Below the pieces are notes generated by a model. That model did no database searches, was not told the DNA's origin, and saw only the letters and a program-made list of their open reading frames with translations. A DNA stretch of 50,973 nucleotides from Clostridia bacterium (GTDB lineage: Bacteria > Bacillota > Clostridia > UBA1212), in assembly GCA_045544575.1 (NCBI GenBank), contig JAZPZG010000075.1, positions 1 to 50,973 of the forward strand, given 5' to 3'. This document shows positions 1-50,973 of the stretch, piece by piece (within the stretch, counting starts at the first letter, position 1; each line of letters starts with the position of its first letter). The position numbers and the translations under genes were made by a program.

Positions 1-147
1 ATCGTATTTGATTTTTCCGGTGAAGAAATACAACGTTTTCTCGAAACACAGGAAGTTCACAAACTGGTAAATATTGAGGCTGTTCAATGGTTTGGCTTGT
101 GTAACACAAATGAAGAGATACGAAGCATCCCCCGCCCGCAAAAATGA
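1..147 (+). CDS. 3' end of a hypothetical protein, truncated by the window edge (IVFDFSGEEIQRF...IPRPQK*)
   Basis: Frame +1 is open from base 1 to TGA at 145-147 and is followed by a strong hairpin. Too short for the ORF track. Confidence 0.55.
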   Translation: MVFDFSGEEIQRFLETQEVHKLVNIEAVQWFGLCNTNEEIRSIPRPQK

Positions 148-169
148 TAGATTATACGGAAGCATAACG

Positions 170-208
170 AAAAACTGCCGATGCACTTCTATGTGTTTCG
201 GCAGTTTT
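170..208. terminator. Intrinsic terminator, probably bidirectional
   Basis: AAAACTGCCGA...TCGGCAGTTTT 11-bp inverted repeat with A/T tracts on both sides, 23 nt after the stop. Confidence 0.75.
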
Positions 209-280
209 AATATGAGCCCGGCGCGCACTCAACTTAGCGGAGAAATCCCGTTATAGACCTTTAGATAGGTGCTGTTAGCA

Positions 281-317
281 ACAGCCAAGAAAACCTCGTC
301 CGCTCGATTGACATGCT
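281..317 (+). repeat. 37-bp direct repeat, copy 1 (ACAGCCAAGAAAACCTCGTCCGCTCGATTGACATGCT)
   Basis: Identical to 1928-1964; similarity continues loosely for about 13 more nt (TTCCGAAATTGAA vs CGCTGAAATTAAG). Confidence 0.95.
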
Positions 318-336
318 TTCCGAAATTGAATATAAT
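308..336 (+). promoter_or_regulatory. Perfect sigmaA/sigma70 consensus promoter TTGACA-N17-TATAAT
   Basis: TTGACA at 308-313 (inside the 37-bp repeat), 17-nt spacer, TATAAT at 331-336. Confidence 0.85.
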
Positions 337-349
337 CATACCAAAACGA

Positions 350-709
350 AGACTCGTTGGTGCTCTAATTGGGGGTGCCGTCGGATATGTAATTGGACCT
401 TCTGCAAGTAGTGGTATTGTCCTTTGGTCGGGAAATGGAAATGCTAGTGTTTTTCAGGCAGCGAAATCATTTGCTGATAAAAATGGTTTGAGGGTTTTGG
501 AAAAGAATCAAAAGGGGAAAATCTTAACCAAAATGCAAAACAAACTAATTAAAGAGCATGGCAAGGATCCCTCGTGGAAAATAATGAAGGGGACGGTCCA
601 TATTTTTCTTAAGGCAAGTGGTATTCGATTTGAAAGCACATTTCTTACCATTGAGTATTGGATACTTAGAGAAATGGGTGTCAATATGGTATTTCATTTT
701 ATCGATTGA
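350..709 (+). pseudogene. Orphan C-terminal tip of a polymorphic (RHS-like) toxin, ADP-ribosyl-cyclase/NADase-like, 5'-truncated
   Basis: Gly-rich hydrophobic GALIGGAVGYVIG segment followed by LWSG, VLEK..KG, KGTVHIFL and STFLTIEYWIL, resembling ADP-ribosyl-cyclase-fold motifs. No RBS or start after the promoter; the ORF-track start at 269 lies within the promoter/repeat region. Confidence 0.5.
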
Positions 710-719
710 GGGGAAATAT

Positions 720-1142
720 ATGAGAAGTTTTGTTTTGGTTAATATACGTGACGAAAAGAAAATAAAGAAATACCAAAAAGATTGTTTTTTTAAGCAAAGT
801 GTCATTTTACCATATTACCGAGAAGGATACATTTGTTTTTCCTCTTGTAAAAAGTATTCTTTTGAAGAATTAGTAAAAATGTTTCTTCAGGGCAATGAGA
901 GTGAGCAGATTGGAGCCATTTCGATTATTGCTGAAAGTTATCCTTGCGAGTTGTATCGACTTATATGTAGTCGAAGAGATAGCTTTTCGCTTGAAAAATT
1001 AAGATTTATATATGACTTTGTTGTTCCAAGCTACTTGCCGTTAATCCTACCCAAAGAACGTTTATTTGATTATGAATTTGACAAGAATTTTTCAAACGAT
1101 ATATGGGTTAATATTTTAATAGAAATCCGCTCTCTTATGTAA
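720..1142 (+). CDS. Hypothetical 140-aa protein, candidate immunity protein for the upstream toxin tip
   Basis: GAGGGG RBS right after the toxin stop, ATG at 720; position typical of a cognate immunity gene. Confidence 0.6.
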   Translation: MRSFVLVNIRDEKKIKKYQKDCFFKQSVILPYYREGYICFSSCKKYSFEELVKMFLQGNESEQIGAISIIAESYPCELYRLICSRRDSFSLEKLRFIYDFVVPSYLPLILPKERLFDYEFDKNFSNDIWVNILIEIRSLM

Positions 1143-1186
1143 AGAAATACAGAAATTTGTTTTTAATTTGAGGAAAGGGGGACGTA

Positions 1187-1708
1187 ATGAAGAACATTGT
1201 CTGTTTATTGGTAATTATCGTTTTAGTACTGGTGTTTAGTTCGTGTGAGAAAGGAGATTTTAATACGTTTTTTTGCGACAAGAACAACAAACTTGCAGAT
1301 ACTCGCATGGAGGAATTATTTGATGCAATCAAACATAAAAATGGAGATGTTATCAAGAAAATGTTTTCTGAAAAGGCTGTTAACGAAGCCGGAGAGCTTG
1401 ATGTCGAAATAGAGGATTTGCTATCTTTTGTTCAAGGAAAAGTCGCTTCATGGAGTCGTGATGAATCTCCGATAGTTTTTGACAGTAATGAAGAAGGGGG
1501 TAAGAAAAAACAACTTGTAACATGGTATACTCTAAATACTGACGAACAAAGCTATTTGGTTTTTCTTGTGGATTATCCAATGGATACAATCGACCCTAAA
1601 AATAACGGATTGTATTCAATAAGGATTCTTAAAGCGGAAGATGAAGGTAATTTGTTAGGCACGTGGGAAGAATGGGTAATTCCCGGCGTATATGTTATGA
1701 ATAATTAA
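1187..1708 (+). CDS. DUF5104-like lipoprotein (candidate immunity protein)
   Basis: Signal peptide with lipobox FSSC; ADTRMEELFDAIKHKNGDVIKKMFS...GLYSI pattern recalled from DUF5104 proteins; RBS AGGGGG. Confidence 0.65.
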   Translation: MKNIVCLLVIIVLVLVFSSCEKGDFNTFFCDKNNKLADTRMEELFDAIKHKNGDVIKKMFSEKAVNEAGELDVEIEDLLSFVQGKVASWSRDESPIVFDSNEEGGKKKQLVTWYTLNTDEQSYLVFLVDYPMDTIDPKNNGLYSIRILKAEDEGNLLGTWEEWVIPGVYVMNN

Positions 1709-1884
1709 CATTAGTTTTGCTTCGTTAGCAGAACTTTTGATCTTACGGTTACAAAATTGCCTTTAAGTGAGGAAACCGTTGGAGGGGTTTATTCTCTGAC
1801 TGTTACTCTCACGAAAAAGGTGGCAATCATATGTAAAGTGAATTTACGATTTGACCTAAAAACTATTAAGTAAATTATGTTTTT

Positions 1885-1918
1885 TCCCTCTGTGCCCTAC
1901 GGTTGCAGAGGGAGTTTT
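1885..1918. terminator. Intrinsic terminator hairpin
   Basis: TCCCTCTG...CAGAGGGA stem, T tracts on both sides, immediately before repeat copy 2. Confidence 0.65.
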
Positions 1919-1927
1919 ACGTCCTTG

Positions 1928-1964
1928 ACAGCCAAGAAAACCTCGTCCGCTCGATTGACATGCT
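1928..1964 (+). repeat. 37-bp direct repeat, copy 2
   Basis: Identical to 281-317; TTGACA kept at 1955-1960 but the -10 position reads TTACTA (degenerate). Confidence 0.95.
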
Positions 1965-1995
1965 CGCTGAAATTAAGTTACTAAATCATCGTTTT

Positions 1996-2559
1996 TTATG
2001 ACTCCGCAAAATCTCCATGCTCATCAAAATTGCAGTTTTTCAGAAAATTTGGTTGTGCTATACAGGGCGGCTCGATGTGATATCCTTTGTTCTTCAAAAG
2101 ACGAAACTTGAAATCTAAGAGCTCGGCGGGAACGCAAAGATCTTTTGCAACGTCAAAAAATGATTTGTCGCTGGTATTAAGTTTTTCGAGAAGTTCTTCG
2201 TCATCTATTAAGAGTTCTGCCGCAAATAGATTTGCTTCATATTCGGTTGCGGTGGTTGTATCAAATAATTCAATTTCCTGAAAACCGCGCATTGTGTTAA
2301 GTTTTCCGTGTAACAGTGCATGTCCTAACTCATGAGCGCACAGCACTTTTTTTACAATATCAGCGGAATTGTTATTAAGAATGATGTTTTTTACTCTTGA
2401 TTGATAAAAATAGTAAGCTTTTACTGCTGTTCCTAAATTTTTGTAGTGTATTCGGATATTAAGTCTGTCGCACAGTTCAAAGGGATCACGTGTGCCATAT
2501 TTATGAATTAAAAAATCAATTTCTTTAAAGATTAAGTGCGTGTTAGTACGTGTAATCAA
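1996..2559 (-). CDS. ImmA/IrrE family Zn metallopeptidase (anti-repressor)
   Basis: CAHELGHALLH (HExxH), TRDPFELC N-terminus, EYEANLFAAELL motif. TTG start chosen 7 nt after a GAGGT RBS. Confidence 0.9.
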   Translation of the reverse strand: MITRTNTHLIFKEIDFLIHKYGTRDPFELCDRLNIRIHYKNLGTAVKAYYFYQSRVKNIILNNNSADIVKKVLCAHELGHALLHGKLNTMRGFQEIELFDTTTATEYEANLFAAELLIDDEELLEKLNTSDKSFFDVAKDLCVPAELLDFKFRLLKNKGYHIEPPCIAQPNFLKNCNFDEHGDFAES

Positions 2560-2586
2560 TGTTAACCTCACTAAAATTTTAATAAA

Positions 2587-3033
2587 TTAATTGTTTTTTC
2601 TTTTTCGGACTCTTTTAGATGTAAATTTTGAACGGGCTTCTTCTTTCGAATCCAAATAGACTTCCATAAGGGATTGGAAAAATAAATCTTTTGCGGAATC
2701 ATCAAGTTCGCCTCCTGCAAAGAGTGCCGATGCACGCTCAAGAATTTCGGCTGCTTCTTTTGCACCTTTATAACCATATTTACTTTGGGCTTTGGTAATA
2801 AATATATCATAGTCAATGCTTTTTTGCATATCTACTTCATTTTCATCTAAAAGATAAGCTACAGAGACGTTTAATGCAGCGGCTAATTTGCGAATATTTC
2901 CGCTTCGGGGTAAAATACCGGTCTGCTCATACGTATATAACGAGCGTTCGGAAATACCCGATAACTCTGCAACCTCGCTCTGTGACAGGTTTTGTGCAAG
3001 CCTTGCTCTTTTTAATTTTTCGCCAAATGTCAT
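2587..3033 (-). CDS. XRE/Cro-C1 family HTH repressor (ImmR-like)
   Basis: MTFGEKLKRAR...LSQSEVAELSGISERSLYTYEQ HTH_3 pattern; GAGGTG RBS; directly upstream of immA. Confidence 0.9.
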   Translation of the reverse strand: MTFGEKLKRARLAQNLSQSEVAELSGISERSLYTYEQTGILPRSGNIRKLAAALNVSVAYLLDENEVDMQKSIDYDIFITKAQSKYGYKGAKEAAEILERASALFAGGELDDSAKDLFFQSLMEVYLDSKEEARSKFTSKRVRKRKNN

Positions 3034-3074
3034 AGTGAACACCTCGTAAAATTTTAAAAACTTCCGATTAAGTA

Positions 3075-3103
3075 TTGACAAACTTCTTAAAAACAGATAT
3101 ACT
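3075..3103 (+). promoter_or_regulatory. Rightward sigmaA promoter TTGACA-N17-TATACT
   Basis: Hexamers at 3075-3080 and 3098-3103, flanked by inverted TTCCGATT/AATCGGAA and three AAACTTC copies. Confidence 0.75.
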
Positions 3104-3129
3104 TTCAATCGGAATAAAACTTCTGGTTA

Positions 3130-3158
3130 ATTTTAACAAAGAACAAGATTTCTGTCAA
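3130..3158 (-). promoter_or_regulatory. Leftward sigmaA promoter TTGACA-N17-TAAAAT for the repressor/immA operon
   Basis: Reverse strand TTGACA 3158-3153, 17-nt spacer, TAAAAT 3135-3130. Confidence 0.75.
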
Positions 3159-3215
3159 CCGTGTGTGAATATTTTTTTAAGAATTCTAATCTTGAGGAAA
3201 CGGAGTGTTTAAGTT

Positions 3216-3392
3216 ATGGAATCGAAAAAGCAAATTTATATATCAAGCTGCCCCGTGTGCGGTAGGACGTTATTTAAAGGTACTGAAGATTCTTGTATTG
3301 AAGGAGGATGCCCGAAATGTAAGGAGTATTTACGGATTTATTTCAGCAAGACAGGATATCAGGTACACGTAATAAACCAAGAAAAAATTTAA
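3216..3392 (+). CDS. 58-aa zinc-ribbon protein (CPVC...CPKC), Com-like; absent from the ORF track
   Basis: MESKKQIYISSCPVCGRTLFKGTEDSCIEGGCPKCKEYLRIYFSKTGYQVHVINQEKI*; GGAGTG upstream; two CxxC pairs. Confidence 0.75.
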   Translation: MESKKQIYISSCPVCGRTLFKGTEDSCIEGGCPKCKEYLRIYFSKTGYQVHVINQEKI

Positions 3393-3450
3393 AATAATTA
3401 AACAATTTTGCTGAAGAGAAACGTCGGACTTGTTTATTAGTCAAGAAGGA

Positions 3451-3508
3451 CCTGGCAAATACAGAAGATGCATCAATGTGCAATCTGTATTTGTCAGGCT
3501 TTTTTTAT
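3451..3508 (+). terminator. Intrinsic terminator between the zinc-ribbon ORF and the HTH/lysis genes
   Basis: CCTGGCAAATACAGA...TCTGTATTTGTCAGG 15-bp stem followed by a long T tract. Confidence 0.8.
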
Positions 3509-3522
3509 TTTTTGTGTTTATT

Positions 3523-3541
3523 ACGGACAATAGTTGTCCGT
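3523..3541. promoter_or_regulatory. Palindrome ACGGACAA-tag-TTGTCCGT, candidate operator
   Basis: Perfect 8-bp inverted repeat about 40 nt upstream of an HTH gene. Confidence 0.5.
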
Positions 3542-3579
3542 TTTTAACATTATTATGCTTAATGAAAGGAGGTGAGAGA

Positions 3580-3945
3580 ATGCAAGGAACAGCCGAAAGA
3601 AGAATTGAGATAATGAAGGTGTTATGCAGACGCAGATATGAAACAATCTCAAATTTAGCTTTCGAATTCGGTGTTTCGGAGCGAACTATAAGGCGAGATA
3701 TTGAAATACTAAGCATAAGTGAACCGATATATACGCAAGCAGGGCGATACGGAGGGGGTGTATATGTAGTCGGAAATTATTCAATGTCTCGGATGTATAT
3801 GACCGATGAAGAAATGACTGTATTACGTAAGATTGAAAAGGCTGTTAATAATTGTACATGTTGCGATCTTGATGACAGAGAAAAAGAAACTTTGCATTCT
3901 CTCATTGAAATATACACAAAACCCAAAATAAAGAAAGGAGCCTGA
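3580..3945 (+). CDS. HTH domain protein (DeoR/HTH_11-like N-terminal wHTH)
   Basis: TISNLAFEFGVSERTIRRDIEILS...GRYGGGVY; strong AAGGAGGTG RBS before ATG 3580. Confidence 0.8.
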   Translation: MQGTAERRIEIMKVLCRRRYETISNLAFEFGVSERTIRRDIEILSISEPIYTQAGRYGGGVYVVGNYSMSRMYMTDEEMTVLRKIEKAVNNCTCCDLDDREKETLHSLIEIYTKPKIKKGA

Positions 3946-3946
3946 T

Positions 3947-4237
3947 ATGGAAGAGATACGTATTATTTTGGAACGTCATGAACAAAAGCTTCAAAATTTA
4001 GGTGAAGAAATTTTCGGCTTAAGGGCTGTGCAAGCTGAAATACGGTCAATGAATGAAGCTTTGGTTATTTTAGCTACGGAGGTAAAACATGCCAATGAAC
4101 ATTTAACAAGGCATGAACAAAAAATTGAAGAAATAGAGAAACAGCCCAAAACACGCATGCAACAAATTGTAACTGCGATTATTTCGGCGTTAGCAGGAGG
4201 AGTAATTTCGGCAGTTATAGGTTTGTTTTTTGTATAA
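3947..4237 (+). CDS. XhlA-like phage lysis accessory protein (coiled coil + C-terminal TM helix)
   Basis: Heptad-rich N-terminus, hydrophobic C-terminal helix, located before holin and endolysin. Confidence 0.6.
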   Translation: MEEIRIILERHEQKLQNLGEEIFGLRAVQAEIRSMNEALVILATEVKHANEHLTRHEQKIEEIEKQPKTRMQQIVTAIISALAGGVISAVIGLFFV

Positions 4238-4252
4238 AGAAAGGAGAAAATA

Positions 4253-4540
4253 ATGGAGTTTCAACAGTACATTAAAAGTGAATTAACGATCCTAATTCCC
4301 GTGTTGTATATTATAGGATTAGGTATTAAAAAAAGTAAAATAGCAGACAAATACATTCCTTTGATACTCGGGGTTACCTCAGTTATTCTGTCAGCCTTAT
4401 GGGTGTTTGCAACGGAAAATCTTGAAAGCGGAAAAGATATATTAGCAGCGTTTTTTACTGCTGTAACGCAAGGTGTGTTGTTTGCAGGGGCAAGTGTGTA
4501 CGCTAATCAATTAAGTGTACAAGCCAAGAAAAACGAATGA
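4253..4540 (+). CDS. Phage holin family protein
   Basis: 95 aa with 2-3 TM segments; ELTILIPVLYIIG...KYIPLILG...TQGVLFAGASVY holin-family pattern. Confidence 0.85.
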   Translation: MEFQQYIKSELTILIPVLYIIGLGIKKSKIADKYIPLILGVTSVILSALWVFATENLESGKDILAAFFTAVTQGVLFAGASVYANQLSVQAKKNE

Positions 4541-4557
4541 GGTCAGGAGAAAATACA

Positions 4558-5532
4558 ATGAGCTTTGTAATGAGAACAACAAAACCCGAGGCGGGAAATA
4601 AGTACTATATCAGAAAAGAAAGCGGAGGGTATTCGGATGCAGTGCAGGGATTGCCTAAAGATAGAGACTGCGATGTGCTTTCCAACTGCGTAGGATATGC
4701 TTACGGACGCTTTAACGAAATTGGCGGATATGGATATTGTAAATATCTCCTGCCGACAAATGCGGAAAATTTTATGAAGTATAAAGGCGATTGCGAGAGT
4801 GGTCAAAAACCTAAGCTTGGTGCTTGTATGGTATGGAGAAAAGGAAAAACTTTTACAGGTTCTGACGGCGCAGGTCATGTGGCTATCGTGGAAAAGATTA
4901 TCAGCGAAACAGAAGTTTATACTTCGGAGAGCGCATACGGTTCAGTTGCTTTTTGGAATCAAGTACGCAAAAAAGGAATAGACGGAAATTGGGGGGCAGG
5001 CTCGGATTATACATTTATCGGCTTTATTTATAATCCGGCGGTTAAGGAAGATTCAAGTGCTGATTTAAAAGGAGTTCAAAAAGCTGATACGATTCAGAAA
5101 GGTGATATTGTAGCTGTTGCGGACAATGCGGTATATTACAACAGTAAAAAAACTGTTCCTATGTGGGTAAGAAATAAAAATTGGATTGTTCGCAGCATTA
5201 GTGATTCACGTGCTGTGATAGATAAATCGGAGGACAAAACGAGTGCTATTTGCAGTCCGATACACGTAAAATATTTGAAACTTATACGTAAAGCCGTAGA
5301 TAAGCCTGAAAAAGAGAATTTTGCCCCATACAGAGTCAAGATTACAACAACTGCTTTAAATATCAGAAAAAGTGCCGGAACAAATGCATCGGTGGTGGGG
5401 TGTATTCGAGACAAGGGCATATACACTATTGTAGATGAGGCTGACGGAATTGGCGCAACAAAATGGGGAAAACTTAAATCAGGTGCAGGGTGGATAGCAT
5501 TGGATTATACGTTATTTTTGTACAAGGTTTGA
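4558..5532 (+). CDS. CHAP-domain endolysin with SH3-type cell-wall-binding domains
   Basis: LSNCVGYAYGRF (catalytic Cys) and GAGHVAIVE (His); C-terminal LNIRKSAGT...WGKLKSGAGWIAL SH3b; GGAG RBS before 4558. Confidence 0.9.
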   Translation: MSFVMRTTKPEAGNKYYIRKESGGYSDAVQGLPKDRDCDVLSNCVGYAYGRFNEIGGYGYCKYLLPTNAENFMKYKGDCESGQKPKLGACMVWRKGKTFTGSDGAGHVAIVEKIISETEVYTSESAYGSVAFWNQVRKKGIDGNWGAGSDYTFIGFIYNPAVKEDSSADLKGVQKADTIQKGDIVAVADNAVYYNSKKTVPMWVRNKNWIVRSISDSRAVIDKSEDKTSAICSPIHVKYLKLIRKAVDKPEKENFAPYRVKITTTALNIRKSAGTNASVVGCIRDKGIYTIVDEADGIGATKWGKLKSGAGWIALDYTLFLYKV

Positions 5533-5636
5533 ATTAAATGCGTGCTATTGTTTTTTTAGCACTTCTGTTTGCGGGAAAGGTACTGCATTGTTGGGAATTT
5601 CTATGCTGCTTCAATAAAATTATTACCTCGGAAATG

Positions 5637-5665
5637 TTGAAACTTGCGAGGGGGAATGTTATAAT
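5637..5665 (+). promoter_or_regulatory. sigmaA promoter TTGAAA-N17-TGnTATAAT for the udg pair
   Basis: Hexamers at 5637-5642 and 5660-5665 with an extended -10. Confidence 0.65.
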
Positions 5666-5702
5666 GTAATAAGAAACAGATTGTATCTTCGGAGGGGCAG
5701 AA

Positions 5703-6251
5703 ATGACTTGGAAGGAGCTCGAAAATAATTGCAGAAGATGTCAGGGATGCGGACTTGCCGCTACCAGGACCAATATGGTTTTCGGAAGAGGCAGCCGTAC
5801 GGCAAAGCTCCTTTTCGTAGGCGAGGGTCCGGGATATAACGAGGATATTCAGGGCGTTGCCTTTGTGGGACAGGCGGGAAAGCTCCTTGATCTGGCTCTT
5901 GAAGCCTGCGGCTTCAATGAAAACGATTATTATATTGCAAACGTAGTTAAATGCCGTCCTCCCGAAAATCGTAATCCTTCTGCAGAGGAATGTGAGGCGT
6001 GCATGCCTAATTTGCGTAAACAGTATGCCTTGCTGAAGCCGAAAATAGTAGTTTGTCTGGGCAGCGTCGCATGTGCGAATCTCATTGCTCCCGATGCAAA
6101 GGTGAGCAATTCCCGCACGAAGTGGATTGAAAAAGGCGGAGCTTTTTTTACTGCCACGTATCATCCTGCGGCTCTTTTGCGTGATGAGACAAAAAAACTT
6201 GACATGTACAGGGATTTGTGCGAGGTAAAGAGAAGGTTGGACGAGCTATGA
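5703..6251 (+). CDS. udg: Uracil-DNA glycosylase family 4 with 4Fe-4S ligands
   Basis: CRRCQGC, VGEGPG, NVVKCRPPENRNP, YHPAALLR motifs. Confidence 0.92.
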   Translation: MTWKELENNCRRCQGCGLAATRTNMVFGRGSRTAKLLFVGEGPGYNEDIQGVAFVGQAGKLLDLALEACGFNENDYYIANVVKCRPPENRNPSAEECEACMPNLRKQYALLKPKIVVCLGSVACANLIAPDAKVSNSRTKWIEKGGAFFTATYHPAALLRDETKKLDMYRDLCEVKRRLDEL

Positions 6252-6919
6252 GCAAGGAAGTTGAATTAAAGGCTCTTTATGACGAATACATTCGAGAAGT
6301 GACACAAAATCCGACGTGTAAGAATGCGGGAGGCTACAGCTTTGTTCTCGGAGACGGTTCCGCAGACAGCAAGGTTGTTCTTATAGGGGAAGCACCGGGA
6401 AAAGACGAGGTTGCCGAGGGCAGACCGTTTGTCGGTAAGGCAGGAAGTATTCTGGATTCATTTATGGATGGTGCCGGTATTGTCAGAAGTGAGCTTTTTA
6501 TAACAAATTCAATAAAATACAGGCTTGCTCGTGAAAGCAAGTCGGGAAAAGGATTGGCAAACCGCCCCGCAAAAACGAAAGAAATAGCTCAAAGCGCTGT
6601 ATTTCTTGCAAAAGAATTGCAGATAATAAACCCGAAAATAATTGTTACGCTGGGAAACGTTCCTTTAAAATCGATTTCGCTGTGTGCTGAATCTTTCAAT
6701 GTGAGCGGCAGTATTGATGAGTTGCTTTTATCCTTAAAAAAAGGCGTTGGGACATGTCACGGACGTTCTTTTGAGATTTTTTTCGGGGACGGTAAGAATC
6801 CGGGGGAGAAGTCCTCGTTGCTCTTTCCGTTGTATCATCCTGCAAGTATTATCTATAATAGCTCGCTTAAAGCAGTTTATGAAAAAGACCTTGCAGCATT
6901 AAGAAAACTGATTTTGTAA
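6248..6919 (+). CDS. Second family-4-like uracil-DNA glycosylase lacking the Fe-S cysteines
   Basis: IGEAPG, RPFVG, TNSIKYR, YHPASI motifs; ATGA overlap with the first udg. Confidence 0.85.
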   Translation: MSKEVELKALYDEYIREVTQNPTCKNAGGYSFVLGDGSADSKVVLIGEAPGKDEVAEGRPFVGKAGSILDSFMDGAGIVRSELFITNSIKYRLARESKSGKGLANRPAKTKEIAQSAVFLAKELQIINPKIIVTLGNVPLKSISLCAESFNVSGSIDELLLSLKKGVGTCHGRSFEIFFGDGKNPGEKSSLLFPLYHPASIIYNSSLKAVYEKDLAALRKLIL

Positions 6920-6960
6920 TAAAAATGGGTTTGGCGTTGATGTTTTCGTCACAAGCTCAC

Positions 6961-6989
6961 TTGACAGCGTATATATATTATGCTATTAT
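6961..6989 (+). promoter_or_regulatory. pflB promoter TTGACA-N17-TGnTATTAT
   Basis: Hexamers at 6961-6966 and 6984-6989; followed by palindrome TTGTGCA-N9-TGCACAA (6996-7018). Confidence 0.65.
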
Positions 6990-7089
6990 TTGATGTTGTG
7001 CATTATTGGTGTGCACAATGACAAACAACTATATGTTGTAGAATGTGAATAAATTTGACACACTATTTTGTGTAAGTAGGAGGGGTCTT

Positions 7090-9327
7090 ATGTTGGGAAA
7101 TTTTAAAGAATGGGAAGGCTTTGTCGGCGGAGATTGGCAAAGTGAGATAAACGTTAGAAATTTTATTCATCTTAATTGCAAGCCTTATCACGGCGATGAG
7201 TCGTTCCTTTGCGGGGCGACTGAACGCACTAAGAACCTTTATGCGAAGCTTGAAGCACTTTTTGCCGAAGAGCGTGCAAAGGGCGGAGTTCTTGATATTG
7301 ACACGGAGAACGTTATTTCGGTTGCCGGATATGCCCCTGCATATATTGATAAAGAAAATGAGCTTATCGTAGGATATCAAACCGATGCGCCGCTTAAAAG
7401 AGGCGTTAATCCTTTCGGCGGTATCAGAATGGTGAGAAGTGCCTGTGAGGCTTACGGTTATAAGCTCGGCTCTAAAATTGAAGAGGAGTTCAAATACAGA
7501 ACCACTCATAACGAAGGTGTTTTCAGAGCATATACCGCTGAAATGCGTGCGGCACGTTCCGCAAAGCTTCTTACCGGACTTCCCGATGCATACGGCAGAG
7601 GCAGAATTATAGGTGACTACAGAAGAGTTGCGCTTTACGGTGTTGATGCTCTTATTGAGGTCAAAAAGAAGGATCAGGCAGCGCTCCAGGAGACTGTGAT
7701 GGTCGGCGAGAAAATAACGCTTGCCGCAGAGCTCTACATGCAGATAGTTTACCTTGAAGAGCTTAAAAAGCTTGCCGAGTCTTACGGATTTGATATAAGC
7801 AAGCCTGCGAAAAATGCACATGAGGCTTTTCAGTGGGTATATTTTGCATATCTCGCTTCCATAAAGGAGCAGAACGGCGCGGCAATGTCGCTCGGACGTG
7901 TGAGCAGCTTCCTTGATATTTATATTGAAAGAGATTTTGAAAGAGGCATTATCGATGAAGAACAGGCACAGGAGATTACGGACCACTTCGTAATGAAGCT
8001 CCGTGCAGCACGTCATCTGAGAACCCCCGAATACAACGAGCTTTTCGGCGGTGACCCGATGTGGATAACCGAGTCTCTCGGCGGAATGATGGAAAACGGT
8101 AAGACTCTCGTTACTAAGAACTCTTTCCGCTTCCTCAATACGCTTTACACAATGGGCTCGGCTCCCGAACCGAATCTTACTGTTCTTTGGTCAGAGCTTA
8201 TGCCTGAAGCATTCAAGCGTTTTTGTGCGAAGGTTTCGATTGATACCGACTCGATTCAGTATGAAAATGACGATTTGATGCGCCCGATTTACGGGGATGA
8301 TTACGGAATTGCATGCTGCGTATCCGCAATGAGAATAGGTGAACAAATGCAGTTCTTCGGAGCACGCTGCAACTTGCCTAAGCTTTTGCTTCTTGCTTTA
8401 AACGGCGGATATGACAACGTAAGCGGCAAACGTCTCGGTCCCCAAATGGAGCCGTACGACGGAAAAGTTCTTAACTACGAGGCCGTTATGAAGCGCTTCG
8501 AGATTTACCATAAGTGGCTCTGCAGACTTTACGTGAATACGATGAACGTTATTCACTATATGCACGATAAGTATGCTTACGAGAGAATTCAGATGGCTCT
8601 CCACAATACCGACGTACACCGCTTTATGGCTTTCGGCGTTGCGGGTCTTTCCGTTATGGCTGACTCTCTCAGTGCAATAAAGTATGCAAAGGTTAAGCCC
8701 ATAAAGAATGATGCGGGCATTATAATGGATTTTGAGATAGAGGGTGAGTTCCCGAAATTCGGTAATGATGACATCCGTGTTGATGAAATTGCAACGTGGA
8801 TTCTCAGAACGACACTCGGATTGCTTCGCGAGACACCTGCATACAGAGGCGCAGAACATACGCTTTCTGCACTTACGATTACTTCAAACGTTGTATACGG
8901 TAAGAATACGGGTGCTACTCCCGACGGAAGAAAAGCAGGTGAGGCGTTTGCTCCCGGTGCTAATCCTATGCATAACCGTGAGCAGAACGGAGCCATTGCT
9001 TCGCTCAACTCCGTTGCAAGGCTTCCTTATGACTGTTGCCGTGACGGTATTTCAAACACTTTCTCGATTACTCCCGAGGCACTCGGACATTCGGACGAGG
9101 AACGCGTTTTGAATTTGGTAACCGTGCTTGACGGATATTTCCACAACAGAGCACATCATATAAACGTTAACGTAATGCGCCGCGAACAGCTTATTGCGGC
9201 TTATGAGAACCCTGAGCTTTATCCTAATCTTACGATAAGAGTTTCGGGCTATGCGGTTAATTTCTGCAAGCTGTCAAGAGAACAGCAGAAAGAGGTTATC
9301 AGCAGAACCTTCCACGAGGCTATGTAA
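7090..9327 (+). CDS. pflB: Pyruvate formate-lyase (formate C-acetyltransferase)
   Basis: IACCVSAM active-site Cys-Cys, RVSGYAV glycyl-radical motif; AGGAGG RBS before 7090. Confidence 0.97.
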
Positions 9328-9328
9328 T

Positions 9329-10063
9329 ATGCCTGTGGGAAGAATACACTCTTTTCTCTCAATGGGAACGGTGGACGGTCCGGGAGTTCGCTCTGTGGTT
9401 TTTATGCAGGGCTGTCCTTTGCGCTGTGCATACTGCCATAATCCGGATACTTGGGATTTTTCAGACGGTACCGAAATTACTACCGATGAGCTTTTCAGAA
9501 AAATTCTCAGCTGCAAGTCTTATTACGGCAAAGACGGCGGAGTTACGGTGTCAGGCGGAGAGGCTCTTTTGCAGCCTGACTTTGTGGCGGAATTGCTCAG
9601 ACTTTGCAAGCTCAGCGGAATACACACCGCTTTGGATACGTCGGGATGTGTTGTCGGAGAAAATGCAGAAAAGGTTCTTGAATATACGGATCTGTGTCTG
9701 CTTGACGTTAAGTTTGATACCGAACAGGAATACAAAGAATATGCGGGAGGATCATTGACTCATACTTTGGAGTTTTTGAAGCTTCTTGAAAAAATGAAGA
9801 AGCCTACGTGGATTCGACGTGTGATTGTTCCGGGTATTAATGATAACGAAGCTTCTGCAAAAAAATTGGGAGAAATGCTGAAGGGCTTTTCTTGTGTGGA
9901 AAAAATTGAGTTTTTGCCGTTCAGAAAGCTCTGTACAGCAAAATATGATATGCTGAGAACGCAATTTCCCGAACGCTCGGGTGAATTCACTTTTCGTTTT
10001 GAAGACCGCGAGCCTTGCCCTGCGGCAAGAGCAAAGGAATTGGAATCGTTTGTGTCATTTTGA
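9329..10063 (+). CDS. pflA: Pyruvate formate-lyase activating enzyme (radical SAM)
   Basis: GTVDGPGVR, CPLRCAYCHNPDTW (CxxxCxxC), SGGEALLQ. Confidence 0.95.
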   Translation: MPVGRIHSFLSMGTVDGPGVRSVVFMQGCPLRCAYCHNPDTWDFSDGTEITTDELFRKILSCKSYYGKDGGVTVSGGEALLQPDFVAELLRLCKLSGIHTALDTSGCVVGENAEKVLEYTDLCLLDVKFDTEQEYKEYAGGSLTHTLEFLKLLEKMKKPTWIRRVIVPGINDNEASAKKLGEMLKGFSCVEKIEFLPFRKLCTAKYDMLRTQFPERSGEFTFRFEDREPCPAARAKELESFVSF

Positions 10064-10072
10064 ATAGACTTT

Positions 10073-10110
10073 TACAACCGCACCGTGTACGGTGCGGTTG
10101 TATGTTTTTT
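10073..10110 (+). terminator. Intrinsic terminator after pflA
   Basis: Perfect 14-bp stem TACAACCGCACCGT/ACGGTGCGGTTGTA followed by a T tract. Confidence 0.85.
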
Positions 10111-10203
10111 GGGAACGTTACGTATATGGAAAGAATTGCTTGAATTTAAGAAAGAAAAGACTTAAAATAAAATAAGTAATATTTAAAAGGAAACGGTTGC
10201 ACC

Positions 10204-10815
10204 ATGAAATCAAAATTTCAATTTATAAAAAGCTTTTTTGTTACATTGACTGCAATTGCAGCTCTTTTTTGCGTTGTTTTTTCTTCGGGCTGTACGCAAG
10301 AGGAGATTGATGAGCTTGCGGGAATTATAGATGAAGTAGGCAGTATTGTTTTATCGTCGGAACAGCCGGAAACTTCAAAGCCTGAAACCTCGGAAACCGA
10401 AGAAGCGGAGACTGAAAAGCCTGCAGCTACGTCCGGCCCCGAAACAACGGCTCCTACGGAAGCTCCCGTCGATGAACACGGAGTGTATGACAGCAAGGAG
10501 GAGGTTGCTCTTTATATTTACGTATACGGAAAGCTTCCCGAAAATTACATAACGAAAAAAGAAGCCAAGGCTCTCGGTTGGGAGGGCGGTTCGGTTGAAA
10601 AGTATGCGTCCGGAAAATGTATAGGCGGAGATTACTTCGGCAATTACGAGGGTCTTTTGCCGGAGGATGAAGAGTACCGCGAGTGTGATATTGATACTCT
10701 GGGGAAATCTTCGCGAGGTGCAAAGAGAATTATTTTCAGCGATGACGGAGATATTTATTATACGGATGATCATTATGAAAGCTTTGTCGTGCTGTATGGG
10801 GAGGAGTTACCATGA
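10204..10815 (+). CDS. Lipoprotein-anchored barnase-family (N1/T1) ribonuclease
   Basis: Lipobox SSGC, P/T/E-rich linker, LPENYITKKEAKALGW, IGGDYFGNYEGLLP, YRECDI, RGAKRI, YYTDDHYESF. Confidence 0.9.
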   Translation: MKSKFQFIKSFFVTLTAIAALFCVVFSSGCTQEEIDELAGIIDEVGSIVLSSEQPETSKPETSETEEAETEKPAATSGPETTAPTEAPVDEHGVYDSKEEVALYIYVYGKLPENYITKKEAKALGWEGGSVEKYASGKCIGGDYFGNYEGLLPEDEEYRECDIDTLGKSSRGAKRIIFSDDGDIYYTDDHYESFVVLYGEELP

Positions 10816-11081
10816 AGACTGTGGTTTTAAATTGCGAAAGTTATATGAACATGGGTGATTTTTATGACGAACTCTCGGACAAGCTCGGTTTACCCTCATA
10901 CTTCGGCAGAAATTTCGATGCTCTCAGGGATTGTCTTTGCGAGCTTGGCGAAGAAGTTTGTCTGGTTTTAAAGAATTGTAAATCGTTTGAGGAGAGAATC
11001 GGTGTGAAATTTGCGGTTCTTAAAAGAGTTTTAAACGATGTTGTAAGAGAGAATCCTGCCGTGCGGGTGGCAATTATTTAG
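10812..11081 (+). CDS. Barstar family ribonuclease inhibitor
   Basis: LGLPSYFGRNFDALRDCL motif; ATGA overlap with the RNase gene. Confidence 0.9.
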   Translation: MKTVVLNCESYMNMGDFYDELSDKLGLPSYFGRNFDALRDCLCELGEEVCLVLKNCKSFEERIGVKFAVLKRVLNDVVRENPAVRVAII

Positions 11082-11203
11082 AACAGACGGACTTTAACGA
11101 GAAAAATTGTTTAAGATGTAAAAAACTAAAGAATTATATTTATAAAACCTATTGACACAACGGCCCGTTTTTTATACTCATAAAAATGAAAGGGGTGCGC
11201 TTT

Positions 11204-11968
11204 ATGAAAAAGATAATATGTGCTATTATAGCTGTCGTTTGCTTGTCGGGCTTGATTTCTTGCGCTGACGTTACCATGTCAAGCAATAAAAATCAAAGTG
11301 CAGCAGGTACTGTTGTAAATAAAAACGATGAACTGACTTCCAAAGAACCTCTATCCATAATTGCTACCGAAGCGGTAACAGAAGCCCCTCCGGAGACTCC
11401 CGGACCTCAGGATGAAGCTCCTTTGTGGTTTTTAAACATTTCAGAATATAATGATTTTATATCAAAAGCTCATGTGAGTGAAGAATTTGTTACTTACGAA
11501 GAAATTCAGCATTTGGGAGAATTCAAAGAACTTATTTTTCACTACAATTTTCTTTATGAAATTTCTGCTGGAATGGAAAATTTAGAAATTGACTATTCCT
11601 GTTACCAATATGAACTTAAGGATTCCACTGGATTTACTTTTTCCATTACATTTGATAATGTTGGTGGAGGAAATGATAAGGGGCAGTTGATTCAGCAATC
11701 TGAGCAGTCTGTAGTGTTGACTAATATGCAAAGCTTTGGAAAAGAAAACGGTTACTTGTGTGTTGATGATTTGAAGTACGTATATAAAAATGGAAATTTA
11801 CGGATGATTGAGTGGTATGACGGAGCTACTAGAATTTATGTTTATGGTGATTTTGAAAATTATCCAACCAACGGAAATTCGACATTCGTTGACTCTCTGA
11901 TAAATTCCCCGGAAACAGCCGGGCTTGCGGTTAAGCAGTTTCTTCATGATATTAGCAACGTCAAATAG
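11204..11968 (+). CDS. Hypothetical lipoprotein
   Basis: MKKIICAII...LISC lipobox; AAGGGG RBS; no recognisable domain. Confidence 0.7.
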   Translation: MKKIICAIIAVVCLSGLISCADVTMSSNKNQSAAGTVVNKNDELTSKEPLSIIATEAVTEAPPETPGPQDEAPLWFLNISEYNDFISKAHVSEEFVTYEEIQHLGEFKELIFHYNFLYEISAGMENLEIDYSCYQYELKDSTGFTFSITFDNVGGGNDKGQLIQQSEQSVVLTNMQSFGKENGYLCVDDLKYVYKNGNLRMIEWYDGATRIYVYGDFENYPTNGNSTFVDSLINSPETAGLAVKQFLHDISNVK

Positions 11969-12094
11969 TTTTTCCGTTGATGTATATTAGGACAGCATAG
12001 ATGAAATTTGCAGGGGACAGAACGATTTGTCTCTGATGTTTTATCCTACTCATTCAAAGAAAAGTGCTGAAATGAAGAAAGTTGTTTAAGCTGA

Positions 12095-13165
<1,071 letters not shown>

Positions 13166-13235
13166 ATATTGCCGCCGGGCAGTAGGCGCTTATATCGTTA
13201 AACATAATTATATTTTCAGAAGGAAGGTATGATAA

Positions 13236-14432
13236 ATGAATATTTTAGTAATTAATTGCGGAAGTACCTCCCTTAAGTATCAGCTTATTGATACTGAGAC
13301 AGAGAAGGTTCTTGCAAAAGGTCTCTGTGAGAGAATAGGTCTTGCTGATGCAATTTTGAACCACACTCCCGCAGGAAAAGACAAGGTTGTTATTAATTGT
13401 GACATGCCCGACCATAATGCGGCTATTAAGGCTGTTGTGGATATCCTTACAGACAAGGAAAACGGCGTGATTGCAAGTCTTTCCGAAATCGGTGCGGTTG
13501 GACACCGCGTGGTACACGGAGGAGAAAAGTTTAACTCTTCAGTTCCGATTACGGATGCCGTTATGGATGCTCTTGAAGAATGTATTCCTCTTGCGCCTCT
13601 CCACAATCCTCCGAACATTATCGGTATAAAGGCTTGTCAGGCAGCTATGCCCGGCGTTCCTCAGGTAGGCGTTTTCGATACGGCTTTTCACCAGACTATG
13701 CCTAAGGAAAACTATATGTACGCTCTTCCCTATGAGTACTATGAGAAGTACGGTGTAAGAAAGTACGGCTTCCACGGAACTTCACACAAGTATGTTTCCG
13801 GCAGAGCAGCTGCTCTTCTCGGAAAGCCTGCTGATCAGACTAAGATAATTACCGTACACATCGGTAACGGCGGCAGTATTGCGGCAGTAAACGGCGGTAA
13901 GTGCGTAGATACTTCAATGGGCTTTACTCCTCTTGACGGTCTTGTAATGGGAACGAGAAGCGGTGTCGTAGATGCGGCTGTTCCTCTCTTTATCATGGAG
14001 CAGGAGAATCTCACAAGCAAGCAGATGAGCGATATTTTGAACAAGAAGTCAGGTCTTCAGGGTATCACCGGAATAAGCTCAGATATGAGAGACGTTTCCA
14101 ATGCCGCTGCTGAGGGTAACGAAAGAGCTGTTCTTGCCAAGAAAATGTTTGCAGCAAGAGTTAAAGGTTACATCGGTCAGTATATGGCGACTATGAACGG
14201 TGCTGATGCAATCGTATTTACTGCAGGTATCGGTGAGAATGATAAGGCTACAAGAGCGGCTTGCTGTGAAAATCTTGAAGCTCTCGGAATAAAGATTGAT
14301 CTCGCGAAGAATGATAAGCGCGGCGACGAGTTCGAAATTTCCGCAGATGACTCCAAGGTAAAGGTGTTCGTAATTGCTACGAACGAGGAGCTTGCGATTG
14401 CAAGAGACACAAAGGACATTGTTTCCAAGTGA
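13236..14432 (+). CDS. ackA: Acetate kinase
   Basis: [41 protein letters not shown]. Confidence 0.97.
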
Positions 14433-14445
14433 TTTTAAATTAAGA

Positions 14446-14481
14446 AAAGAGGGGAAGGCGCCGTGTTGCGCTTTTCCCTTT
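14446..14481 (+). terminator. Terminator after ackA
   Basis: GGGGAAGGCG...CGCTTTTCCC imperfect stem with flanking A/T tracts. Confidence 0.55.
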
Positions 14482-14489
14482 AGATGTTT

Positions 14490-14613
14490 TAGCAGAGCAG
14501 GTATTGCGCGTTAAGTATTCCGGGATGGGAGTATAGCCCGGGGGCGAAAAGAAATACTGATGACTAAAGCGGTCTACAGTGATTTCTTGCGATGCAATGC
14601 TTCATCCGCTGTA
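14490..14613 (+). ncRNA. Tetrahydrofolate (THF) riboswitch
   Basis: AGCAGAG.AGG...GCGTTAAGT...GGATGGGAG...CGAAA...CATCCGCTG matches the THF aptamer consensus; directly upstream of folT-folC. Confidence 0.88.
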
Positions 14614-14637
14614 TTATGATTTATACGCAGATGAAAT

Positions 14638-14673
14638 GCTCTCTTTCCGTTTTACACGAAAGGAGCTTTTTTT
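14638..14673 (+). terminator. Riboswitch expression platform: hairpin containing the folT SD, followed by T7
   Basis: GCTCTCTTTCCGT...ACGAAAGGAGC then TTTTTTT immediately before ATG 14674. Confidence 0.6.
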
Positions 14674-15225
14674 ATGGAGAAAAAAGGACACAGTTATCTT
14701 GTAATTTTAATTTTTTCAGGTATGCTCGCGGCGATATCCATTGTGTTGACACGTCTTGTGAGTATTCCGATTGGAAATACGATAAGAATCGGCATCGGAG
14801 AACTGCCTGTTTTTCTTGCAGGACTATGGTTTGGTCCTTTGGCGGGTGGTGCTGTAGGTGCTGTTGCGGACATAATCGGGGCTTTGATTTCTACAGGCTG
14901 GAATCCGTGGCTTACGATTCCTGCAGCTCTTACAGGCTTACTTATAGGTTTTGCGGCGAAGGTCGTAAAGCTTGGAGAAAATAGAGGAAGAGGCAGTGCA
15001 GGCTGTGCGGTTAAGCTTTTTTGCTCGATCTTTACGGTACACGTTTTTTGCTCGGGTATATTGATGACCGCATTGCTTAATTATTTTTATCCCTCAGGCG
15101 AAGGCTTTTCGGCACTTCTTGCAACGAGGCTTATTATTGCTGTTGTTGAAACAATTGTTCAAAGTATTATCGTGTACGTTCTTTATACAAGCAAGAGTGT
15201 TTCTTCGCTTATATGTAAGGAGTGA
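14674..15225 (+). CDS. folT: Folate family ECF transporter S component
   Basis: MLAAISIVLTR...IRIGIGELPVFLAGLWFGPLAGGAVGAVADIIG; hydrophobic; under a THF riboswitch. Confidence 0.9.
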   Translation: MEKKGHSYLVILIFSGMLAAISIVLTRLVSIPIGNTIRIGIGELPVFLAGLWFGPLAGGAVGAVADIIGALISTGWNPWLTIPAALTGLLIGFAAKVVKLGENRGRGSAGCAVKLFCSIFTVHVFCSGILMTALLNYFYPSGEGFSALLATRLIIAVVETIVQSIIVYVLYTSKSVSSLICKE

Positions 15226-15231
15226 CGGCTC

Positions 15232-16506
15232 ATGACACTTGATGAATGTATGAAATACATCGGAGAAGCGGCAAGACTTGGAAGTAAGCCCGGGCTTTCC
15301 AGAATAAAAGAGCTTCTTGAAAGAATAGGGAATCCCCAGAAAAGTTTAAAATTTGTCCATATTGTCGGAACCAATGGCAAGGGCTCCGTAAACACCATGA
15401 TTTCTTCCTGCCTGACGGCGGGTGGATTTCGGGTCGGAAGCTTTGTTTCGCCGTATATTGTAACGTTTAATGAACAGATAAGACTTGACGGCGTACCGAT
15501 TCCAGATGAGGATTTGTGCCGTGTTACGGAGAAAATCAAAGAAGCAGCAGATAAGATGGAGGATTTGCCTACTGAGTTTGAAATTGTAACTGCGGCAGGC
15601 TTTGAATATTTTAAAGAGTGCGGTTGCGATATCGTGGTGCTTGAAGCCGGAATGGGAGGCGCGCTTGACTCCACAAATGTGATTGATGTTCCTATTCTAT
15701 CTGTTTTTACGGCAATATCACTTGACCACAAAACACTGCTTGGCGATACCGTAGAGAAAATTGCACGTACGAAGGCGGGAATTTTGAAGAAAGGCACAAA
15801 AGCCGTCTTTTACGGTGAAGAGACGGCGGCAATTTCCGTACTTGCAGAGGAATGTGAAAAAAAGAACGTTCCTCTCGTGATACCCGACAGAAAAAAACTA
15901 AACATTAAAAAAAGCGACGTACACGGGTCTTTGTTTGATTATAAGCAATACCGAGACGTTAAGCTTTCGCTTATAGGGATGCATCAAGTGTATAATGCAA
16001 TTACCGCAATAGAAGCGTTGGAAATACTTGCAGACAAAGGCTTTGCTGTAAATGAGAATGCATTGTATGGTGCTTTTTCAAGGCTGTGCTGGCCCGGAAG
16101 ATTTGAAATATTAGAGAAAAAACCGCTTGTCATTTTTGACGGAGCGCATAATATTAACGGCGTTACAGGACTTGTTGAAAACATAAAACAATTTTTCCCC
16201 GGAAAGAAAATTGTAATGCTGATGGGTGTCATGGCGGATAAAGACTACGCAGAGATGCTTGATATGTTAGTTCCGCTGTGTAAGTATGCGTATGCAGTGA
16301 AGCCGGAAAATCCAAGGGCACTGAGTGCGGAAAGACTTGCAGAAGAAATAAAAAAGCGGGGGGTAGATGCCAAGCCCACAGAACTGTCTCCTGCAGATTT
16401 CAATAAAATCAGACAAGAGCTTGCATGTGATGACGTATTGCTGCTGGTTGGTTCGCTTTATATGTATAGGGAAGCGGTAAAAGCCCTTAAATGCGAAGAA
16501 AAATGA
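15232..16506 (+). CDS. folC: Folylpolyglutamate synthase/dihydrofolate synthase
   Basis: HIVGTNGKGS, PTEFE, LEAGMGGALDSTN, WPGRFE, DGAHN. Confidence 0.95.
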   Translation: MTLDECMKYIGEAARLGSKPGLSRIKELLERIGNPQKSLKFVHIVGTNGKGSVNTMISSCLTAGGFRVGSFVSPYIVTFNEQIRLDGVPIPDEDLCRVTEKIKEAADKMEDLPTEFEIVTAAGFEYFKECGCDIVVLEAGMGGALDSTNVIDVPILSVFTAISLDHKTLLGDTVEKIARTKAGILKKGTKAVFYGEETAAISVLAEECEKKNVPLVIPDRKKLNIKKSDVHGSLFDYKQYRDVKLSLIGMHQVYNAITAIEALEILADKGFAVNENALYGAFSRLCWPGRFEILEKKPLVIFDGAHNINGVTGLVENIKQFFPGKKIVMLMGVMADKDYAEMLDMLVPLCKYAYAVKPENPRALSAERLAEEIKKRGVDAKPTELSPADFNKIRQELACDDVLLLVGSLYMYREAVKALKCEEK

Positions 16507-16584
16507 GTATTTAAATTAGCTCTTTTCATTATTAAAATTCTTTGGTAAAATATATATGATTGAATATAAAAGGAGTTGTTTTCC

Positions 16585-17274
16585 GTGAGAAAAAATATAA
16601 GCGTTGCAATTGACGGTCCCGGCGGAGCAGGTAAAAGTACCATTGCAAAAGCCGTTGCGGCAAAAAAAGGTTTGATTTACCTTGACACCGGAGCTATGTA
16701 CAGGTCTCTTGCGTTGTATGCAATTCGTGCGGGTGTTGATTTTTCGGATGGAGTGAGCGAGGAGGATCGTAAAAAGGTAAACGAGCTTCTTAAGACGTTT
16801 GCTCTCGATATAAAATATATAGACGGAGTTCAGCATATGTTTGTAAACGGCGAGGACATTACGGGACTTATCCGAACTCCCGAGGTATCTATGGGTGCTT
16901 CAAGGGTTTCCGCAATTCCCGAGGTTCGTGTTCAGCTTGTGGAAATGCAGCGAAACATGGGAAAATCTGCTGATATTATAATGGACGGCAGAGATATAGG
17001 AACTCACGTTTTAAAGGATGCCACCGTAAAAATTTTCCTTACTGCTTCTGCCGAGGCAAGGGCGAAGAGAAGATACGATGAGCTTGTTGCAAAAGGCTCA
17101 GACGTTGATTACGATACCGTTTATCGTGAACTCGTAGAGCGTGATAAAGGCGATATGACAAGAGCGGCATCTCCGCTTGTAAAGGCTGACGATGCGATAT
17201 TACTTGATACTACGGAAATGACACTTGAAGAGTCGATTGCAGCGGTACTTAAGCTTGTGGAGGAAAAAGCATGA
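16585..17274 (+). CDS. cmk: Cytidylate kinase
   Basis: AIDGPGGAGKST, YLDTGAMYR, MDGRDIGT; GTG start spaced properly from AAGGAG. Confidence 0.96.
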   Translation: MRKNISVAIDGPGGAGKSTIAKAVAAKKGLIYLDTGAMYRSLALYAIRAGVDFSDGVSEEDRKKVNELLKTFALDIKYIDGVQHMFVNGEDITGLIRTPEVSMGASRVSAIPEVRVQLVEMQRNMGKSADIIMDGRDIGTHVLKDATVKIFLTASAEARAKRRYDELVAKGSDVDYDTVYRELVERDKGDMTRAASPLVKADDAILLDTTEMTLEESIAAVLKLVEEKA

Positions 17275-17885
17275 AAATTATAATTGAGATTGGCAGGGCG
17301 ATATGCCGGGTGCTGTTTCATACAATTATAAGGGTAAAGGTCAGCGGTGTTGAAAACGTGCCGAAAAAGGGCGGCGTGATAATTGCCGCAAACCACGTCA
17401 CCGCGATAGACGTTATATTTTTGGAATATAAGCTGAAAAGGCATATAAGATGGATGTCTAAGGCAGAGCTGTTTGAAAAGAAGCTTGTAGGCTGGTTTTT
17501 GCGGAAGCTCGGTGCATTTCCCGTAAAAAGAGGCACGTTGGATATTACGGCTGCCAAGACTACTTTTGAACTTCTTGAAAAAGGAGAAGTGTTTGGTATT
17601 TTTCCGCAAGGCACACGTTCCAAGGATTTTTCAAACCCCAAAAAAGCACGACACGGCGTTACCAAATTTGCAGTTGAGGCGGGTGTGCCCGTAGTGCCGG
17701 TAGCAATAAGCGGAAAATTTAAGCTTTTCGGAAAAATTTATGTCAGATACGGCAAGCCTGTTTTCTTTGAGAAAAAGAAGGACGGCTCTGCATATTCAAA
17801 GAATGAGTATACTGAGATGGCACAAGAGATGCTGGACGGTATCTATGACATGATGGAGGAAAATCATGGAGATAATAAAGGCTAA
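17271..17885 (+). CDS. plsC: 1-acyl-sn-glycerol-3-phosphate acyltransferase
   Basis: ANH-x4-D, FPVKRG, IFPQGTRS. Confidence 0.92.
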   Translation: MKIIIEIGRAICRVLFHTIIRVKVSGVENVPKKGGVIIAANHVTAIDVIFLEYKLKRHIRWMSKAELFEKKLVGWFLRKLGAFPVKRGTLDITAAKTTFELLEKGEVFGIFPQGTRSKDFSNPKKARHGVTKFAVEAGVPVVPVAISGKFKLFGKIYVRYGKPVFFEKKKDGSAYSKNEYTEMAQEMLDGIYDMMEENHGDNKG

Positions 17886-20049
17886 GAGCGCAGGCTTTTG
17901 CTTCGGAGTGAACAATGCGGTATGTAAGGCTTTTGAGACTGCGGAAAAATACAGCGGTAAGAAAATTTACACGTACGGTCCTTTGATACATAATGCATCG
18001 GTGATAGAAAAGCTTGAAGAACGCGGTATTTGCGTAGCCGATTCGGTTGAAGAAATCACCGAAAAAGACGCCTGTGTAATAATAAGAGCGCACGGTGTCG
18101 GAAAAAAGATATTCGACGCACTTGAAGAAAAGGGCGTTGAAGTTATTGATGCAACGTGTCCTTTCGTAACCAAAATACACAAGTTAGTTGAAAAAGAGTA
18201 CAATTCCGGAAAAAACATAATTATTATCGGCGATAAAAATCATCCCGAGGTAATAGGAATTAACGGTTGGTGCGATGATTCTGCCATAATAGTCGGCAGC
18301 CTTGAAGAGTGTAAAAATATAAATTTTGATAAAAAAGCATACTGTGCGGTCGCACAAACCACTTTTAATGCTGAAAATTTTGATAAAATTAAAAAATATT
18401 TCCGAAATTTACTTGACGAAATTGAATTTTATGATACTATATGTAATGCGACATCATATAGGCAATGTGAAACTAGGGAGATTGCCGCTGCAGTCGATTT
18501 GATGATTGTGGTAGGCGGAAAAAACAGTTCTAACACGCTGAAGCTTTTTGAGATTAGCAGTGAGTTGTGTAAAAATGTTCTGCTTGTTGAACACGCGGCT
18601 GAAATTGATTTAGCGTATATTAATAATTTTTTTAGAGTCGGTGTGACAGCCGGAGCATCTACTCCGGATTGGATCATCAAGGAGGTTTTGGTAAGTATGA
18701 GCGAAGTTAAAAATGAGAATGAAGTGATTGAGGCAGTAAATGCTGACGAGGGTGCGGCAGCTGCTTCCGATGAATCCTTCAGCGCGTTGTTGGAGTCAGA
18801 GGGCGGAATCACCACTGTAAGAACCGGTGATATTATTAAGAAGCCCGTTATTAAGATTGATTCTTCACGCGTATATGTTGACTTAGGCTTTAAGTATGAA
18901 GGCAGCATTGCCATAGAGGAATTTGTCGCAGCACCCGGTGAGCCGGCTAACGTTAATGTCGGTGATATGGTTGAGGCTATTGTTGTCAGAGTAAGTGACA
19001 AAGACGGAGAAGCTACTCTTTCAAAGAAGAGCGTTGATCAGAGAAGAGATCTTCGCCTTGTAGAGGAAGCTTTTGAAAATAAGACTCCTATTAACGTTAC
19101 AGTTACTGCAGCTCTTAAGGGCGGCGTTGCTGCACAGTACGGCACAGCAAGAGTATTTGTTCCCGCTTCACAGCTTTCTACAAGATTTGTAAAGGATCTT
19201 GAGACATTTGTAGGAAAAGAGCTTGAAGTTCTTGTAACTTCATTTGAAAAGGCACAGAGAGGCAGATGCAGAATCAGTGCTTCCGCAAGAGTTCTTCTTG
19301 AAGCAGGAAAGCAGGAGAGAGAGGATGCATTCTGGGGCGATATGTACGAGGGCAAGGTTTGCACAGGTACAGTTAAGTCTTTTGTTCCTTTCGGTGCATT
19401 CGTAGAGCTTGCTCCCGGATTTGAGGGCCTTGTTCACATCACAGAGCTCTCTTGGAGAAGAATTAAGAATCCTCAGGACGTTCTTACACTCGGTCAGGAG
19501 ATTGAAGTTACTGTTCTTTCCTTTGACAGAGAGAAGAATCGTATTTCTCTCGGATACAGAAAAGCAAACGAGAATCCTTGGTTTGATGCAGAGAACCTCT
19601 ATCAGGTAGGCGACATCATCGAAGTTACGGTTGTACGCTTTGTTAAGTACGGTGTATTTGTAGAAATTGCAGAAGGCGTTGTAGGCCTTGTACATATTTC
19701 TCAGATTTCCAGAAAGCGTATCGAAAGCGCTTCTGCTTGCTTGAAGCTCGGTCAGAAGGTTATGGCTAAGATCGTAGCTACTGATATTGAGAACAGAAAG
19801 ATCAGCCTCAGCATTAAGGATGTTCAGCCTTACGATCCCGAGCCTACAGAGGAAGAGATTGCAGCTGCAGAGGCTGCTGCTCAGGCAAAGAAGGAAAGAG
19901 CTGAAAAGAAAGCTGCTGAAAAGAAAGAGCGTGCTGCAAGAAAGCCCAAGGAAGAAGAGTTTAAGGATGACGTTGTTTCTTCCGATACGTCTATTGCAGA
20001 CCTTCTCGGCGGTCAGGTTTTCAACTTTGACACAACAGAAGAGAACTGA
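17866..20049 (+). CDS. ispH-rpsA: Bifunctional IspH (HMBPP reductase) / 30S ribosomal protein S1 fusion
   Basis: AGFCFGV, DATCPFV, TICNAT, TAGASTP (IspH) followed by four S1 repeats (GLVHITELSW, GLVHISQIS). Confidence 0.95.
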   Translation: MEIIKAKSAGFCFGVNNAVCKAFETAEKYSGKKIYTYGPLIHNASVIEKLEERGICVADSVEEITEKDACVIIRAHGVGKKIFDALEEKGVEVIDATCPFVTKIHKLVEKEYNSGKNIIIIGDKNHPEVIGINGWCDDSAIIVGSLEECKNINFDKKAYCAVAQTTFNAENFDKIKKYFRNLLDEIEFYDTICNATSYRQCETREIAAAVDLMIVVGGKNSSNTLKLFEISSELCKNVLLVEHAAEIDLAYINNFFRVGVTAGASTPDWIIKEVLVSMSEVKNENEVIEAVNADEGAAAASDESFSALLESEGGITTVRTGDIIKKPVIKIDSSRVYVDLGFKYEGSIAIEEFVAAPGEPANVNVGDMVEAIVVRVSDKDGEATLSKKSVDQRRDLRLVEEAFENKTPINVTVTAALKGGVAAQYGTARVFVPASQLSTRFVKDLETFVGKELEVLVTSFEKAQRGRCRISASARVLLEAGKQEREDAFWGDMYEGKVCTGTVKSFVPFGAFVELAPGFEGLVHITELSWRRIKNPQDVLTLGQEIEVTVLSFDREKNRISLGYRKANENPWFDAENLYQVGDIIEVTVVRFVKYGVFVEIAEGVVGLVHISQISRKRIESASACLKLGQKVMAKIVATDIENRKISLSIKDVQPYDPEPTEEEIAAAEAAAQAKKERAEKKAAEKKERAARKPKEEEFKDDVVSSDTSIADLLGGQVFNFDTTEEN

Positions 20050-20095
20050 TTCTTTTCTTAAATCAAATTGAATTTGAGCGGTGTACCGCAAATTT

Positions 20096-20126
20096 AACGA
20101 AGGGTGAAAGCCCTTCGTTTTTTTTG
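20096..20126 (+). terminator. Terminator after ispH-rpsA
   Basis: AACGAAGGG-tgaaag-CCCTTCGTT followed by a T tract. Confidence 0.85.
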
Positions 20127-20184
20127 CTGTTATAATTTAATCCTAAAAATATACAAAAACCTTGGAAAACAATAGAAATTATAG

Positions 20185-20213
20185 TTGACTAATTATAATT
20201 AACTCATTATAAT
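20185..20213 (+). promoter_or_regulatory. hup promoter TTGACT-N17-TATAAT
   Basis: Hexamers at 20185-20190 and 20208-20213. Confidence 0.65.
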
Positions 20214-20283
20214 TAAGTCCGTGTTGCCTTTTGGCAATGCTTCAATTTACAAAAACACCTATAACCAAACGGAGGATATTTTC

Positions 20284-20583
20284 ATGAAAAAGAATGAATT
20301 AATTGCAGTTGTTGCAGCAAAGACAGGAATGACCAAGAAAGATGCTACCGTAGCGGTTGACGCAGTACTGGATACTATTACAGATGCGCTTGCATCGGGA
20401 GATAAGGTTTCATTGGTAGGTTTTGGTGCGTTTTCTGTAAGAACAAGAGCAGCAAGAACCGGTGTTAATCCCGCTGCCGCAAAAATGGGAAAGAAAGAGC
20501 CTTTGGAAATCGGCAAGAGCAATGTTCCGTCTTTTAAGGCAGGAAGAAATCTTAAGGAAGCAGTACAAGATCTTAAAATTTAA
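20284..20583 (+). CDS. hup: HU family DNA-binding protein
   Basis: MKKNELIAVVA...LVGFGAFSVRTRAARTGVNP...PSFKAG; GGAGG RBS. Confidence 0.95.
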   Translation: MKKNELIAVVAAKTGMTKKDATVAVDAVLDTITDALASGDKVSLVGFGAFSVRTRAARTGVNPAAAKMGKKEPLEIGKSNVPSFKAGRNLKEAVQDLKI

Positions 20584-20690
20584 TGACTTTTGTAAAAATT
20601 TTTAAAAAAACACTTGCGAATGAATTTTATATGTGTTAAGATGTTTTTTGTCTGTTTAAGACATGAAATACACGCGGGAGGTGAATGGTT

Positions 20691-20951
20691 TTGCCAAATA
20701 TTAAATCAGCGAAGAAGAGAGTTATCACTTCTGAGAAGAGAAACGAAGCTAATGTTGCTAAGAGATCGGCTTTGAGAACCAGTATCAAGAAGGCTCAGGT
20801 AGCTATTGAGAATGGTAGCGAGAATAAAGAGGATGCAGTTAAGGCTGCAAGCATTAAGCTTGACAAGGCAGTAGCACAGGGTCTTGTGCACAAGAATACC
20901 GCCGCTCGTAAGAAGTCCAGACTCGTTAAAGCTATGAGAGCTGCTCAGTAA
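20691..20951 (+). CDS. rpsT: 30S ribosomal protein S20
   Basis: PNIKSAKKR...HKNTAARKKSRL; TTG start 7 nt after GGAGGTG. Confidence 0.97.
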   Translation: MPNIKSAKKRVITSEKRNEANVAKRSALRTSIKKAQVAIENGSENKEDAVKAASIKLDKAVAQGLVHKNTAARKKSRLVKAMRAAQ

Positions 20952-21013
20952 TCTAATTAATTTATATTACGTGTCCTGCGGGATGCGTTGTTAATTGTTG
21001 ATTGCCTTAATTT

Positions 21014-21064
21014 GGCCGTTTTACTTTACTTACAGTTGTTTGTAAAGTGAGGCGGTCTTTTTTG
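21014..21064 (+). terminator. Probable terminator after rpsT
   Basis: GGCCG..ACTTTAC...GTAAAGT..CGGTC followed by a T tract. Confidence 0.5.
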
Positions 21065-21138
21065 TGTTTAAATTCTTTTGTGCCTAAACATCTGTATTTC
21101 GGGACATAATATTGAAAAAAACAGGATGTGATTTTTCT

Positions 21139-22062
21139 ATGCAAACAAGAACCGATTTGGCTATAGAATCAGCTGAGTTTTTCGGAGAAGGACCCGAGAA
21201 AAAAGGCGTTGAAATTATTACCGAAAAAAATGAATTTGCAGATATAACCGTTATAAAAGTAAAAAACGATGCCGCACAAAAGGCTTTGGGAAAAAGAATA
21301 GGAACCTACATTACAATAGAGGTAAAAGAGCCGGAAATAAACACTTATAAGCTACAGACCCGACTTTCAAAAGCACTTTCGGAAAAATTAGAATTTTTTG
21401 TTAACCGATTTGAGTTAAACAAAGGCCCGGTTTTGGTTATAGGCTTGGGAAACCGATATATAACGCCCGATTCTCTCGGAACAGGTGTCATAGAAAAGGT
21501 TTTGGCGACTCACCACGTGAAAAAACAAGACAATGCTGCGACTAAAAAATTGTTTTCACAAATGGGGGATGTGTGTACCTTTGCGACGGGAGTTATGGGG
21601 ATTACGGGAATTGAGAGTGCCGAGGTCATTAAGGGAATTGCAAAGCTTACGGGTGCCTGCGGAATTATAGTAGTAGATGCGCTTGCCGCTCGAAGGACGT
21701 CAAGGATAAACAGAGCTTTCCAAATAACAGATACCGGTATAGTTCCAGGCTCAGGCGTAGGAAACCGAAGGTTTGAAATATCAAAAGAGTCTCTGGGGAT
21801 ACCCGTAATAGCGATAGGTGTGCCTACCGTAGTAGACGCAGTGACCCTTACGTGTGACGTGGTGTGCAAGGCAAAGGGACTAAAAAGCGATCCCGAGGAG
21901 CTAAGAGATGAATTTAATGACGGCAATTACGATAACATGATAGTGACGCCAAAGAATGTAGATGCGGCAATTGAACGGCTTTCAAGAGTGATTGCAGATG
22001 CTGTAAATATGACTTTGCATAAAGAGACGGACGTTAATGAAATTAACGAGTTTTTTATTTGA
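21139..22062 (+). CDS. gpr: GPR spore germination protease
   Basis: RTDLAIE, VIGLGNRYITPDSLG, VDALAAR, GIVPGSGVGNRR, IGVPTVVDA. Start could be TTG 21112. Confidence 0.95.
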   Translation: MQTRTDLAIESAEFFGEGPEKKGVEIITEKNEFADITVIKVKNDAAQKALGKRIGTYITIEVKEPEINTYKLQTRLSKALSEKLEFFVNRFELNKGPVLVIGLGNRYITPDSLGTGVIEKVLATHHVKKQDNAATKKLFSQMGDVCTFATGVMGITGIESAEVIKGIAKLTGACGIIVVDALAARRTSRINRAFQITDTGIVPGSGVGNRRFEISKESLGIPVIAIGVPTVVDAVTLTCDVVCKAKGLKSDPEELRDEFNDGNYDNMIVTPKNVDAAIERLSRVIADAVNMTLHKETDVNEINEFFI

Positions 22063-22091
22063 CTGAGCCTGAATTTGTGGTACAATTTTAA

Positions 22092-24185
<2,094 letters not shown>

Positions 24186-24283
24186 GCCGTGCATAAATAG
24201 TTTGATAAAATGCCAAACTACGGGCAAGGGGATAATGCGGCGTTTGCTGTTTTATCCGTATTGCGAAGTGGGGAGGCATTTTT

Positions 24284-24931
24284 TTGATTAGCTTTTTCAG
24301 GACGATTTTAATGTATATTGTTGTAATTATAAGTATGCGTTGCATGGGAAAACGCCAGATAGGACAGTTACAACCCTATGAAATTGCAATTGCACTTATG
24401 ATTGCAGATCTCGCCGTGCTTCCCATGGAGGATAATTCCGTGCCGATTTTAAACGGAATAATACCGATTTTATCGCTTATATTGGCACAAATAGTAATTT
24501 CTTACTTGTTGTTTAAAAACGGGAAAATCCGCCGCCTGTTTTGCGGAAAATCAAAGACTGTGATTCGAAACGGGAGAATTGATGAAGAAGCCCTGTCAGG
24601 AGAAATGTATACGGTAAATGACCTCATGGAGGCTTTGCGGTTAAAGGATTGCTCGGACATAAGCACCGTAAAAGAGGCAAGACTTGAAACCAACGGCGAG
24701 CTAAGTGTTATCCCATACGGCAAGCTTGTTGAGGACGTAATTATTTGCGGAAAGATAATTGAGGAAAATTACAAGACTGCGGAGGTGGACGGCGATTCGC
24801 TGATTCGCGCAATAAAGCTCAGCGGCGGAAAAAGCATACAAGACGTGTTATATGCGGGTGCAAAAAACTCAAAAACGTTTATTATACAGTTAAAGCAGGG
24901 TGTCGCGGAAGGAAAGGACGGTAAAAAGTGA
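24284..24931 (+). CDS. DUF421 (YetF-like) membrane protein
   Basis: MGKRQIGQLQPYE, IRNGRIDEEAL, ARLETNGELSV. Confidence 0.85.
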   Translation: MISFFRTILMYIVVIISMRCMGKRQIGQLQPYEIAIALMIADLAVLPMEDNSVPILNGIIPILSLILAQIVISYLLFKNGKIRRLFCGKSKTVIRNGRIDEEALSGEMYTVNDLMEALRLKDCSDISTVKEARLETNGELSVIPYGKLVEDVIICGKIIEENYKTAEVDGDSLIRAIKLSGGKSIQDVLYAGAKNSKTFIIQLKQGVAEGKDGKK

Positions 24932-25317
24932 AGAAGCTTGACAAACATACAAAATTTTTTATTACTGCGGTGATAATTATTCCCCTTGCTATGTTTACAA
25001 TGTGGTTTTTGACTTCAAGCTGCATTAAAAATGCGGAACACAAAATTTCTCAATCGCTTGACGATGCTCTTTTAAAAACCACGGAAGAGAGAATCGCATT
25101 GGTTGAGAAAGAATGGGAGCATTACAGCGGTCTTTTGGTAATGTTTTTTAATCACGAGGAGATAAACAGAGCGGAGCTTGAAATTCTGCAGTTTTGCACC
25201 TCGCTTCGACAAAAAGATTATCCGCTTGCAGAGCGAAATGCCGAACAGATTAAGTGTCTGCTGAAGATGATGAGAAGCCATGACGAGGTAAGTCTGCGTA
25301 ACCTTTTGGCTGTTTAG
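24928..25317 (+). CDS. DUF4363-like protein
   Basis: N-terminal TM, EW...L..FFNHEEI...E...SLRNLL pattern; usual partner of DUF421. Confidence 0.65.
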   Translation: MKKLDKHTKFFITAVIIIPLAMFTMWFLTSSCIKNAEHKISQSLDDALLKTTEERIALVEKEWEHYSGLLVMFFNHEEINRAELEILQFCTSLRQKDYPLAERNAEQIKCLLKMMRSHDEVSLRNLLAV

Positions 25318-25411
25318 TTGACAAATAGGGTTGTTTCATATAGAATACAGACGTTAATGATGTTGTAACGTTGCTGTTATTGTATAGTTTTCTTAAAAGG
25401 AATGATTTGAA

Positions 25412-27823
25412 ATGAAAAACACTATTGACTGTATTTCTCATGAACAATGTACCGGATGCGGAGCATGCTTTAACAAGTGTCCGGTTGACGCAATAAAAAT
25501 GCTTCCTGACAGAGAAGGTTTTCTTTTTCCGAATATCAATACCGAAAAATGTATAAATTGCGGGTTGTGCTTAAAGGCCTGTCCTGTAAACGATGTAAAA
25601 GCGGAAAACAATCCGGAACCGAGTTGCTATGCGGTTATTGGCGATGACGAGCTTAGAAAAAAGAGTTCGTCGGGCGGTGTTTTTTCTCTTATTGCTGATT
25701 GGATATTAGAAAGAGGCGGTGTTGTTTGCGGAGCTGCTTTTACCGATGACTGTTATTCCGTAGAGCATATCGTAATTGAAAGCCGTGACCAATTGCATAA
25801 ACTAAGAGGCTCGAAATACGTTCAAAGTGATACAAAAAATGTTTATAGAGCTGTAGCAGAACATCTGAAAAATAAGAGACCTGTTCTTTTTACAGGTACC
25901 CCTTGCCAGATAGCAGGCATAAACAGCTTTCTTGGGAAGCCCGATGAAAACTTGTACACGATAGATTTGGTATGTCACGGCGTACCGTCTCCTTTTGCAT
26001 ATGAGAAATTCATAAAAGAACAGGAAGAAAAAAACTCCTCAAAGGTTGTTCGTGTTTCTTTTAGAGATAAGGACGTTATAAAATGGAATATCTCGACTAC
26101 TCTGGAATTTGAAAACGGCGAGATTGCCAGAAAAAAACGTGACGAATGTCCATATATAAAATCCTTTTTGAAACTATTGATGTTTAGAAAAAGCTGCGGC
26201 AAATGCCAATTTGCAAGAATTCCAAGACAGGGAGATATGACGATTGCAGACTTCTGGGGAGTTCGTCACTTTGATCAAAAGTTAGACGACGGCAACGGCA
26301 CCAGTCTTGTTTTGCCTAATAATTCAAAGGGTTTTGAGATGCTGAAGGTTCTTGAAAAGTCTGCAAAAGTGGTTAAAGAAGCTCCTTTGGAAATTGCCGC
26401 AAAGTATAATGCCCAGCTCAAGCATTCTTCCTTACATCATGCAAGAAGAAATCGTTTTTATAGCTTGTTAAGTGATTATGATTACGGCTTTGAAAAGGCT
26501 GTGGACTACGGATTTAATCGCAAATTTGATATAGGCTTTATAGGTTGGTGGTATGGTTCAAATTACGGAAGCGTATTGACTAATTTTGCTTTGCATCAGG
26601 TTCTGACGGGTATGAAGAAAAGTGTTTTGATGTTGGAATGGCCCATTGTATCCGGTCCTGTGCCGGAAAAGAAACCTGACAATAAAACCCGTAGGTTTGT
26701 AAACAATTTTTACGACATGAGTCTTATGAATCGCTTGGAAGATTACGGAAAGTTTAATCATCATTGTGATACTTTTGTTGTAGGTTCGGATCAGCTTTGG
26801 AATTGGTGGAGCAACCGAAACGTGGGAACGTATCATTTCTTTTTGGATTTTGTTGACGGTAAGCATAAGAAGATTGCGTATTCAACCTCATTTGGTCATG
26901 ACAGTGCCTATTATCCGGACGATATGGTATTAAAGTTGAGTTATTTGCTTCATCGTTTTGATGCAATTTCTGTGCGCGAGACAAGTGCTGTTGAGGTATG
27001 TAAAAAACGCTTTGACGTGGATGCGATACAAACGGCAGATCCGGTTTTCCTGTGCGATATTAAAGAATACGACAAGGCTATTGAACTTTCAAAAGTTGAA
27101 ATCAAGGAACCGTATGTTTTAGCATATATACTAAATCCGACACCCGAAAAAATAGAGAGTGTAAGATATGCTGCTGAAAAAATGAAGCTACCGTACCACA
27201 TAATACTGGATGGACAAGCTAAGTTTGAGGATTTAAAGGCGGAAGCAAATGATCCGAACGTTTTAGAAAATGTTGAAATTGCTGATTGGCTCAAATATTT
27301 TAAAAATGCTTCCTACGTGATTACCGATTCATTCCATGGTTTTTGTTTCTCGATTATTTTCAGACGCAATGTTTCTGTATTCCCGAATAAGAAGCGTGGT
27401 TTAGCTCGTTTTGACACGTTGTCTGAGACAACAGGCCTTGAGAATCGTTTACATTATTCTAAGAGCGATTTTGTAAATAGCCGTCAATGGGAAGATGCGA
27501 TTGATTATGATCGTGTATATGCGAAGCTGACACCCCAGGTGGAGGAGAGCAGAAAATGGCTTATTGATGCATTGGAGGCTCCAAAGACCCCAACCAGTAC
27601 TCGCTTACTTGAATTAAAAGCTGCTGTTCAAGCACAAGAGGAAATGAAACGCTTAAAGGCAAGTAATACCAAACTTACCGAAAAAGTGACTAATCTTGAA
27701 AAGGCTAATCAAAACAAGAAATCGGTTGCGCCCCAAAATTCTGTTAAAGTGGAGAAAAAGTCGTTAATAAAGGCTTTCTTGAAAAAAGTAAAGAGAAAGA
27801 TTAAAGGCGTTTTGAACAAATAA
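25412..27823 (+). CDS. Fusion: 2x4Fe-4S + FrhB-like (F420 hydrogenase beta-type) + polysaccharide pyruvyltransferase + coiled-coil tail (paralog 1)
   Basis: CTGCGACFNKCP, CINCGLCLKACP, SSSGG, LRGSKYVQS, GTPCQIAG, DLVCHG, IADFWG; then NYGSVL, VVGSDQLW, AISVRE, DPVFL, VITDSFHG. Confidence 0.9.
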   Translation: MKNTIDCISHEQCTGCGACFNKCPVDAIKMLPDREGFLFPNINTEKCINCGLCLKACPVNDVKAENNPEPSCYAVIGDDELRKKSSSGGVFSLIADWILERGGVVCGAAFTDDCYSVEHIVIESRDQLHKLRGSKYVQSDTKNVYRAVAEHLKNKRPVLFTGTPCQIAGINSFLGKPDENLYTIDLVCHGVPSPFAYEKFIKEQEEKNSSKVVRVSFRDKDVIKWNISTTLEFENGEIARKKRDECPYIKSFLKLLMFRKSCGKCQFARIPRQGDMTIADFWGVRHFDQKLDDGNGTSLVLPNNSKGFEMLKVLEKSAKVVKEAPLEIAAKYNAQLKHSSLHHARRNRFYSLLSDYDYGFEKAVDYGFNRKFDIGFIGWWYGSNYGSVLTNFALHQVLTGMKKSVLMLEWPIVSGPVPEKKPDNKTRRFVNNFYDMSLMNRLEDYGKFNHHCDTFVVGSDQLWNWWSNRNVGTYHFFLDFVDGKHKKIAYSTSFGHDSAYYPDDMVLKLSYLLHRFDAISVRETSAVEVCKKRFDVDAIQTADPVFLCDIKEYDKAIELSKVEIKEPYVLAYILNPTPEKIESVRYAAEKMKLPYHIILDGQAKFEDLKAEANDPNVLENVEIADWLKYFKNASYVITDSFHGFCFSIIFRRNVSVFPNKKRGLARFDTLSETTGLENRLHYSKSDFVNSRQWEDAIDYDRVYAKLTPQVEESRKWLIDALEAPKTPTSTRLLELKAAVQAQEEMKRLKASNTKLTEKVTNLEKANQNKKSVAPQNSVKVEKKSLIKAFLKKVKRKIKGVLNK

Positions 27824-27844
27824 GCTGTGTGTAAAGGCGTACCT

Positions 27845-28519
27845 ATGAATAAAAAATTTTTTTTAGCTGATAAAAGCTGCAGATTGAACTTTGCTGTATA
27901 TTACCCTGATGACTACAGGGACGTACACCTTATTACCTACCTGCACGGTGCGGGAGAAAGAGGCTTTGATATATCGCATCTTTCAAGACACGGCATCCCA
28001 AAGCTTATAGAAGAAGGGCTTGAGATAAATGCGGTTGTTGTGTGCCCGCAATGTCTGCCTGATTTTGTTTGGGATAATTTGGTTGAGGATGTAAAAGCAA
28101 TTATAGATCGTGTTGCGGAGGAGTTTAATACCGACCTTAATAAAATTTGCATTACCGGCTCCAGTATGGGTGGATTCGGTACATGGATGATGGGACTTTC
28201 ATATCCTGATTTTTTTGCGGCAATTGCTCCCGTTGCGGGTGGCGGTATGGCTTGGCGCACCCCTAATTTAAGGGAGACTCCGGTGTACGCGATTCATGGT
28301 GCTGAGGACAGCGTTGTACCTCCGATATATTCAGAGCTTATGGTTAGTACTCTTAATGCTTCGGGCGGCAATGCAAAATTGCTGTGTCTTGAGGGTTTCG
28401 GTCATAACGACGGAATTGACGAGGCGTATCGCAATACGGATTTGTTGCAATGGCTTTTGAGCAACGTAAAGAGCAGCGAAAGAGTGCACGTGCCCGAATT
28501 TTTGAGCGAGCTGTTTTGA
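27845..28519 (+). CDS. Alpha/beta hydrolase (esterase/peptidase-like)
   Basis: YLHGAGERG, GSSMGG nucleophile elbow, HGAED, FGH triad. Confidence 0.85.
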   Translation: MNKKFFLADKSCRLNFAVYYPDDYRDVHLITYLHGAGERGFDISHLSRHGIPKLIEEGLEINAVVVCPQCLPDFVWDNLVEDVKAIIDRVAEEFNTDLNKICITGSSMGGFGTWMMGLSYPDFFAAIAPVAGGGMAWRTPNLRETPVYAIHGAEDSVVPPIYSELMVSTLNASGGNAKLLCLEGFGHNDGIDEAYRNTDLLQWLLSNVKSSERVHVPEFLSELF

Positions 28520-28606
28520 ACATAAGCAAAAAAGACTTGATTTTATGTCGTTTTTGTTGTCTAATAAAAGGGTATATTAGTTTCGGGAAAGGGACTGTTT
28601 AATACC

Positions 28607-29614
28607 ATGAATAAAATTTACATACCCGAGGGATACACTCCTTTGCTTGATGAATATGACACTCAAAGAGCTATATCGTATATAAAGCAGACTTTTCAGT
28701 CTGAATTTGCAAATGCGTTGAATTTAAAGCGTGTTTCGGCGCCTCTTTTCGTAACGGAGGCTTCCGGTCTTAATGATAATCTTAACGGACATGAAAAGCC
28801 TGTTTCTTTCAGCGTTCCAGCGATCGGCGCAGACGCTCAGGTTGTTCATTCTCTTGCAAAATGGAAGCGACTTGCTCTCAAAAAATATAACTTCGTTATC
28901 GGTGGCGGATTGTACACTGATATGAATGCCATAAGACGCGAGGAAGACTTGGATAATTTACATTCCATATACGTTGACCAGTGGGACTGGGAAAAGGTTA
29001 TCACCAAGGAAACGAGAACTATGGAATACTTAAAGCTTATCGTTACTTCTATTGTCAATTCTATTTGTGATACCAATGATCGTCTGCACGTAAGATTTCC
29101 TCAGCTTCGTATTGCGCTTTGCAGGGAAGTTTCTTTTGTAACTACCCAAGAGCTTGAGGACATGTACCCTGAGCTTACAGCTAAAGAACGTGAAAATGAG
29201 TACGTAAAAGCACACAAGACTGCTTTTATTATGCAGATAGGCGGAAAGCTTCGATCCGGAAAACCGCATGACGGAAGAGCCCCCGACTATGATGATTGGG
29301 AGCTTAACGGTGATATATTCTTTTGGAACGACGTACTTAAATGTGCTGTAGAGATTTCCTCGATGGGTATAAGAGTCGACGCTGAGTCTCTTGATCGCCA
29401 GCTTACGATATCGGGTTGTGACGACAGGAGAGCATTGCCGTTCCATAAGATGCTTCTTAATAACGAGCTTCCCCTTACTATCGGCGGCGGTATAGGTCAG
29501 TCGAGATTGTGTATGCTCATGATGGGCTGTGCACACATAGGTGAAGTACAGTCAAGCATTTGGGATGATGAGACAGTAAAGGCTTGTGAGGAAGCAGGAA
29601 TAAGGCTTTTGTAA
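28607..29614 (+). CDS. asnA: Aspartate-ammonia ligase
   Basis: VVHSLAKWKR, HSIYVDQWDWE, HDGRAPDYDDW, TIGGGIGQSR. Confidence 0.97.
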   Translation: MNKIYIPEGYTPLLDEYDTQRAISYIKQTFQSEFANALNLKRVSAPLFVTEASGLNDNLNGHEKPVSFSVPAIGADAQVVHSLAKWKRLALKKYNFVIGGGLYTDMNAIRREEDLDNLHSIYVDQWDWEKVITKETRTMEYLKLIVTSIVNSICDTNDRLHVRFPQLRIALCREVSFVTTQELEDMYPELTAKERENEYVKAHKTAFIMQIGGKLRSGKPHDGRAPDYDDWELNGDIFFWNDVLKCAVEISSMGIRVDAESLDRQLTISGCDDRRALPFHKMLLNNELPLTIGGGIGQSRLCMLMMGCAHIGEVQSSIWDDETVKACEEAGIRLL

Positions 29615-29662
29615 GACAAAACCTAAAAACAACCGGAATACGATAAATTACAGAAAAATGTT

Positions 29663-29700
29663 ACAGCCGACAGTTTTGAAAGTCAAAATCTGTCGGCTGT
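29663..29700. terminator. Bidirectional terminator between asnA and the DUF2975 gene
   Basis: ACAGCCGACAG...CTGTCGGCTGT stem between convergent genes. Confidence 0.8.
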
Positions 29701-29733
29701 TGATTGTTTATTAAGTTAAAATTTGATTATGTA

Positions 29734-30477
29734 TTATTCCTCGGTAACGGTGATTTCTTCAGTATCTTCTGCACTTTCAACAACGCCTTCTGCATCAGCG
29801 CAGCAAGTGCAACCTTCAAGTGATGCACCGTACTTAAGTACGAAAGTTAACGTAAACAAAGCGATTACGAGAACTACCATCGTCATATTTACGGAAACTG
29901 AGAAAGATGAACTGCCTTCTCCGAAAGCAAGACCGGCGATAGCGCCGATGAGAGACGGTGCAACTGCACACGGAATAAGCGTGATTGCAAGAGTACGAAC
30001 CTTAGAGATGATAGAACTCTCAAAGGGTGAATTGCAATTCTTAAGTGACTTGCAGATGGAGGATACCATAAATGTGCAGATGAGAAGAACAACAACTTCT
30101 GCAATTGCGGCAACAAGTCCTGTCTTAACGTATTTCATAAGCGAAAGTCCGCCGTAGACTTCAAAGTCCATAGTGAGTTTTCCTGCTTGTGACATGAAGT
30201 TTTTGTAGGTGAATTCAACCCCGTCTGCAGAGAATTTCAAATCGCTGAAGTCGTCTTCCGTAAGCTCCGGAGGATAAACGCCAAGCTCTGCAAAGTCTAT
30301 AGACATTTGCATCTCGTTCGTCGTGTTGATTTCAATCAAGTCGGGCATAGCAATAAAGATAACCGTTGCCGCAACAAGAACAGCTAAACTGATAAAAAGT
30401 AAAATCTTCGCAATTAAGGCAATAATCCAACCGGCTTTGCTAAAGCTTTTGATGGTGTTAAGTGTTTTTTCGTTCAT
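29734..30477 (-). CDS. DUF2975-like membrane protein
   Basis: Several TM helices, SICKSLKNCNSPFES and FVLKYGASL patterns; GAGGTG RBS before ATG 30477. Confidence 0.65.
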   Translation of the reverse strand: MNEKTLNTIKSFSKAGWIIALIAKILLFISLAVLVAATVIFIAMPDLIEINTTNEMQMSIDFAELGVYPPELTEDDFSDLKFSADGVEFTYKNFMSQAGKLTMDFEVYGGLSLMKYVKTGLVAAIAEVVVLLICTFMVSSICKSLKNCNSPFESSIISKVRTLAITLIPCAVAPSLIGAIAGLAFGEGSSSFSVSVNMTMVVLVIALFTLTFVLKYGASLEGCTCCADAEGVVESAEDTEEITVTEE

Positions 30478-30632
30478 GTATTGCACCTCGCTAAATATTA
30501 GTTGGTAATATACTATAATATATTTCCTTTTTTGTCAAATCAAACCTTGCAGAGAAAGTGTATTTTACTTTTTGTCTGGTTTGTTTTACATTAAACTAAT
30601 TGTAGCGTGTATACAATATAATTTAAAGTTCA

Positions 30633-30661
30633 TTGACTTTGCAACTAGTATGTTTTATAAT
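30633..30661 (+). promoter_or_regulatory. Promoter TTGACT-N17-TATAAT for the CitC-like fusion gene
   Basis: Hexamers at 30633-30638 and 30656-30661; GGAG RBS before ATG 30736. Confidence 0.7.
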
Positions 30662-30735
30662 ATCGCATATATTTCTACATTGAATGTAGACTTGTAAATA
30701 ATAAATTATATATTTATTGCTATAGGAGATTTTAT

Positions 30736-32646
30736 ATGAGCGATTCATTAATCAGTAGTAATGACCAATATACCAAAGAAACCTTACTTGCGGATTTTGC
30801 CAAATTTGGCGGATATGGTATTCCATTTCCACTGATTTTAAGTGAAGTTTACAAGAATAAGAGAATATTTTTGTTTTCAACTGAAGAAATATGTAATGAC
30901 TTTTATACGTTGTTCGGTAGCTTTTCTTTTTACAAGCAAGCCAATATTACATTTTGTTCTGACAAACCTTTTGTTTACAATAAAAATCATTTATGGTTAC
31001 AATTTGTAAACATTGAGAATATAGCTTTCAAAAGCTCTGATTTTGTTCTCTTGTTTGATCTTGATGTCAAGGCTGCTACTGTTGAGAAAATTAAGGCTAA
31101 AGGCGTTTCTAACGTTTGTTTGATTAAAAAAAGCGTTTTAAACGCTCTGTTCCATTATGCAACTGCAATACGACCGGTAAAACAATTATTGCAAAAATAC
31201 CCAAAGCTTCAGGTGATTTTGACAGACAATCGAGTTCCGCCTTCTCCGGAAAAACGTACCGATTGGGAACGATACATTGCAGAAAATTCCCTTACGCGAG
31301 AAAAGATGGTTGCGAAGTTAAAAGCCGAAGAGTATCCTTATCCTAAAGGTTTGTATAATGAAAGCTACTCAGCAGCTGATATCGTAGAAATGAACACAGT
31401 TCCTAAAAGAGTCTGTGATTACCGAGGCGTTGTATCATTATCTGACTTTGAAAGTAAATACATTAACGTCAGCAACGGAATGAGAAATACAGCTTACCAA
31501 CCTCAAGAATATGATAGAACAATACATATTTTTGGTGGATGCGGTTGGTTTGGTGTGGGTCATGCAGATCACGAAACGTTTCCTTCACAACTTCAACTTT
31601 TGCTAAACAAGAATGTTCCCGAAGAGAAAATTATTGTGAGAAATCGTGCTAGCTTTATTTGGGGAAAACATGATATTATGTGGTATAGCATAAACAGCAC
31701 GGATTTTTCGGAAAATGATATTGTAGTAATTCCCGGAAATTACAAATGGGCAAGATTTTATTATTCAGACATTCCAAACATGCATTACGTTGATATCTCC
31801 GAAAGAGAAGATAGCGATGGTGAAGTTTTTGTTGATGCTTGGCATCCCAGTGAAAGTGGTCTGAAGTCATATGCAAGGAATTTGTTTGATTTTCTGAAGG
31901 AAAATAATTTTTTACGGGGACAACCTACCATTGATGCGAAATTCGTAGAAACAAAGCAAATAAAAGAATATGGTGTTCCTGCTTTTTCAAAAATCTCTTC
32001 GTCTATGCTTTCAAACGAACACATGAAAGCACTTGATGAATATTTGCAGGACATAAAAAAACTAAGACCTCGTATCGGATCTATCGTTATGAATTGTAAT
32101 CCATTTACGTTAGGTCATAGATATCTCATTGAATATGCATCAAAACAAGTAGAGCATCTTTATGTTTTTGCGGTTGAAGAAGATAAGTCGTTCTTTCCGT
32201 TTAAAGATAGAATTGAGCTTATACGAAAAGGCACAGCAGATCTTGAAAATGTTACTGTATTGCCGAGTGGAAAATTTATTATTTCTTCAATTACTTTTAC
32301 AGACTATTTTGGTAAGCAAGAGCTTCAGGACAAAACTATTGATCCCAGTTTGGATGTTTCATTGTTTGGAAAACATATTGCTCCTGCTCTTGGTATTAAT
32401 GTTAGATTTGCAGGTGAGGAACCCCTTGATAAGGTTACATTGCAATATAATCGCACTATGGAAAAAATTCTGCCACAGTATGGCATTGAATTCGTAGTGG
32501 TACAAAGAAAAGTGGAATCGGGGGCTGTTATCAGTGCAAGTAGAGTCAGAAAGCTTCTCAATGAACAAAATTTTGCCGAAATAAAAAGAATTGTTCCAAT
32601 TACTACGTATGAATATTTGTTGAAGAATTATAAGATAGACAAATAG
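30736..32646 (+). CDS. 636-aa fusion: unknown N-terminus + Cys-type SGNH-like domain + CitC-like nucleotidyltransferase (adenylating) domain
   Basis: IFGGC (C269) and DAWHP (D367/H370) in SGNH-like spacing; C-terminal GSIVMNCNPFTLGH...FAVEED...RFAGEEP...ISASRVR is the citrate-lyase-ligase C-terminal domain; CitC N-terminal GNAT part absent. Confidence 0.8.
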   Translation: MSDSLISSNDQYTKETLLADFAKFGGYGIPFPLILSEVYKNKRIFLFSTEEICNDFYTLFGSFSFYKQANITFCSDKPFVYNKNHLWLQFVNIENIAFKSSDFVLLFDLDVKAATVEKIKAKGVSNVCLIKKSVLNALFHYATAIRPVKQLLQKYPKLQVILTDNRVPPSPEKRTDWERYIAENSLTREKMVAKLKAEEYPYPKGLYNESYSAADIVEMNTVPKRVCDYRGVVSLSDFESKYINVSNGMRNTAYQPQEYDRTIHIFGGCGWFGVGHADHETFPSQLQLLLNKNVPEEKIIVRNRASFIWGKHDIMWYSINSTDFSENDIVVIPGNYKWARFYYSDIPNMHYVDISEREDSDGEVFVDAWHPSESGLKSYARNLFDFLKENNFLRGQPTIDAKFVETKQIKEYGVPAFSKISSSMLSNEHMKALDEYLQDIKKLRPRIGSIVMNCNPFTLGHRYLIEYASKQVEHLYVFAVEEDKSFFPFKDRIELIRKGTADLENVTVLPSGKFIISSITFTDYFGKQELQDKTIDPSLDVSLFGKHIAPALGINVRFAGEEPLDKVTLQYNRTMEKILPQYGIEFVVVQRKVESGAVISASRVRKLLNEQNFAEIKRIVPITTYEYLLKNYKIDK

Positions 32647-32739
32647 AGAATCCTGGAAGTCAATCTGAATATGTTGCAGTGCAAATAATTGTGTGGTAAA
32701 CTTCTCGGATTTATAAAAAATTTGCTTGTTATCTATGGC

Positions 32740-32840
32740 TGAGTGACAGTTGCTGCTGCTCAGCCAGTTCACTTTCAAGCATTCCCTGTAGGGGATTGTC
32801 TAACAAGATTTGAATGCTTTCAACTCTTTGGAAGTAGCTG
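32740..32840 (-). mobile_element. Possible IS256-like transposase scar
   Basis: Minus-strand frame reads ...ESIQILLDNPLQGMLESELAEQ, loosely like IS256 N-termini (DIQ..L...IQ.MLEAE..E); no start and no terminal repeats found. Confidence 0.2.
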
Positions 32841-33038
32841 CTTGCGGTATTACTTTTCCGCTGAGAGCGCAGGGGTGGGCGAAGTCTTTGGTCATATCGA
32901 CAATGCGATTATTGGTACAGTTTGATTTGCAAAAGAGAAAAAGAGTCAATGAGCATTTGTTGACAAATGTGGTAGTTTATTGTAGCGTAGTAATGGTTTC
33001 TGTTGGTATATTAGTGCAGTAATGGAAGGGGTTTTGAA

Positions 33039-34409
33039 TTGGAAGCCGAGATGGGGTTGCAGAAAAAAGAAACGACACATATTTCAATCATGGGTTCCTG
33101 TGTTCCAAGAGATACCTTTGAAATTTGTAAAAATGCCGACGGGTATTTTGCTGGGTTGGAAAATTCGTATACTGTAGATCGATTTATACAAAGTATAAGT
33201 CCTGTTTCAGCGATTTTTGATCCTATAGATGAGACTACATCAAAGCAGCTGATATGTGAAGCTGAAGCATCAGGTGCTGCTAATTTTGATAAAAGAAATT
33301 TTATGCTTGATGTGACCAAAACATGGCGTAATTATCTATCTGAAGTTAAGTCGGATTGGTTAATTATTGATCTTTCAACAGCACGACTTCGGTTGTTTGA
33401 ATTTGAAAATAGTATTATAACAGAAGGGTCGTTGGTAAGAATACTAGATAAGCATAAGGCACTTTCAGAGGATTCACTTTTATCTAAGCTGAAGTTGTTT
33501 AATACAATAGACGTAGCAGAGTGTGATCAAGAATATTTGATAAACGCTTATTCTAGATATTTTGATGAGCTTCTTGCAATTTATCCACAGGAAAAAATAA
33601 TTGTTTTAGGCATAGAACATAATTTTTCTTTTGTTGATGAGGTTCTGTCGAAAGTTGAATTGCTGAGCTATTCCATTAAATATCAACAACAGATCGAGAA
33701 TAATATAATAAATTTTGCTTACTCGTATGCGAAAGAATATATGCCAAGGGCGCATTTTATTGACCCTTTGCCTGTAAGTATATGCGATAGGAGACATAAA
33801 TGGGGGATGATGGGGCTCCATTATATGCCGGATACTTATTTGTACTTTTTTCGTTGTATTGATTATATTACGCATTCTAATGATGATAGGTCTTTTGAAA
33901 AAGAGCATATTATGCAACTGCAAATTGATTTTTCGAAGAAAATGTTTTTAAAGTATTCTGTTATTGCTAACAAAAATTTGGAGGAAGAGAGAAATAAGTT
34001 ATCTTTAAAACATGGTGTTTCTCCCGGTGTATACGTGAAAAATGGAATAACGCTTACGATATCAGATGATTTTTCTTATACGGTGTCAGGTGAAGCTACT
34101 AATGATGTCGTTTTTTATCTAATTTCCTCACATAAAAATCCACTTGGGGGCTGGGCATCAAGAAAAGAGGATACTGAGCCCGGTGTTTATAAGTTCGTGA
34201 CGGGGACAAGAAAAATAGAAGATAAATTTTTTATACAATTATTATTAACGGATAGTATAAACGCGGATAAAAGATGGATAACTGGGGATTTTAAATCTGT
34301 CAAATTTAGAATTCATAACTTATATGATTATAGGTTAGTTAGACTTGTAGTAAGAGCCGGTGTCTCTGTGAACGAAAGAGGTAAGCTTTTTCTTGAGAAA
34401 ATTGAATAG
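33039..34409 (+). CDS. DUF6270-like protein (GSC-motif SGNH/WcbI-like fold) with extra C-terminal domain
   Basis: ISIMGSCVPRD N-terminus, DWLIIDL, WG...LHY..Y.YF pattern recalled from DUF6270; TTG start after GGAAGGGG. Confidence 0.6.
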   Translation: MEAEMGLQKKETTHISIMGSCVPRDTFEICKNADGYFAGLENSYTVDRFIQSISPVSAIFDPIDETTSKQLICEAEASGAANFDKRNFMLDVTKTWRNYLSEVKSDWLIIDLSTARLRLFEFENSIITEGSLVRILDKHKALSEDSLLSKLKLFNTIDVAECDQEYLINAYSRYFDELLAIYPQEKIIVLGIEHNFSFVDEVLSKVELLSYSIKYQQQIENNIINFAYSYAKEYMPRAHFIDPLPVSICDRRHKWGMMGLHYMPDTYLYFFRCIDYITHSNDDRSFEKEHIMQLQIDFSKKMFLKYSVIANKNLEEERNKLSLKHGVSPGVYVKNGITLTISDDFSYTVSGEATNDVVFYLISSHKNPLGGWASRKEDTEPGVYKFVTGTRKIEDKFFIQLLLTDSINADKRWITGDFKSVKFRIHNLYDYRLVRLVVRAGVSVNERGKLFLEKIE

Positions 34410-34493
34410 AAATGTTGAGTAATTATTTTGTCGTTTCATAAGTTGCAGGGGTGTGCAATATAGAGATTGATAAAAACATTATTTGCTGAGCTA

Positions 34494-34522
34494 TGGACTT
34501 TTTGCGTATTGTGTAGTATAAT
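34494..34522 (+). promoter_or_regulatory. glf operon promoter TGGACT-N17-TATAAT
   Basis: Hexamers at 34494-34499 and 34517-34522. Confidence 0.55.
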
Positions 34523-34567
34523 GAAAATGTCTTATTATATCAAGGTATGACAGAAAGGATAAGTGCT

Positions 34568-35659
34568 ATGTACGATTATTTGATTGTCGGCGCAGGTCTC
34601 TACGGAGCGGTTTTTGCACACGAACTTACAAAACGTGGAAAAAGTTGTCTGGTTATTGATAAAAGAGATCATATTGCGGGTAATATTTATACCGAAAATG
34701 TCTCGGGAATAAATGTACACAAGTACGGTGCTCACATATTCCACACCTCGGATAAAGAAGTTTGGGATTATGTTAATCAGTTTGCGGAATTTAACAACTA
34801 TATTAACAGTCCGATTGCTGTATATAAGGACGAGCTTTATAATTTACCTTTTAACATGAACACATTTTCTAAAATGTGGGGCGTGAGGACTCCTGCTGAG
34901 GCTAAGGAGAAAATTGCGCAGCAGGTTGCGGAGCTTGATATAAAGGAACCTCAAAATCTTGAAGAACAGGCACTGAGTCTTGTGGGTACGGATGTATATA
35001 CGAAGCTTGTTAAGGGCTATACTGAAAAACAGTGGGGCCGTGACTGTAAGGAGCTTCCCGCTTTTATCATAAAGCGCCTTCCTTGCCGTTTTATATATGA
35101 TAATAACTACTTCAACGACCGCTACCAAGGTATTCCTATCGGCGGATACACTGCCATGGTAGAAAAAATGCTGGAAGGCATTGAAGTTAGACTTAATACG
35201 GATTATTTTGAACTTATAAAGGAACAGCCCGATATTGCGAAAACTACGGTTTACACAGGCTGTATAGATGAGTTTTTCGGTTATCAATTGGGCGCACTTC
35301 AGTATCGCAGTGTTCACTTTGAAACAGAAGAACTTGATATGGATGATTATCAGGGCAATGCCGTGGTAAACTATACAGAGCGCGAGGTTCCGTATACCAG
35401 AATTATTGAGCATAAGCATTTTGAATTCGGTAAGCAGCCCACTACGGTTATCAGCCGTGAATATTCCGCGGAATGGAAGCCCGGAATGGAGCCGTATTAC
35501 CCTGTAAACGATGCAGAAAACGGTGCTCTTTACGAAAAGTATAAAAAACTTGCCGAAGAAAAAGGAAACGTTATTTTCGGCGGACGCCTCGGTCAATACC
35601 GCTATTACGATATGGACAAGGTAATACGTGCAGCATTAGATGATCTTAAGACTATTTAA
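34568..35659 (+). CDS. glf: UDP-galactopyranose mutase
   Basis: IVGAGLYG, HKYGAHIFHT, YTEKQWG, YQGIP, EPYYP, GRLGQYRYYDMD. Confidence 0.97.
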   Translation: MYDYLIVGAGLYGAVFAHELTKRGKSCLVIDKRDHIAGNIYTENVSGINVHKYGAHIFHTSDKEVWDYVNQFAEFNNYINSPIAVYKDELYNLPFNMNTFSKMWGVRTPAEAKEKIAQQVAELDIKEPQNLEEQALSLVGTDVYTKLVKGYTEKQWGRDCKELPAFIIKRLPCRFIYDNNYFNDRYQGIPIGGYTAMVEKMLEGIEVRLNTDYFELIKEQPDIAKTTVYTGCIDEFFGYQLGALQYRSVHFETEELDMDDYQGNAVVNYTEREVPYTRIIEHKHFEFGKQPTTVISREYSAEWKPGMEPYYPVNDAENGALYEKYKKLAEEKGNVIFGGRLGQYRYYDMDKVIRAALDDLKTI

Positions 35660-35686
35660 TAACTATATTCAGAGAGGGGAACAGTG

Positions 35687-36862
35687 ATGAATTCACCGAA
35701 GGTTTCAGTTGTAGTTCCTTGCTACAACGTGGAAAAGTATTTGAGACAGTGTCTGGACAGCATTGTAAATCAAACTCTTAAGGAGTTGGAAATTATTTGC
35801 GTAAACGATGGCTCGAAGGACTCCACTTTATCAATAATTGAAGAATATGCAGCAAAGGATTCGCGCTTTAAAATAATAGACAAGCCCAACGCCGGTTACG
35901 GTGACAGTATGAACCGCGGCTTTGACATGGCTACCGGTGAGTATATCGGAATTATTGAGTCTGACGACTATGCAGAGCTTGATATGTTTGAAAAGCTCTA
36001 CAATACTGCGAAAAAGCATGAGCTCGATGTTGTTAAGAGCGGTTTCTTCTTCTATTGGTCGAAGAAGGGTGAAAAAAACATTCCAAACCCGATTGCATCA
36101 AAGACTACCAGCAGCCGTACCTTCTGCCCCGTAAATGCATTTAAGTCCAAGATGGAAATGGTGGACTTTTTCAATATAAAGCCTACCATATGGTCAGCTA
36201 TTTACCGTAAGGATTTTATAAGACAGAACAATATCAGATTTAACGAAACCCCCGGTGCATCATATCAGGATGCCAGCTTTAACTTTAAGGTGTGGACCTG
36301 TGCAAAGAGAGTACGTCTTTTAAAGGAGTGCTTCCTCCATTACAGACAGGATAACGAATCATCTTCCATAAATTCCCCCGGAAAGGTTTACTGCATCTGT
36401 GATGAATACGACGAGATGGAGCGTTTCCTCAATACACGTCCCTTAGAGAAGGGAATATTGGAGCCTGTTATGGTACGTATTAAATACGACAGCTATAACT
36501 GGAACTACGAAAGACTTTCCGAACCTCTTCAGGCTGAATTCATATTGCGTTTCAGCAAGGATTTTGAAAAGCACCTTACCGACGGCTCACTTCAAAAAGA
36601 ATATTTTGAGTGGTATAAGTGGACAAGCGTTCATCAGGTAATAGACGATCCCGAAGAATATCACAAGGCGCGTGTGCTTGCAAAAAAGGGTGAGCTTACA
36701 TCTTCTTCTAAAAAGAGTGAGGCCCAAGGAAATGACGGCAAGCCTGACGAGAAACGTTCTCTCGGAAACAGAATTGACGGCGGTATCAATTGCATCCGTG
36801 ACCATGGTTTTTTCTATACCGTGAGACTCGGATTTGCAAAGATATTTAGGAGGGGTAAGTAA
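35687..36862 (+). CDS. GT2 family glycosyltransferase
   Basis: VSVVVPCYNVEKYL, VNDGSKD, IIESDDY, PGASYQD. Confidence 0.92.
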   Translation: MNSPKVSVVVPCYNVEKYLRQCLDSIVNQTLKELEIICVNDGSKDSTLSIIEEYAAKDSRFKIIDKPNAGYGDSMNRGFDMATGEYIGIIESDDYAELDMFEKLYNTAKKHELDVVKSGFFFYWSKKGEKNIPNPIASKTTSSRTFCPVNAFKSKMEMVDFFNIKPTIWSAIYRKDFIRQNNIRFNETPGASYQDASFNFKVWTCAKRVRLLKECFLHYRQDNESSSINSPGKVYCICDEYDEMERFLNTRPLEKGILEPVMVRIKYDSYNWNYERLSEPLQAEFILRFSKDFEKHLTDGSLQKEYFEWYKWTSVHQVIDDPEEYHKARVLAKKGELTSSSKKSEAQGNDGKPDEKRSLGNRIDGGINCIRDHGFFYTVRLGFAKIFRRGK

Positions 36863-37827
36863 TGAACGGATGTCCGGTAAAGGTTTCAGTAATAGTTCCT
36901 GTTTATAATGTCGAAGAGTATTTAAGCACTTGCCTTAACAGCTGTATAAATCAAACTCTTTACGATATTGAAATAATTTGCGTAAATGACGGTAGTACAG
37001 ATGGATCTGCCGCTATCTTGGAGCGATTTGCTCAGGTGGATAACAGAATTACCGTTATCCACAAGAAAAACGGTGGTCTTTCTTCTGCCAGAAACGCAGG
37101 TATGAGAGTCGCAAACGGAAAGTTTGTTATGTTTCTTGATTCTGACGACTATCTTTCCCCGAATGCCTGTGAGCGAGTTTGGTGTGAAAGCCTTGAAGGC
37201 GATACCGATATTGTGATTTTCGGAACCAATATTTTCCCTACAAAGCCTTATGCAAGTGATTGGCACCGCAGAGTTTTAGAGGTTTGGACTCATAGATACT
37301 ACAGTTTTACTCCTCACGTTCTTTTCGGCGAGCCCAGCGCAAAACCTTTCGTTTGGAGACAAGCTTTTTCAAAGAAGCTCCTTGACAAGTCCAAACTTGA
37401 GTTTGACGAGAGCGTAAAGTACGGCGAGGATACTGTATTTCAGCTTGAAATGTTCCCCCATGCCGAGAATTTTGCGTTTATTGAGGACCGATTGTATAAC
37501 TACCGTTGGTACAGGCAAGGCTCGCTAATGTCTACTCTTCGTGATGATATCGACAAGAGAGTCAGTGAGCACATCAGAATGTGTACCAATATTACGGAAT
37601 ACTGGAAGAAACAGGGTTGGCTTAAAGAATACGGCAGAGAGTTTACGGAGTGGACTCTTGAATTTATTGTTCCGGATATTAAGTCAAAGGGTGTAAAGAA
37701 AGCTAACGAGCATTTCAAGGCGTATGGAAATATGCTTGATACCTATAATCTCAGACAGTATATTAAGCACGTTTCTCCGTATTTCCAAAACTACGTGCTG
37801 ATGCTTCCTAATAGCTTTTATAATTGA
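36862..37827 (+). CDS. GT2 family glycosyltransferase
   Basis: VSVIVPVYNVEEYL, NGGLSSARN, FLDSDD, YGED. Confidence 0.92.
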   Translation: MNGCPVKVSVIVPVYNVEEYLSTCLNSCINQTLYDIEIICVNDGSTDGSAAILERFAQVDNRITVIHKKNGGLSSARNAGMRVANGKFVMFLDSDDYLSPNACERVWCESLEGDTDIVIFGTNIFPTKPYASDWHRRVLEVWTHRYYSFTPHVLFGEPSAKPFVWRQAFSKKLLDKSKLEFDESVKYGEDTVFQLEMFPHAENFAFIEDRLYNYRWYRQGSLMSTLRDDIDKRVSEHIRMCTNITEYWKKQGWLKEYGREFTEWTLEFIVPDIKSKGVKKANEHFKAYGNMLDTYNLRQYIKHVSPYFQNYVLMLPNSFYN

Positions 37828-37851
37828 TTAAATTAATTAAAGGATGATTTT

Positions 37852-40284
37852 ATGGAAAATACTATAAAAAAAGTACCGCATGACCGGTGTACCGGTTGCG
37901 GAGCGTGTTACAACAAATGCCCTGCAGATGCGATTCGTATGAATTATGATAATGAGGGCTTTCTTTATCCTGAAGTAACGGACGCTTGTATTAATTGCGG
38001 ACTTTGCACGACTGCTTGCCCGGCCCTTAATCCTCCGTATTTTTATGAAAAGCCTATGTCATATGCCGTCTGGGCTTCGGATGAAACGCGTCTTAAAAGT
38101 TCTTCCGGAGGAATGTTCACGATTCTTGCCGAATACGTTATAAAAAACGGAGGTGCAGTGTGCGGTGCTGCCTATGCAGAGGATTTCCAAACCGTTCACC
38201 ATATTTGGGCAGAAAACTTAGAGGAACTTGCTCTGCTTCGCGGCTCTAAATACGTACAAAGTGACACAGAGCAGACTTATAAGAAGGCTAAGGAGCTTCT
38301 TAAGGATGGGCGTATGGTGCTGTACACCGGTTGTCCTTGCCAGATAGCAGGCCTTTATAAATTCTTGGGAAATGACCATGAAAATCTGATTACAGCTGAC
38401 TTGGTTTGTCATGGTGCAAATTCGGTTACGGCTTATCAATCTTTCATTAAAGAATTTTCTGAAGATCAGGAAATTGAGAAGGTTGATTTTCGTGATAAAA
38501 AGTATTACCCTTGGTCAACGCCCACAGTAGTTTATCTCAAGAACGGAACTGTTAAAAAAGCCGGTTGGAACGAAAGCACTTGGAATACCGGATTTTTGGA
38601 AGGTGTCATCAACAGGAAAAACTGCCACGATTGTCCGTATGCAAGAGAAGAACGTATCGCTGATATAACGTTGGCTGACTGCTGGCAGGTTCACCGCATA
38701 AATCCGAAATTTGATGATAGAAAAGGAACGTCCCTTGTTTTAGTAAATTCTGCTAAGGGAAGGGCTTTGTTTAAAGAACTTAAACCTGCAATGAAGCTTT
38801 GTGAGCCTGTTCCGCTTGAAGAAATGAAAAAGTATAACGGTCAGCTGCGAGGTCCGGCCAAGATGCATCCTTCGAGAAAATTTTTCTTTTCACATCTGGA
38901 TAAGCTCGGTTACCACAAGGCTTTATGGTACGGACGAGGTATGCGTTTTGATATAGGTATTGTGGGATGGTGGTTTGCATCTAATTACGGCAGTTCTCTT
39001 ACCTACTACGCACTGGGCAAGATACTTGAAAACATGGGAAAGCAGATTTTGCTTGTGCCTATTGCAAAGGTCGATAATACGCCTTGGGAGCCTGAAACAC
39101 AAATTACTATAGATTTTCTTTCTAAATATTTTCATGTGGGGAAAGATCGTTCTTTTGACAAAATGAGCGAGTTTAACCGCTTCTGTGATTCATTTATGCT
39201 TGGATCTGACCAAATGTGGACGGGTGACAATACCAATTTGGTGGGTTATACTTTCTTTCTTGATTTTGTTGACAAAGATAAGAAAAAAATTGCTTTTTCC
39301 ACGTCTTTCGGTCACAGTGATTTCTATGCACCTGAGGATGTTTGTGCCACTGCAGGAGACTACTTAAGCAGGTTTGATGCTATAAGTGTTCGTGAGAAAA
39401 GCGGCGTTGACGTATGCAGAAATCGTTTTGGTCTTGAGGCTGAGCAAATTATAGATCCTGTATTCCTTTGCGAAACAGAGGAGTATGATCATCTTGCTGA
39501 TTCCACTGATGAGGCAAAGGAAAGAAAGTATTTGCTTTGCTATATTCTTGATCCGACACCGGAAAAAGAGGCTGCGGCAAAAGCTATTGCGGAGCATGAA
39601 GGCTTGGAGATTTTGACGGTTCTTGATTTAAAGACACATGACACTGCAAAAAACGACTGGCACACGGGCACGGTATTGCCTCAGATTAGTGCTGATAAGT
39701 TTCTCCATTATATAAAGAATTGTTCGTATTTGCTTACAGATTCACACCATGGTGCTTGCTTCGGTATTATTTACGAGAGACCGTATGCTGCAATGGTTAA
39801 TGCCAATCGTGGAATAACACGCTTTGAAACTGTGGCAGATGCCTTTGGTCTTCATGATCGTCTTTACACTGACCCCATGGAGATTTGTACGTCTGACAGA
39901 CCATATGCTCCCATTGATTATGGACGTGTCGGAGAGTGCATTGCAAGAGAAAAAGAAAGGGCATTTAAGTGGTTGGAAAATGCTCTCAACTGTCCTGTTA
40001 AGGCGGCTCGTGATACACTTCGTACTATTTCTGTAGATGGTTCGCGTAAAATTATGGGAGTTGAGGGTCAAATAGCTGCACTTGAGAAAAGAGTTTCTGA
40101 AAGTGAGACCGCAAATGCGAAAGAGTTGGCTGAGCTTTGCAGCTGTGTAAAAAAGCTTTCAGCGGATATTGAACAATTGATAGCACTTCAAAAACAATCT
40201 TCTGAAACAGAGCATAAGCCTGTTGAACCGGAGCCGATTGAGAAAACTTCGCTTTGGGACAAAGTCAAAAAGAAAATGAAGTAG
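37852..40284 (+). CDS. Fusion: 2x4Fe-4S + FrhB-like + polysaccharide pyruvyltransferase + coiled-coil tail (paralog 2)
   Basis: CTGCGACYNKCP, CINCGLCTTACP, LRGSKYVQS, GCPCQIAG, LADCW; NYGSSL, LGSDQMW, AISVRE, LLTDSHHG. Confidence 0.9.
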   Translation: MENTIKKVPHDRCTGCGACYNKCPADAIRMNYDNEGFLYPEVTDACINCGLCTTACPALNPPYFYEKPMSYAVWASDETRLKSSSGGMFTILAEYVIKNGGAVCGAAYAEDFQTVHHIWAENLEELALLRGSKYVQSDTEQTYKKAKELLKDGRMVLYTGCPCQIAGLYKFLGNDHENLITADLVCHGANSVTAYQSFIKEFSEDQEIEKVDFRDKKYYPWSTPTVVYLKNGTVKKAGWNESTWNTGFLEGVINRKNCHDCPYAREERIADITLADCWQVHRINPKFDDRKGTSLVLVNSAKGRALFKELKPAMKLCEPVPLEEMKKYNGQLRGPAKMHPSRKFFFSHLDKLGYHKALWYGRGMRFDIGIVGWWFASNYGSSLTYYALGKILENMGKQILLVPIAKVDNTPWEPETQITIDFLSKYFHVGKDRSFDKMSEFNRFCDSFMLGSDQMWTGDNTNLVGYTFFLDFVDKDKKKIAFSTSFGHSDFYAPEDVCATAGDYLSRFDAISVREKSGVDVCRNRFGLEAEQIIDPVFLCETEEYDHLADSTDEAKERKYLLCYILDPTPEKEAAAKAIAEHEGLEILTVLDLKTHDTAKNDWHTGTVLPQISADKFLHYIKNCSYLLTDSHHGACFGIIYERPYAAMVNANRGITRFETVADAFGLHDRLYTDPMEICTSDRPYAPIDYGRVGECIAREKERAFKWLENALNCPVKAARDTLRTISVDGSRKIMGVEGQIAALEKRVSESETANAKELAELCSCVKKLSADIEQLIALQKQSSETEHKPVEPEPIEKTSLWDKVKKKMK

Positions 40285-40309
40285 ACAAGTAAAAATAACC
40301 GGATAACTT

Positions 40310-40349
40310 AAAAGCGTAAGGCATATTAAGATGTGCCTTACGCTTTTTT
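40310..40349. terminator. Bidirectional terminator between convergent glycan operons
   Basis: AAAAGCGTAAGGCATAT...ATGTGCCTTACGCTTTT long stem. Confidence 0.85.
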
Positions 40350-40431
40350 TAAAATCCATCAATAAAGTTTTCAGTAACTAATGAATATAAAGCTGAATAC
40401 ATTTTATATAAGAATTAAGCTTAACGCGAAC

Positions 40432-41205
40432 TTATTTTTTTTGCTCCTTCTCGGCTTCAATTCGTTTCATTTCAGCTACGTATGCATTGCATACGGTTGT
40501 TGCATCGCCTTGCATTCTTGCTTCACCCTTGTCAATCCAAATTGCATGAGTGCAAAGTCTTTTTACCTGTTCCATTGAGTGTGACACAAAGAAAAGAGTC
40601 GTTCCGTTTGCAAGAAGCTCCTTCAAGCGCTTTTCGCATTTTTTTCGGAAGTTCATATCACCTACGGAGAGAATTTCATCTACGATGAGGATATCGGGCT
40701 TTACCATAGTTGCAATTGAAAATCCCAGTCGAGCTCGCATACCGGAAGAAAAGTTTTTGAGCGGAGAATCGAGAAAATCACGAATTTCCGCAAAGTCTAC
40801 AATTTCATCAAAATGCTCCTTCATAAAGCTTTCGCTGTGTCCGAGGACGCAGCCGTTTAAGAAAATATTTTCACGTGCTGTCATTTCCTGATCAAAACCG
40901 GCACCGAGTTCTATCAATGGTGCGATATTTCCTCTCACGAGAATTGAACCCTTATATGGCTTAAGGATGCCGCTTATAGCTTTCAGCATTGTGGATTTTC
41001 CGGAACCGTTAACGCCGATAAGCCCCCAGGCCTCGCCTTGGTGTACTTGAAAGGACACGTTTTTTATTGCTAAAAACTCCTGAAACATCAGCTCTCTTTT
41101 TAGGAGCTTTATTACGTATTCTTTTAGATTGTCAACCTTTTGATTGGCAAGATTAAATCGGATGGTAACGTCGCGCACGTCTATTACCAATTTTTTCACG
41201 TCCAT
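40432..41205 (-). CDS. wzt: Polysaccharide ABC exporter ATP-binding subunit (no C-terminal carbohydrate-binding module)
   Basis: GVNGSGKST, LIELGAGFD, FSSGMRARL, ILIVDE, VSH; 257 aa. Confidence 0.93.
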   Translation of the reverse strand: MDVKKLVIDVRDVTIRFNLANQKVDNLKEYVIKLLKRELMFQEFLAIKNVSFQVHQGEAWGLIGVNGSGKSTMLKAISGILKPYKGSILVRGNIAPLIELGAGFDQEMTARENIFLNGCVLGHSESFMKEHFDEIVDFAEIRDFLDSPLKNFSSGMRARLGFSIATMVKPDILIVDEILSVGDMNFRKKCEKRLKELLANGTTLFFVSHSMEQVKRLCTHAIWIDKGEARMQGDATTVCNAYVAEMKRIEAEKEQKK

Positions 41206-41235
41206 ATTATTCCTCCTATGCAGGCTTATTACAAA

Positions 41236-42063
41236 TTAAACGTACAGTATGAACTTATCTTCATTCTTTCTGAAAAGCAAAGAGCCTATCAACAAAGAAA
41301 GCAGTGCAACGACCCAGCCTGCGATTACGTACTTTGCCTCGGGTGCTTGTCCGATATATATAATATCTCTGAACTGCGAAATATAGAAATACATGGGGTT
41401 AAAGTGTGTTATAAACCATGCAACCTTCTTGGGAAGTATCTCTATCGTATAGAAAAGAGGTGTCATATAGAGCCACGCTGTTGTAATTGCATTATAGATG
41501 TATTGTATATCTCTGAAGAAAACGTTTGCTTGTGCGAGGAACAGTCCGAGTCCTACACAGAACAGATAGAGCGGTATCAATACAAACGGAAACAGGAGCG
41601 CATACCACGTAATTTGGGCTTGCGTTGCAATGATTACTATTATGAGAGCTCCCAATGAGAAGGCGAGGTCAACCAGTCCTCCTGTAATCTTTGATATAGT
41701 GAATATGTGCTTTGGCACGTGTGTCTTCTTTAAAAGAGAACCGCTTGCCGAAACAGAAGATATAGCTTGATGTGTAGAGTGGTTCATGAAATTAAAGAGC
41801 AATTGTCCGCAAAAGAGGTAGAGCGGATAGTTCGTTATGTTACGGCTGAACATTTTAGAAAAGACGATTGACATAACTATCATTATCAGCAACGGATTTA
41901 AAACGCTCCACACGTAGCCCAGAAAGCTGCGGCGGTATTTTAATTTTATGGTTTTTGAAACAAGTAGTTTTAGTAAATCTCTATATTCCCAAAGCTCAGT
42001 AATCATAAGCTTTTTTTTCTTTGTATTTATGAGCTTATCTTGCTTTTTTTCAGAATATTCCAT
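41236..42063 (-). CDS. wzm: Polysaccharide ABC exporter permease
   Basis: KLKYRRSFLGYVWSVLNPLL, FRDIQYI, YMTPLFY, NPM. Confidence 0.93.
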   Translation of the reverse strand: MEYSEKKQDKLINTKKKKLMITELWEYRDLLKLLVSKTIKLKYRRSFLGYVWSVLNPLLIMIVMSIVFSKMFSRNITNYPLYLFCGQLLFNFMNHSTHQAISSVSASGSLLKKTHVPKHIFTISKITGGLVDLAFSLGALIIVIIATQAQITWYALLFPFVLIPLYLFCVGLGLFLAQANVFFRDIQYIYNAITTAWLYMTPLFYTIEILPKKVAWFITHFNPMYFYISQFRDIIYIGQAPEAKYVIAGWVVALLSLLIGSLLFRKNEDKFILYV

Positions 42064-42071
42064 AATATCTC

Positions 42072-43097
42072 CTAATTAAATTCGTGATTTCCTTTTATTT
42101 TTCGATAGAGCTTGGTAGAAATGATTTTATCCAACACAGCTTTTTTTATGCCTAAGCGATTCATCAGCCTCAGCATACCGTATTGTTTCTTTACGAGCTC
42201 TGCAACCATCGGTATTCCGCCTGATACTTGCGTCATTATCATTTCTGCCTGCAGTCTGCCCGCATTTCTGTCTTTTTCTGCGAGAAGAAGCGTGGTAAGG
42301 TAACTTATCAATAAAATCTTTGTTTTCAGGCATACGTGCTTTTGAGCTTCTTTGTCCGTTACGGTTTTGTATTCCGCAATAAAACGTTCCAAAACTGCTT
42401 CTGTATGTTCTTTCCTTTTCAGTTTGCTTTGTTCCGAAACACTTTGACTAAGGTCGCCGATTCTGTATACGTAAATAAAAATATTCAACGGCAAAACAGA
42501 TTTTGCAAAGCAACAAGGGAACGTAGAATACTCGTGGTCCTCGTAAAACACCCTCTCTGTGAGCCTGTAATTATGCATTTTATAGAATTCGGTTTTGTAA
42601 GTGATTCCGTGAAGCGTCAGTCCTCTGTCAAAATCTCCGAAACTTTCGTTTATTTGTTCAATAGAGTACTTGGCTCCGAATCTTTGCGGGTAGGTCATCC
42701 ATTTCTTTATTTCGCCTGTGGCAATGTTTTTCGTATAGTGGTGTGTGAGAACAACGTCAGCATCAATTTTTTCCAGAGTCTCAATAAAAAGCGGCAAATT
42801 TTCCGTAACAATCGTATCGTCTGCATCGATTACTTTAAAATACTTTCCGCTTGCTTCAAGACAACCTGTATTAAGAGATCCACCGTGACCTCTGTTTTCC
42901 TGCGAAATTACTTTCACAGTTTGTGGATATCTTTTCGCAAAATCAAGTGCTATATCCTCTGTTTTATCGGTTGAACCATCGTTTACGATAATTATTTCCA
43001 CCGAAAGGAGTGTTTTTTCATTCAGCAATGATGATATGCAATTTTTTAAATACTGCTCACTGTTGTAAGCGGGTATTATAAAGGACAGTACCTTCAT
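42072..43097 (-). CDS. GT2 family glycosyltransferase
   Basis: LSFIIPAYNS, VNDGSTD, NRGHG, VIDADD, FYED. Confidence 0.9.
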   Translation of the reverse strand: MKVLSFIIPAYNSEQYLKNCISSLLNEKTLLSVEIIIVNDGSTDKTEDIALDFAKRYPQTVKVISQENRGHGGSLNTGCLEASGKYFKVIDADDTIVTENLPLFIETLEKIDADVVLTHHYTKNIATGEIKKWMTYPQRFGAKYSIEQINESFGDFDRGLTLHGITYKTEFYKMHNYRLTERVFYEDHEYSTFPCCFAKSVLPLNIFIYVYRIGDLSQSVSEQSKLKRKEHTEAVLERFIAEYKTVTDKEAQKHVCLKTKILLISYLTTLLLAEKDRNAGRLQAEMIMTQVSGGIPMVAELVKKQYGMLRLMNRLGIKKAVLDKIISTKLYRKIKGNHEFN

Positions 43098-43099
43098 TA

Positions 43100-43900
43100 T
43101 TATTTCCTTTCGGCTTTTACCTGTTTTGAAATTTTGTTTTCTTTTATACCTTTAAGCGTGGCACAAAATGCCTTTAACATAGAAATATCGTTTTTGTAAA
43201 GGCTGTGTTTTCTTATTACGTAATAAAAGGCATATATTACTGCTAACGGTAACCCTAAAATGTATCGGGTCGTTGCCCCTCTGTTTATAAAAAATTCTTC
43301 GTTAAAGCCTTTAAACCACGTTGAGCTTTGCTGACCTACCGAAGCAATTTCTTCGGGACAGTAATAAATTTTAAGTCCGTTCCGCTCGCAGTCAAGAAGA
43401 AATTTCAATTCTTCTTCTGCACCGTTGCCGCTTCCCGCGCCTAAGTGTATATCAAAGCGAGTTAATGAATCTGTAATACTGTCTCTGCGAAATGATATCT
43501 GCCATGAGCTGACTTTCATCGTTTTCGGAAACTTAATAGGGGTTACCTCATTTCCGAGTGTAGCGGGGCGGTTTACCATCTTAAATATTATTACGTCCGC
43601 ATCGGGTAAGCTTTTATATGCCTTAAGTATTTTTTCTTCATAGTCAGGAACGAAAACCTCGTCATCATCGCACAGCATACATATATCGGCGCGTGAAGTA
43701 GATATTGCTTTATTGCGGCTTTTTGATAGTCCTCTGTCACGAGTACTGAGAAGCCTGAACGTTCCGTTTTGTGAAGGGTATTCGCAGTAGCTGTCAACGT
43801 CGCATTGGTTAATTATCAGAACATCGCCTGTAAGTCCGGAACGCTCCGCAATTGAGGCATCCTCTTGGAACATACAGGACATGAGAATTTCAAGTTTCAT
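43100..43900 (-). CDS. GT2/GT-A fold glycosyltransferase
   Basis: GLSKSRN, LCDDD, FDIHLGAGS..AEE. Confidence 0.85.
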   Translation of the reverse strand: MKLEILMSCMFQEDASIAERSGLTGDVLIINQCDVDSYCEYPSQNGTFRLLSTRDRGLSKSRNKAISTSRADICMLCDDDEVFVPDYEEKILKAYKSLPDADVIIFKMVNRPATLGNEVTPIKFPKTMKVSSWQISFRRDSITDSLTRFDIHLGAGSGNGAEEELKFLLDCERNGLKIYYCPEEIASVGQQSSTWFKGFNEEFFINRGATTRYILGLPLAVIYAFYYVIRKHSLYKNDISMLKAFCATLKGIKENKISKQVKAERK

Positions 43901-44658
43901 TTTTGCCTGCCTTTAAACAAGTATTTTTTTACGCCGTTAAGGGCGTAGCTTGCAAAGCACAGCAAGGACTTTATCATGCCGAAGCCCATGTAACGATATG
44001 CCTTAAAGGTCATTGCAGCGGATTTAAGCTTTCCGCCGGACTTTCCTGTATTGCTCAATCTGTATTTTAGCAGAGGAAGGTTTATACCGCAAGCACTTTT
44101 ATATTTTTGCAAGACCTCAAGCCACATTATATAGTCCTCATGGCTGTCTTCATGATGCATGGGAAATTCCAAAGCAACCTCTCTCTTGATAAGCACGGAA
44201 GAGCAGCTGATCTGATTGTGCTTTAAAAGTTCTTTGTAGGTTATACATTCCTTCACCGGAATAAAATGCTTTAAGCTTTCGCCCTTTGGTGAAACAAGCT
44301 CTCTTGCCGTACAGCAAAGCACACAGCCGCTTTTTGTTATTGCTTCAAGCTGAAGTTTAAGCTTATCTTCTGACCAGAAATCGTCACCGTCTAAAAAGGC
44401 AATGTATTGGCCGCTTGCAAGCTTTACGGCTTTGTTGCGTGTTTCGGCAGCGCCGAGATTTGTCTCGTTTTTATAAAAAATAAAGCCGTCTATTCCGCAA
44501 TACTGCTGTATGATTTCGGGCGTGGAATCCGAGGAGCAGTCATCAATTACTATTATTTCCTTTTCCACGTCCTGTGACAGGGCGGACTCAATAGACCGGG
44601 ATATATATTCGGCGCAATTATATGCAGGAATTACTACGGAAATAAGGGGCTTACTCAT
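43897..44658 (-). CDS. GT2 family glycosyltransferase
   Basis: ISVVIPAYN, IDDCSSD, FLDGDDFW, HEDY. Confidence 0.9.
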   Translation of the reverse strand: MSKPLISVVIPAYNCAEYISRSIESALSQDVEKEIIVIDDCSSDSTPEIIQQYCGIDGFIFYKNETNLGAAETRNKAVKLASGQYIAFLDGDDFWSEDKLKLQLEAITKSGCVLCCTARELVSPKGESLKHFIPVKECITYKELLKHNQISCSSVLIKREVALEFPMHHEDSHEDYIMWLEVLQKYKSACGINLPLLKYRLSNTGKSGGKLKSAAMTFKAYRYMGFGMIKSLLCFASYALNGVKKYLFKGRQK

Positions 44659-46093
44659 GGCTGTCACCAGTTATTGCATCAACGGAATCGCGCTCTGAAT
44701 CGCTTAAGTTTTCCAAGTCCTGCAAATTTTCTTTTGTTGCAGCAGTAAGCTGCCAATCCTCAACACCCTCCGTGTTTTCCTTGGATAGAAGAACCTTCAA
44801 TGTAAGTATTATAAGCTTTAAATCCAAAAGAAAAGAGTAGTTTTTAATATACTCAAGGTCGAGCTTCAGCTTATCGCAGGGCGTTGTGTTGTATTTTCCG
44901 AACACCTGAGCAAAACCGGTAAGTCCGGCTTTTACTTTAAGTCGAAATTCAAATTCGGGAACTATTTTGGTGTATTGCTTTGCAATTTTCGGACATTCCG
45001 GTCGAGGTCCTACAAGTGACATCTCGCCCTTTAATACGTTCAAAAGCTGGGGAAGCTCGTCAAGGTGTAATTTACGTAATATTTTTCCCACGGGAGTAAC
45101 TCTGCTGTCGCATTTTCTCGTCATGCAATATTCAGTTTCTTCGTTGTCTTTCTGAACACTCATGCTTCTGAATTTGTAAAGCTTAAAGACCTTGCCGCCT
45201 TTGGTAAGGCGATCCTGCGTAAAAAGTACGGGCCCTTTGTCATATAGCTTAATAATGCAAGCTATAACAAGCATTAAGGGTGAAAAAAGCACGATGAACA
45301 GCAATGAAAAAATGATATCAAACGCTCTTTTGAAAAACTGTTGCTCCGGTCTTAATTCCGCAGGTCTGAAAAGGAGTAATGCGGTGTCAAAAAGATTTAT
45401 TTCCTGTGAGCTTTTTATCATAATATCCGAAATTTTAGGTACGGAATAGCAACGGATATCATTTGCAAAGCAGAATTTAAGCAATTCATTTCTGAGGTCT
45501 GCGGGGATATCTGCAAGCATAATATTCTGATGCTCTGATATTTTTTTCTTAATATATTCGATATCATTGTCTATTGATACTGTTTCTTCGACATTGTATT
45601 TGTCGGCTCTGCCGTCAAGCTTTTTTATAAGACCGTCGGGACTGTACTTTCCGTATATCACCAGAAGCTTTCTCGGAGGATAGAGCTTTACGTAAATCCA
45701 ACGGGTAAGAAGAACATAGCCTGTTACAACCACGATATCTACCAACGTCATTAGCGCAATAGGGGCAATGTTTGACATAAATTGCCAACGGCCTATCAAA
45801 CTCAACTGCAGATACGTTATAATATTAACCGTAAGGACTGAAAGAATCTGCGAATACAGCATTTCAAAAATACGGAGCTGTCCGATTTTGAAGCCACCGT
45901 AGATTTTATATGCAAAAAACATCATGAGAGCATATTGTGCAATGATGATATAGTTACCGCGGACGAAATAGTTCGCTCCGATTTCGGAGTACGAGGAAAA
46001 CCAGGTATATATAAATATGCCTGTTTGAAGAAGCATGATGATGGCAGATGCTGCGAATATGAGCAATCTTTTGTACCTTTCACGTTGTCTCAT
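44651..46093 (-). CDS. Priming undecaprenyl-phosphate glycosyl-1-phosphate transferase (sugar transferase)
   Basis: N-terminal TMs; KRAFDI, YKFRSM, LDELPQLLNVLKGEMSLVGPRP, GLTGFAQV. Confidence 0.93.
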   Translation of the reverse strand: MRQRERYKRLLIFAASAIIMLLQTGIFIYTWFSSYSEIGANYFVRGNYIIIAQYALMMFFAYKIYGGFKIGQLRIFEMLYSQILSVLTVNIITYLQLSLIGRWQFMSNIAPIALMTLVDIVVVTGYVLLTRWIYVKLYPPRKLLVIYGKYSPDGLIKKLDGRADKYNVEETVSIDNDIEYIKKKISEHQNIMLADIPADLRNELLKFCFANDIRCYSVPKISDIMIKSSQEINLFDTALLLFRPAELRPEQQFFKRAFDIIFSLLFIVLFSPLMLVIACIIKLYDKGPVLFTQDRLTKGGKVFKLYKFRSMSVQKDNEETEYCMTRKCDSRVTPVGKILRKLHLDELPQLLNVLKGEMSLVGPRPECPKIAKQYTKIVPEFEFRLKVKAGLTGFAQVFGKYNTTPCDKLKLDLEYIKNYSFLLDLKLIILTLKVLLSKENTEGVEDWQLTAATKENLQDLENLSDSERDSVDAITGDSHE

Positions 46094-46140
46094 TGTCTTT
46101 CCTTTTTTTCAGTACTAACAAGTAATTCTTGTCGGATATC

Positions 46141-46169
46141 ATTATACTACAATATTTACCTTTTTTCAA
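46141..46169 (-). promoter_or_regulatory. Promoter TTGAAA-N17-TATAAT for the minus-strand glycan operon
   Basis: Reverse strand hexamers at 46169-46164 and 46146-46141. Confidence 0.65.
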
Positions 46170-46246
46170 CATACAGAAATTTTTAAAAAAATTTTTACTT
46201 TCTTTAAGGTTTGTGGTTTAATATATGTTTGTAGGGAGGTGGAGTT

Positions 46247-46969
46247 ATGGCATATCAAACTGTTTTTAGACGCTATGAAATGAAATACATGCTTACTAAA
46301 GAACAAAAGAAACGTGTTCTTGAAGCTATTGCGCCTTACATGTTGCTTGATAAGTACGGGCGTACTACAATCCGCAATATATATTTTGACACTGAGAACT
46401 ACCGACTTATTCGTCGTTCGATAGAAAAGCCCGAATATAAGGAAAAATTGCGAATAAGAAGCTATGACAAAGCTACTCCCGACAGTGACGTGTTTGTGGA
46501 ACTGAAAAAGAAATACAAGCATGTGGTTTACAAGAGGCGGCTTCCTATGACCGAAAAAGAAGCCATGGATTGGGTTTGCGGAATAAGGCATTGTGATGCA
46601 TCTTCGCAGATATCCAAGGAAATTGATTACTTTATCGGATATTATCAGGGGCTGAGACCTTCCGTGTTTTTGTCATACGAGCGAGAGGCCTATTACACGA
46701 TAGAGAAAAGTGACTTCAGAGTTACTTTTGACGACACGATTCTATGCAGAGAGTGTGATTTGTCTTTGGAGTCGGATGTATACGGAACTCCGATTTTGCC
46801 GGAGGATAAGGTCTTAATGGAAATAAAGTGTTCAGGGGGTGTCCCTCTTTGGATGGTAAAGATTCTTTCACAAGAGCATCTGTATAAGACGTCTTTTTCA
46901 AAATACGGGACTGCGTACACAAATATAATTTATCCTAAACTACAACAGGGGGTTGCAATTCATGCTTGA
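46247..46969 (+). CDS. VTC-domain (polyphosphate polymerase-like, CYTH fold) protein
   Basis: RYEMKY, IRNIYFDT, KEKLRIRSY, FVELKKK, RVTFD, LMEIK, FSKY. Confidence 0.9.
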   Translation: MAYQTVFRRYEMKYMLTKEQKKRVLEAIAPYMLLDKYGRTTIRNIYFDTENYRLIRRSIEKPEYKEKLRIRSYDKATPDSDVFVELKKKYKHVVYKRRLPMTEKEAMDWVCGIRHCDASSQISKEIDYFIGYYQGLRPSVFLSYEREAYYTIEKSDFRVTFDDTILCRECDLSLESDVYGTPILPEDKVLMEIKCSGGVPLWMVKILSQEHLYKTSFSKYGTAYTNIIYPKLQQGVAIHA

Positions 46970-47657
46970 TTCATTATTTAAAGGTCTTTTTGATTCGGAG
47001 TACATAAGCGTAATCAGTATTACCGATTTTTTACTGTGCATAGGTGTTTCGTTGCTTATAGGTATTATTTTGGCTTTGGGGTATATGTATAAAACCCGTT
47101 ATACAAAGAGCTTTGTCGTAACTCTTGCGTTGTTGCCTGCGGTTGTTTGCGTTGTTATCATGATGGTAAACGGCAACGTCGGAGCAGGTGTTGCGGTGGC
47201 AGGTGCGTTTAGTCTTGTAAGATTTCGTTCAGTGCCCGGAACTGCCAAGGAAATCGGTACGCTGTTTCTTGCAATGGGAGCAGGACTGATTGCAGGTATG
47301 GGGTATTTAGCCTTTGCCGTGCTTTTTACAGTGATCCTTTGTGCCGTTTTTGTACTGTACAACAGTCTCGGCTTTGGTACAAAAAAGAATTCGTCTCTGT
47401 ATAAAACGTTTAAAATAGTAATTCCCGAGGATTTGGATTATACCAATGTGTTTGAAGAGGTTTTTTCTGAGTATACTCATTCATGTGAGCTTGTAAACGT
47501 AAAAACCACGAATATGGGAAGTATGTTCAGGCTTACGTACGACGTGGTTTTGAAGGATGCCTCAAAGGAGAAGGAGCTCATTGATAAGCTGCGCTGCAGA
47601 AACGGAAATCTTGAAATCAATGTTTCCAAGCAAGTGACTACTTCTTTTGAACTTTAA
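46962..47657 (+). CDS. DUF4956 membrane protein
   Basis: MMVNGNVGAGVAVAGAFSLVRFRSVPG, TTNMGSMFRL, LRCRNGNLEI. Confidence 0.88.
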   Translation: MLDSLFKGLFDSEYISVISITDFLLCIGVSLLIGIILALGYMYKTRYTKSFVVTLALLPAVVCVVIMMVNGNVGAGVAVAGAFSLVRFRSVPGTAKEIGTLFLAMGAGLIAGMGYLAFAVLFTVILCAVFVLYNSLGFGTKKNSSLYKTFKIVIPEDLDYTNVFEEVFSEYTHSCELVNVKTTNMGSMFRLTYDVVLKDASKEKELIDKLRCRNGNLEINVSKQVTTSFEL

Positions 47658-47684
47658 CGTTTTAATTCTTAGGGAGGATATTTT

Positions 47685-50973: not shown

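Follow-up and report, generated by a model that had tools for sequence, protein, structure and literature searches.

Release of large toxins by lysis cassettes (T10SS) has been described for YenTc of Yersinia entomophaga, ChiWXYZ of Serratia and TtsA of Salmonella, and the Tc toxins, which contain the RHS-type TcC, are released when part of the population lyses under the control of a dedicated regulator (PMC10847048, PMC10847046, PMC10109510). Clostridial loci of the PaLoc type include that of C. difficile, in which TcdR, the holin TcdE and the lysin remnant TcdL accompany TcdA and TcdB, and those of TpeL and TcsL (PMC3369941, PMC12485765, PMC8878733). Two further systems resemble parts of the locus described here: the ImmR-ImmA switch of ICEBs1 and phi105, with its CBASS counterpart CapH-CapP, and the PBSX element of Bacillus subtilis. 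Induction of PBSX by an SOS-type response lyses the host without infectious phage, and its XhlAB-XlyA proteins drive formation of membrane vesicles.

The locus lies in a window of 50,973 nucleotides that spans the full length of contig C75 in a fragmented MAG (62% complete; assembly of 1.35 Mb), and it occupies approximately 3.5 kb that start 2 kb from the contig end. On balance, it is read as a compact module for regulation and lysis that belongs to a widespread family of RHS polymorphic-toxin islands in uncultured gut Clostridia and would co-induce an RHS toxin and lysis for release, and not as a prophage remnant. Its features, and the genes that follow it, are:

1996-2571, minus strand: immA, ImmA-type M78 metallopeptidase (Pfam Peptidase_M78, PF06114, E = 9e-22, 77.6 bits, cut-off 22; PHROG metallo-protease, 1e-21; PADLOC CapP, 1e-12)
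2587-3033, minus strand: XRE-family repressor, N-terminal HTH and C-terminal domain (Pfam HTH_3, E = 2e-11; PADLOC CapH, 4e-10; best solved-structure match in PDB, ICEBs1 ImmR, 7t8i, 6e-4)
3057-3158: switch region with face-to-face promoters and operator repeats
3059-3070 and 3118-3129: exact copies of the operator repeat AACTTCYGRTTA, putative XRE sites
3075-3103, plus strand: predicted promoter P(+), TTGACA-17-TATACT
3158-3130, minus strand: predicted promoter P(-), TTGACA-17-TAAAAT
3216-3392, plus strand: Zn-ribbon protein of 58 aa with four Cys (CPVC...CPKC), first gene of the rightward transcript (only a weak PHROG gpCom-like match, 6e-4)
3443-3513, plus strand: intrinsic-terminator-like hairpin (22 bp) and U-run (RNA fold z = -5.3)
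3517-3547, plus strand: palindromic putative control element TTAcGGACA-N5-TGTCCgTTTTTAAC, core GGACA-N5-TGTCC
3580-3945, plus strand: HTH_11/DeoR-type regulator of 121 aa (Pfam HTH_11, 3e-8)
3947-4237, plus strand: XhlA-like protein, coiled coil and C-terminal TM helix (PHROG phrog_937 'hemolysin', 8e-9; Pfam XhlA, 27.1 bits, under the gathering score of 34.7)
4253-4540, plus strand: holin, Hol44 / holin superfamily V (Pfam Phage_holin_5_2, PF16079, E = 1e-25, 90 bits, cut-off 29.2)
4558-5532, plus strand: CHAP peptidoglycan hydrolase of 324 aa with a C-terminal SH3-like wall-binding region (Pfam CHAP, 4e-12, 46.8 bits, cut-off 26; PHROG amidase, 5e-19)
5703-6919: two UDG-family genes, downstream of the lysin

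All seven genes claimed in an earlier note on this DNA (immA, repressor, zinc ribbon, HTH, XhlA-like, holin and endolysin) are present at or near the positions that it gave and belong to the families that it named; all seven open reading frames are intact with conserved catalytic residues, and a housekeeping udg does follow directly, in the form of two genes. Its description of the RBSs as strong holds for HTH_11, XhlA, holin and lysin (the last from ATG 4558, the probable start by sequence rather than 4537) but not for immA, which has a GTG start without an SD sequence. As it also stated, no virion gene lies between the regulator and lysis genes or elsewhere on the contig, where integrase, replication and packaging genes were likewise not found; because window and contig coincide and the MAG is fragmented, the absence of an integrase upstream can be read only as far as base 1. 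The remainder of the contig consists of housekeeping genes, as judged by eye, and no tRNA was found on it. The GC content of the module region is low.

The XRE gene is located 15 nt upstream of immA in the same orientation, the ImmA motifs (HELGH...EYEANLFAAELL) are intact, and both genes diverge from a promoter flanked by repeated operators, so that the sequence has the components of an ImmA/ImmR-type switch. As in ICEBs1, phi105 and CapH-CapP, an XRE gene is followed by a co-transcribed M78 protease gene with HEXXH, divergent from the controlled promoter, and multiple operator repeats extend across the divergent region. P(+) and P(-) are each near consensus (11/12), degenerate copies of AACTTCYGRTTA overlap both -35 boxes, and the two exact copies are the only ones in the 51-kb window. 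The layout of three to four copies is identical in 12 loci of different species, and XRE orthologs with 66-80% identity occur in at least 12 loci. XRE would bind the AACTTCYGRTTA array, turning the rightward promoter off and autoregulating its own, until a stress signal (DNA damage, by analogy with ImmA/ImmR and CapP/CapH) leads ImmA to inactivate it. Unlike the ICEBs1/phi105 and CapH-CapP switches, that of the window appears to control neither excision or conjugation genes nor a CBASS operon, and the first gene predicted to be under its control encodes the Zn-ribbon protein and is followed by a terminator.

The matches of ImmA and XRE to CapP and CapH, which regulate CBASS and other defence operons, bring into consideration an abortive-infection-type defence in which the switch responds to phage attack or DNA damage and the cell lyses altruistically before phage progeny are made, independently of any toxin. 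A Tmk-like enzyme of related islands that matches PADLOC candidate models and a reverse-transcriptase gene before the cassette in one related locus (L033) fit such a function, which is nevertheless the least probable of those weighed here: a known effector or sensor is absent, the PADLOC matches in the module being capP and capH only, with no CBASS CD-NTase or effector; across species, RHS toxins and accessory genes, not defence islands, predominate beside the cassette; and the palindrome ties the operon to an RHS gene.

The earlier note described the switch as wired to the lysis genes. The same switch-to-XhlA-holin arrangement does recur in two other species without virion genes (L072 and L082, in which the switch heads XhlA-holin directly and the lysin is missing), but in the window the Zn-ribbon gene is set apart from the HTH_11-lysis genes by an intrinsic terminator that is conserved and, after it, by a palindromic element. 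Eleven base pairs of the terminator hairpin stay paired via double changes across eight species, and therefore lysis may not be under the direct control of the ImmA/XRE promoter. Orthologs of the Zn-ribbon protein (50-74% identical) are always encoded divergently from XRE. The palindrome is followed by a -10-like TATTAT and then by the HTH_11 RBS; its core is invariant across species, its spacing to the HTH_11 or XhlA gene downstream is constant in at least 15 loci, and 45 copies were observed versus approximately 13 expected. Exactly two copies of the 31-nt element exist in the 1.35-Mb assembly, and shuffles give none: one precedes HTH_11 and the lysis genes, and the other is on contig C67, 116 nt upstream of a signal-less RHS gene. 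Because the same palindrome fronts that RHS gene, toxin and lysis are predicted to be co-induced. The RHS genes of this genome are on C67, C59 and C18; a physical connection between the window contig and either C67 or C18 was sought and none was shown. The HTH_11 regulator, which has no WYL domain, has 778 homologs, and in related genomes its gene stands first in enzyme/RHS operons or XhlA-holin cassettes; it is a candidate island activator or autoregulator.

The XhlA RBS lies inside the last codons of HTH_11, and the coiled coil and C-terminal TM helix of the XhlA-like protein fit the topology of the XhlA family. In a BLAST comparison with 50,697 phage genomes, the XhlA-like protein had no match and the phage relatives of the holin were at most 48% identical to it. 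Of 105 near-invariant positions in its family, the lysin retains 103, Cys51 and His114 among them, and holin and peptidoglycan hydrolase are adjacent and co-oriented, as in a phage-type holin-endolysin cassette. The order of XhlA-like protein, holin and endolysin and the presence of an XRE-family repressor are shared with PBSX, which differs in encoding head and tail particles, none of which is found in the window or the homologous loci, and an amidase rather than a CHAP lysin; the XhlA match of the window also falls below the Pfam threshold.

The precedent of vesicle formation by PBSX XhlAB-XlyA, and the retention of XhlA-holin without a lysin in several related islands (L048, L072, L082), as in non-lytic export through holins, could indicate that the cassette serves TcdE-like holin-dependent export without lysis, or programmed autolysis for eDNA, membrane vesicles or spore/mother-cell lysis, the link to RHS toxins being incidental. 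This is judged improbable, given that the window copy has an intact CHAP lysin with its catalytic residues, a lysin is present in 46 of 80 related loci, and the linkage to RHS genes is far above chance.

That linkage was assessed in species-level loci that carry the same pair of XhlA and holin genes, 61 in all, with markers sought within 10 kb. Of these, 46 have at least one of RHS toxins, HTH_11, the ImmA/XRE/Zn-ribbon switch and a conserved enzyme operon, and most of the 15 loci without an island marker are short contigs. RHS genes, detected by two BLAST queries only, lie within that distance in at least 24 of the 61. The same switch heads enzymes and then RHS or XhlA-holin in L030 and L048, a 375-aa companion protein and then RHS in L016, and RHS itself in L044, whereas the order in G025 and G040 is RHS-immunity-(small ORF or Big_2 protein)-XhlA-holin-lysin. 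Fifteen of 16 island RHS proteins have no N-terminal hydrophobic segment, by a crude hydropathy judgement of signal-peptide absence. In related genomes, RHS neighbours link the module to signal-less cargo; in its own genome such a link is indicated by an orphan toxin tip, which is all that lies in cis, and by the element shared with the RHS gene on C67. In the holin tree, the window falls within a clade of 66 rows that contains 48 of the 49 island-context rows. When 72 upstream ORFs that had no explanation were scanned in bulk against PHROG, no terminase, portal, capsid or tape measure was found in the 46 island loci; as a control, lower-identity holin-only loci carry tape measure and tail proteins. 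The label 'stand-alone' in the earlier note is misleading, as the block forms one module within a larger family of RHS-toxin islands and the contig ends 2 kb away. The toxin/immunity DNA that it noticed beside the module is within that 2 kb:

269-709, plus strand: orphan RHS-type toxin tip, glycine-zipper/TM and then C-terminal domain
281-327, plus strand: copy 1 of a 47-nt direct repeat (blastn self-match of 94% to 1928-1974)
618-1142, plus strand: putative immunity gene overlapping the toxin tip
1187-1708, plus strand: DUF5104 lipoprotein gene (Pfam PF17117, E = 2.8e-21)
1745-1845, plus strand: truncated 5' part of a small conserved gene, without a start codon and with a stop after approximately 33 codons
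1928-1974, plus strand: copy 2 of the direct repeat, abutting the 3' end of immA

No RHS core gene is present on the window contig, which has only the tip and immunity pair (269-1142), for which no Pfam family was found. In a genome of the same genus (G001:C13), homologs of the immunity protein (81% aa identity) and the tip (63-74%) directly follow an RHS core-end fragment ('...YDPEIGRF...'). The link to this DNA that was proposed earlier is supported, and it is reinforced by the control element common to an RHS gene in the same genome. A near-perfect promoter (TTGACA-17-TATAAT, 308-336) has its -35 box in copy 1 of the direct repeat, and copy 2 is the probable left boundary of the switch and lysis block. 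The small conserved gene is 95-98 aa long where intact, as it is between RHS-immunity and XhlA in G040 and before a serine recombinase in L117; the piece in the window, which has nucleotide matches of 78-86% in six genomes of the order and no match in Pfam or Rfam, is by its sequence a mobile-element-type remnant.

Such remnants adjoining the block, the membership of every part in phage-related families, the low GC and patchy distribution, and the relatives of HTH_11 in the early region of gut phages, beside an ImmA-like protease, are all compatible with decaying debris of a temperate phage or mobile element, in which an internal deletion fused a lysogeny switch to a lysis cassette that has no current function. 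In the closest relative (L035), the same blocks have decayed, the lysin and HTH_11 being fragmented; therefore modules of this type do decay. The debris explanation is unlikely for the window copy, however: no prophage was found among the homologous loci examined, none of the seven open reading frames is disrupted and their key residues are conserved, conservation of the operator array, the terminator and the palindrome extends to single bases, the junction at the XhlA RBS within the 3' end of HTH_11 is tidy, the wiring is identical in two further species, and an RHS gene of the same genome has a control element in common with the block. The earlier conclusion that this is not random prophage debris is thus borne out, since many species carry these regulator and lysis blocks, free of virion genes, in loci that are not prophages. 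Of the dN/dS ratio suggested as a check, dN could be computed (0.12-0.35), but dS was saturated and gives no ratio for the recent history of the window copy. The term 'domesticated', in the sense of vertical conservation, does not apply: the holin clade and the cassette are absent from all 11 same-family genomes, and because of this absence and the low GC the block looks horizontally acquired.

The preferred reading, a toxin-island module for regulated lysis, can be compared with both described modes of toxin release. Like T10SS loci, the window has a phage-derived holin and peptidoglycan hydrolase outside a prophage, with a probable genetic and regulatory tie to large toxins without export signals. 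It differs from T10SS in its presumed Gram-positive (monoderm) Clostridia host, on account of which a spanin is absent, in the XhlA-like partner, in the antibacterial-type RHS polymorphic toxin with immunity genes as cargo, and in control by an ImmA/XRE switch and HTH_11 rather than a PhoB-like or temperature regulator. With PaLoc it shares a clostridial toxin locus, an embedded phage-type holin, a lysin or lysin remnant, a dedicated positive regulator (a candidate one here) and giant toxins without signals; the holin family differs, the toxins are RHS here and LCGT there, the endolysin is intact here, and HTH_11 with the ImmA/XRE switch stands in place of the sigma factor TcdR. Following inactivation of XRE, the rightward transcript would yield the Zn-ribbon protein, and past the terminator, HTH_11 and the translationally packed XhlA, holin and CHAP lysin would be expressed from, or by read-through into, the GGACA-N5-TGTCC region. 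Toxin synthesis and lysis or permeabilisation by holin and endolysin would be co-induced in a fraction of cells, and the giant RHS toxins without export signals are probably released through the bursting of some of their producers. If this is true, the module would be a lysis operon derepressed by stress and regulated together with an RHS toxin, for release in the manner of T10SS and PaLoc.

With a little better than even confidence in the full mechanism, the block at positions 1996-5532 is predicted to be a module for control and lysis within an RHS toxin island; we are more confident that it is not a prophage remnant. All seven open reading frames listed in the earlier note are present and intact, and five of them were assigned by both Pfam and PHROGs:

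Within 1996-5532, minus strand: M78 ImmA-type peptidase
Within 1996-5532, minus strand: XRE repressor
Within 1996-5532, plus strand: HTH_11/DeoR regulator
Within 1996-5532, plus strand: holin of the Hol44 family
Within 1996-5532, plus strand: lysin, CHAP with an SH3-like tail

The other two, both on the plus strand, encode a 58-aa four-cysteine zinc ribbon (Znr), the sole profile match of which is weak and Com-like, and an XhlA-like protein that falls under the Pfam cut-off yet matches the PHROG XhlA/hemolysin family and has the expected layout of a coiled coil and a C-terminal transmembrane segment. For the lysin, ATG 4558 is the most likely start codon; it has a good ribosome-binding site and agrees with a 324-aa database record. 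The HTH_11, XhlA, holin and lysin genes are closely packed, with 1 nt between HTH_11 and XhlA and the XhlA ribosome-binding site within HTH_11 codons. The top solved-structure match of XRE is ImmR of ICEBs1, and solved structures offered nothing informative for HTH_11 or the zinc ribbon. The ImmA/XRE pair is also related to CapP/CapH (PADLOC), and a rival explanation of the block is an abortive-infection lysis device. The housekeeping udg reported to follow the module is there as two UDG-family genes (5703-6251 and 6218-6919), a differing tandem pair with a 34-nt overlap that is likewise found side by side in relatives of the order (e.g. survey locus L009). The remainder of the contig, judged by eye, carries central metabolism and cell-wall polysaccharide genes, and a tRNA search of it found none. 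The window is the entire contig C75 of a metagenome-assembled genome of 1.35 Mb in 87 contigs that is 62% complete, and immA is located just 2 kb from the end of this contig.

The spacer between XRE and Znr contains two near-consensus promoters, face to face, and four placements of the direct-repeat motif AACTTCYGRTTA, a putative operator:

Placement 1: upstream of the rightward -35 box
Placement 2: covering the rightward -35 box and spacer
Placement 3: directly past the rightward -10 box
Placement 4: fused to the leftward -35 box

Twelve loci of different species share an identical layout, the two exact copies of AACTTCYGRTTA in the 51-kb window both lie within the array, and as sequence the array resembles ImmR operator arrays. 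A conserved leader between Znr and HTH_11 begins with a 22-bp hairpin and U-run; the hairpin folds far better than shuffled sequences (z = -5.3), its pairing is preserved by double changes at 11 positions, and it is followed by an invariant palindrome (CGGACA-N5-TGTCCG), a -10-like box and a ribosome-binding site. Because of this hairpin, U-run and palindrome, the rightward transcript of the switch is probably stopped or gated ahead of HTH_11. Another, distinct conserved leader, AACTTAGTACATAGCACGATGTT...AACATACGAGCATGACAAGTA, lies approximately 150 nt upstream of the type of HTH_11 gene that directly precedes XhlA (L037, L041, L046, L047, L058, L094) and may be a further structured RNA or operator.

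DNA and protein searches found no near-identical or conspecific locus, the nearest lysin and HTH_11 homologs being approximately 70% identical, and there is no identical database record for the lysin or immA. The 778 homologs of HTH_11 usually head a conserved seven-gene operon that encodes NTP_transf_5, a thymidylate-kinase-like protein, a PP-binding carrier protein, a 341-aa protein, an AMP-ligase, a CYTH protein and a 376-aa protein (L030:10362-16455, L048:3526-8371, L027:10363-16369), and that is followed by an RHS toxin of approximately 2,000 aa. Found alongside RHS toxins in many gut Clostridia, this enzyme operon fits no pathway that we know of, and the assembled 62% of the window's own genome lacks it. 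It is often preceded by an ImmA-XRE switch facing a zinc-ribbon gene, as in the window. The related genomes G016 and G028 have no virion gene at this locus: switch and enzyme operon lead directly into XhlA-holin plus a membrane metallophosphoesterase. In G025 and G040, RHS and immunity genes are followed by a Big_2 protein or small ORF and then by XhlA-holin-lysin. XhlA-holin directly follows the switch in L072 and is separated from it by two genes in L082, where an orphan toxin tip and immunity pair lies upstream, as in the window. These two loci have an AAE-family (Asp-Al_Ex) permease in place of the lysin. Of the 80 related loci, 22 (e.g. L018:10963-12018, L033:4974-5876, L014:7664-8569) have a membrane-anchored calcineurin-like metallophosphoesterase gene after that of the lysin or holin; it is missing in the window. 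At L017:1405-8996, a run of three large serine recombinases leads into a Tox-REase-7 gene that stands alone and two unknown genes, with an XhlA-holin-CHAP cassette (lysin 67% identical) directly downstream and housekeeping genes alongside.

The holin-anchored survey of species-representative genomes yielded 80 loci, of which 61 have an XhlA homolog next to the holin, 29 have HTH_11, 17 the enzyme operon and seven the full switch. At least one island marker lies within 10 kb of the XhlA-holin pair at 46 of the 61 loci, the other 15 being mostly on short contigs, and a rival explanation is that the cassette serves non-lytic or non-toxin uses. RHS lies within 10 kb at 24 of the 61; as a rough yardstick, three RHS loci per 1.35 Mb give a chance of approximately 6% of finding RHS in a random 20-kb stretch. 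When the 72 unexplained ORFs that lie upstream of the cassette at island loci were scanned in bulk with PHROG, the proteins identified were of the Ig-domain (Big_2), serine recombinase and ImmA-like regulator types, with no terminase, portal, capsid or tape measure among them; tape-measure and tail proteins are present at lower-identity holin-only loci, the control group. In the holin tree, the window falls within a 66-row clade (support 94/90) together with 48 of 49 island-context rows, and 13 of 16 holin-only rows lie outside this clade. A search of 50,697 phage genomes left the XhlA-like protein unmatched, gave no holin match above 48% identity, and placed relatives of HTH_11 (approximately 50% identical) among the early genes of gut phages, beside an ImmA-like protease. 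A DNA search of phage genomes gave a single marginal match, to the XRE region. The parts are thus of phage ancestry, but the home of this clade is in toxin islands. The earlier view that the block is not random prophage debris is borne out by the island neighbourhoods and by the lack of virion genes in homologous loci. A rival reading of the block is inert mobile-element debris. Such modules can decay, since lysin and HTH_11 are fragmented at L035, the locus of the closest holin relative, where cassette and switch are adjacent in reversed order; in the window, the lysin retains 103 of 105 near-invariant family positions, the CHAP cysteine and histidine among them, and ImmA keeps its HELGH motif. 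As dS is saturated against every relative, dN/dS is uninformative on recent selection.

The palindrome connects the module to an RHS gene. It occurs 45 times in the survey loci against approximately 13 expected, 67-70 nt ahead of XhlA in at least nine loci and 55-65 nt ahead of HTH_11 in at least six. By mismatch-tolerant search, the 31-nt palindrome element has exactly two sites in the window's own genome and none in shuffled genomes: one before HTH_11 in the window, the other at C67:36863 on another contig, 116 nt ahead of the start of an RHS gene. This RHS protein is 56% identical to a lysis-linked RHS and its N-terminus is not signal-like; the gene runs off the contig end. At C67:36863-36990, the element, together with what seems to be left of the initial HTH_11 codons, is fused straight to the RHS start, which suggests that the whole enzyme operon was deleted in this lineage. 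A comparable truncated HTH_11-RHS fusion occurs at L044. The HTH_11 gene of the window is the only intact one in the assembly. A second RHS of the genome, encoded on contig C59, carries a Sec-type signal and is without the palindrome element. Among the 16 island RHS proteins whose N-termini are defined, 15 have no hydrophobic N-terminal segment by a crude test.

The left flank of the module contains the following features:

269-1142: orphan toxin tip and putative immunity gene
281-327: copy 1 of a 47-nt direct repeat
1745-1845: 5' end of a 95-98-aa ORF of unassigned family, truncated here
1928-1974: copy 2 of the repeat, 94% identical to copy 1

In G001, a genome of the same genus, homologs of the tip and immunity pair come after an RHS core-end fragment. 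The repeats bracket the tip, immunity and DUF5104 genes; copy 1 contributes the -35 box to a promoter of perfect sequence (TTGACA-17-TATAAT), and copy 2, with a weaker -10 box, is directed antisense into the 3' end of immA, which it abuts, and putatively marks the left edge of the module. The stretch at 1745-1845 has 78-86% nucleotide identity across families; the ORF is found at contig ends in G009, ahead of a serine recombinase gene in L117 and, in G040, flanked by RHS-immunity on one side and XhlA on the other, with full-length counterparts at L014:10337-10633 and L117:5865-6152. A tRNA or att site at 1745-1869 was rejected, with no tRNA and no Rfam family there, in favor of a 5' remnant of a small mobile-element-associated gene. 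The 5' end of the window overlaps no contig end of its own genome, and G001 contigs break at both homologous flanks in the comparison for an empty site or C67-window junction. None of the 11 same-family genomes, G001 among them, has the holin clade, and GC content over bases 1-5000 is 0.35-0.39 compared to approximately 0.42 genome-wide, which points to horizontal acquisition of the module rather than vertical domestication.

No agreed route out of Gram-positive cells is known for giant RHS toxins that lack export signals; release by lysis is established chiefly for the Tc toxins of Gram-negative bacteria and is still debated for the large clostridial toxins. For the control-and-lysis module, we infer every functional step from sequence: ImmA-mediated loss of XRE would open the switch; the zinc-ribbon protein, HTH_11 or both would act on the checkpoint of terminator and palindrome; HTH_11, XhlA, holin and lysin would be expressed, as would the RHS gene in trans; and lysis of some cells would let the toxin out. 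Such a course of events would parallel the type 10 route by which Tc toxins are secreted (PMC10847048, PMC10847046) and the holin/lysin system of the PaLoc (PMC12485765). No paper on this combination in Gram-positive gut bacteria was found in the literature. A broader and more tentative proposal, to which we give somewhat less than even weight, is an undescribed, horizontally mobile "toxin-lysis regulon" of gut Clostridia, in which the ImmA/XRE switch and HTH_11 as master regulator, via GGACA-N5-TGTCC, co-induce signal-less RHS toxins and XhlA-holin-endolysin even at separate loci, such that lysis of a subpopulation is the means of RHS export in monoderms. If true, type 10 secretion would have a counterpart in Gram-positive bacteria, one with a defined 3.5-kb control-and-lysis unit. 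The locus is a very compact, complete version of the proposed release machinery, offering a stress switch, operator repeats, a terminator checkpoint and a regulon palindrome that is also at an RHS gene of the same genome, so that binding, induction and release should be straightforward to study in laboratory hosts. Isolated ImmA/XRE and holin/lysin genes that are annotated as prophage remnants in gut Clostridia may conceal a functional system of interbacterial competition.

Follow-up and report, generated by a model that had tools for sequence, protein, structure and literature searches.

What does an enzyme make that joins a ferredoxin-like domain, an FrhB-like redox domain and a polysaccharide pyruvyltransferase (PT) domain in a single chain? 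Two such proteins are encoded in the window, that is, the whole 50,973-nucleotide contig JAZPZG010000075.1 analysed here, which belongs to a Clostridia metagenome-assembled genome (GCA_045544575.1; 62% complete). Lactic-acid ethers of sugars have been known since the 1970s from O antigens, capsules and rumen-bacterial slimes, and MurA and MurB provide a chemical precedent for their formation: enolpyruvyl transfer, then flavin-dependent reduction. We know of no characterised enzyme that makes a lactyl ether outside muramic acid, and a full-text literature search found no biosynthesis paper for lactyl ethers other than muramic acid.

An earlier note on this DNA had proposed that the fused proteins carry out the same two steps—enolpyruvyl transfer and reduction—on a surface glycan. 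Comparative evidence now supports that proposal: the linkage of the two activities across genomes, the separate clade formed by the transferases and the gene content of the Escherichia coli O69 and O150 and Klebsiella K66, K22 and K37 clusters.

Architecture of the fused proteins

The description of two proteins of about 800 residues, each a fusion of ferredoxin, FrhB-like and pyruvyltransferase domains, was borne out by open reading frames, Pfam matches and AlphaFold2/Foldseek comparison, as follows.

25412-27823, + strand: copy 1, fused enzyme of 803 aa (open reading frame and translation)
~25433-25591, + strand: copy 1, ferredoxin-like 2x[4Fe-4S] domain
~25628-26371, + strand: copy 1, FrhB_N + FrhB_C (Pfam)
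~26561-27388, + strand: copy 1, PS_pyruv_trans (Pfam)
~27569-27820, + strand: copy 1, C-terminal tail, helical and basic
37852-40284, + strand: copy 2, fused enzyme of 810 aa (open reading frame and translation)
~37879-38025, + strand: copy 2, ferredoxin-like domain
~38062-38796, + strand: copy 2, FrhB_N + FrhB_C (Pfam)
~38983-39786, + strand: copy 2, PS_pyruv_trans (Pfam)
C-terminus of copy 2, + strand: long helix (residues 723-785), then a short basic helix

The N-terminus of each copy carries two canonical CxxCxxCxxxCP motifs; among 43 homologues, the putative ligands of these two ferredoxin-type clusters are kept, C13, C16, C19 and C23 being at least 90% conserved and C46, C49, C52 and C56 invariant. 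Both halves of the FrhB-like domain score over the Pfam cut-off (FrhB_FdhB_N, PF04422: 4e-11 for copy 1 and 1e-7 for copy 2; FrhB_FdhB_C, PF04432: 9e-22 and 1e-21), and the family motifs SSSGG, GSKY and PCQ, conserved in the same 43 homologues, align with 8rja_E and Fsr. Four further invariant cysteines (C163, C186, C258 and C261) are putative ligands of a cluster belonging to the FrhB-like domain itself. Matches to PS_pyruv_trans (PF04230) have E-values of 7e-29 and 2e-29 for copies 1 and 2 (bit scores 102 and 104; cut-off 25.3) and span profile positions 1-278 and 1-273 of 280. Pfam found no EPSP-synthase-fold and no MurB/FAD_binding_4 domain in either copy.

The AlphaFold2 model of copy 2 (pLDDT 91.3, pTM 0.85) agrees with this division. 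Foldseek matched its N-terminal half to FrhB, Fsr, FdhB and HCAR (8rja_E, 8riu_B, 7npa, 6qii_B, 7bkb_E and 5dqr; best E 3.5e-14) and its C-terminal half to GT-B folds, including the yeast pyruvyltransferase Pvg1p (5ax7_A; E 1e-5).

Proposed reaction

We consider it likely that each copy is a single-chain lactyl-ether (1-carboxyethyl) synthase working at the cytoplasmic side on a lipid-linked, galactofuranose-containing wall polysaccharide. In the first step, the C-terminal PS_pyruv_trans-type domain would put the C3 unit of PEP on one sugar hydroxyl, giving an enolpyruvyl (carboxyvinyl) ether that would not close onto a second hydroxyl as a ketal. In the second, the N-terminal module would reduce the C=C bond to yield an O-(1-carboxyethyl) ether, with electrons passing from a low-potential donor, for example ferredoxin, through two [4Fe-4S] clusters and a third cluster to FAD in the FrhB-like domain; fusion would hold the labile enol ether beside its reductase. 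The acceptor would be the growing lipid-linked polymer, to be exported by an ABC transporter.

The proposed chemistry is that of MurA and MurB, in which an enolpyruvyl group from PEP is placed on a sugar hydroxyl and reduced by a flavin to a D-lactyl ether. The window proteins differ in showing no homology to that pair and in the proposed use of a ferredoxin-type Fe-S chain where MurB takes NADPH; MurA and MurB, moreover, have UDP-GlcNAc as their only substrate.

Genomic context and the likely acceptor

Copy 2 is housed in a surface-glycan gene cluster, and copy 1 is an orphan, as is a third, unfused pair of PT and FrhB-like genes elsewhere in this genome (contig C5), which the earlier note did not mention. 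The features around the two fusions are these.

25318-25346, + strand: the region's best promoter-like site, TTGACA-17-TAGAAT, lying 66 bases ahead of copy 1 (consensus match only)
27827-28519, + strand: alpha/beta-hydrolase (esterase/peptidase S9-like) gene, 3 bases past the copy 1 stop
30633-30661: promoter-like site ahead of the operon (11/12 matches; consensus match only)
30736-32646, + strand: operon gene 1, 636 aa, with a C-terminal citrate-lyase-ligase-type nucleotidyltransferase domain
33039-34409, + strand: operon gene 2, DUF6270 protein
34547-35659, + strand: Glf, UDP-galactopyranose mutase (Pfam GLF, 8e-87)
35684-36862, + strand: GT2 glycosyltransferase, upstream of copy 2
36862-37827, + strand: GT2 glycosyltransferase, directly upstream of copy 2
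40432-46093, - strand: divergent half of the glycan locus
40432-41205, - strand: ABC ATPase
41236-42063, - strand: ABC-2 permease
42072-44667, - strand: three GT2 genes
44651-46093, - strand: initiating sugar-phosphate transferase (Bac_transf)

One copy had been placed 12 kb outside the main operon. It does lie outside, but not at that distance: copy 1 ends 2.9 kb before the first gene of the operon (30736), and 12.4 kb is the interval by which its start precedes that of copy 2. On one side it is flanked by DUF421/DUF4363 genes and on the other by the esterase gene and asnA. The alpha/beta-hydrolase gene is probably co-transcribed with copy 1, and it is not conserved beside copy-1 orthologues. 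Promoter-like sites are no more numerous in the region than in shuffled sequences.

Within the operon, Glf would supply galactofuranose for the glycan. A syntenic GT2-GT2-fusion-Glf locus with an ABC transporter occurs in Pseudobutyrivibrio sp. 49, with identities of 50% between the fusion and copy 2, 67% for Glf, 41% and 40% for the GT2 pair, which keeps its order, and 51% and 35% for the ABC pair; the order GT2(395)-GT2(320)-fusion is also found in L145. Stack et al. reportedly described 4-O-(1-carboxyethyl)-galactose in 1988 in the extracellular polysaccharide (EPS) of Butyrivibrio fibrisolvens 49, which we take to be the same strain. With its LCP ligase and ABC transporter, the strain 49 locus resembles one for a wall polymer, and the lactyl sugars are those of the EPS, so the link between fusion and lactyl group there may be indirect.

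The same two steps could instead be performed on a soluble nucleotide sugar, in strict parallel with MurA/MurB, leaving a glycosyltransferase to insert the UDP-(lactyl)hexose. We regard this as unlikely. In its favour, a review of E. coli O antigens ties wfeP to 'synthesis of UDP-D-GlcpLA', that is, to the UDP-sugar level, an orphan position among housekeeping genes (copy 1 and its orthologue P0152) would suit a precursor enzyme, and the window proteins have no membrane span. Copy 1, however, has no dedicated extra glycosyltransferase, and the long helix and basic tail of both copies could, judging from the model, hold the proteins at the membrane. The characterised PF04230 enzymes CsaB, WcaK and Pvg1p, moreover, act on lipid-linked or completed glycans. 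A lipid-linked acceptor is the preferred reading.

Lactyl ether or pyruvate ketal

Across 76 Clostridia genomes with 102 FrhB_C matches, a PS_pyruv_trans gene lay within 1.5 kb of 57 matches and within 5 kb of 82, against about 1% expected by chance; for 16 of the 102 the contig carried no transferase gene, and several of these matches lay at contig ends. Fusions occurred in eight other genomes, seven with PT followed by FrhB and one with FrhB followed by PT, and this occurrence of both domain orders indicates that fusion arose more than once.

A tree of 54 transferase domains, including 20 unlinked Clostridia enzymes and E. coli WcaK, was split by one branch (SH-aLRT 100%) into two clades. 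The ketal side comprises the 20 unlinked, CsaB-like enzymes and WcaK; the reductase-linked side, to which both window copies belong, holds 23 of 24 FrhB-linked enzymes, all eight fusions and the transferases of E. coli O69 and O150, the fusions forming a sister group (support 97) to the enterobacterial O69/O150/IAI1/Citrobacter enzymes. In the linked clade, eight residues that never vary in the ketal clade are replaced, namely D16, G125-G126, D131, R242, D292, R335 (of RLH) and Y354 (WcaK numbering), with SDQxW and S-(F/H)-H standing there instead. Copy 2 thus reads N-Y-G-S, G-S-D-Q-x-W and S-H-H at the N-x-G-D, G-G-G and R-L-H sites of the ketal group, and the motif replacements are held by 47-100% of the linked clade. 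With WcaK, CsaB and Pvg1p the window proteins nonetheless share the Pfam family, a GT-B-like fold and the N-x-G, R-(E/D), D-P and H motifs. The pattern points to a remodelled active site in the linked transferases.

Enterobacterial gene clusters connect this clade to glycan structures. Scanning with WcaK brought up an O-antigen cluster of Citrobacter, which in turn gave access to the E. coli IAI1-type, O69 and O150 clusters; the E. coli serogroups compared for gene content and structure are O69 and O150. The O69 and O150 clusters are near-syntenic, with homologous transferases and swapped reductases: O69 pairs its PT with an FrhB-like protein and O150 with a nitroreductase, with 45% of the O150 PT gene matching at 70% DNA identity. 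Both O antigens carry lactyl-GlcNAc and are listed as lactyl-substituted, not pyruvylated, and pyruvate ketals are listed among E. coli O antigens only for O112ac, O149 and O156 (PMC7685785). In Klebsiella capsule (cps) tables, the K66 locus has an 'F420 hydrogenase' gene with a pyruvyltransferase and the K22/K37 loci a nitroreductase with a pyruvyl transferase; the K22/K37 capsule contains 4-O-[(S)-1-carboxyethyl]-GlcA. The earlier note had asked for such loci to be correlated with known lactyl-containing glycans; each comparison made here agreed with its two-step proposal, all of the support being correlative.

The likeness to the O69 pair extends to the sequences, with a same-clade PF04230 transferase (26% identity, E 2e-33) and an FrhB-like protein (21% identity, E 6e-8) in a glycan gene cluster. 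In the O69-type system, however, the two are separate genes, the FrhB-like protein has no complete ferredoxin domain with two clusters and the pathway is of the Wzx/Wzy type in a Gram-negative host, whereas in the window a single chain carries an extra 2x[4Fe-4S] domain as well as a helical tail, the locus is of the ABC-transporter wall-glycan type and the host is an anaerobe. The nitroreductase pairs (O150; K22/K37) share the inferred logic of transferase plus flavoreductase giving a lactyl ether, and the O150 PT is sister to that of O69 in the same clade; their reductase is unrelated, FMN-type and without Fe-S clusters, and their known products are (S).

If the transferase domain instead made an ordinary pyruvate ketal, the Fe-S/flavin module would need some other role, redox sensing or structural. 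To our knowledge, all characterised PF04230 members make ketals; the window domains are well over that family's cut-off and keep N378, G380, R514, D535, H633 and R657 in common with the ketal clade. We still find a ketal improbable. A long, fully supported branch separates these domains from the WcaK/CsaB-like enzymes, whose eight invariant residues they lack; O69 and O150 have such a transferase yet are not listed as pyruvylated; and a regulatory role would leave unexplained why a nitroreductase stands in the same place in O150 and K22/K37. Ketal pyruvyltransferases have no reductase partner, and none was found next to wcaK. Set against E. coli O antigens whose structures are known, the window proteins would appear to place lactyl ethers, not pyruvate ketals, on a cell-wall sugar polymer. 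In its redox-sensing form, the ketal explanation would couple glycan decoration to the reducing state of the cell.

Each of the three modules of this genome combines a transferase with a flavoreductase, fused in both copies and adjacent in the third pair, and no ketal-type enzyme was found.

The reductase half and its electron donor

FrhB_N and FrhB_C, the fold and the signature motifs place the N-terminal half with FrhB, FdhB, FpoF, the N-terminal half of Fsr, HCAR and BciB. Unlike FrhB and FdhB, the window proteins are fused to a transferase and stand outside any hydrogenase or dehydrogenase complex, in an organism without an FO synthase match. The statement that no hydrogenase subunits are present proved correct for the window: about 47 open reading frames were scanned and no hydrogenase or dehydrogenase partner subunit was among them, and a hydrogenase role was set aside on that ground. 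F420 is an unlikely redox partner because a search of this genome and 20 relatives gave no FO synthase (CofH) score above the cut-off; its exclusion is not airtight, a CofE-like gene being present, but F420 dependence was set aside.

BciB, an FrhB-family enzyme, reduces a vinyl group with ferredoxin, and the FrhB-like half of the window proteins probably works in the manner of this ferredoxin-dependent vinyl reductase and not like an F420 enzyme. It is very improbable that this half has a role unconnected with an enolpyruvyl group, such as reducing a keto-sugar intermediate or making ready or regenerating a non-PEP donor, so that the decoration is neither ketal nor lactyl ether: FrhB-family substrates are indeed diverse (F420; sulfite, via Fsr; chlorophyll side groups, via HCAR) and some Clostridia FrhB-like genes have no transferase nearby, but the pairing is tight and one-to-one, fusions occur in both domain orders, and a nitroreductase fills the same position for antigens that have a lactyl ether as their sole unusual group.

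Configuration of the lactyl group

More tentatively, and with the odds somewhat against it, the reductase type may set the configuration, FrhB-type enzymes giving (R) and nitroreductase-type enzymes (S), in a modular stereodivergent system built on one PF04230 subfamily. That subfamily would install the enolpyruvyl ether and the partner reductase would decide its configuration; the window fusions would be (R)-lactyl-ether synthases driven by ferredoxin, in which the enol ether is channelled from one domain to the other, and the wall polymer of this small-genome anaerobe would bear several distinct lactyl groups. The swapped reductases and homologous transferases of O69 and O150, together with reports of both (R)- and (S)-lactyl-GlcNAc, support this idea.

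Precedent and significance

The two-step idea is not new; the novel part is the fused variant of a genetically known module. Genetic studies of E. coli and Shigella from 2006-2008 are reported to have ascribed glucolactilic acid to a pair of genes, and the pair that includes wfeP, from O124, S. dysenteriae 3 and S. boydii 17, is reportedly covered by Senchenkova et al. (2006), Liu et al. (2008) and Knirel et al. (2017). For the E. coli lactyl-ether pairs, function rests on genetics only. A fused chain would be convenient for a first in-vitro reconstitution, since one soluble polypeptide holds both proposed activities.

If the lactyl-ether reading is right, a new annotation would be due for thousands of genes that now bear the names 'F420 hydrogenase beta subunit', '4Fe-4S dicluster protein' or 'pyruvyl transferase', and enol-ether reduction would be a new reaction for the FrhB flavoprotein family. 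Lactyl ethers would become predictable from genomes, with a bearing on serotyping, phage and antibody recognition and the surface charge of gut bacteria.

Relatives and paralogues

The two copies share only 42% identity (771 residues aligned) and both have relatives elsewhere that are closer to them than they are to each other, so a recent duplication was rejected; vertical inheritance was rejected too, the fusion being present in none of the 40 nearest genomes. Copy 1 has its own orthologue group (60-66% identity), some members of which lie in glycan operons of the ABC type and others, as orphans, in housekeeping surroundings; homologues of copy 2 are 66-72% identical. Different targets for the paralogues are plausible because each copy has an orthologue group of its own, and the two fusions and the third pair would most likely decorate different positions or polymers.

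That copy 1 is not in the glycan operon counts against the lactyl-ether reading. Homologues number in the thousands, and the module is widespread.

Domain architecture and fold of the fused proteins

Both fused genes proposed in an earlier note are present on the forward strand, and Pfam matches, cysteine motifs and the predicted fold of copy 2 bear out the suggested make-up of ferredoxin, FrhB-like and polysaccharide pyruvyltransferase (PS_pyruv_trans) domains:

25412–27823, + strand: copy 1, 803 aa, ferredoxin-type, FrhB-like and PS_pyruv_trans fusion
37852–40284, + strand: copy 2, 810 aa, ferredoxin-type, FrhB-like and PS_pyruv_trans fusion

Each copy carries two canonical CxxCxxCxxxCP motifs at its N-terminus, Pfam matches to FrhB_FdhB_N (4e-11 in copy 1, 1e-7 in copy 2), FrhB_FdhB_C (9e-22 and 1e-21) and full-length PS_pyruv_trans (7e-29 and 2e-29), and a helical, basic C-terminal tail; the two are 42% identical across 771 residues. 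Alignment of 43 homologues showed retention of the eight ferredoxin cysteines, of four more cysteines in the FrhB-like domain (C163, C186, C258 and C261 in copy 2 numbering) and of the family motifs SSSGG, GSKY and PCQ. The AlphaFold2 model of copy 2 was confident (pLDDT 91.3, pTM 0.85). In structure comparisons, its N-terminal half resembled FrhB-family structures—8rja_E and 8riu_B (F420-reducing Fmd and CODH subunits), Fsr, FrhB, FdhB and plant HCAR—and its C-terminal half resembled GT-B enzymes, among them the yeast pyruvyltransferase Pvg1p. No hydrogenase subunit was found among the ORFs of the window, as the note had also claimed.

Gene surroundings and source genome

The window is contig C75 of a 1.35-Mb metagenome-assembled genome (MAG) that is 62% complete. 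A gene for a spore germination protease identifies it as a Firmicute, and the nearest named relatives of its proteins belong to MAGs of Ruminococcaceae and Oscillospiraceae. Copy 2 is the last gene of an operon spanning 30736–40284:

within 30736–34409: operon gene 1, 636-aa protein with a citrate-lyase-ligase-type nucleotidyltransferase domain
within 30736–34409: operon gene 2, DUF6270 protein
after the DUF6270 gene: Glf
after Glf and before copy 2: two GT2 glycosyltransferases
strand opposite to the operon: ABC-2 transporter pair, three GT2 genes and an initiating phosphotransferase

This is an ABC-transporter-dependent locus for a galactofuranose-containing glycan, to which the products of operon genes 1 and 2 may add a further substituent. 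In the 636-aa protein, the nucleotidyltransferase domain forms the last 190 residues and the first 440 match nothing.

Copy 1 does lie outside this operon, but not at the 12 kb previously given: it ends only 2.9 kb upstream of the operon start. It is flanked by DUF421/DUF4363 genes on one side and, on the other, by an esterase gene whose start is 3 bases past the copy 1 stop codon; just upstream of copy 1 is the region's best promoter-like sequence, which is a consensus match only. Elsewhere in the window are two adjoining uracil-DNA-glycosylase-superfamily genes with a 34-base overlap (5703–6919) and a gene for a secreted-type ribonuclease (PF00545) with a 100-residue N-terminal extension (10204–10815).

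Two further loci in the same genome (G000) bear on the partners and cofactor of the fusions:

contig C5, locus L007:10258–12546: unfused pair, pyruvyl transferase (370 aa) then FrhB-like protein (387 aa)
contig C56:3390–4532: CofE-like gene (PF01996), ~400 aa, 195 bits

In the unfused pair, the ferredoxin motifs of the FrhB-like protein are C-terminal; M50 and M23 peptidase genes flank the pair, with FnlA-like and UDP-GlcNAc 2-epimerase genes adjoining. Counting this pair and the two fusions, all three PS_pyruv_trans genes recovered from the genome have an FrhB-like partner. F420 is an unlikely cofactor of the fusions, since a search of this genome and 20 relatives gave no FO synthase above the cut-off; the CofE-like gene, of the F420-0:glutamyl ligase family, is kept in 18 of these 21 genomes.

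FrhB–pyruvyl transferase linkage across Clostridia

Profile searches of 300 Clostridia-class species genomes gave an FrhB_C match in 83 and a PS_pyruv_trans match in 213. A PS_pyruv_trans match lay within 1.5 kb of 57 of the 102 FrhB_C matches over cut-off and within 5 kb of 82, against a chance expectation of about 1%, calculated from roughly two transferase genes per 2.5-Mb genome; 16 of the 102 had none on the contig, several of these 16 being at contig ends. Roughly half of the transferase genes across the searched genomes lacked an FrhB neighbour. Fusions occurred in eight other genomes, seven with the transferase first and one with FrhB first, as in the window, and since both orders occur, fusion arose more than once. 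The fusion was absent from all 40 nearest genomes, one of the same genus included; the fusion genes are accessory, mobile decoration genes. Many Clostridia also encode a high-scoring CsaB-like pyruvyl-transferase domain within a frame of ~735–790 aa that contains no FrhB domain (for example, G094:C28:17595–18440 and G149:C1:740138–740998, by genome and contig).

Phylogeny of the transferase domains

A tree was built from 54 transferase domains: 20 unlinked and 20 FrhB-linked Clostridia enzymes, eight fusions, the third transferase of the window genome, four enterobacterial enzymes and E. coli WcaK, the colanic-acid ketal pyruvyltransferase. They separated into two sides across a long branch of 100% SH-aLRT support: all 20 unlinked enzymes grouped with WcaK, and the E. 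coli O69 and O150 enzymes fell with every fusion and 23 of the 24 FrhB-linked enzymes. The clade of fusions with both window copies was sister to the enterobacterial group (support 97); the third transferase fell within the linked group, in a different sub-clade. Common to both sides are N-x-G, R-(E/D), D-P, a histidine and a basic residue. By contrast, eight positions invariant on the ketal side (in WcaK numbering, D16, G125–G126, D131, R242, D292, R335 of the R-L-H motif, and Y354) carry other residues on the linked side, whose motifs there are SDQxW and S-(F/H)-H.

Lactyl-bearing antigens of enterobacteria

Lactyl groups are recorded in E. coli O antigens O58, O124, O146, O69 and O150, and pyruvate ketals only in O112ac, O149 and O156 (PMC7685785). 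Titles cited in that review indicate 4-O-[(S)-1-carboxyethyl]-GlcNAc in O150 and, for the GlcNAc lactyl ether of O69, suggest the (R) form (Knirel et al., 2017). In a Klebsiella cps survey, K66 has a unique ‘coenzyme F420 hydrogenase’ gene with a pyruvyltransferase gene, and K22/K37 a unique ‘nitroreductase’ with a pyruvyl transferase (PMC4616057, supplement); K22 contains 4-O-[(S)-1-carboxyethyl]-D-glucuronic acid, according to a title cited in PMC3857182.

A WcaK scan yielded 80 enterobacterial genomes, of which 50 were searched. In one of them, Citrobacter sp. ANG330, an O-antigen cluster adjoins gnd (wzx, FrhB-like, pyruvyl transferase, wzy, GT2, galE, GT4); a DNA search with this cluster picked up syntenic counterparts in E. 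coli IAI1 and in seven further E. coli genomes. This compact galF–gnd cluster, with an EpsG-type wzy, occurs in eight of 5,426 complete E. coli genomes besides the Citrobacter (locus L098):

L099:10736–18797: galF–gnd cluster of E. coli IAI1

Its product is predicted to be a lactyl-bearing three-sugar unit. PGAP assigned the IAI1-type cluster no O-serogroup label, and IAI1 has O8/O9-type mannan genes past gnd.

A weaker DNA match led to E. coli 2013C-3252, whose wzx and wzy PGAP labels ‘O69 family’ and whose cluster runs rmlBDAC, FrhB-like, wzx, pyruvyl transferase, glycosyltransferases, wzy. Its transferase gene matched E. coli O150:H6 FEX669 (70% DNA identity over 45% of the gene), where, in an O69-like layout, a nitroreductase-family gene replaces the FrhB-like one: a natural reductase swap, the reductase families differing and the transferases being homologous. 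A correlation with lactyl structures, of the kind that the earlier note had put forward as a check for FrhB-type loci, is seen in O69 and O150, which have lactyl ethers without reported ketal and which each encode a linked-clade transferase and a flavoreductase. Copy 2 aligned with the O69 transferase over its whole length (26% identity, E 2e-33) and with the O69 FrhB-like protein at 21% identity (E 6e-8). As a negative control, wcaK had no reductase neighbour in K-12 or IAI1. The swap hints that the reductase sets the lactyl configuration.

The IS-rich 24.8-kb E. coli plasmid pBDSF8-3_3 carries fragments of both module types (nitroreductase fragment, pyruvyl transferase and GT2; flippase, FrhB-like and pyruvyl transferase), so decoration modules evidently move on mobile DNA.

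Proposed mechanism and alternatives

Architecture, conserved ligands, fold, linkage, clade separation and correlation with lactyl-bearing antigens support a reading in which the fusions probably carry out enolpyruvyl transfer followed by reduction to a 1-carboxyethyl ether; its cofactors, donor, acceptor, product and stereochemistry we infer. The C-terminal domain would transfer enolpyruvyl from PEP to a single hydroxyl, making an ether on a sugar of a lipid-linked polymer in the cytoplasm or, possibly, on a nucleotide sugar. A low-potential donor would then supply electrons, relayed by three [4Fe-4S] clusters to the FAD of the FrhB-like domain, and this domain would reduce the double bond. 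MurA/MurB provide a precedent for the two-step chemistry, and BciB, an FrhB-family ferredoxin-dependent vinyl reductase, for the reduction. The resemblance to MurA/MurB would lie in chemistry alone, whereas the proteins are non-homologous, the Pfam domain search having revealed no homology of the fusions to either.

The same two steps on a nucleotide sugar seem unlikely. Slightly less likely still is conventional ketal pyruvylation in which the redox domain is an accessory: the window transferase half does belong to the Pfam family of the ketal enzymes, but the tree split and motif replacement place it outside the ketal-forming group. Another reductive role for the reductase half is improbable; a change of reductase while the transferase stays, as between O69 and O150, is what transfer followed by reduction predicts.

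Genetic work in E. coli and Shigella in 2006–2008 reportedly tied the gene pair to glucolactilic acid, and we know of no member of the transferase–reductase module that has been assayed. Database homologues of the fused form number in the thousands. The window contributes the fused ferredoxin-domain variant (two old paralogues in a small anaerobe genome that also encodes the unfused pair), the clean phylogenetic and motif split from ketal enzymes, and the O69/O150 reductase swap. The fusion variant makes the old question of lactyl-ether synthesis directly testable.

A cultured relative and the history of the paralogues

Pseudobutyrivibrio sp. 49, which we take to be Butyrivibrio fibrisolvens strain 49, has an annotated fusion 50% identical to copy 2, in a locus with an LCP ligase, glycosyltransferases, an ABC transporter and the order GT2-GT2-fusion-Glf. 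The window shares this ordered module (GT2, 41%; GT2, 40%; fusion, 50%; Glf, 67%), and the transporter too. Stack et al. are said to have described 4-O-(1-carboxyethyl)-D-galactose from the extracellular polysaccharide of B. fibrisolvens 49 (Biochem J, 1988); the link between fusion and sugar may be indirect, as the locus looks like one for a wall polymer.

The duplication is old, because copies 1 and 2 each have their own set of relatives at 60–72% identity, and the paralogues likely act on different target positions or different polymers. Copy 1 orthologues occur both in an operon (PGT, five GT2 genes, fusion, ABC permease, ABC ATPase) and as orphans amid cell-division and housekeeping genes, so orphan placement is normal for the copy 1 group.

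Follow-up and report, generated by a model that had tools for sequence, protein, structure and literature searches.

In gut microbes, phage adsorption, immune recognition and colonisation all depend on the acyl groups that surface glycans carry and, to our knowledge, the known routes by which glycans are acylated all begin with acetyl-CoA or with a phosphopantetheinyl carrier. In the D-alanylation carried out by the Dlt system, DltA performs the adenylation, DltC offers a carrier thiol, DltB is an MBOAT protein and DltD is SGNH-like; an ATP-activated acid thus passes through a thioester and an SGNH-type protein to become an ester on a cell-wall polymer. The adenylase belongs to the ANL superfamily and the carrier is phosphopantetheinyl; a membrane channel is part of the system, which operates on the outer side of the membrane. 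The SGNH O-acyltransferases of the PatB/OatA group (PatB, the C-terminal domain of OatA, AlgX/AlgJ, CASD1 and DltD-like proteins) likewise work outside the cytoplasm. Their nucleophile is a Ser, and their acyl group comes from a membrane partner of the AT3/MBOAT type, which takes it from acetyl-CoA or a carrier protein. Citrate lyase ligase, CitC (EC 6.2.1.22, TIGR00124), acylates the prosthetic-group thiol of a carrier protein. A further relevant protein is CgnD (8a2n), described as a slow Ser-type peptide hydrolase of the RiPP (crocagin) pathway (PMC10070186).

The window analysed here, that is, the whole stretch of 50,973 nucleotides, contains an open reading frame in which elements of these systems are combined. 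Its C-terminal part is homologous to CitC, keeps the T-x-G-H and ISASRVR motifs together with nearly every conserved active-site residue, and presumably shares the chemistry, from carboxylate and ATP to acyl-AMP and on to a thiol. Unlike CitC, it has neither a GNAT-like half nor the CitD carrier, CitE/F and CitX/G as partners, and it is fused to an SGNH-like domain within a glycan locus. The middle domain, whose predicted fold weakly resembles that of SGNH enzymes, can be aligned with the PatB/OatA group at blocks I, III and V and, by analogy, may likewise pass a small acyl group on to a glycan by a ping-pong mechanism. In contrast with that group it is predicted to be cytoplasmic, is much reduced, carries Cys in 83% of the family members and comes with its own ATP-dependent activating domain. 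Compared with Dlt, one soluble polypeptide would do all steps, with a cysteine replacing the carrier. The protein is best read as a self-contained cytoplasmic ATP-dependent acyltransferase decorating the cell-wall or capsular glycan of an ABC-transporter-dependent locus, by a carrier-free relay from acid and ATP through acyl-AMP and a Cys thioester to a sugar; assignment and relay are each given a probability of about 0.5. No description of the family or its architecture was found in the literature, in agreement with what the sequence-only reading of this DNA had supposed.

Architecture of the 636-residue protein

The sequence-only reading had proposed a CitC-like domain joined to a cysteine-type SGNH domain, and the start codon, ribosome-binding site, stop codon (32644-32646) and every motif that it quoted were found in place (Table 1). 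The upstream gene (29734-30486) lies on the minus strand, so that a promoter is needed ahead of the open reading frame. The candidate site, TTGACT-17-TATAAT, has 11 of 12 matches and is the top site in 30300-34600; the claim that the gene has its own consensus promoter stands to that extent, but the region as a whole has just as many promoter-like sites as shuffling leads one to expect, and the assignment is suggestive only. The highest 19-residue hydropathy of the protein is 1.22, from which neither a transmembrane helix nor a signal peptide is expected. The full-length AF2 model reached a pLDDT of 90.5 and a pTM of 0.70. Since a fold search with the whole protein returned PPAT matches alone, all from the C-terminal domain, the middle domain was modelled separately.

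Table 1. Coordinates of the features discussed, as positions in the window
Feature	Position	Strand	Remarks
Whole open reading frame	30736..32646	+	636 aa, ATG start; three-module protein P0001, predicted soluble and cytoplasmic
Promoter-like site TTGACT-17 nt-TATAAT	30633..30661	+	some 75 nt ahead of the ATG
Ribosome-binding site AGGAGA	30724..30729	+	6-nt spacer before ATG; read from the sequence
N-terminal alpha/beta domain, residues 1-220	30736..31395	+	AF2-confident fold
Beta-meander (222-258) and divergent SGNH-like domain (259-400)	31399..31935	+	profile, fold search, conservation
Cys269 codon TGC	31540..31542	+	putative nucleophile for the acyl group, placed where SGNH enzymes have Ser
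His370 codon CAT	31843..31845	+	block V His of the putative Cys-His-Asp set
Linker, residues 401-446	31936..32073	+	conserved YG(I/V)P motif and helix; homologous to CitC ~106-142
CitC-type HIGH nucleotidyltransferase (adenylating) domain, residues 447-628	32074..32619	+	PF08218
Cys454 codon TGT	32095..32097	+	in MNCNPFTLGH, nucleotide-binding loop; fusion-specific
DUF6270 protein, downstream neighbour	33039..34409	+	PF19786, E=6e-18
Rest of the putative operon	34547..40284	+	glf, two GT2 genes, Fer4-FrhB-pyruvyltransferase fusion (37852-40284)
Convergent half of the glycan locus	40432..46093	-	ABC-2 exporter (Wzt/Wzm type), three GT2, initiating sugar-phosphate transferase (Bac_transf)

The N-terminal domain has no Pfam or PDB sequence match, even when a 15-sequence profile is used, and phmmer finds it in about 30 of the 326 family members; others carry different N-termini, including Fer4/FrhB or GT2. 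As the variable part of the family, it is presumably an acceptor-recognition or targeting module. An unassigned N-terminus of about 255 residues had been reported: the absence of a family match was borne out, but the length is closer to 220 residues, as residues 222-258 are part of the SGNH module, in which they make up a conserved beta-meander (D237, G248, R250, T252).

For the middle domain, a single-sequence Pfam search returned nothing and PF00657 gave a weak match in 6 of 28 family members (best E=0.029). When a profile of residues 222-400 was run on PDB sequences, the best three matches were GDSL/SGNH proteins, namely 4rw0 (1e-4), CgnD (8a2n, 4e-4) and 9otv (4e-4), with PatB (7trr, 7tjb) among the weak ones at E ~0.7. 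The separate AF2 model (pLDDT 89.6) matches SGNH hydrolases nearly throughout in Foldseek, with TM values of 0.3-0.48 and CgnD alone at E<1e-3. CgnD is the best structural and second-best sequence-profile match, although a marginal one (E=4e-4, TM 0.43); it shares block I, G-G-S/C-x-x-F-G-x-G, and block V, F-x-D-x-x-H-x-x-x-x-G-N, and differs from the target in having no adenylating partner. The assignment of residues 222-400 as an SGNH-like domain, which had been placed at about 260-390, finds support, though weak, in profile and model, the similarity being remote.

The SGNH blocks can be located as IFGGC (block I), N303 (block III) and D367-A-W-H370 (block V). The block I Ser of G-D-S is absent, with Cys at position 269; in the PDB profile search this Cys269 is aligned to the GDS serine of 9otv, and D367-x-x-H370 to the DxxH (DGIH) of the GDSL enzymes 4rw0, 8a2n and 9otv, which agrees with where the catalytic residues had been placed by eye. 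Across 208 unique homologous domains, position 269 is Cys in 172, Ser in 26 (often as canonical FGDS), Glu in 4 and Gln in 2, and such a Cys/Ser exchange is expected of a covalent-catalysis site. Conservation in the same 208 domains is high for G267 (203), N303 (203), H370 (201), G273 of block II (200) and D367 (172). Cys269, His370 and Asp367 are a putative catalytic set.

The C-terminal domain is matched by PF08218 (Citrate_ly_lig) over the full model, 1-182, with E=1e-67 and 227.8 bits against a cut-off of 20.9. TIGR00124 scores 223.1 bits over model positions 93-331 only, under its equivalog cut-off of 262.1 because the GNAT half is missing, and BLASTP aligns the protein to residues 106-333 of E. 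coli CitC (40% identity, E=5e-47); the C-terminal 230 residues are the portion homologous to CitC, and the GNAT half is absent as had been noted. All four motifs attributed to residues ~445-632 were located: VMNCNPFTLGH at 451-461, VEED at 480-483, RFAGEEP at 557-563 and ISASRVR at 599-605. The signature residues T458, G460, H461, R557, E562, S600 and R605 are all present in this protein, and 244 of 253 fusion domains likewise keep all seven. Conserved in at least 85% of these 253 domains, and mostly the same in six true CitCs, are N453, N455-T458, G460, H461, R492, S517, T520, F521, Y524, K527, D540, R557, G560, E562, P563, T568, Y571, N572, R591, ISAS and R605.

Seven residues conserved in the fusions are unlike the six true CitCs, namely Cys454, Phe489, Ser511, Phe514, Asp536, Ser538 and Asp565, the last of these facing Cys/Ser in true CitC. 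Position 454, aligned to the Phe of the PPAT motif F-D-P-x-T-x-G-H, is Cys in 97% of the 253 fusion domains, whereas all six true CitCs have Ala there. An addition to the earlier reading, Cys454 may be a candidate first thiol of the relay. Covariation between Cys269 and Cys454 was not significant (Ser269 with non-Cys454: 0 observed, ~1.4 expected by chance).

Locus and family

The surroundings of the gene agree with its earlier placement in a glycan locus, two genes upstream of glf: glf is the second gene downstream, and GT2 genes, a pyruvyltransferase fusion, an ABC-2 exporter and Bac_transf lie around the open reading frame (Table 1), which would be the first gene of the putative operon. A paralogue of the Fer4-FrhB-pyruvyltransferase fusion is located upstream, at 25412-27823. 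The DUF6270 gene is possibly co-transcribed with the target, no plus-strand terminator having been found in the 393-bp gap between the two, and DUF6270 is also close to homologues in two other loci (L006, L007). Its product carries an N-terminal I-x-G-S-C and a later D-x-x-H-x-W-G, and it was considered as a homologue of the middle domain. This was rejected at an hhalign probability of <1%, so that the shared G-x-C and D-x-x-H pattern alone remains; among PDB sequences the DUF6270 protein has no relevant match.

Far from being a one-off, the 636-residue protein belongs to a very large family. The family comprises 10,413 representative clusters (50% identity) in many phyla, with carriers in Clostridia, Selenomonadaceae, Treponema, Bacteroidota, Propionibacteriaceae and methanogenic archaea. 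Its spread is patchy, none of 40 relatives carrying the gene, and such a distribution is typical of glycan-decoration genes. The SGNH domain is fused to the adenylating domain in 269 of 326 architectures. Rarer are fusions to Fer4/FrhB, pyruvyltransferase or GT2 modules like those in the target locus. Redox or pyruvyl modules joined to SGNH-CitC account for 8 of the 326 architectures, in several phyla: Fer4/FrhB-SGNH-CitC (L063, L064, L069, L076, L082), FrhB-PyrT-SGNH-CitC (L047, 2043 aa), Nterm-SGNH-CitC-Fer4-FrhB-PyrT (P0143, 1364 aa) and FrhB-PyrT-SGNH (P0129). These module fusions and the fusion-specific Cys454 are new observations of this work. One pair of apparently split genes (L092/L093, a 437-aa SGNH protein followed by a 345-aa CitC protein) is a broken or mis-assembled fusion and no clean split, to judge by a frameshift in the linker that leaves the first strand of the nucleotidyltransferase in another frame.

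By comparing glycan loci with cit operons as settings of the homologues, it was found that most lie in glycan loci and that they are not, as a rule, accompanied by citDEF. Homologues in Treponema, Clostridia and a Methanomethylophilaceae archaeon stand among glycosyltransferases, UDP-glucose dehydrogenase, Glf and ABC-2 exporters. By using insensitive queries, a glycan marker was detected in 40 of 64 long loci and none was seen in the other 24. The expected context thus holds for the majority but not for all, since the closest genomic homologue (56% identity) directly follows pflB-pflA, outside glycan genes. In a set of 150 nearest-neighbour ORFs the most common neighbour family occurs in at most ~9% of loci, and neither a partner gene nor a carrier gene is obligate. 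The clustering of neighbouring genes used coverage filters, single linkage having chained multi-domain proteins.

A putative carrier-free relay and its alternatives

In the proposed mechanism, the CitC-type domain would convert a small free carboxylate and ATP to acyl-AMP and PPi. Of the possible acids acetate is the likeliest, given that the CitC active-site residues are nearly all retained, although the seven fusion-specific differences mean that it need not be acetate. The acyl group would pass to Cys269 of the SGNH-like domain, possibly via Cys454 beside the adenylate, an enzyme cysteine thus standing in for the carrier-protein thiol that true CitC acylates. The SGNH-like domain, with Cys269, His370, Asp367 and an oxyanion site of Asn303/Gly, could then carry out ping-pong transfer, as PatB/OatA-type SGNH transferases do, to a hydroxyl (or amine) of an undecaprenyl-linked glycan or its precursor ahead of export, the variable N-terminal domain choosing the acceptor. 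A predicted soluble cytoplasmic protein fits modification before ABC export. The GT2 and pyruvyltransferase fusions, the absence of a cit partner and the glycan context count for the acyltransferase reading; Glu/Gln at position 269 in 6 of 208 domains, the remote SGNH similarity, the pflB-pflA homologue and the 24 of 64 loci without a glycan marker count against it, and the acetyl-CoA already available in cells counts against a route through ATP.

A more specific form, in which the relay would be free of both carrier and CoA and use two cysteines, is put forward tentatively and remains doubtful. Here the acyl group of acyl-AMP would first go to Cys454, in the role that the prosthetic-group thiol has for citrate lyase, and from there to Cys269 or Ser269 of a minimal SGNH domain for delivery to the sugar. 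In the fusions with Fer4/FrhB and pyruvyltransferase modules, redox chemistry could process the enzyme thioester or the installed group further, which would yield glycan substituents that so far have no linked gene. An SGNH domain of the cysteine type would be unusual, and so would a change from Ala to Cys in the active site of a HIGH nucleotidyltransferase.

If this two-cysteine form is true, glycan acylation would have a third general route, next to the cytoplasmic transferases that depend on acetyl-CoA and to the AT3/MBOAT-plus-SGNH systems, and one with a wide distribution among bacteria of the gut, the rumen and the termite gut as well as methanogenic archaea. By the acyltransferase reading, the family would tie decoration directly to ATP and to the free short-chain acids that are abundant in gut and rumen. 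The hypothesis can be addressed directly with one soluble protein.

The acyl-AMP and the enzyme thioester might also form as described and serve another acceptor: a nucleotide-linked amino sugar (N-acylation), a carrier protein, another protein or a small metabolite. This is unlikely, though several features of the neighbourhoods point its way. DegT aminotransferases (9 loci) and NAD-dependent epimerase/dehydratases (11 loci), which make the kind of amino sugar that requires N-acylation, belong to the most frequent families within 10 kb; AMP-binding and radical SAM enzymes recur near homologues, and the position of the closest homologue in a pflB-pflA operon is outside any glycan locus. However, neither a DegT-type aminotransferase nor a carrier-protein gene was found in the target locus, no single neighbour family goes beyond ~9% of loci, and the GT2 and pyruvyltransferase fusions point to polymer-building machinery.

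Ranked next, and also improbable, is that the adenylated carboxylate sits on the glycan itself, either as a 1-carboxyethyl (lactyl) or pyruvyl group from the neighbouring Fer4-FrhB-pyruvyltransferases or as a uronic acid. The SGNH-like Cys/His site would then turn the glycan-acyl adenylate or thioester into an amide, ester or lactone, or the thioester would undergo FrhB-type reduction as in carboxylic acid reductases. The physical fusion of the SGNH-CitC module to redox and pyruvyl modules in several phyla is consistent with this, as are the two FrhB-PyrT genes that flank the target in the window and the FrhB-PyrT homologues within 10 kb in 13 of ~83 loci. Those fusions are rare, however, most loci have no pyruvyltransferase close by, and the GT2 fusions suggest that fusion may only mirror joint assembly on one polymer. 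In addition, an adenylation site almost identical to that of the acetate-specific CitC favours a small free acid over a polymer-bound one, as the acyltransferase reading supposes.

A very unlikely alternative takes the C-terminal domain as an ordinary nucleotidyltransferase that places AMP or CMP onto a phospho-substrate, as PPAT or TagD does, beside an independent SGNH-like esterase or deacylase. The adenylating domain does match the PPAT fold (TM 0.8 on the target) and gives weak matches to CTP_transf_like and TIGR00125, and SGNH domains are most often hydrolases. Yet it is much closer to CitC (1e-67, 40% identity) than to phospho-substrate nucleotidyltransferases (E ~1e-3) and retains CitC-specific conserved residues, a hydrolase fused to an adenylating domain in so many architectures would be futile, and the fusion-specific active-site Cys454 suits thiol chemistry.

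With regard to citrate lyase, no cit genes lie within the window, as the sequence-only reading had noted for citD/E/F/G/X, and no cit families are found among the 25 commonest of the 150 nearest-neighbour ORFs. CitF and CitD were not found in the rest of the target's own MAG (62% complete), and of 30 other carrier genomes 29 have no CitF at cut-off, so that homologues do not sit with citDEF as a rule. In the tree, the true CitCs form a clade apart from the fusions, with a support of 0.97. The family is now mis-annotated as citrate lyase ligase or left hypothetical, and the name '[citrate (pro-3S)-lyase] ligase' that the JGI annotation pipeline gives to many homologues is what speaks for a divergent but genuine ligase reactivating citrate lyase, a reading that is scarcely tenable against the sub-threshold TIGR00124 score, the missing GNAT half, the separate clade and the missing CitD/CitF. 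As controls, six true CitCs were placed in their own genomes: a plasmid copy in S. equi has no annotated cit neighbour, four of the six (Klebsiella pneumoniae, Melissococcus, Enterococcus and Klebsiella aerogenes) lie beside citD or citDEF, and citC of E. coli heads a citCDEFXG operon with cit regulators adjoining.

An adenylating domain of CitC type

The carboxy-terminal part of the fusion protein is covered by Pfam PF08218 over the full model (residues 447-628, E=1e-67), and by using BLASTP it was found to share 40% identity with E. coli K-12 CitC, the ligase partner of citrate lyase, across CitC residues 106-333 (E=5e-47). The GNAT half of CitC has no counterpart in the target, which agrees with the sequence-only reading, where the CitC nucleotidyltransferase motifs had been noted without that half. 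The NCBIfam model TIGR00124 gave 223 bits over model positions 93-331 only, missing its equivalog cut-off of 262 bits. The full-length AF2 model (pLDDT 90.5, pTM 0.70) resembles phosphopantetheine adenylyltransferases (PPAT) with a TM-score of about 0.8 on the target of the search, a likeness expected for a HIGH-motif nucleotidyltransferase.

As controls, six true CitCs were aligned with 253 unique fusion-type domains. Four of the six adjoin annotated citD or citDEF genes; the E. coli gene is the first of the citCDEFXG operon. No annotated cit gene adjoins the CitC of the S. equi plasmid. Nearly all positions conserved in the fusions are the same in true CitC, including N453, N455-P-F-T458, G460, H461, R492, S517, T520, F521, Y524, K527, D540, R557, G560, E562, P563, T568, Y571, N572, R591, I-S-A-S and R605. 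Such near-identity makes it the economical inference that the family runs the same type of reaction, probably on a similarly small acid. Seven fusion-conserved positions differ: Cys454 (97% of the fusions; Ala in all six CitCs), Asp565 (94%; Cys or Ser in true CitC), Ser511, Phe514, Phe489, Asp536 and Ser538. In alignment Cys454 falls on the Phe of the PPAT loop F-D-P-x-T-x-G-H and, judging by this homology, would sit in the loop lining the nucleotide and substrate site. In a FastTree phylogeny of the domain, the true CitCs form one clade (support 0.97) separate from all fusions.

The SGNH-like middle domain and the amino terminus

When PDB sequences were searched with a profile of residues 222-400, the top three matches were GDSL/SGNH proteins (4rw0, 1e-4; CgnD, 8a2n, 4e-4; 9otv, 4e-4), with further GDSL esterases and PatB lower down. 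In the 9otv alignment, I-F-G-G-C of the target lies over V-L-G-D-S and its D-x-x-H block over D-G-I-H, in line with the earlier placing of Cys269 at the serine position. The AF2 model of this domain alone (pLDDT 89.6, pTM 0.88) gave Foldseek matches that are nearly all SGNH hydrolases (CgnD, CrmE10, AlinE4, 9otv, TesA and acetyl-xylan esterases), with low TM-scores of 0.3-0.48 and E<1e-3 in one match only. A divergent, minimal fold of SGNH-like type describes the domain best. CgnD itself is a slow Ser/His peptide hydrolase (PMC10070186).

A 50-sequence family alignment showed conservation of D237, G248, R250, T252, G267-x-C269, G273, T281, Q287, N303, D328, D367-x-x-H370 and G375. Among 208 unique domains, N303 (203), H370 (201) and G267 (203) are near-invariant. 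Position 269 is occupied by Cys 172 times, by Ser 26 times, by Glu four times and by Gln twice; with Ser, the textbook F-G-D-S often reappears. That Cys and Ser alternate at just the place of the SGNH nucleophile is, among the sequence arguments for covalent catalysis by residue 269, the strongest. Glu occupies the position, as L-G-E/D/N-E-N, in a subgroup of about 1050-1080 aa with PF15711 (ILEI) matches (P0073, P0074, P0080 and P0081); it retains N303, D367 and H370, some members carry a second SGNH-like repeat, and it may be inactive or of different chemistry.

Residues 1-220 form an alpha/beta domain with a confident AF2 fold and gave no match in Pfam or PDB sequences, singly or as a profile; phmmer picked it out in roughly 30 of the family's 326 proteins, and in some longer ones it lies internally. 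Residues 222-258 are conserved across the whole family and belong to the SGNH module, so the part without assignment shrinks from the roughly 255 aa first proposed to about 220. The protein has no hydrophobic segment (top 19-residue hydropathy 1.22) and should thus be cytoplasmic.

The locus and the neighbourhoods of homologues

Features of the window and of homologous loci
Feature	Position	Strand	Remarks
Germination protease	21112-22062
Fer4-FrhB-PS_pyruv_trans protein	25412-27823	+	about 800 aa; 2x[4Fe-4S] ferredoxin, FrhB-like and PS_pyruv_trans parts
Multi-pass membrane protein	29734-30486	-	250 aa; divergent, upstream of target
Sigma-70-like site	30633-30661	+	TTGACT-17-TATAAT; 11/12 matches, best of region
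Target ORF (P0001)	30736-32646	+	636 aa
DUF6270 protein	33039-34409	+
Fer4-FrhB-PS_pyruv_trans paralogue	37852-40284	+	about 800 aa; same three parts
VTC-domain, DUF4956 membrane and Cthe_2159-type carbohydrate-binding proteins	46247-49496	+	just past glycan locus
DUF6270 relative	L006:8334-10022
DUF6270 relative	L007:3049-4557
Closest genome homologue (Clostridia MAG RGIG8568)	L009:6936-11902		fusion gene, then GMP synthase C-terminal fragment
Split family member (Logan contig)	L092:6001-8348		two overlapping genes
Split family member (Logan contig)	L093:2769-5116		two overlapping genes

The target is followed by the DUF6270 gene and then glf, as had been read, two GT2 genes and a Fer4-FrhB-pyruvyltransferase gene. 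Facing these in convergent orientation are a pair of ABC-2 exporter genes, three GT2 genes and one for the initiating transferase (Bac_transf). Together the two halves make up a complete glycan locus of the ABC-transporter-dependent kind, and the host is a spore-forming Firmicute, for which the germination protease is cited. Upstream of the target are the second pyruvyltransferase fusion, AsnA and an alpha/beta hydrolase. The upstream membrane-protein gene, which had no Pfam match and is overlapped by a spurious 144-aa ORF on the opposite strand, is oriented divergently, so the target ORF opens a transcription unit. On inspection, AGGAGA precedes its ATG by 6 nt; no plus-strand terminator-like site was found between it and the next gene. 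The own consensus promoter that had been read is suggestive only: the tabulated site is the best of the region, and sigma-70-like sites there are no more numerous than in shuffled sequence. In the DUF6270 protein and both of its relatives, I-x-G-(S/T)-C-V-x-R-D near the N-terminus is followed farther on by D-x-x-H-x-W-G...H-(Y/F), a G-x-C ... D-x-x-H pattern that the target's middle domain has too. By hhalign the two showed no significant homology (probability below 1%), and a PDB search turned up no relative; DUF6270 may represent a second family of Cys-type SGNH-like proteins that travels with the CitC fusion. Past the glycan locus, the pairing of VTC-domain and DUF4956 proteins is one associated with polyphosphate.

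In the host MAG (1.35 Mb, 87 contigs, 62% complete), neither CitF nor CitD was found, and PF08218 matched the target alone besides a weak cytidylyltransferase-like hit. Across 30 other fusion-carrying genomes, CitF reached the cut-off in one (a partial 35-bit match) and was absent from 28.

All homologues examined through precomputed Pfam stand among glycan genes: GT2 and LicD in a Firmicute; ABC, UDP-glucose dehydrogenase (UGDH), Glf and giant GTs in Treponema; an ABC-2 exporter, with DUF6270 as the next gene, in a Methanomethylophilaceae archaeon; DUF6270, UGDH, GT2 and ABC-2 in a fourth; and pyruvyltransferase, FrhB and sugar nucleotidyltransferases in Ruminiclostridium. The neighbourhood statistics cover 83 non-redundant loci and draw in part on low-sensitivity searches. 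Within 10 kb, the commonest clusters were GT2, NAD-dependent epimerase/dehydratase (11), DegT aminotransferase (9), ABC ATPase (8), ATP-grasp (7), aldo-keto reductase (AKR), FrhB and AMP-binding enzymes. Of the 64 loci that are 12 kb or longer, 40 had a glycan marker, the few marker queries being insensitive. The Pfam census of the two nearest ORFs (150 proteins, 78 loci) revealed no dominant partner and no cit family among its 25 commonest: GT2 6, AKR 4, and PS_pyruv_trans, FrhB and ABC 3 each. Radical SAM was the most frequent (7), some with SPASM, and some may be PFL-activating-type, as in L009. Most loci have the expected glycan setting. An exception is L009 (56% identity), where the gene follows pflA of a pflB-pflA operon at a distance of 2 nt and no glycan cluster is obvious around it. 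The pfl-encoded enzyme there makes formate and acetyl-CoA.

A putative acylation relay, its rivals and the family

True CitC makes acetyl-AMP and hands the acetyl group to the thiol of its carrier's prosthetic group. In the fusion family, by contrast, carrier and GNAT half are gone, Cys454, lacking in true CitC, stands in the adenylation site, and, unlike in ordinary SGNH enzymes, Cys269 takes the nucleophile position. These data fit the relay of the sequence-only reading, to which, as a whole, a probability of about 0.5 is given. In the simplest scheme, a small acid and ATP would yield an acyl-AMP, from which a thioester would form on Cys269, perhaps via Cys454; with the help of His370/Asp367 the acyl group would then move to a hydroxyl or amine on a sugar of the lipid-linked polymer, in the cytoplasm and ahead of ABC export. 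Members with Ser269 retain Cys454 in 47 of 47 cases and those without Cys454 retain Cys269 in 8 of 8; double loss was seen in none, against about 1.4 expected by chance, which is not significant.

The same acyl chemistry on an acceptor other than the polymer, for example a carrier or a nucleotide amino sugar, appears unlikely. A little less probable is that a glycan-borne carboxylate is activated, tied to the pyruvyl or lactyl chemistry of fused or neighbouring FrhB-pyruvyltransferase modules. Homologues of the window's pyruvyltransferase/FrhB genes occur in 13 of the 83 loci. On the model of ferredoxin-dependent vinyl reductases, the FrhB part of the window's two proteins may convert an enolpyruvyl ether into a lactyl ether. 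SGNH-CitC is carried by 269 of 326 unique proteins with the middle domain, and its rare larger fusions are informative, with partner modules of the same kind as the window's two Fer4-FrhB-PS_pyruv_trans genes: Fer4/FrhB-SGNH-CitC in five proteins from Riflebacteria, Roseburia, Lentisphaerae and two Bacteroidota, with the FrhB part but no pyruvyltransferase (L063, L064, L069, L076 and L082), and, with the full module and in other phyla than the host's, Fer4-FrhB-pyruvyltransferase-...-SGNH-CitC (L047, 2043 aa), Nterm-SGNH-CitC-Fer4-FrhB-pyruvyltransferase (P0143, 1364 aa) and Fer4-FrhB-pyruvyltransferase-SGNH (P0129). Four further proteins are GT2-...-SGNH-CitC. Plain nucleotidyl transfer beside an unrelated esterase is very doubtful, and a true CitC can practically be dismissed.

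The component domains are of known kinds. No description is known of their combination, of a Cys in the place of the SGNH nucleophile or of the switch from Ala to Cys within the CitC site. A literature search found no paper on the family or its architecture, and public annotations read citrate lyase ligase, adenylyl/cytidylyltransferase family protein or hypothetical. The chance is real that glycans are acylated by this family along a third general route.

More than 4,296 relatives were recovered by word-indexed search, mostly spanning the last 78% of the query. An exhaustive run of the middle-domain HMM over 1.84 billion cluster representatives yielded 10,413 proteins with E<=1e-3, of which 2,344 reach E<=1e-10 and 315 reach E<=1e-30. 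Species-representative genomes hold at least 586 loci. The taxa include Clostridia, Lachnospiraceae, Oscillospiraceae, Selenomonadaceae, Treponema, Propionibacteriaceae, Coriobacteriales, Bacteroidota, Campylobacteraceae, Lentisphaerae, Desulfarculales, Riflebacteria and methanogenic archaea, mostly from gut, rumen or termite gut. Distribution is patchy: at E<=1e-20 the gene is missing from all 40 relatives searched, which belong to the same genus, family or order. In L092 and L093 a member is split into 437-aa SGNH and 345-aa CitC parts by a frameshift in the linker; the identical break in two samples points to a real pseudogene or phase variant, or to a common assembly error. Their CitC part bears an additional C-terminal extension of about 165 aa.
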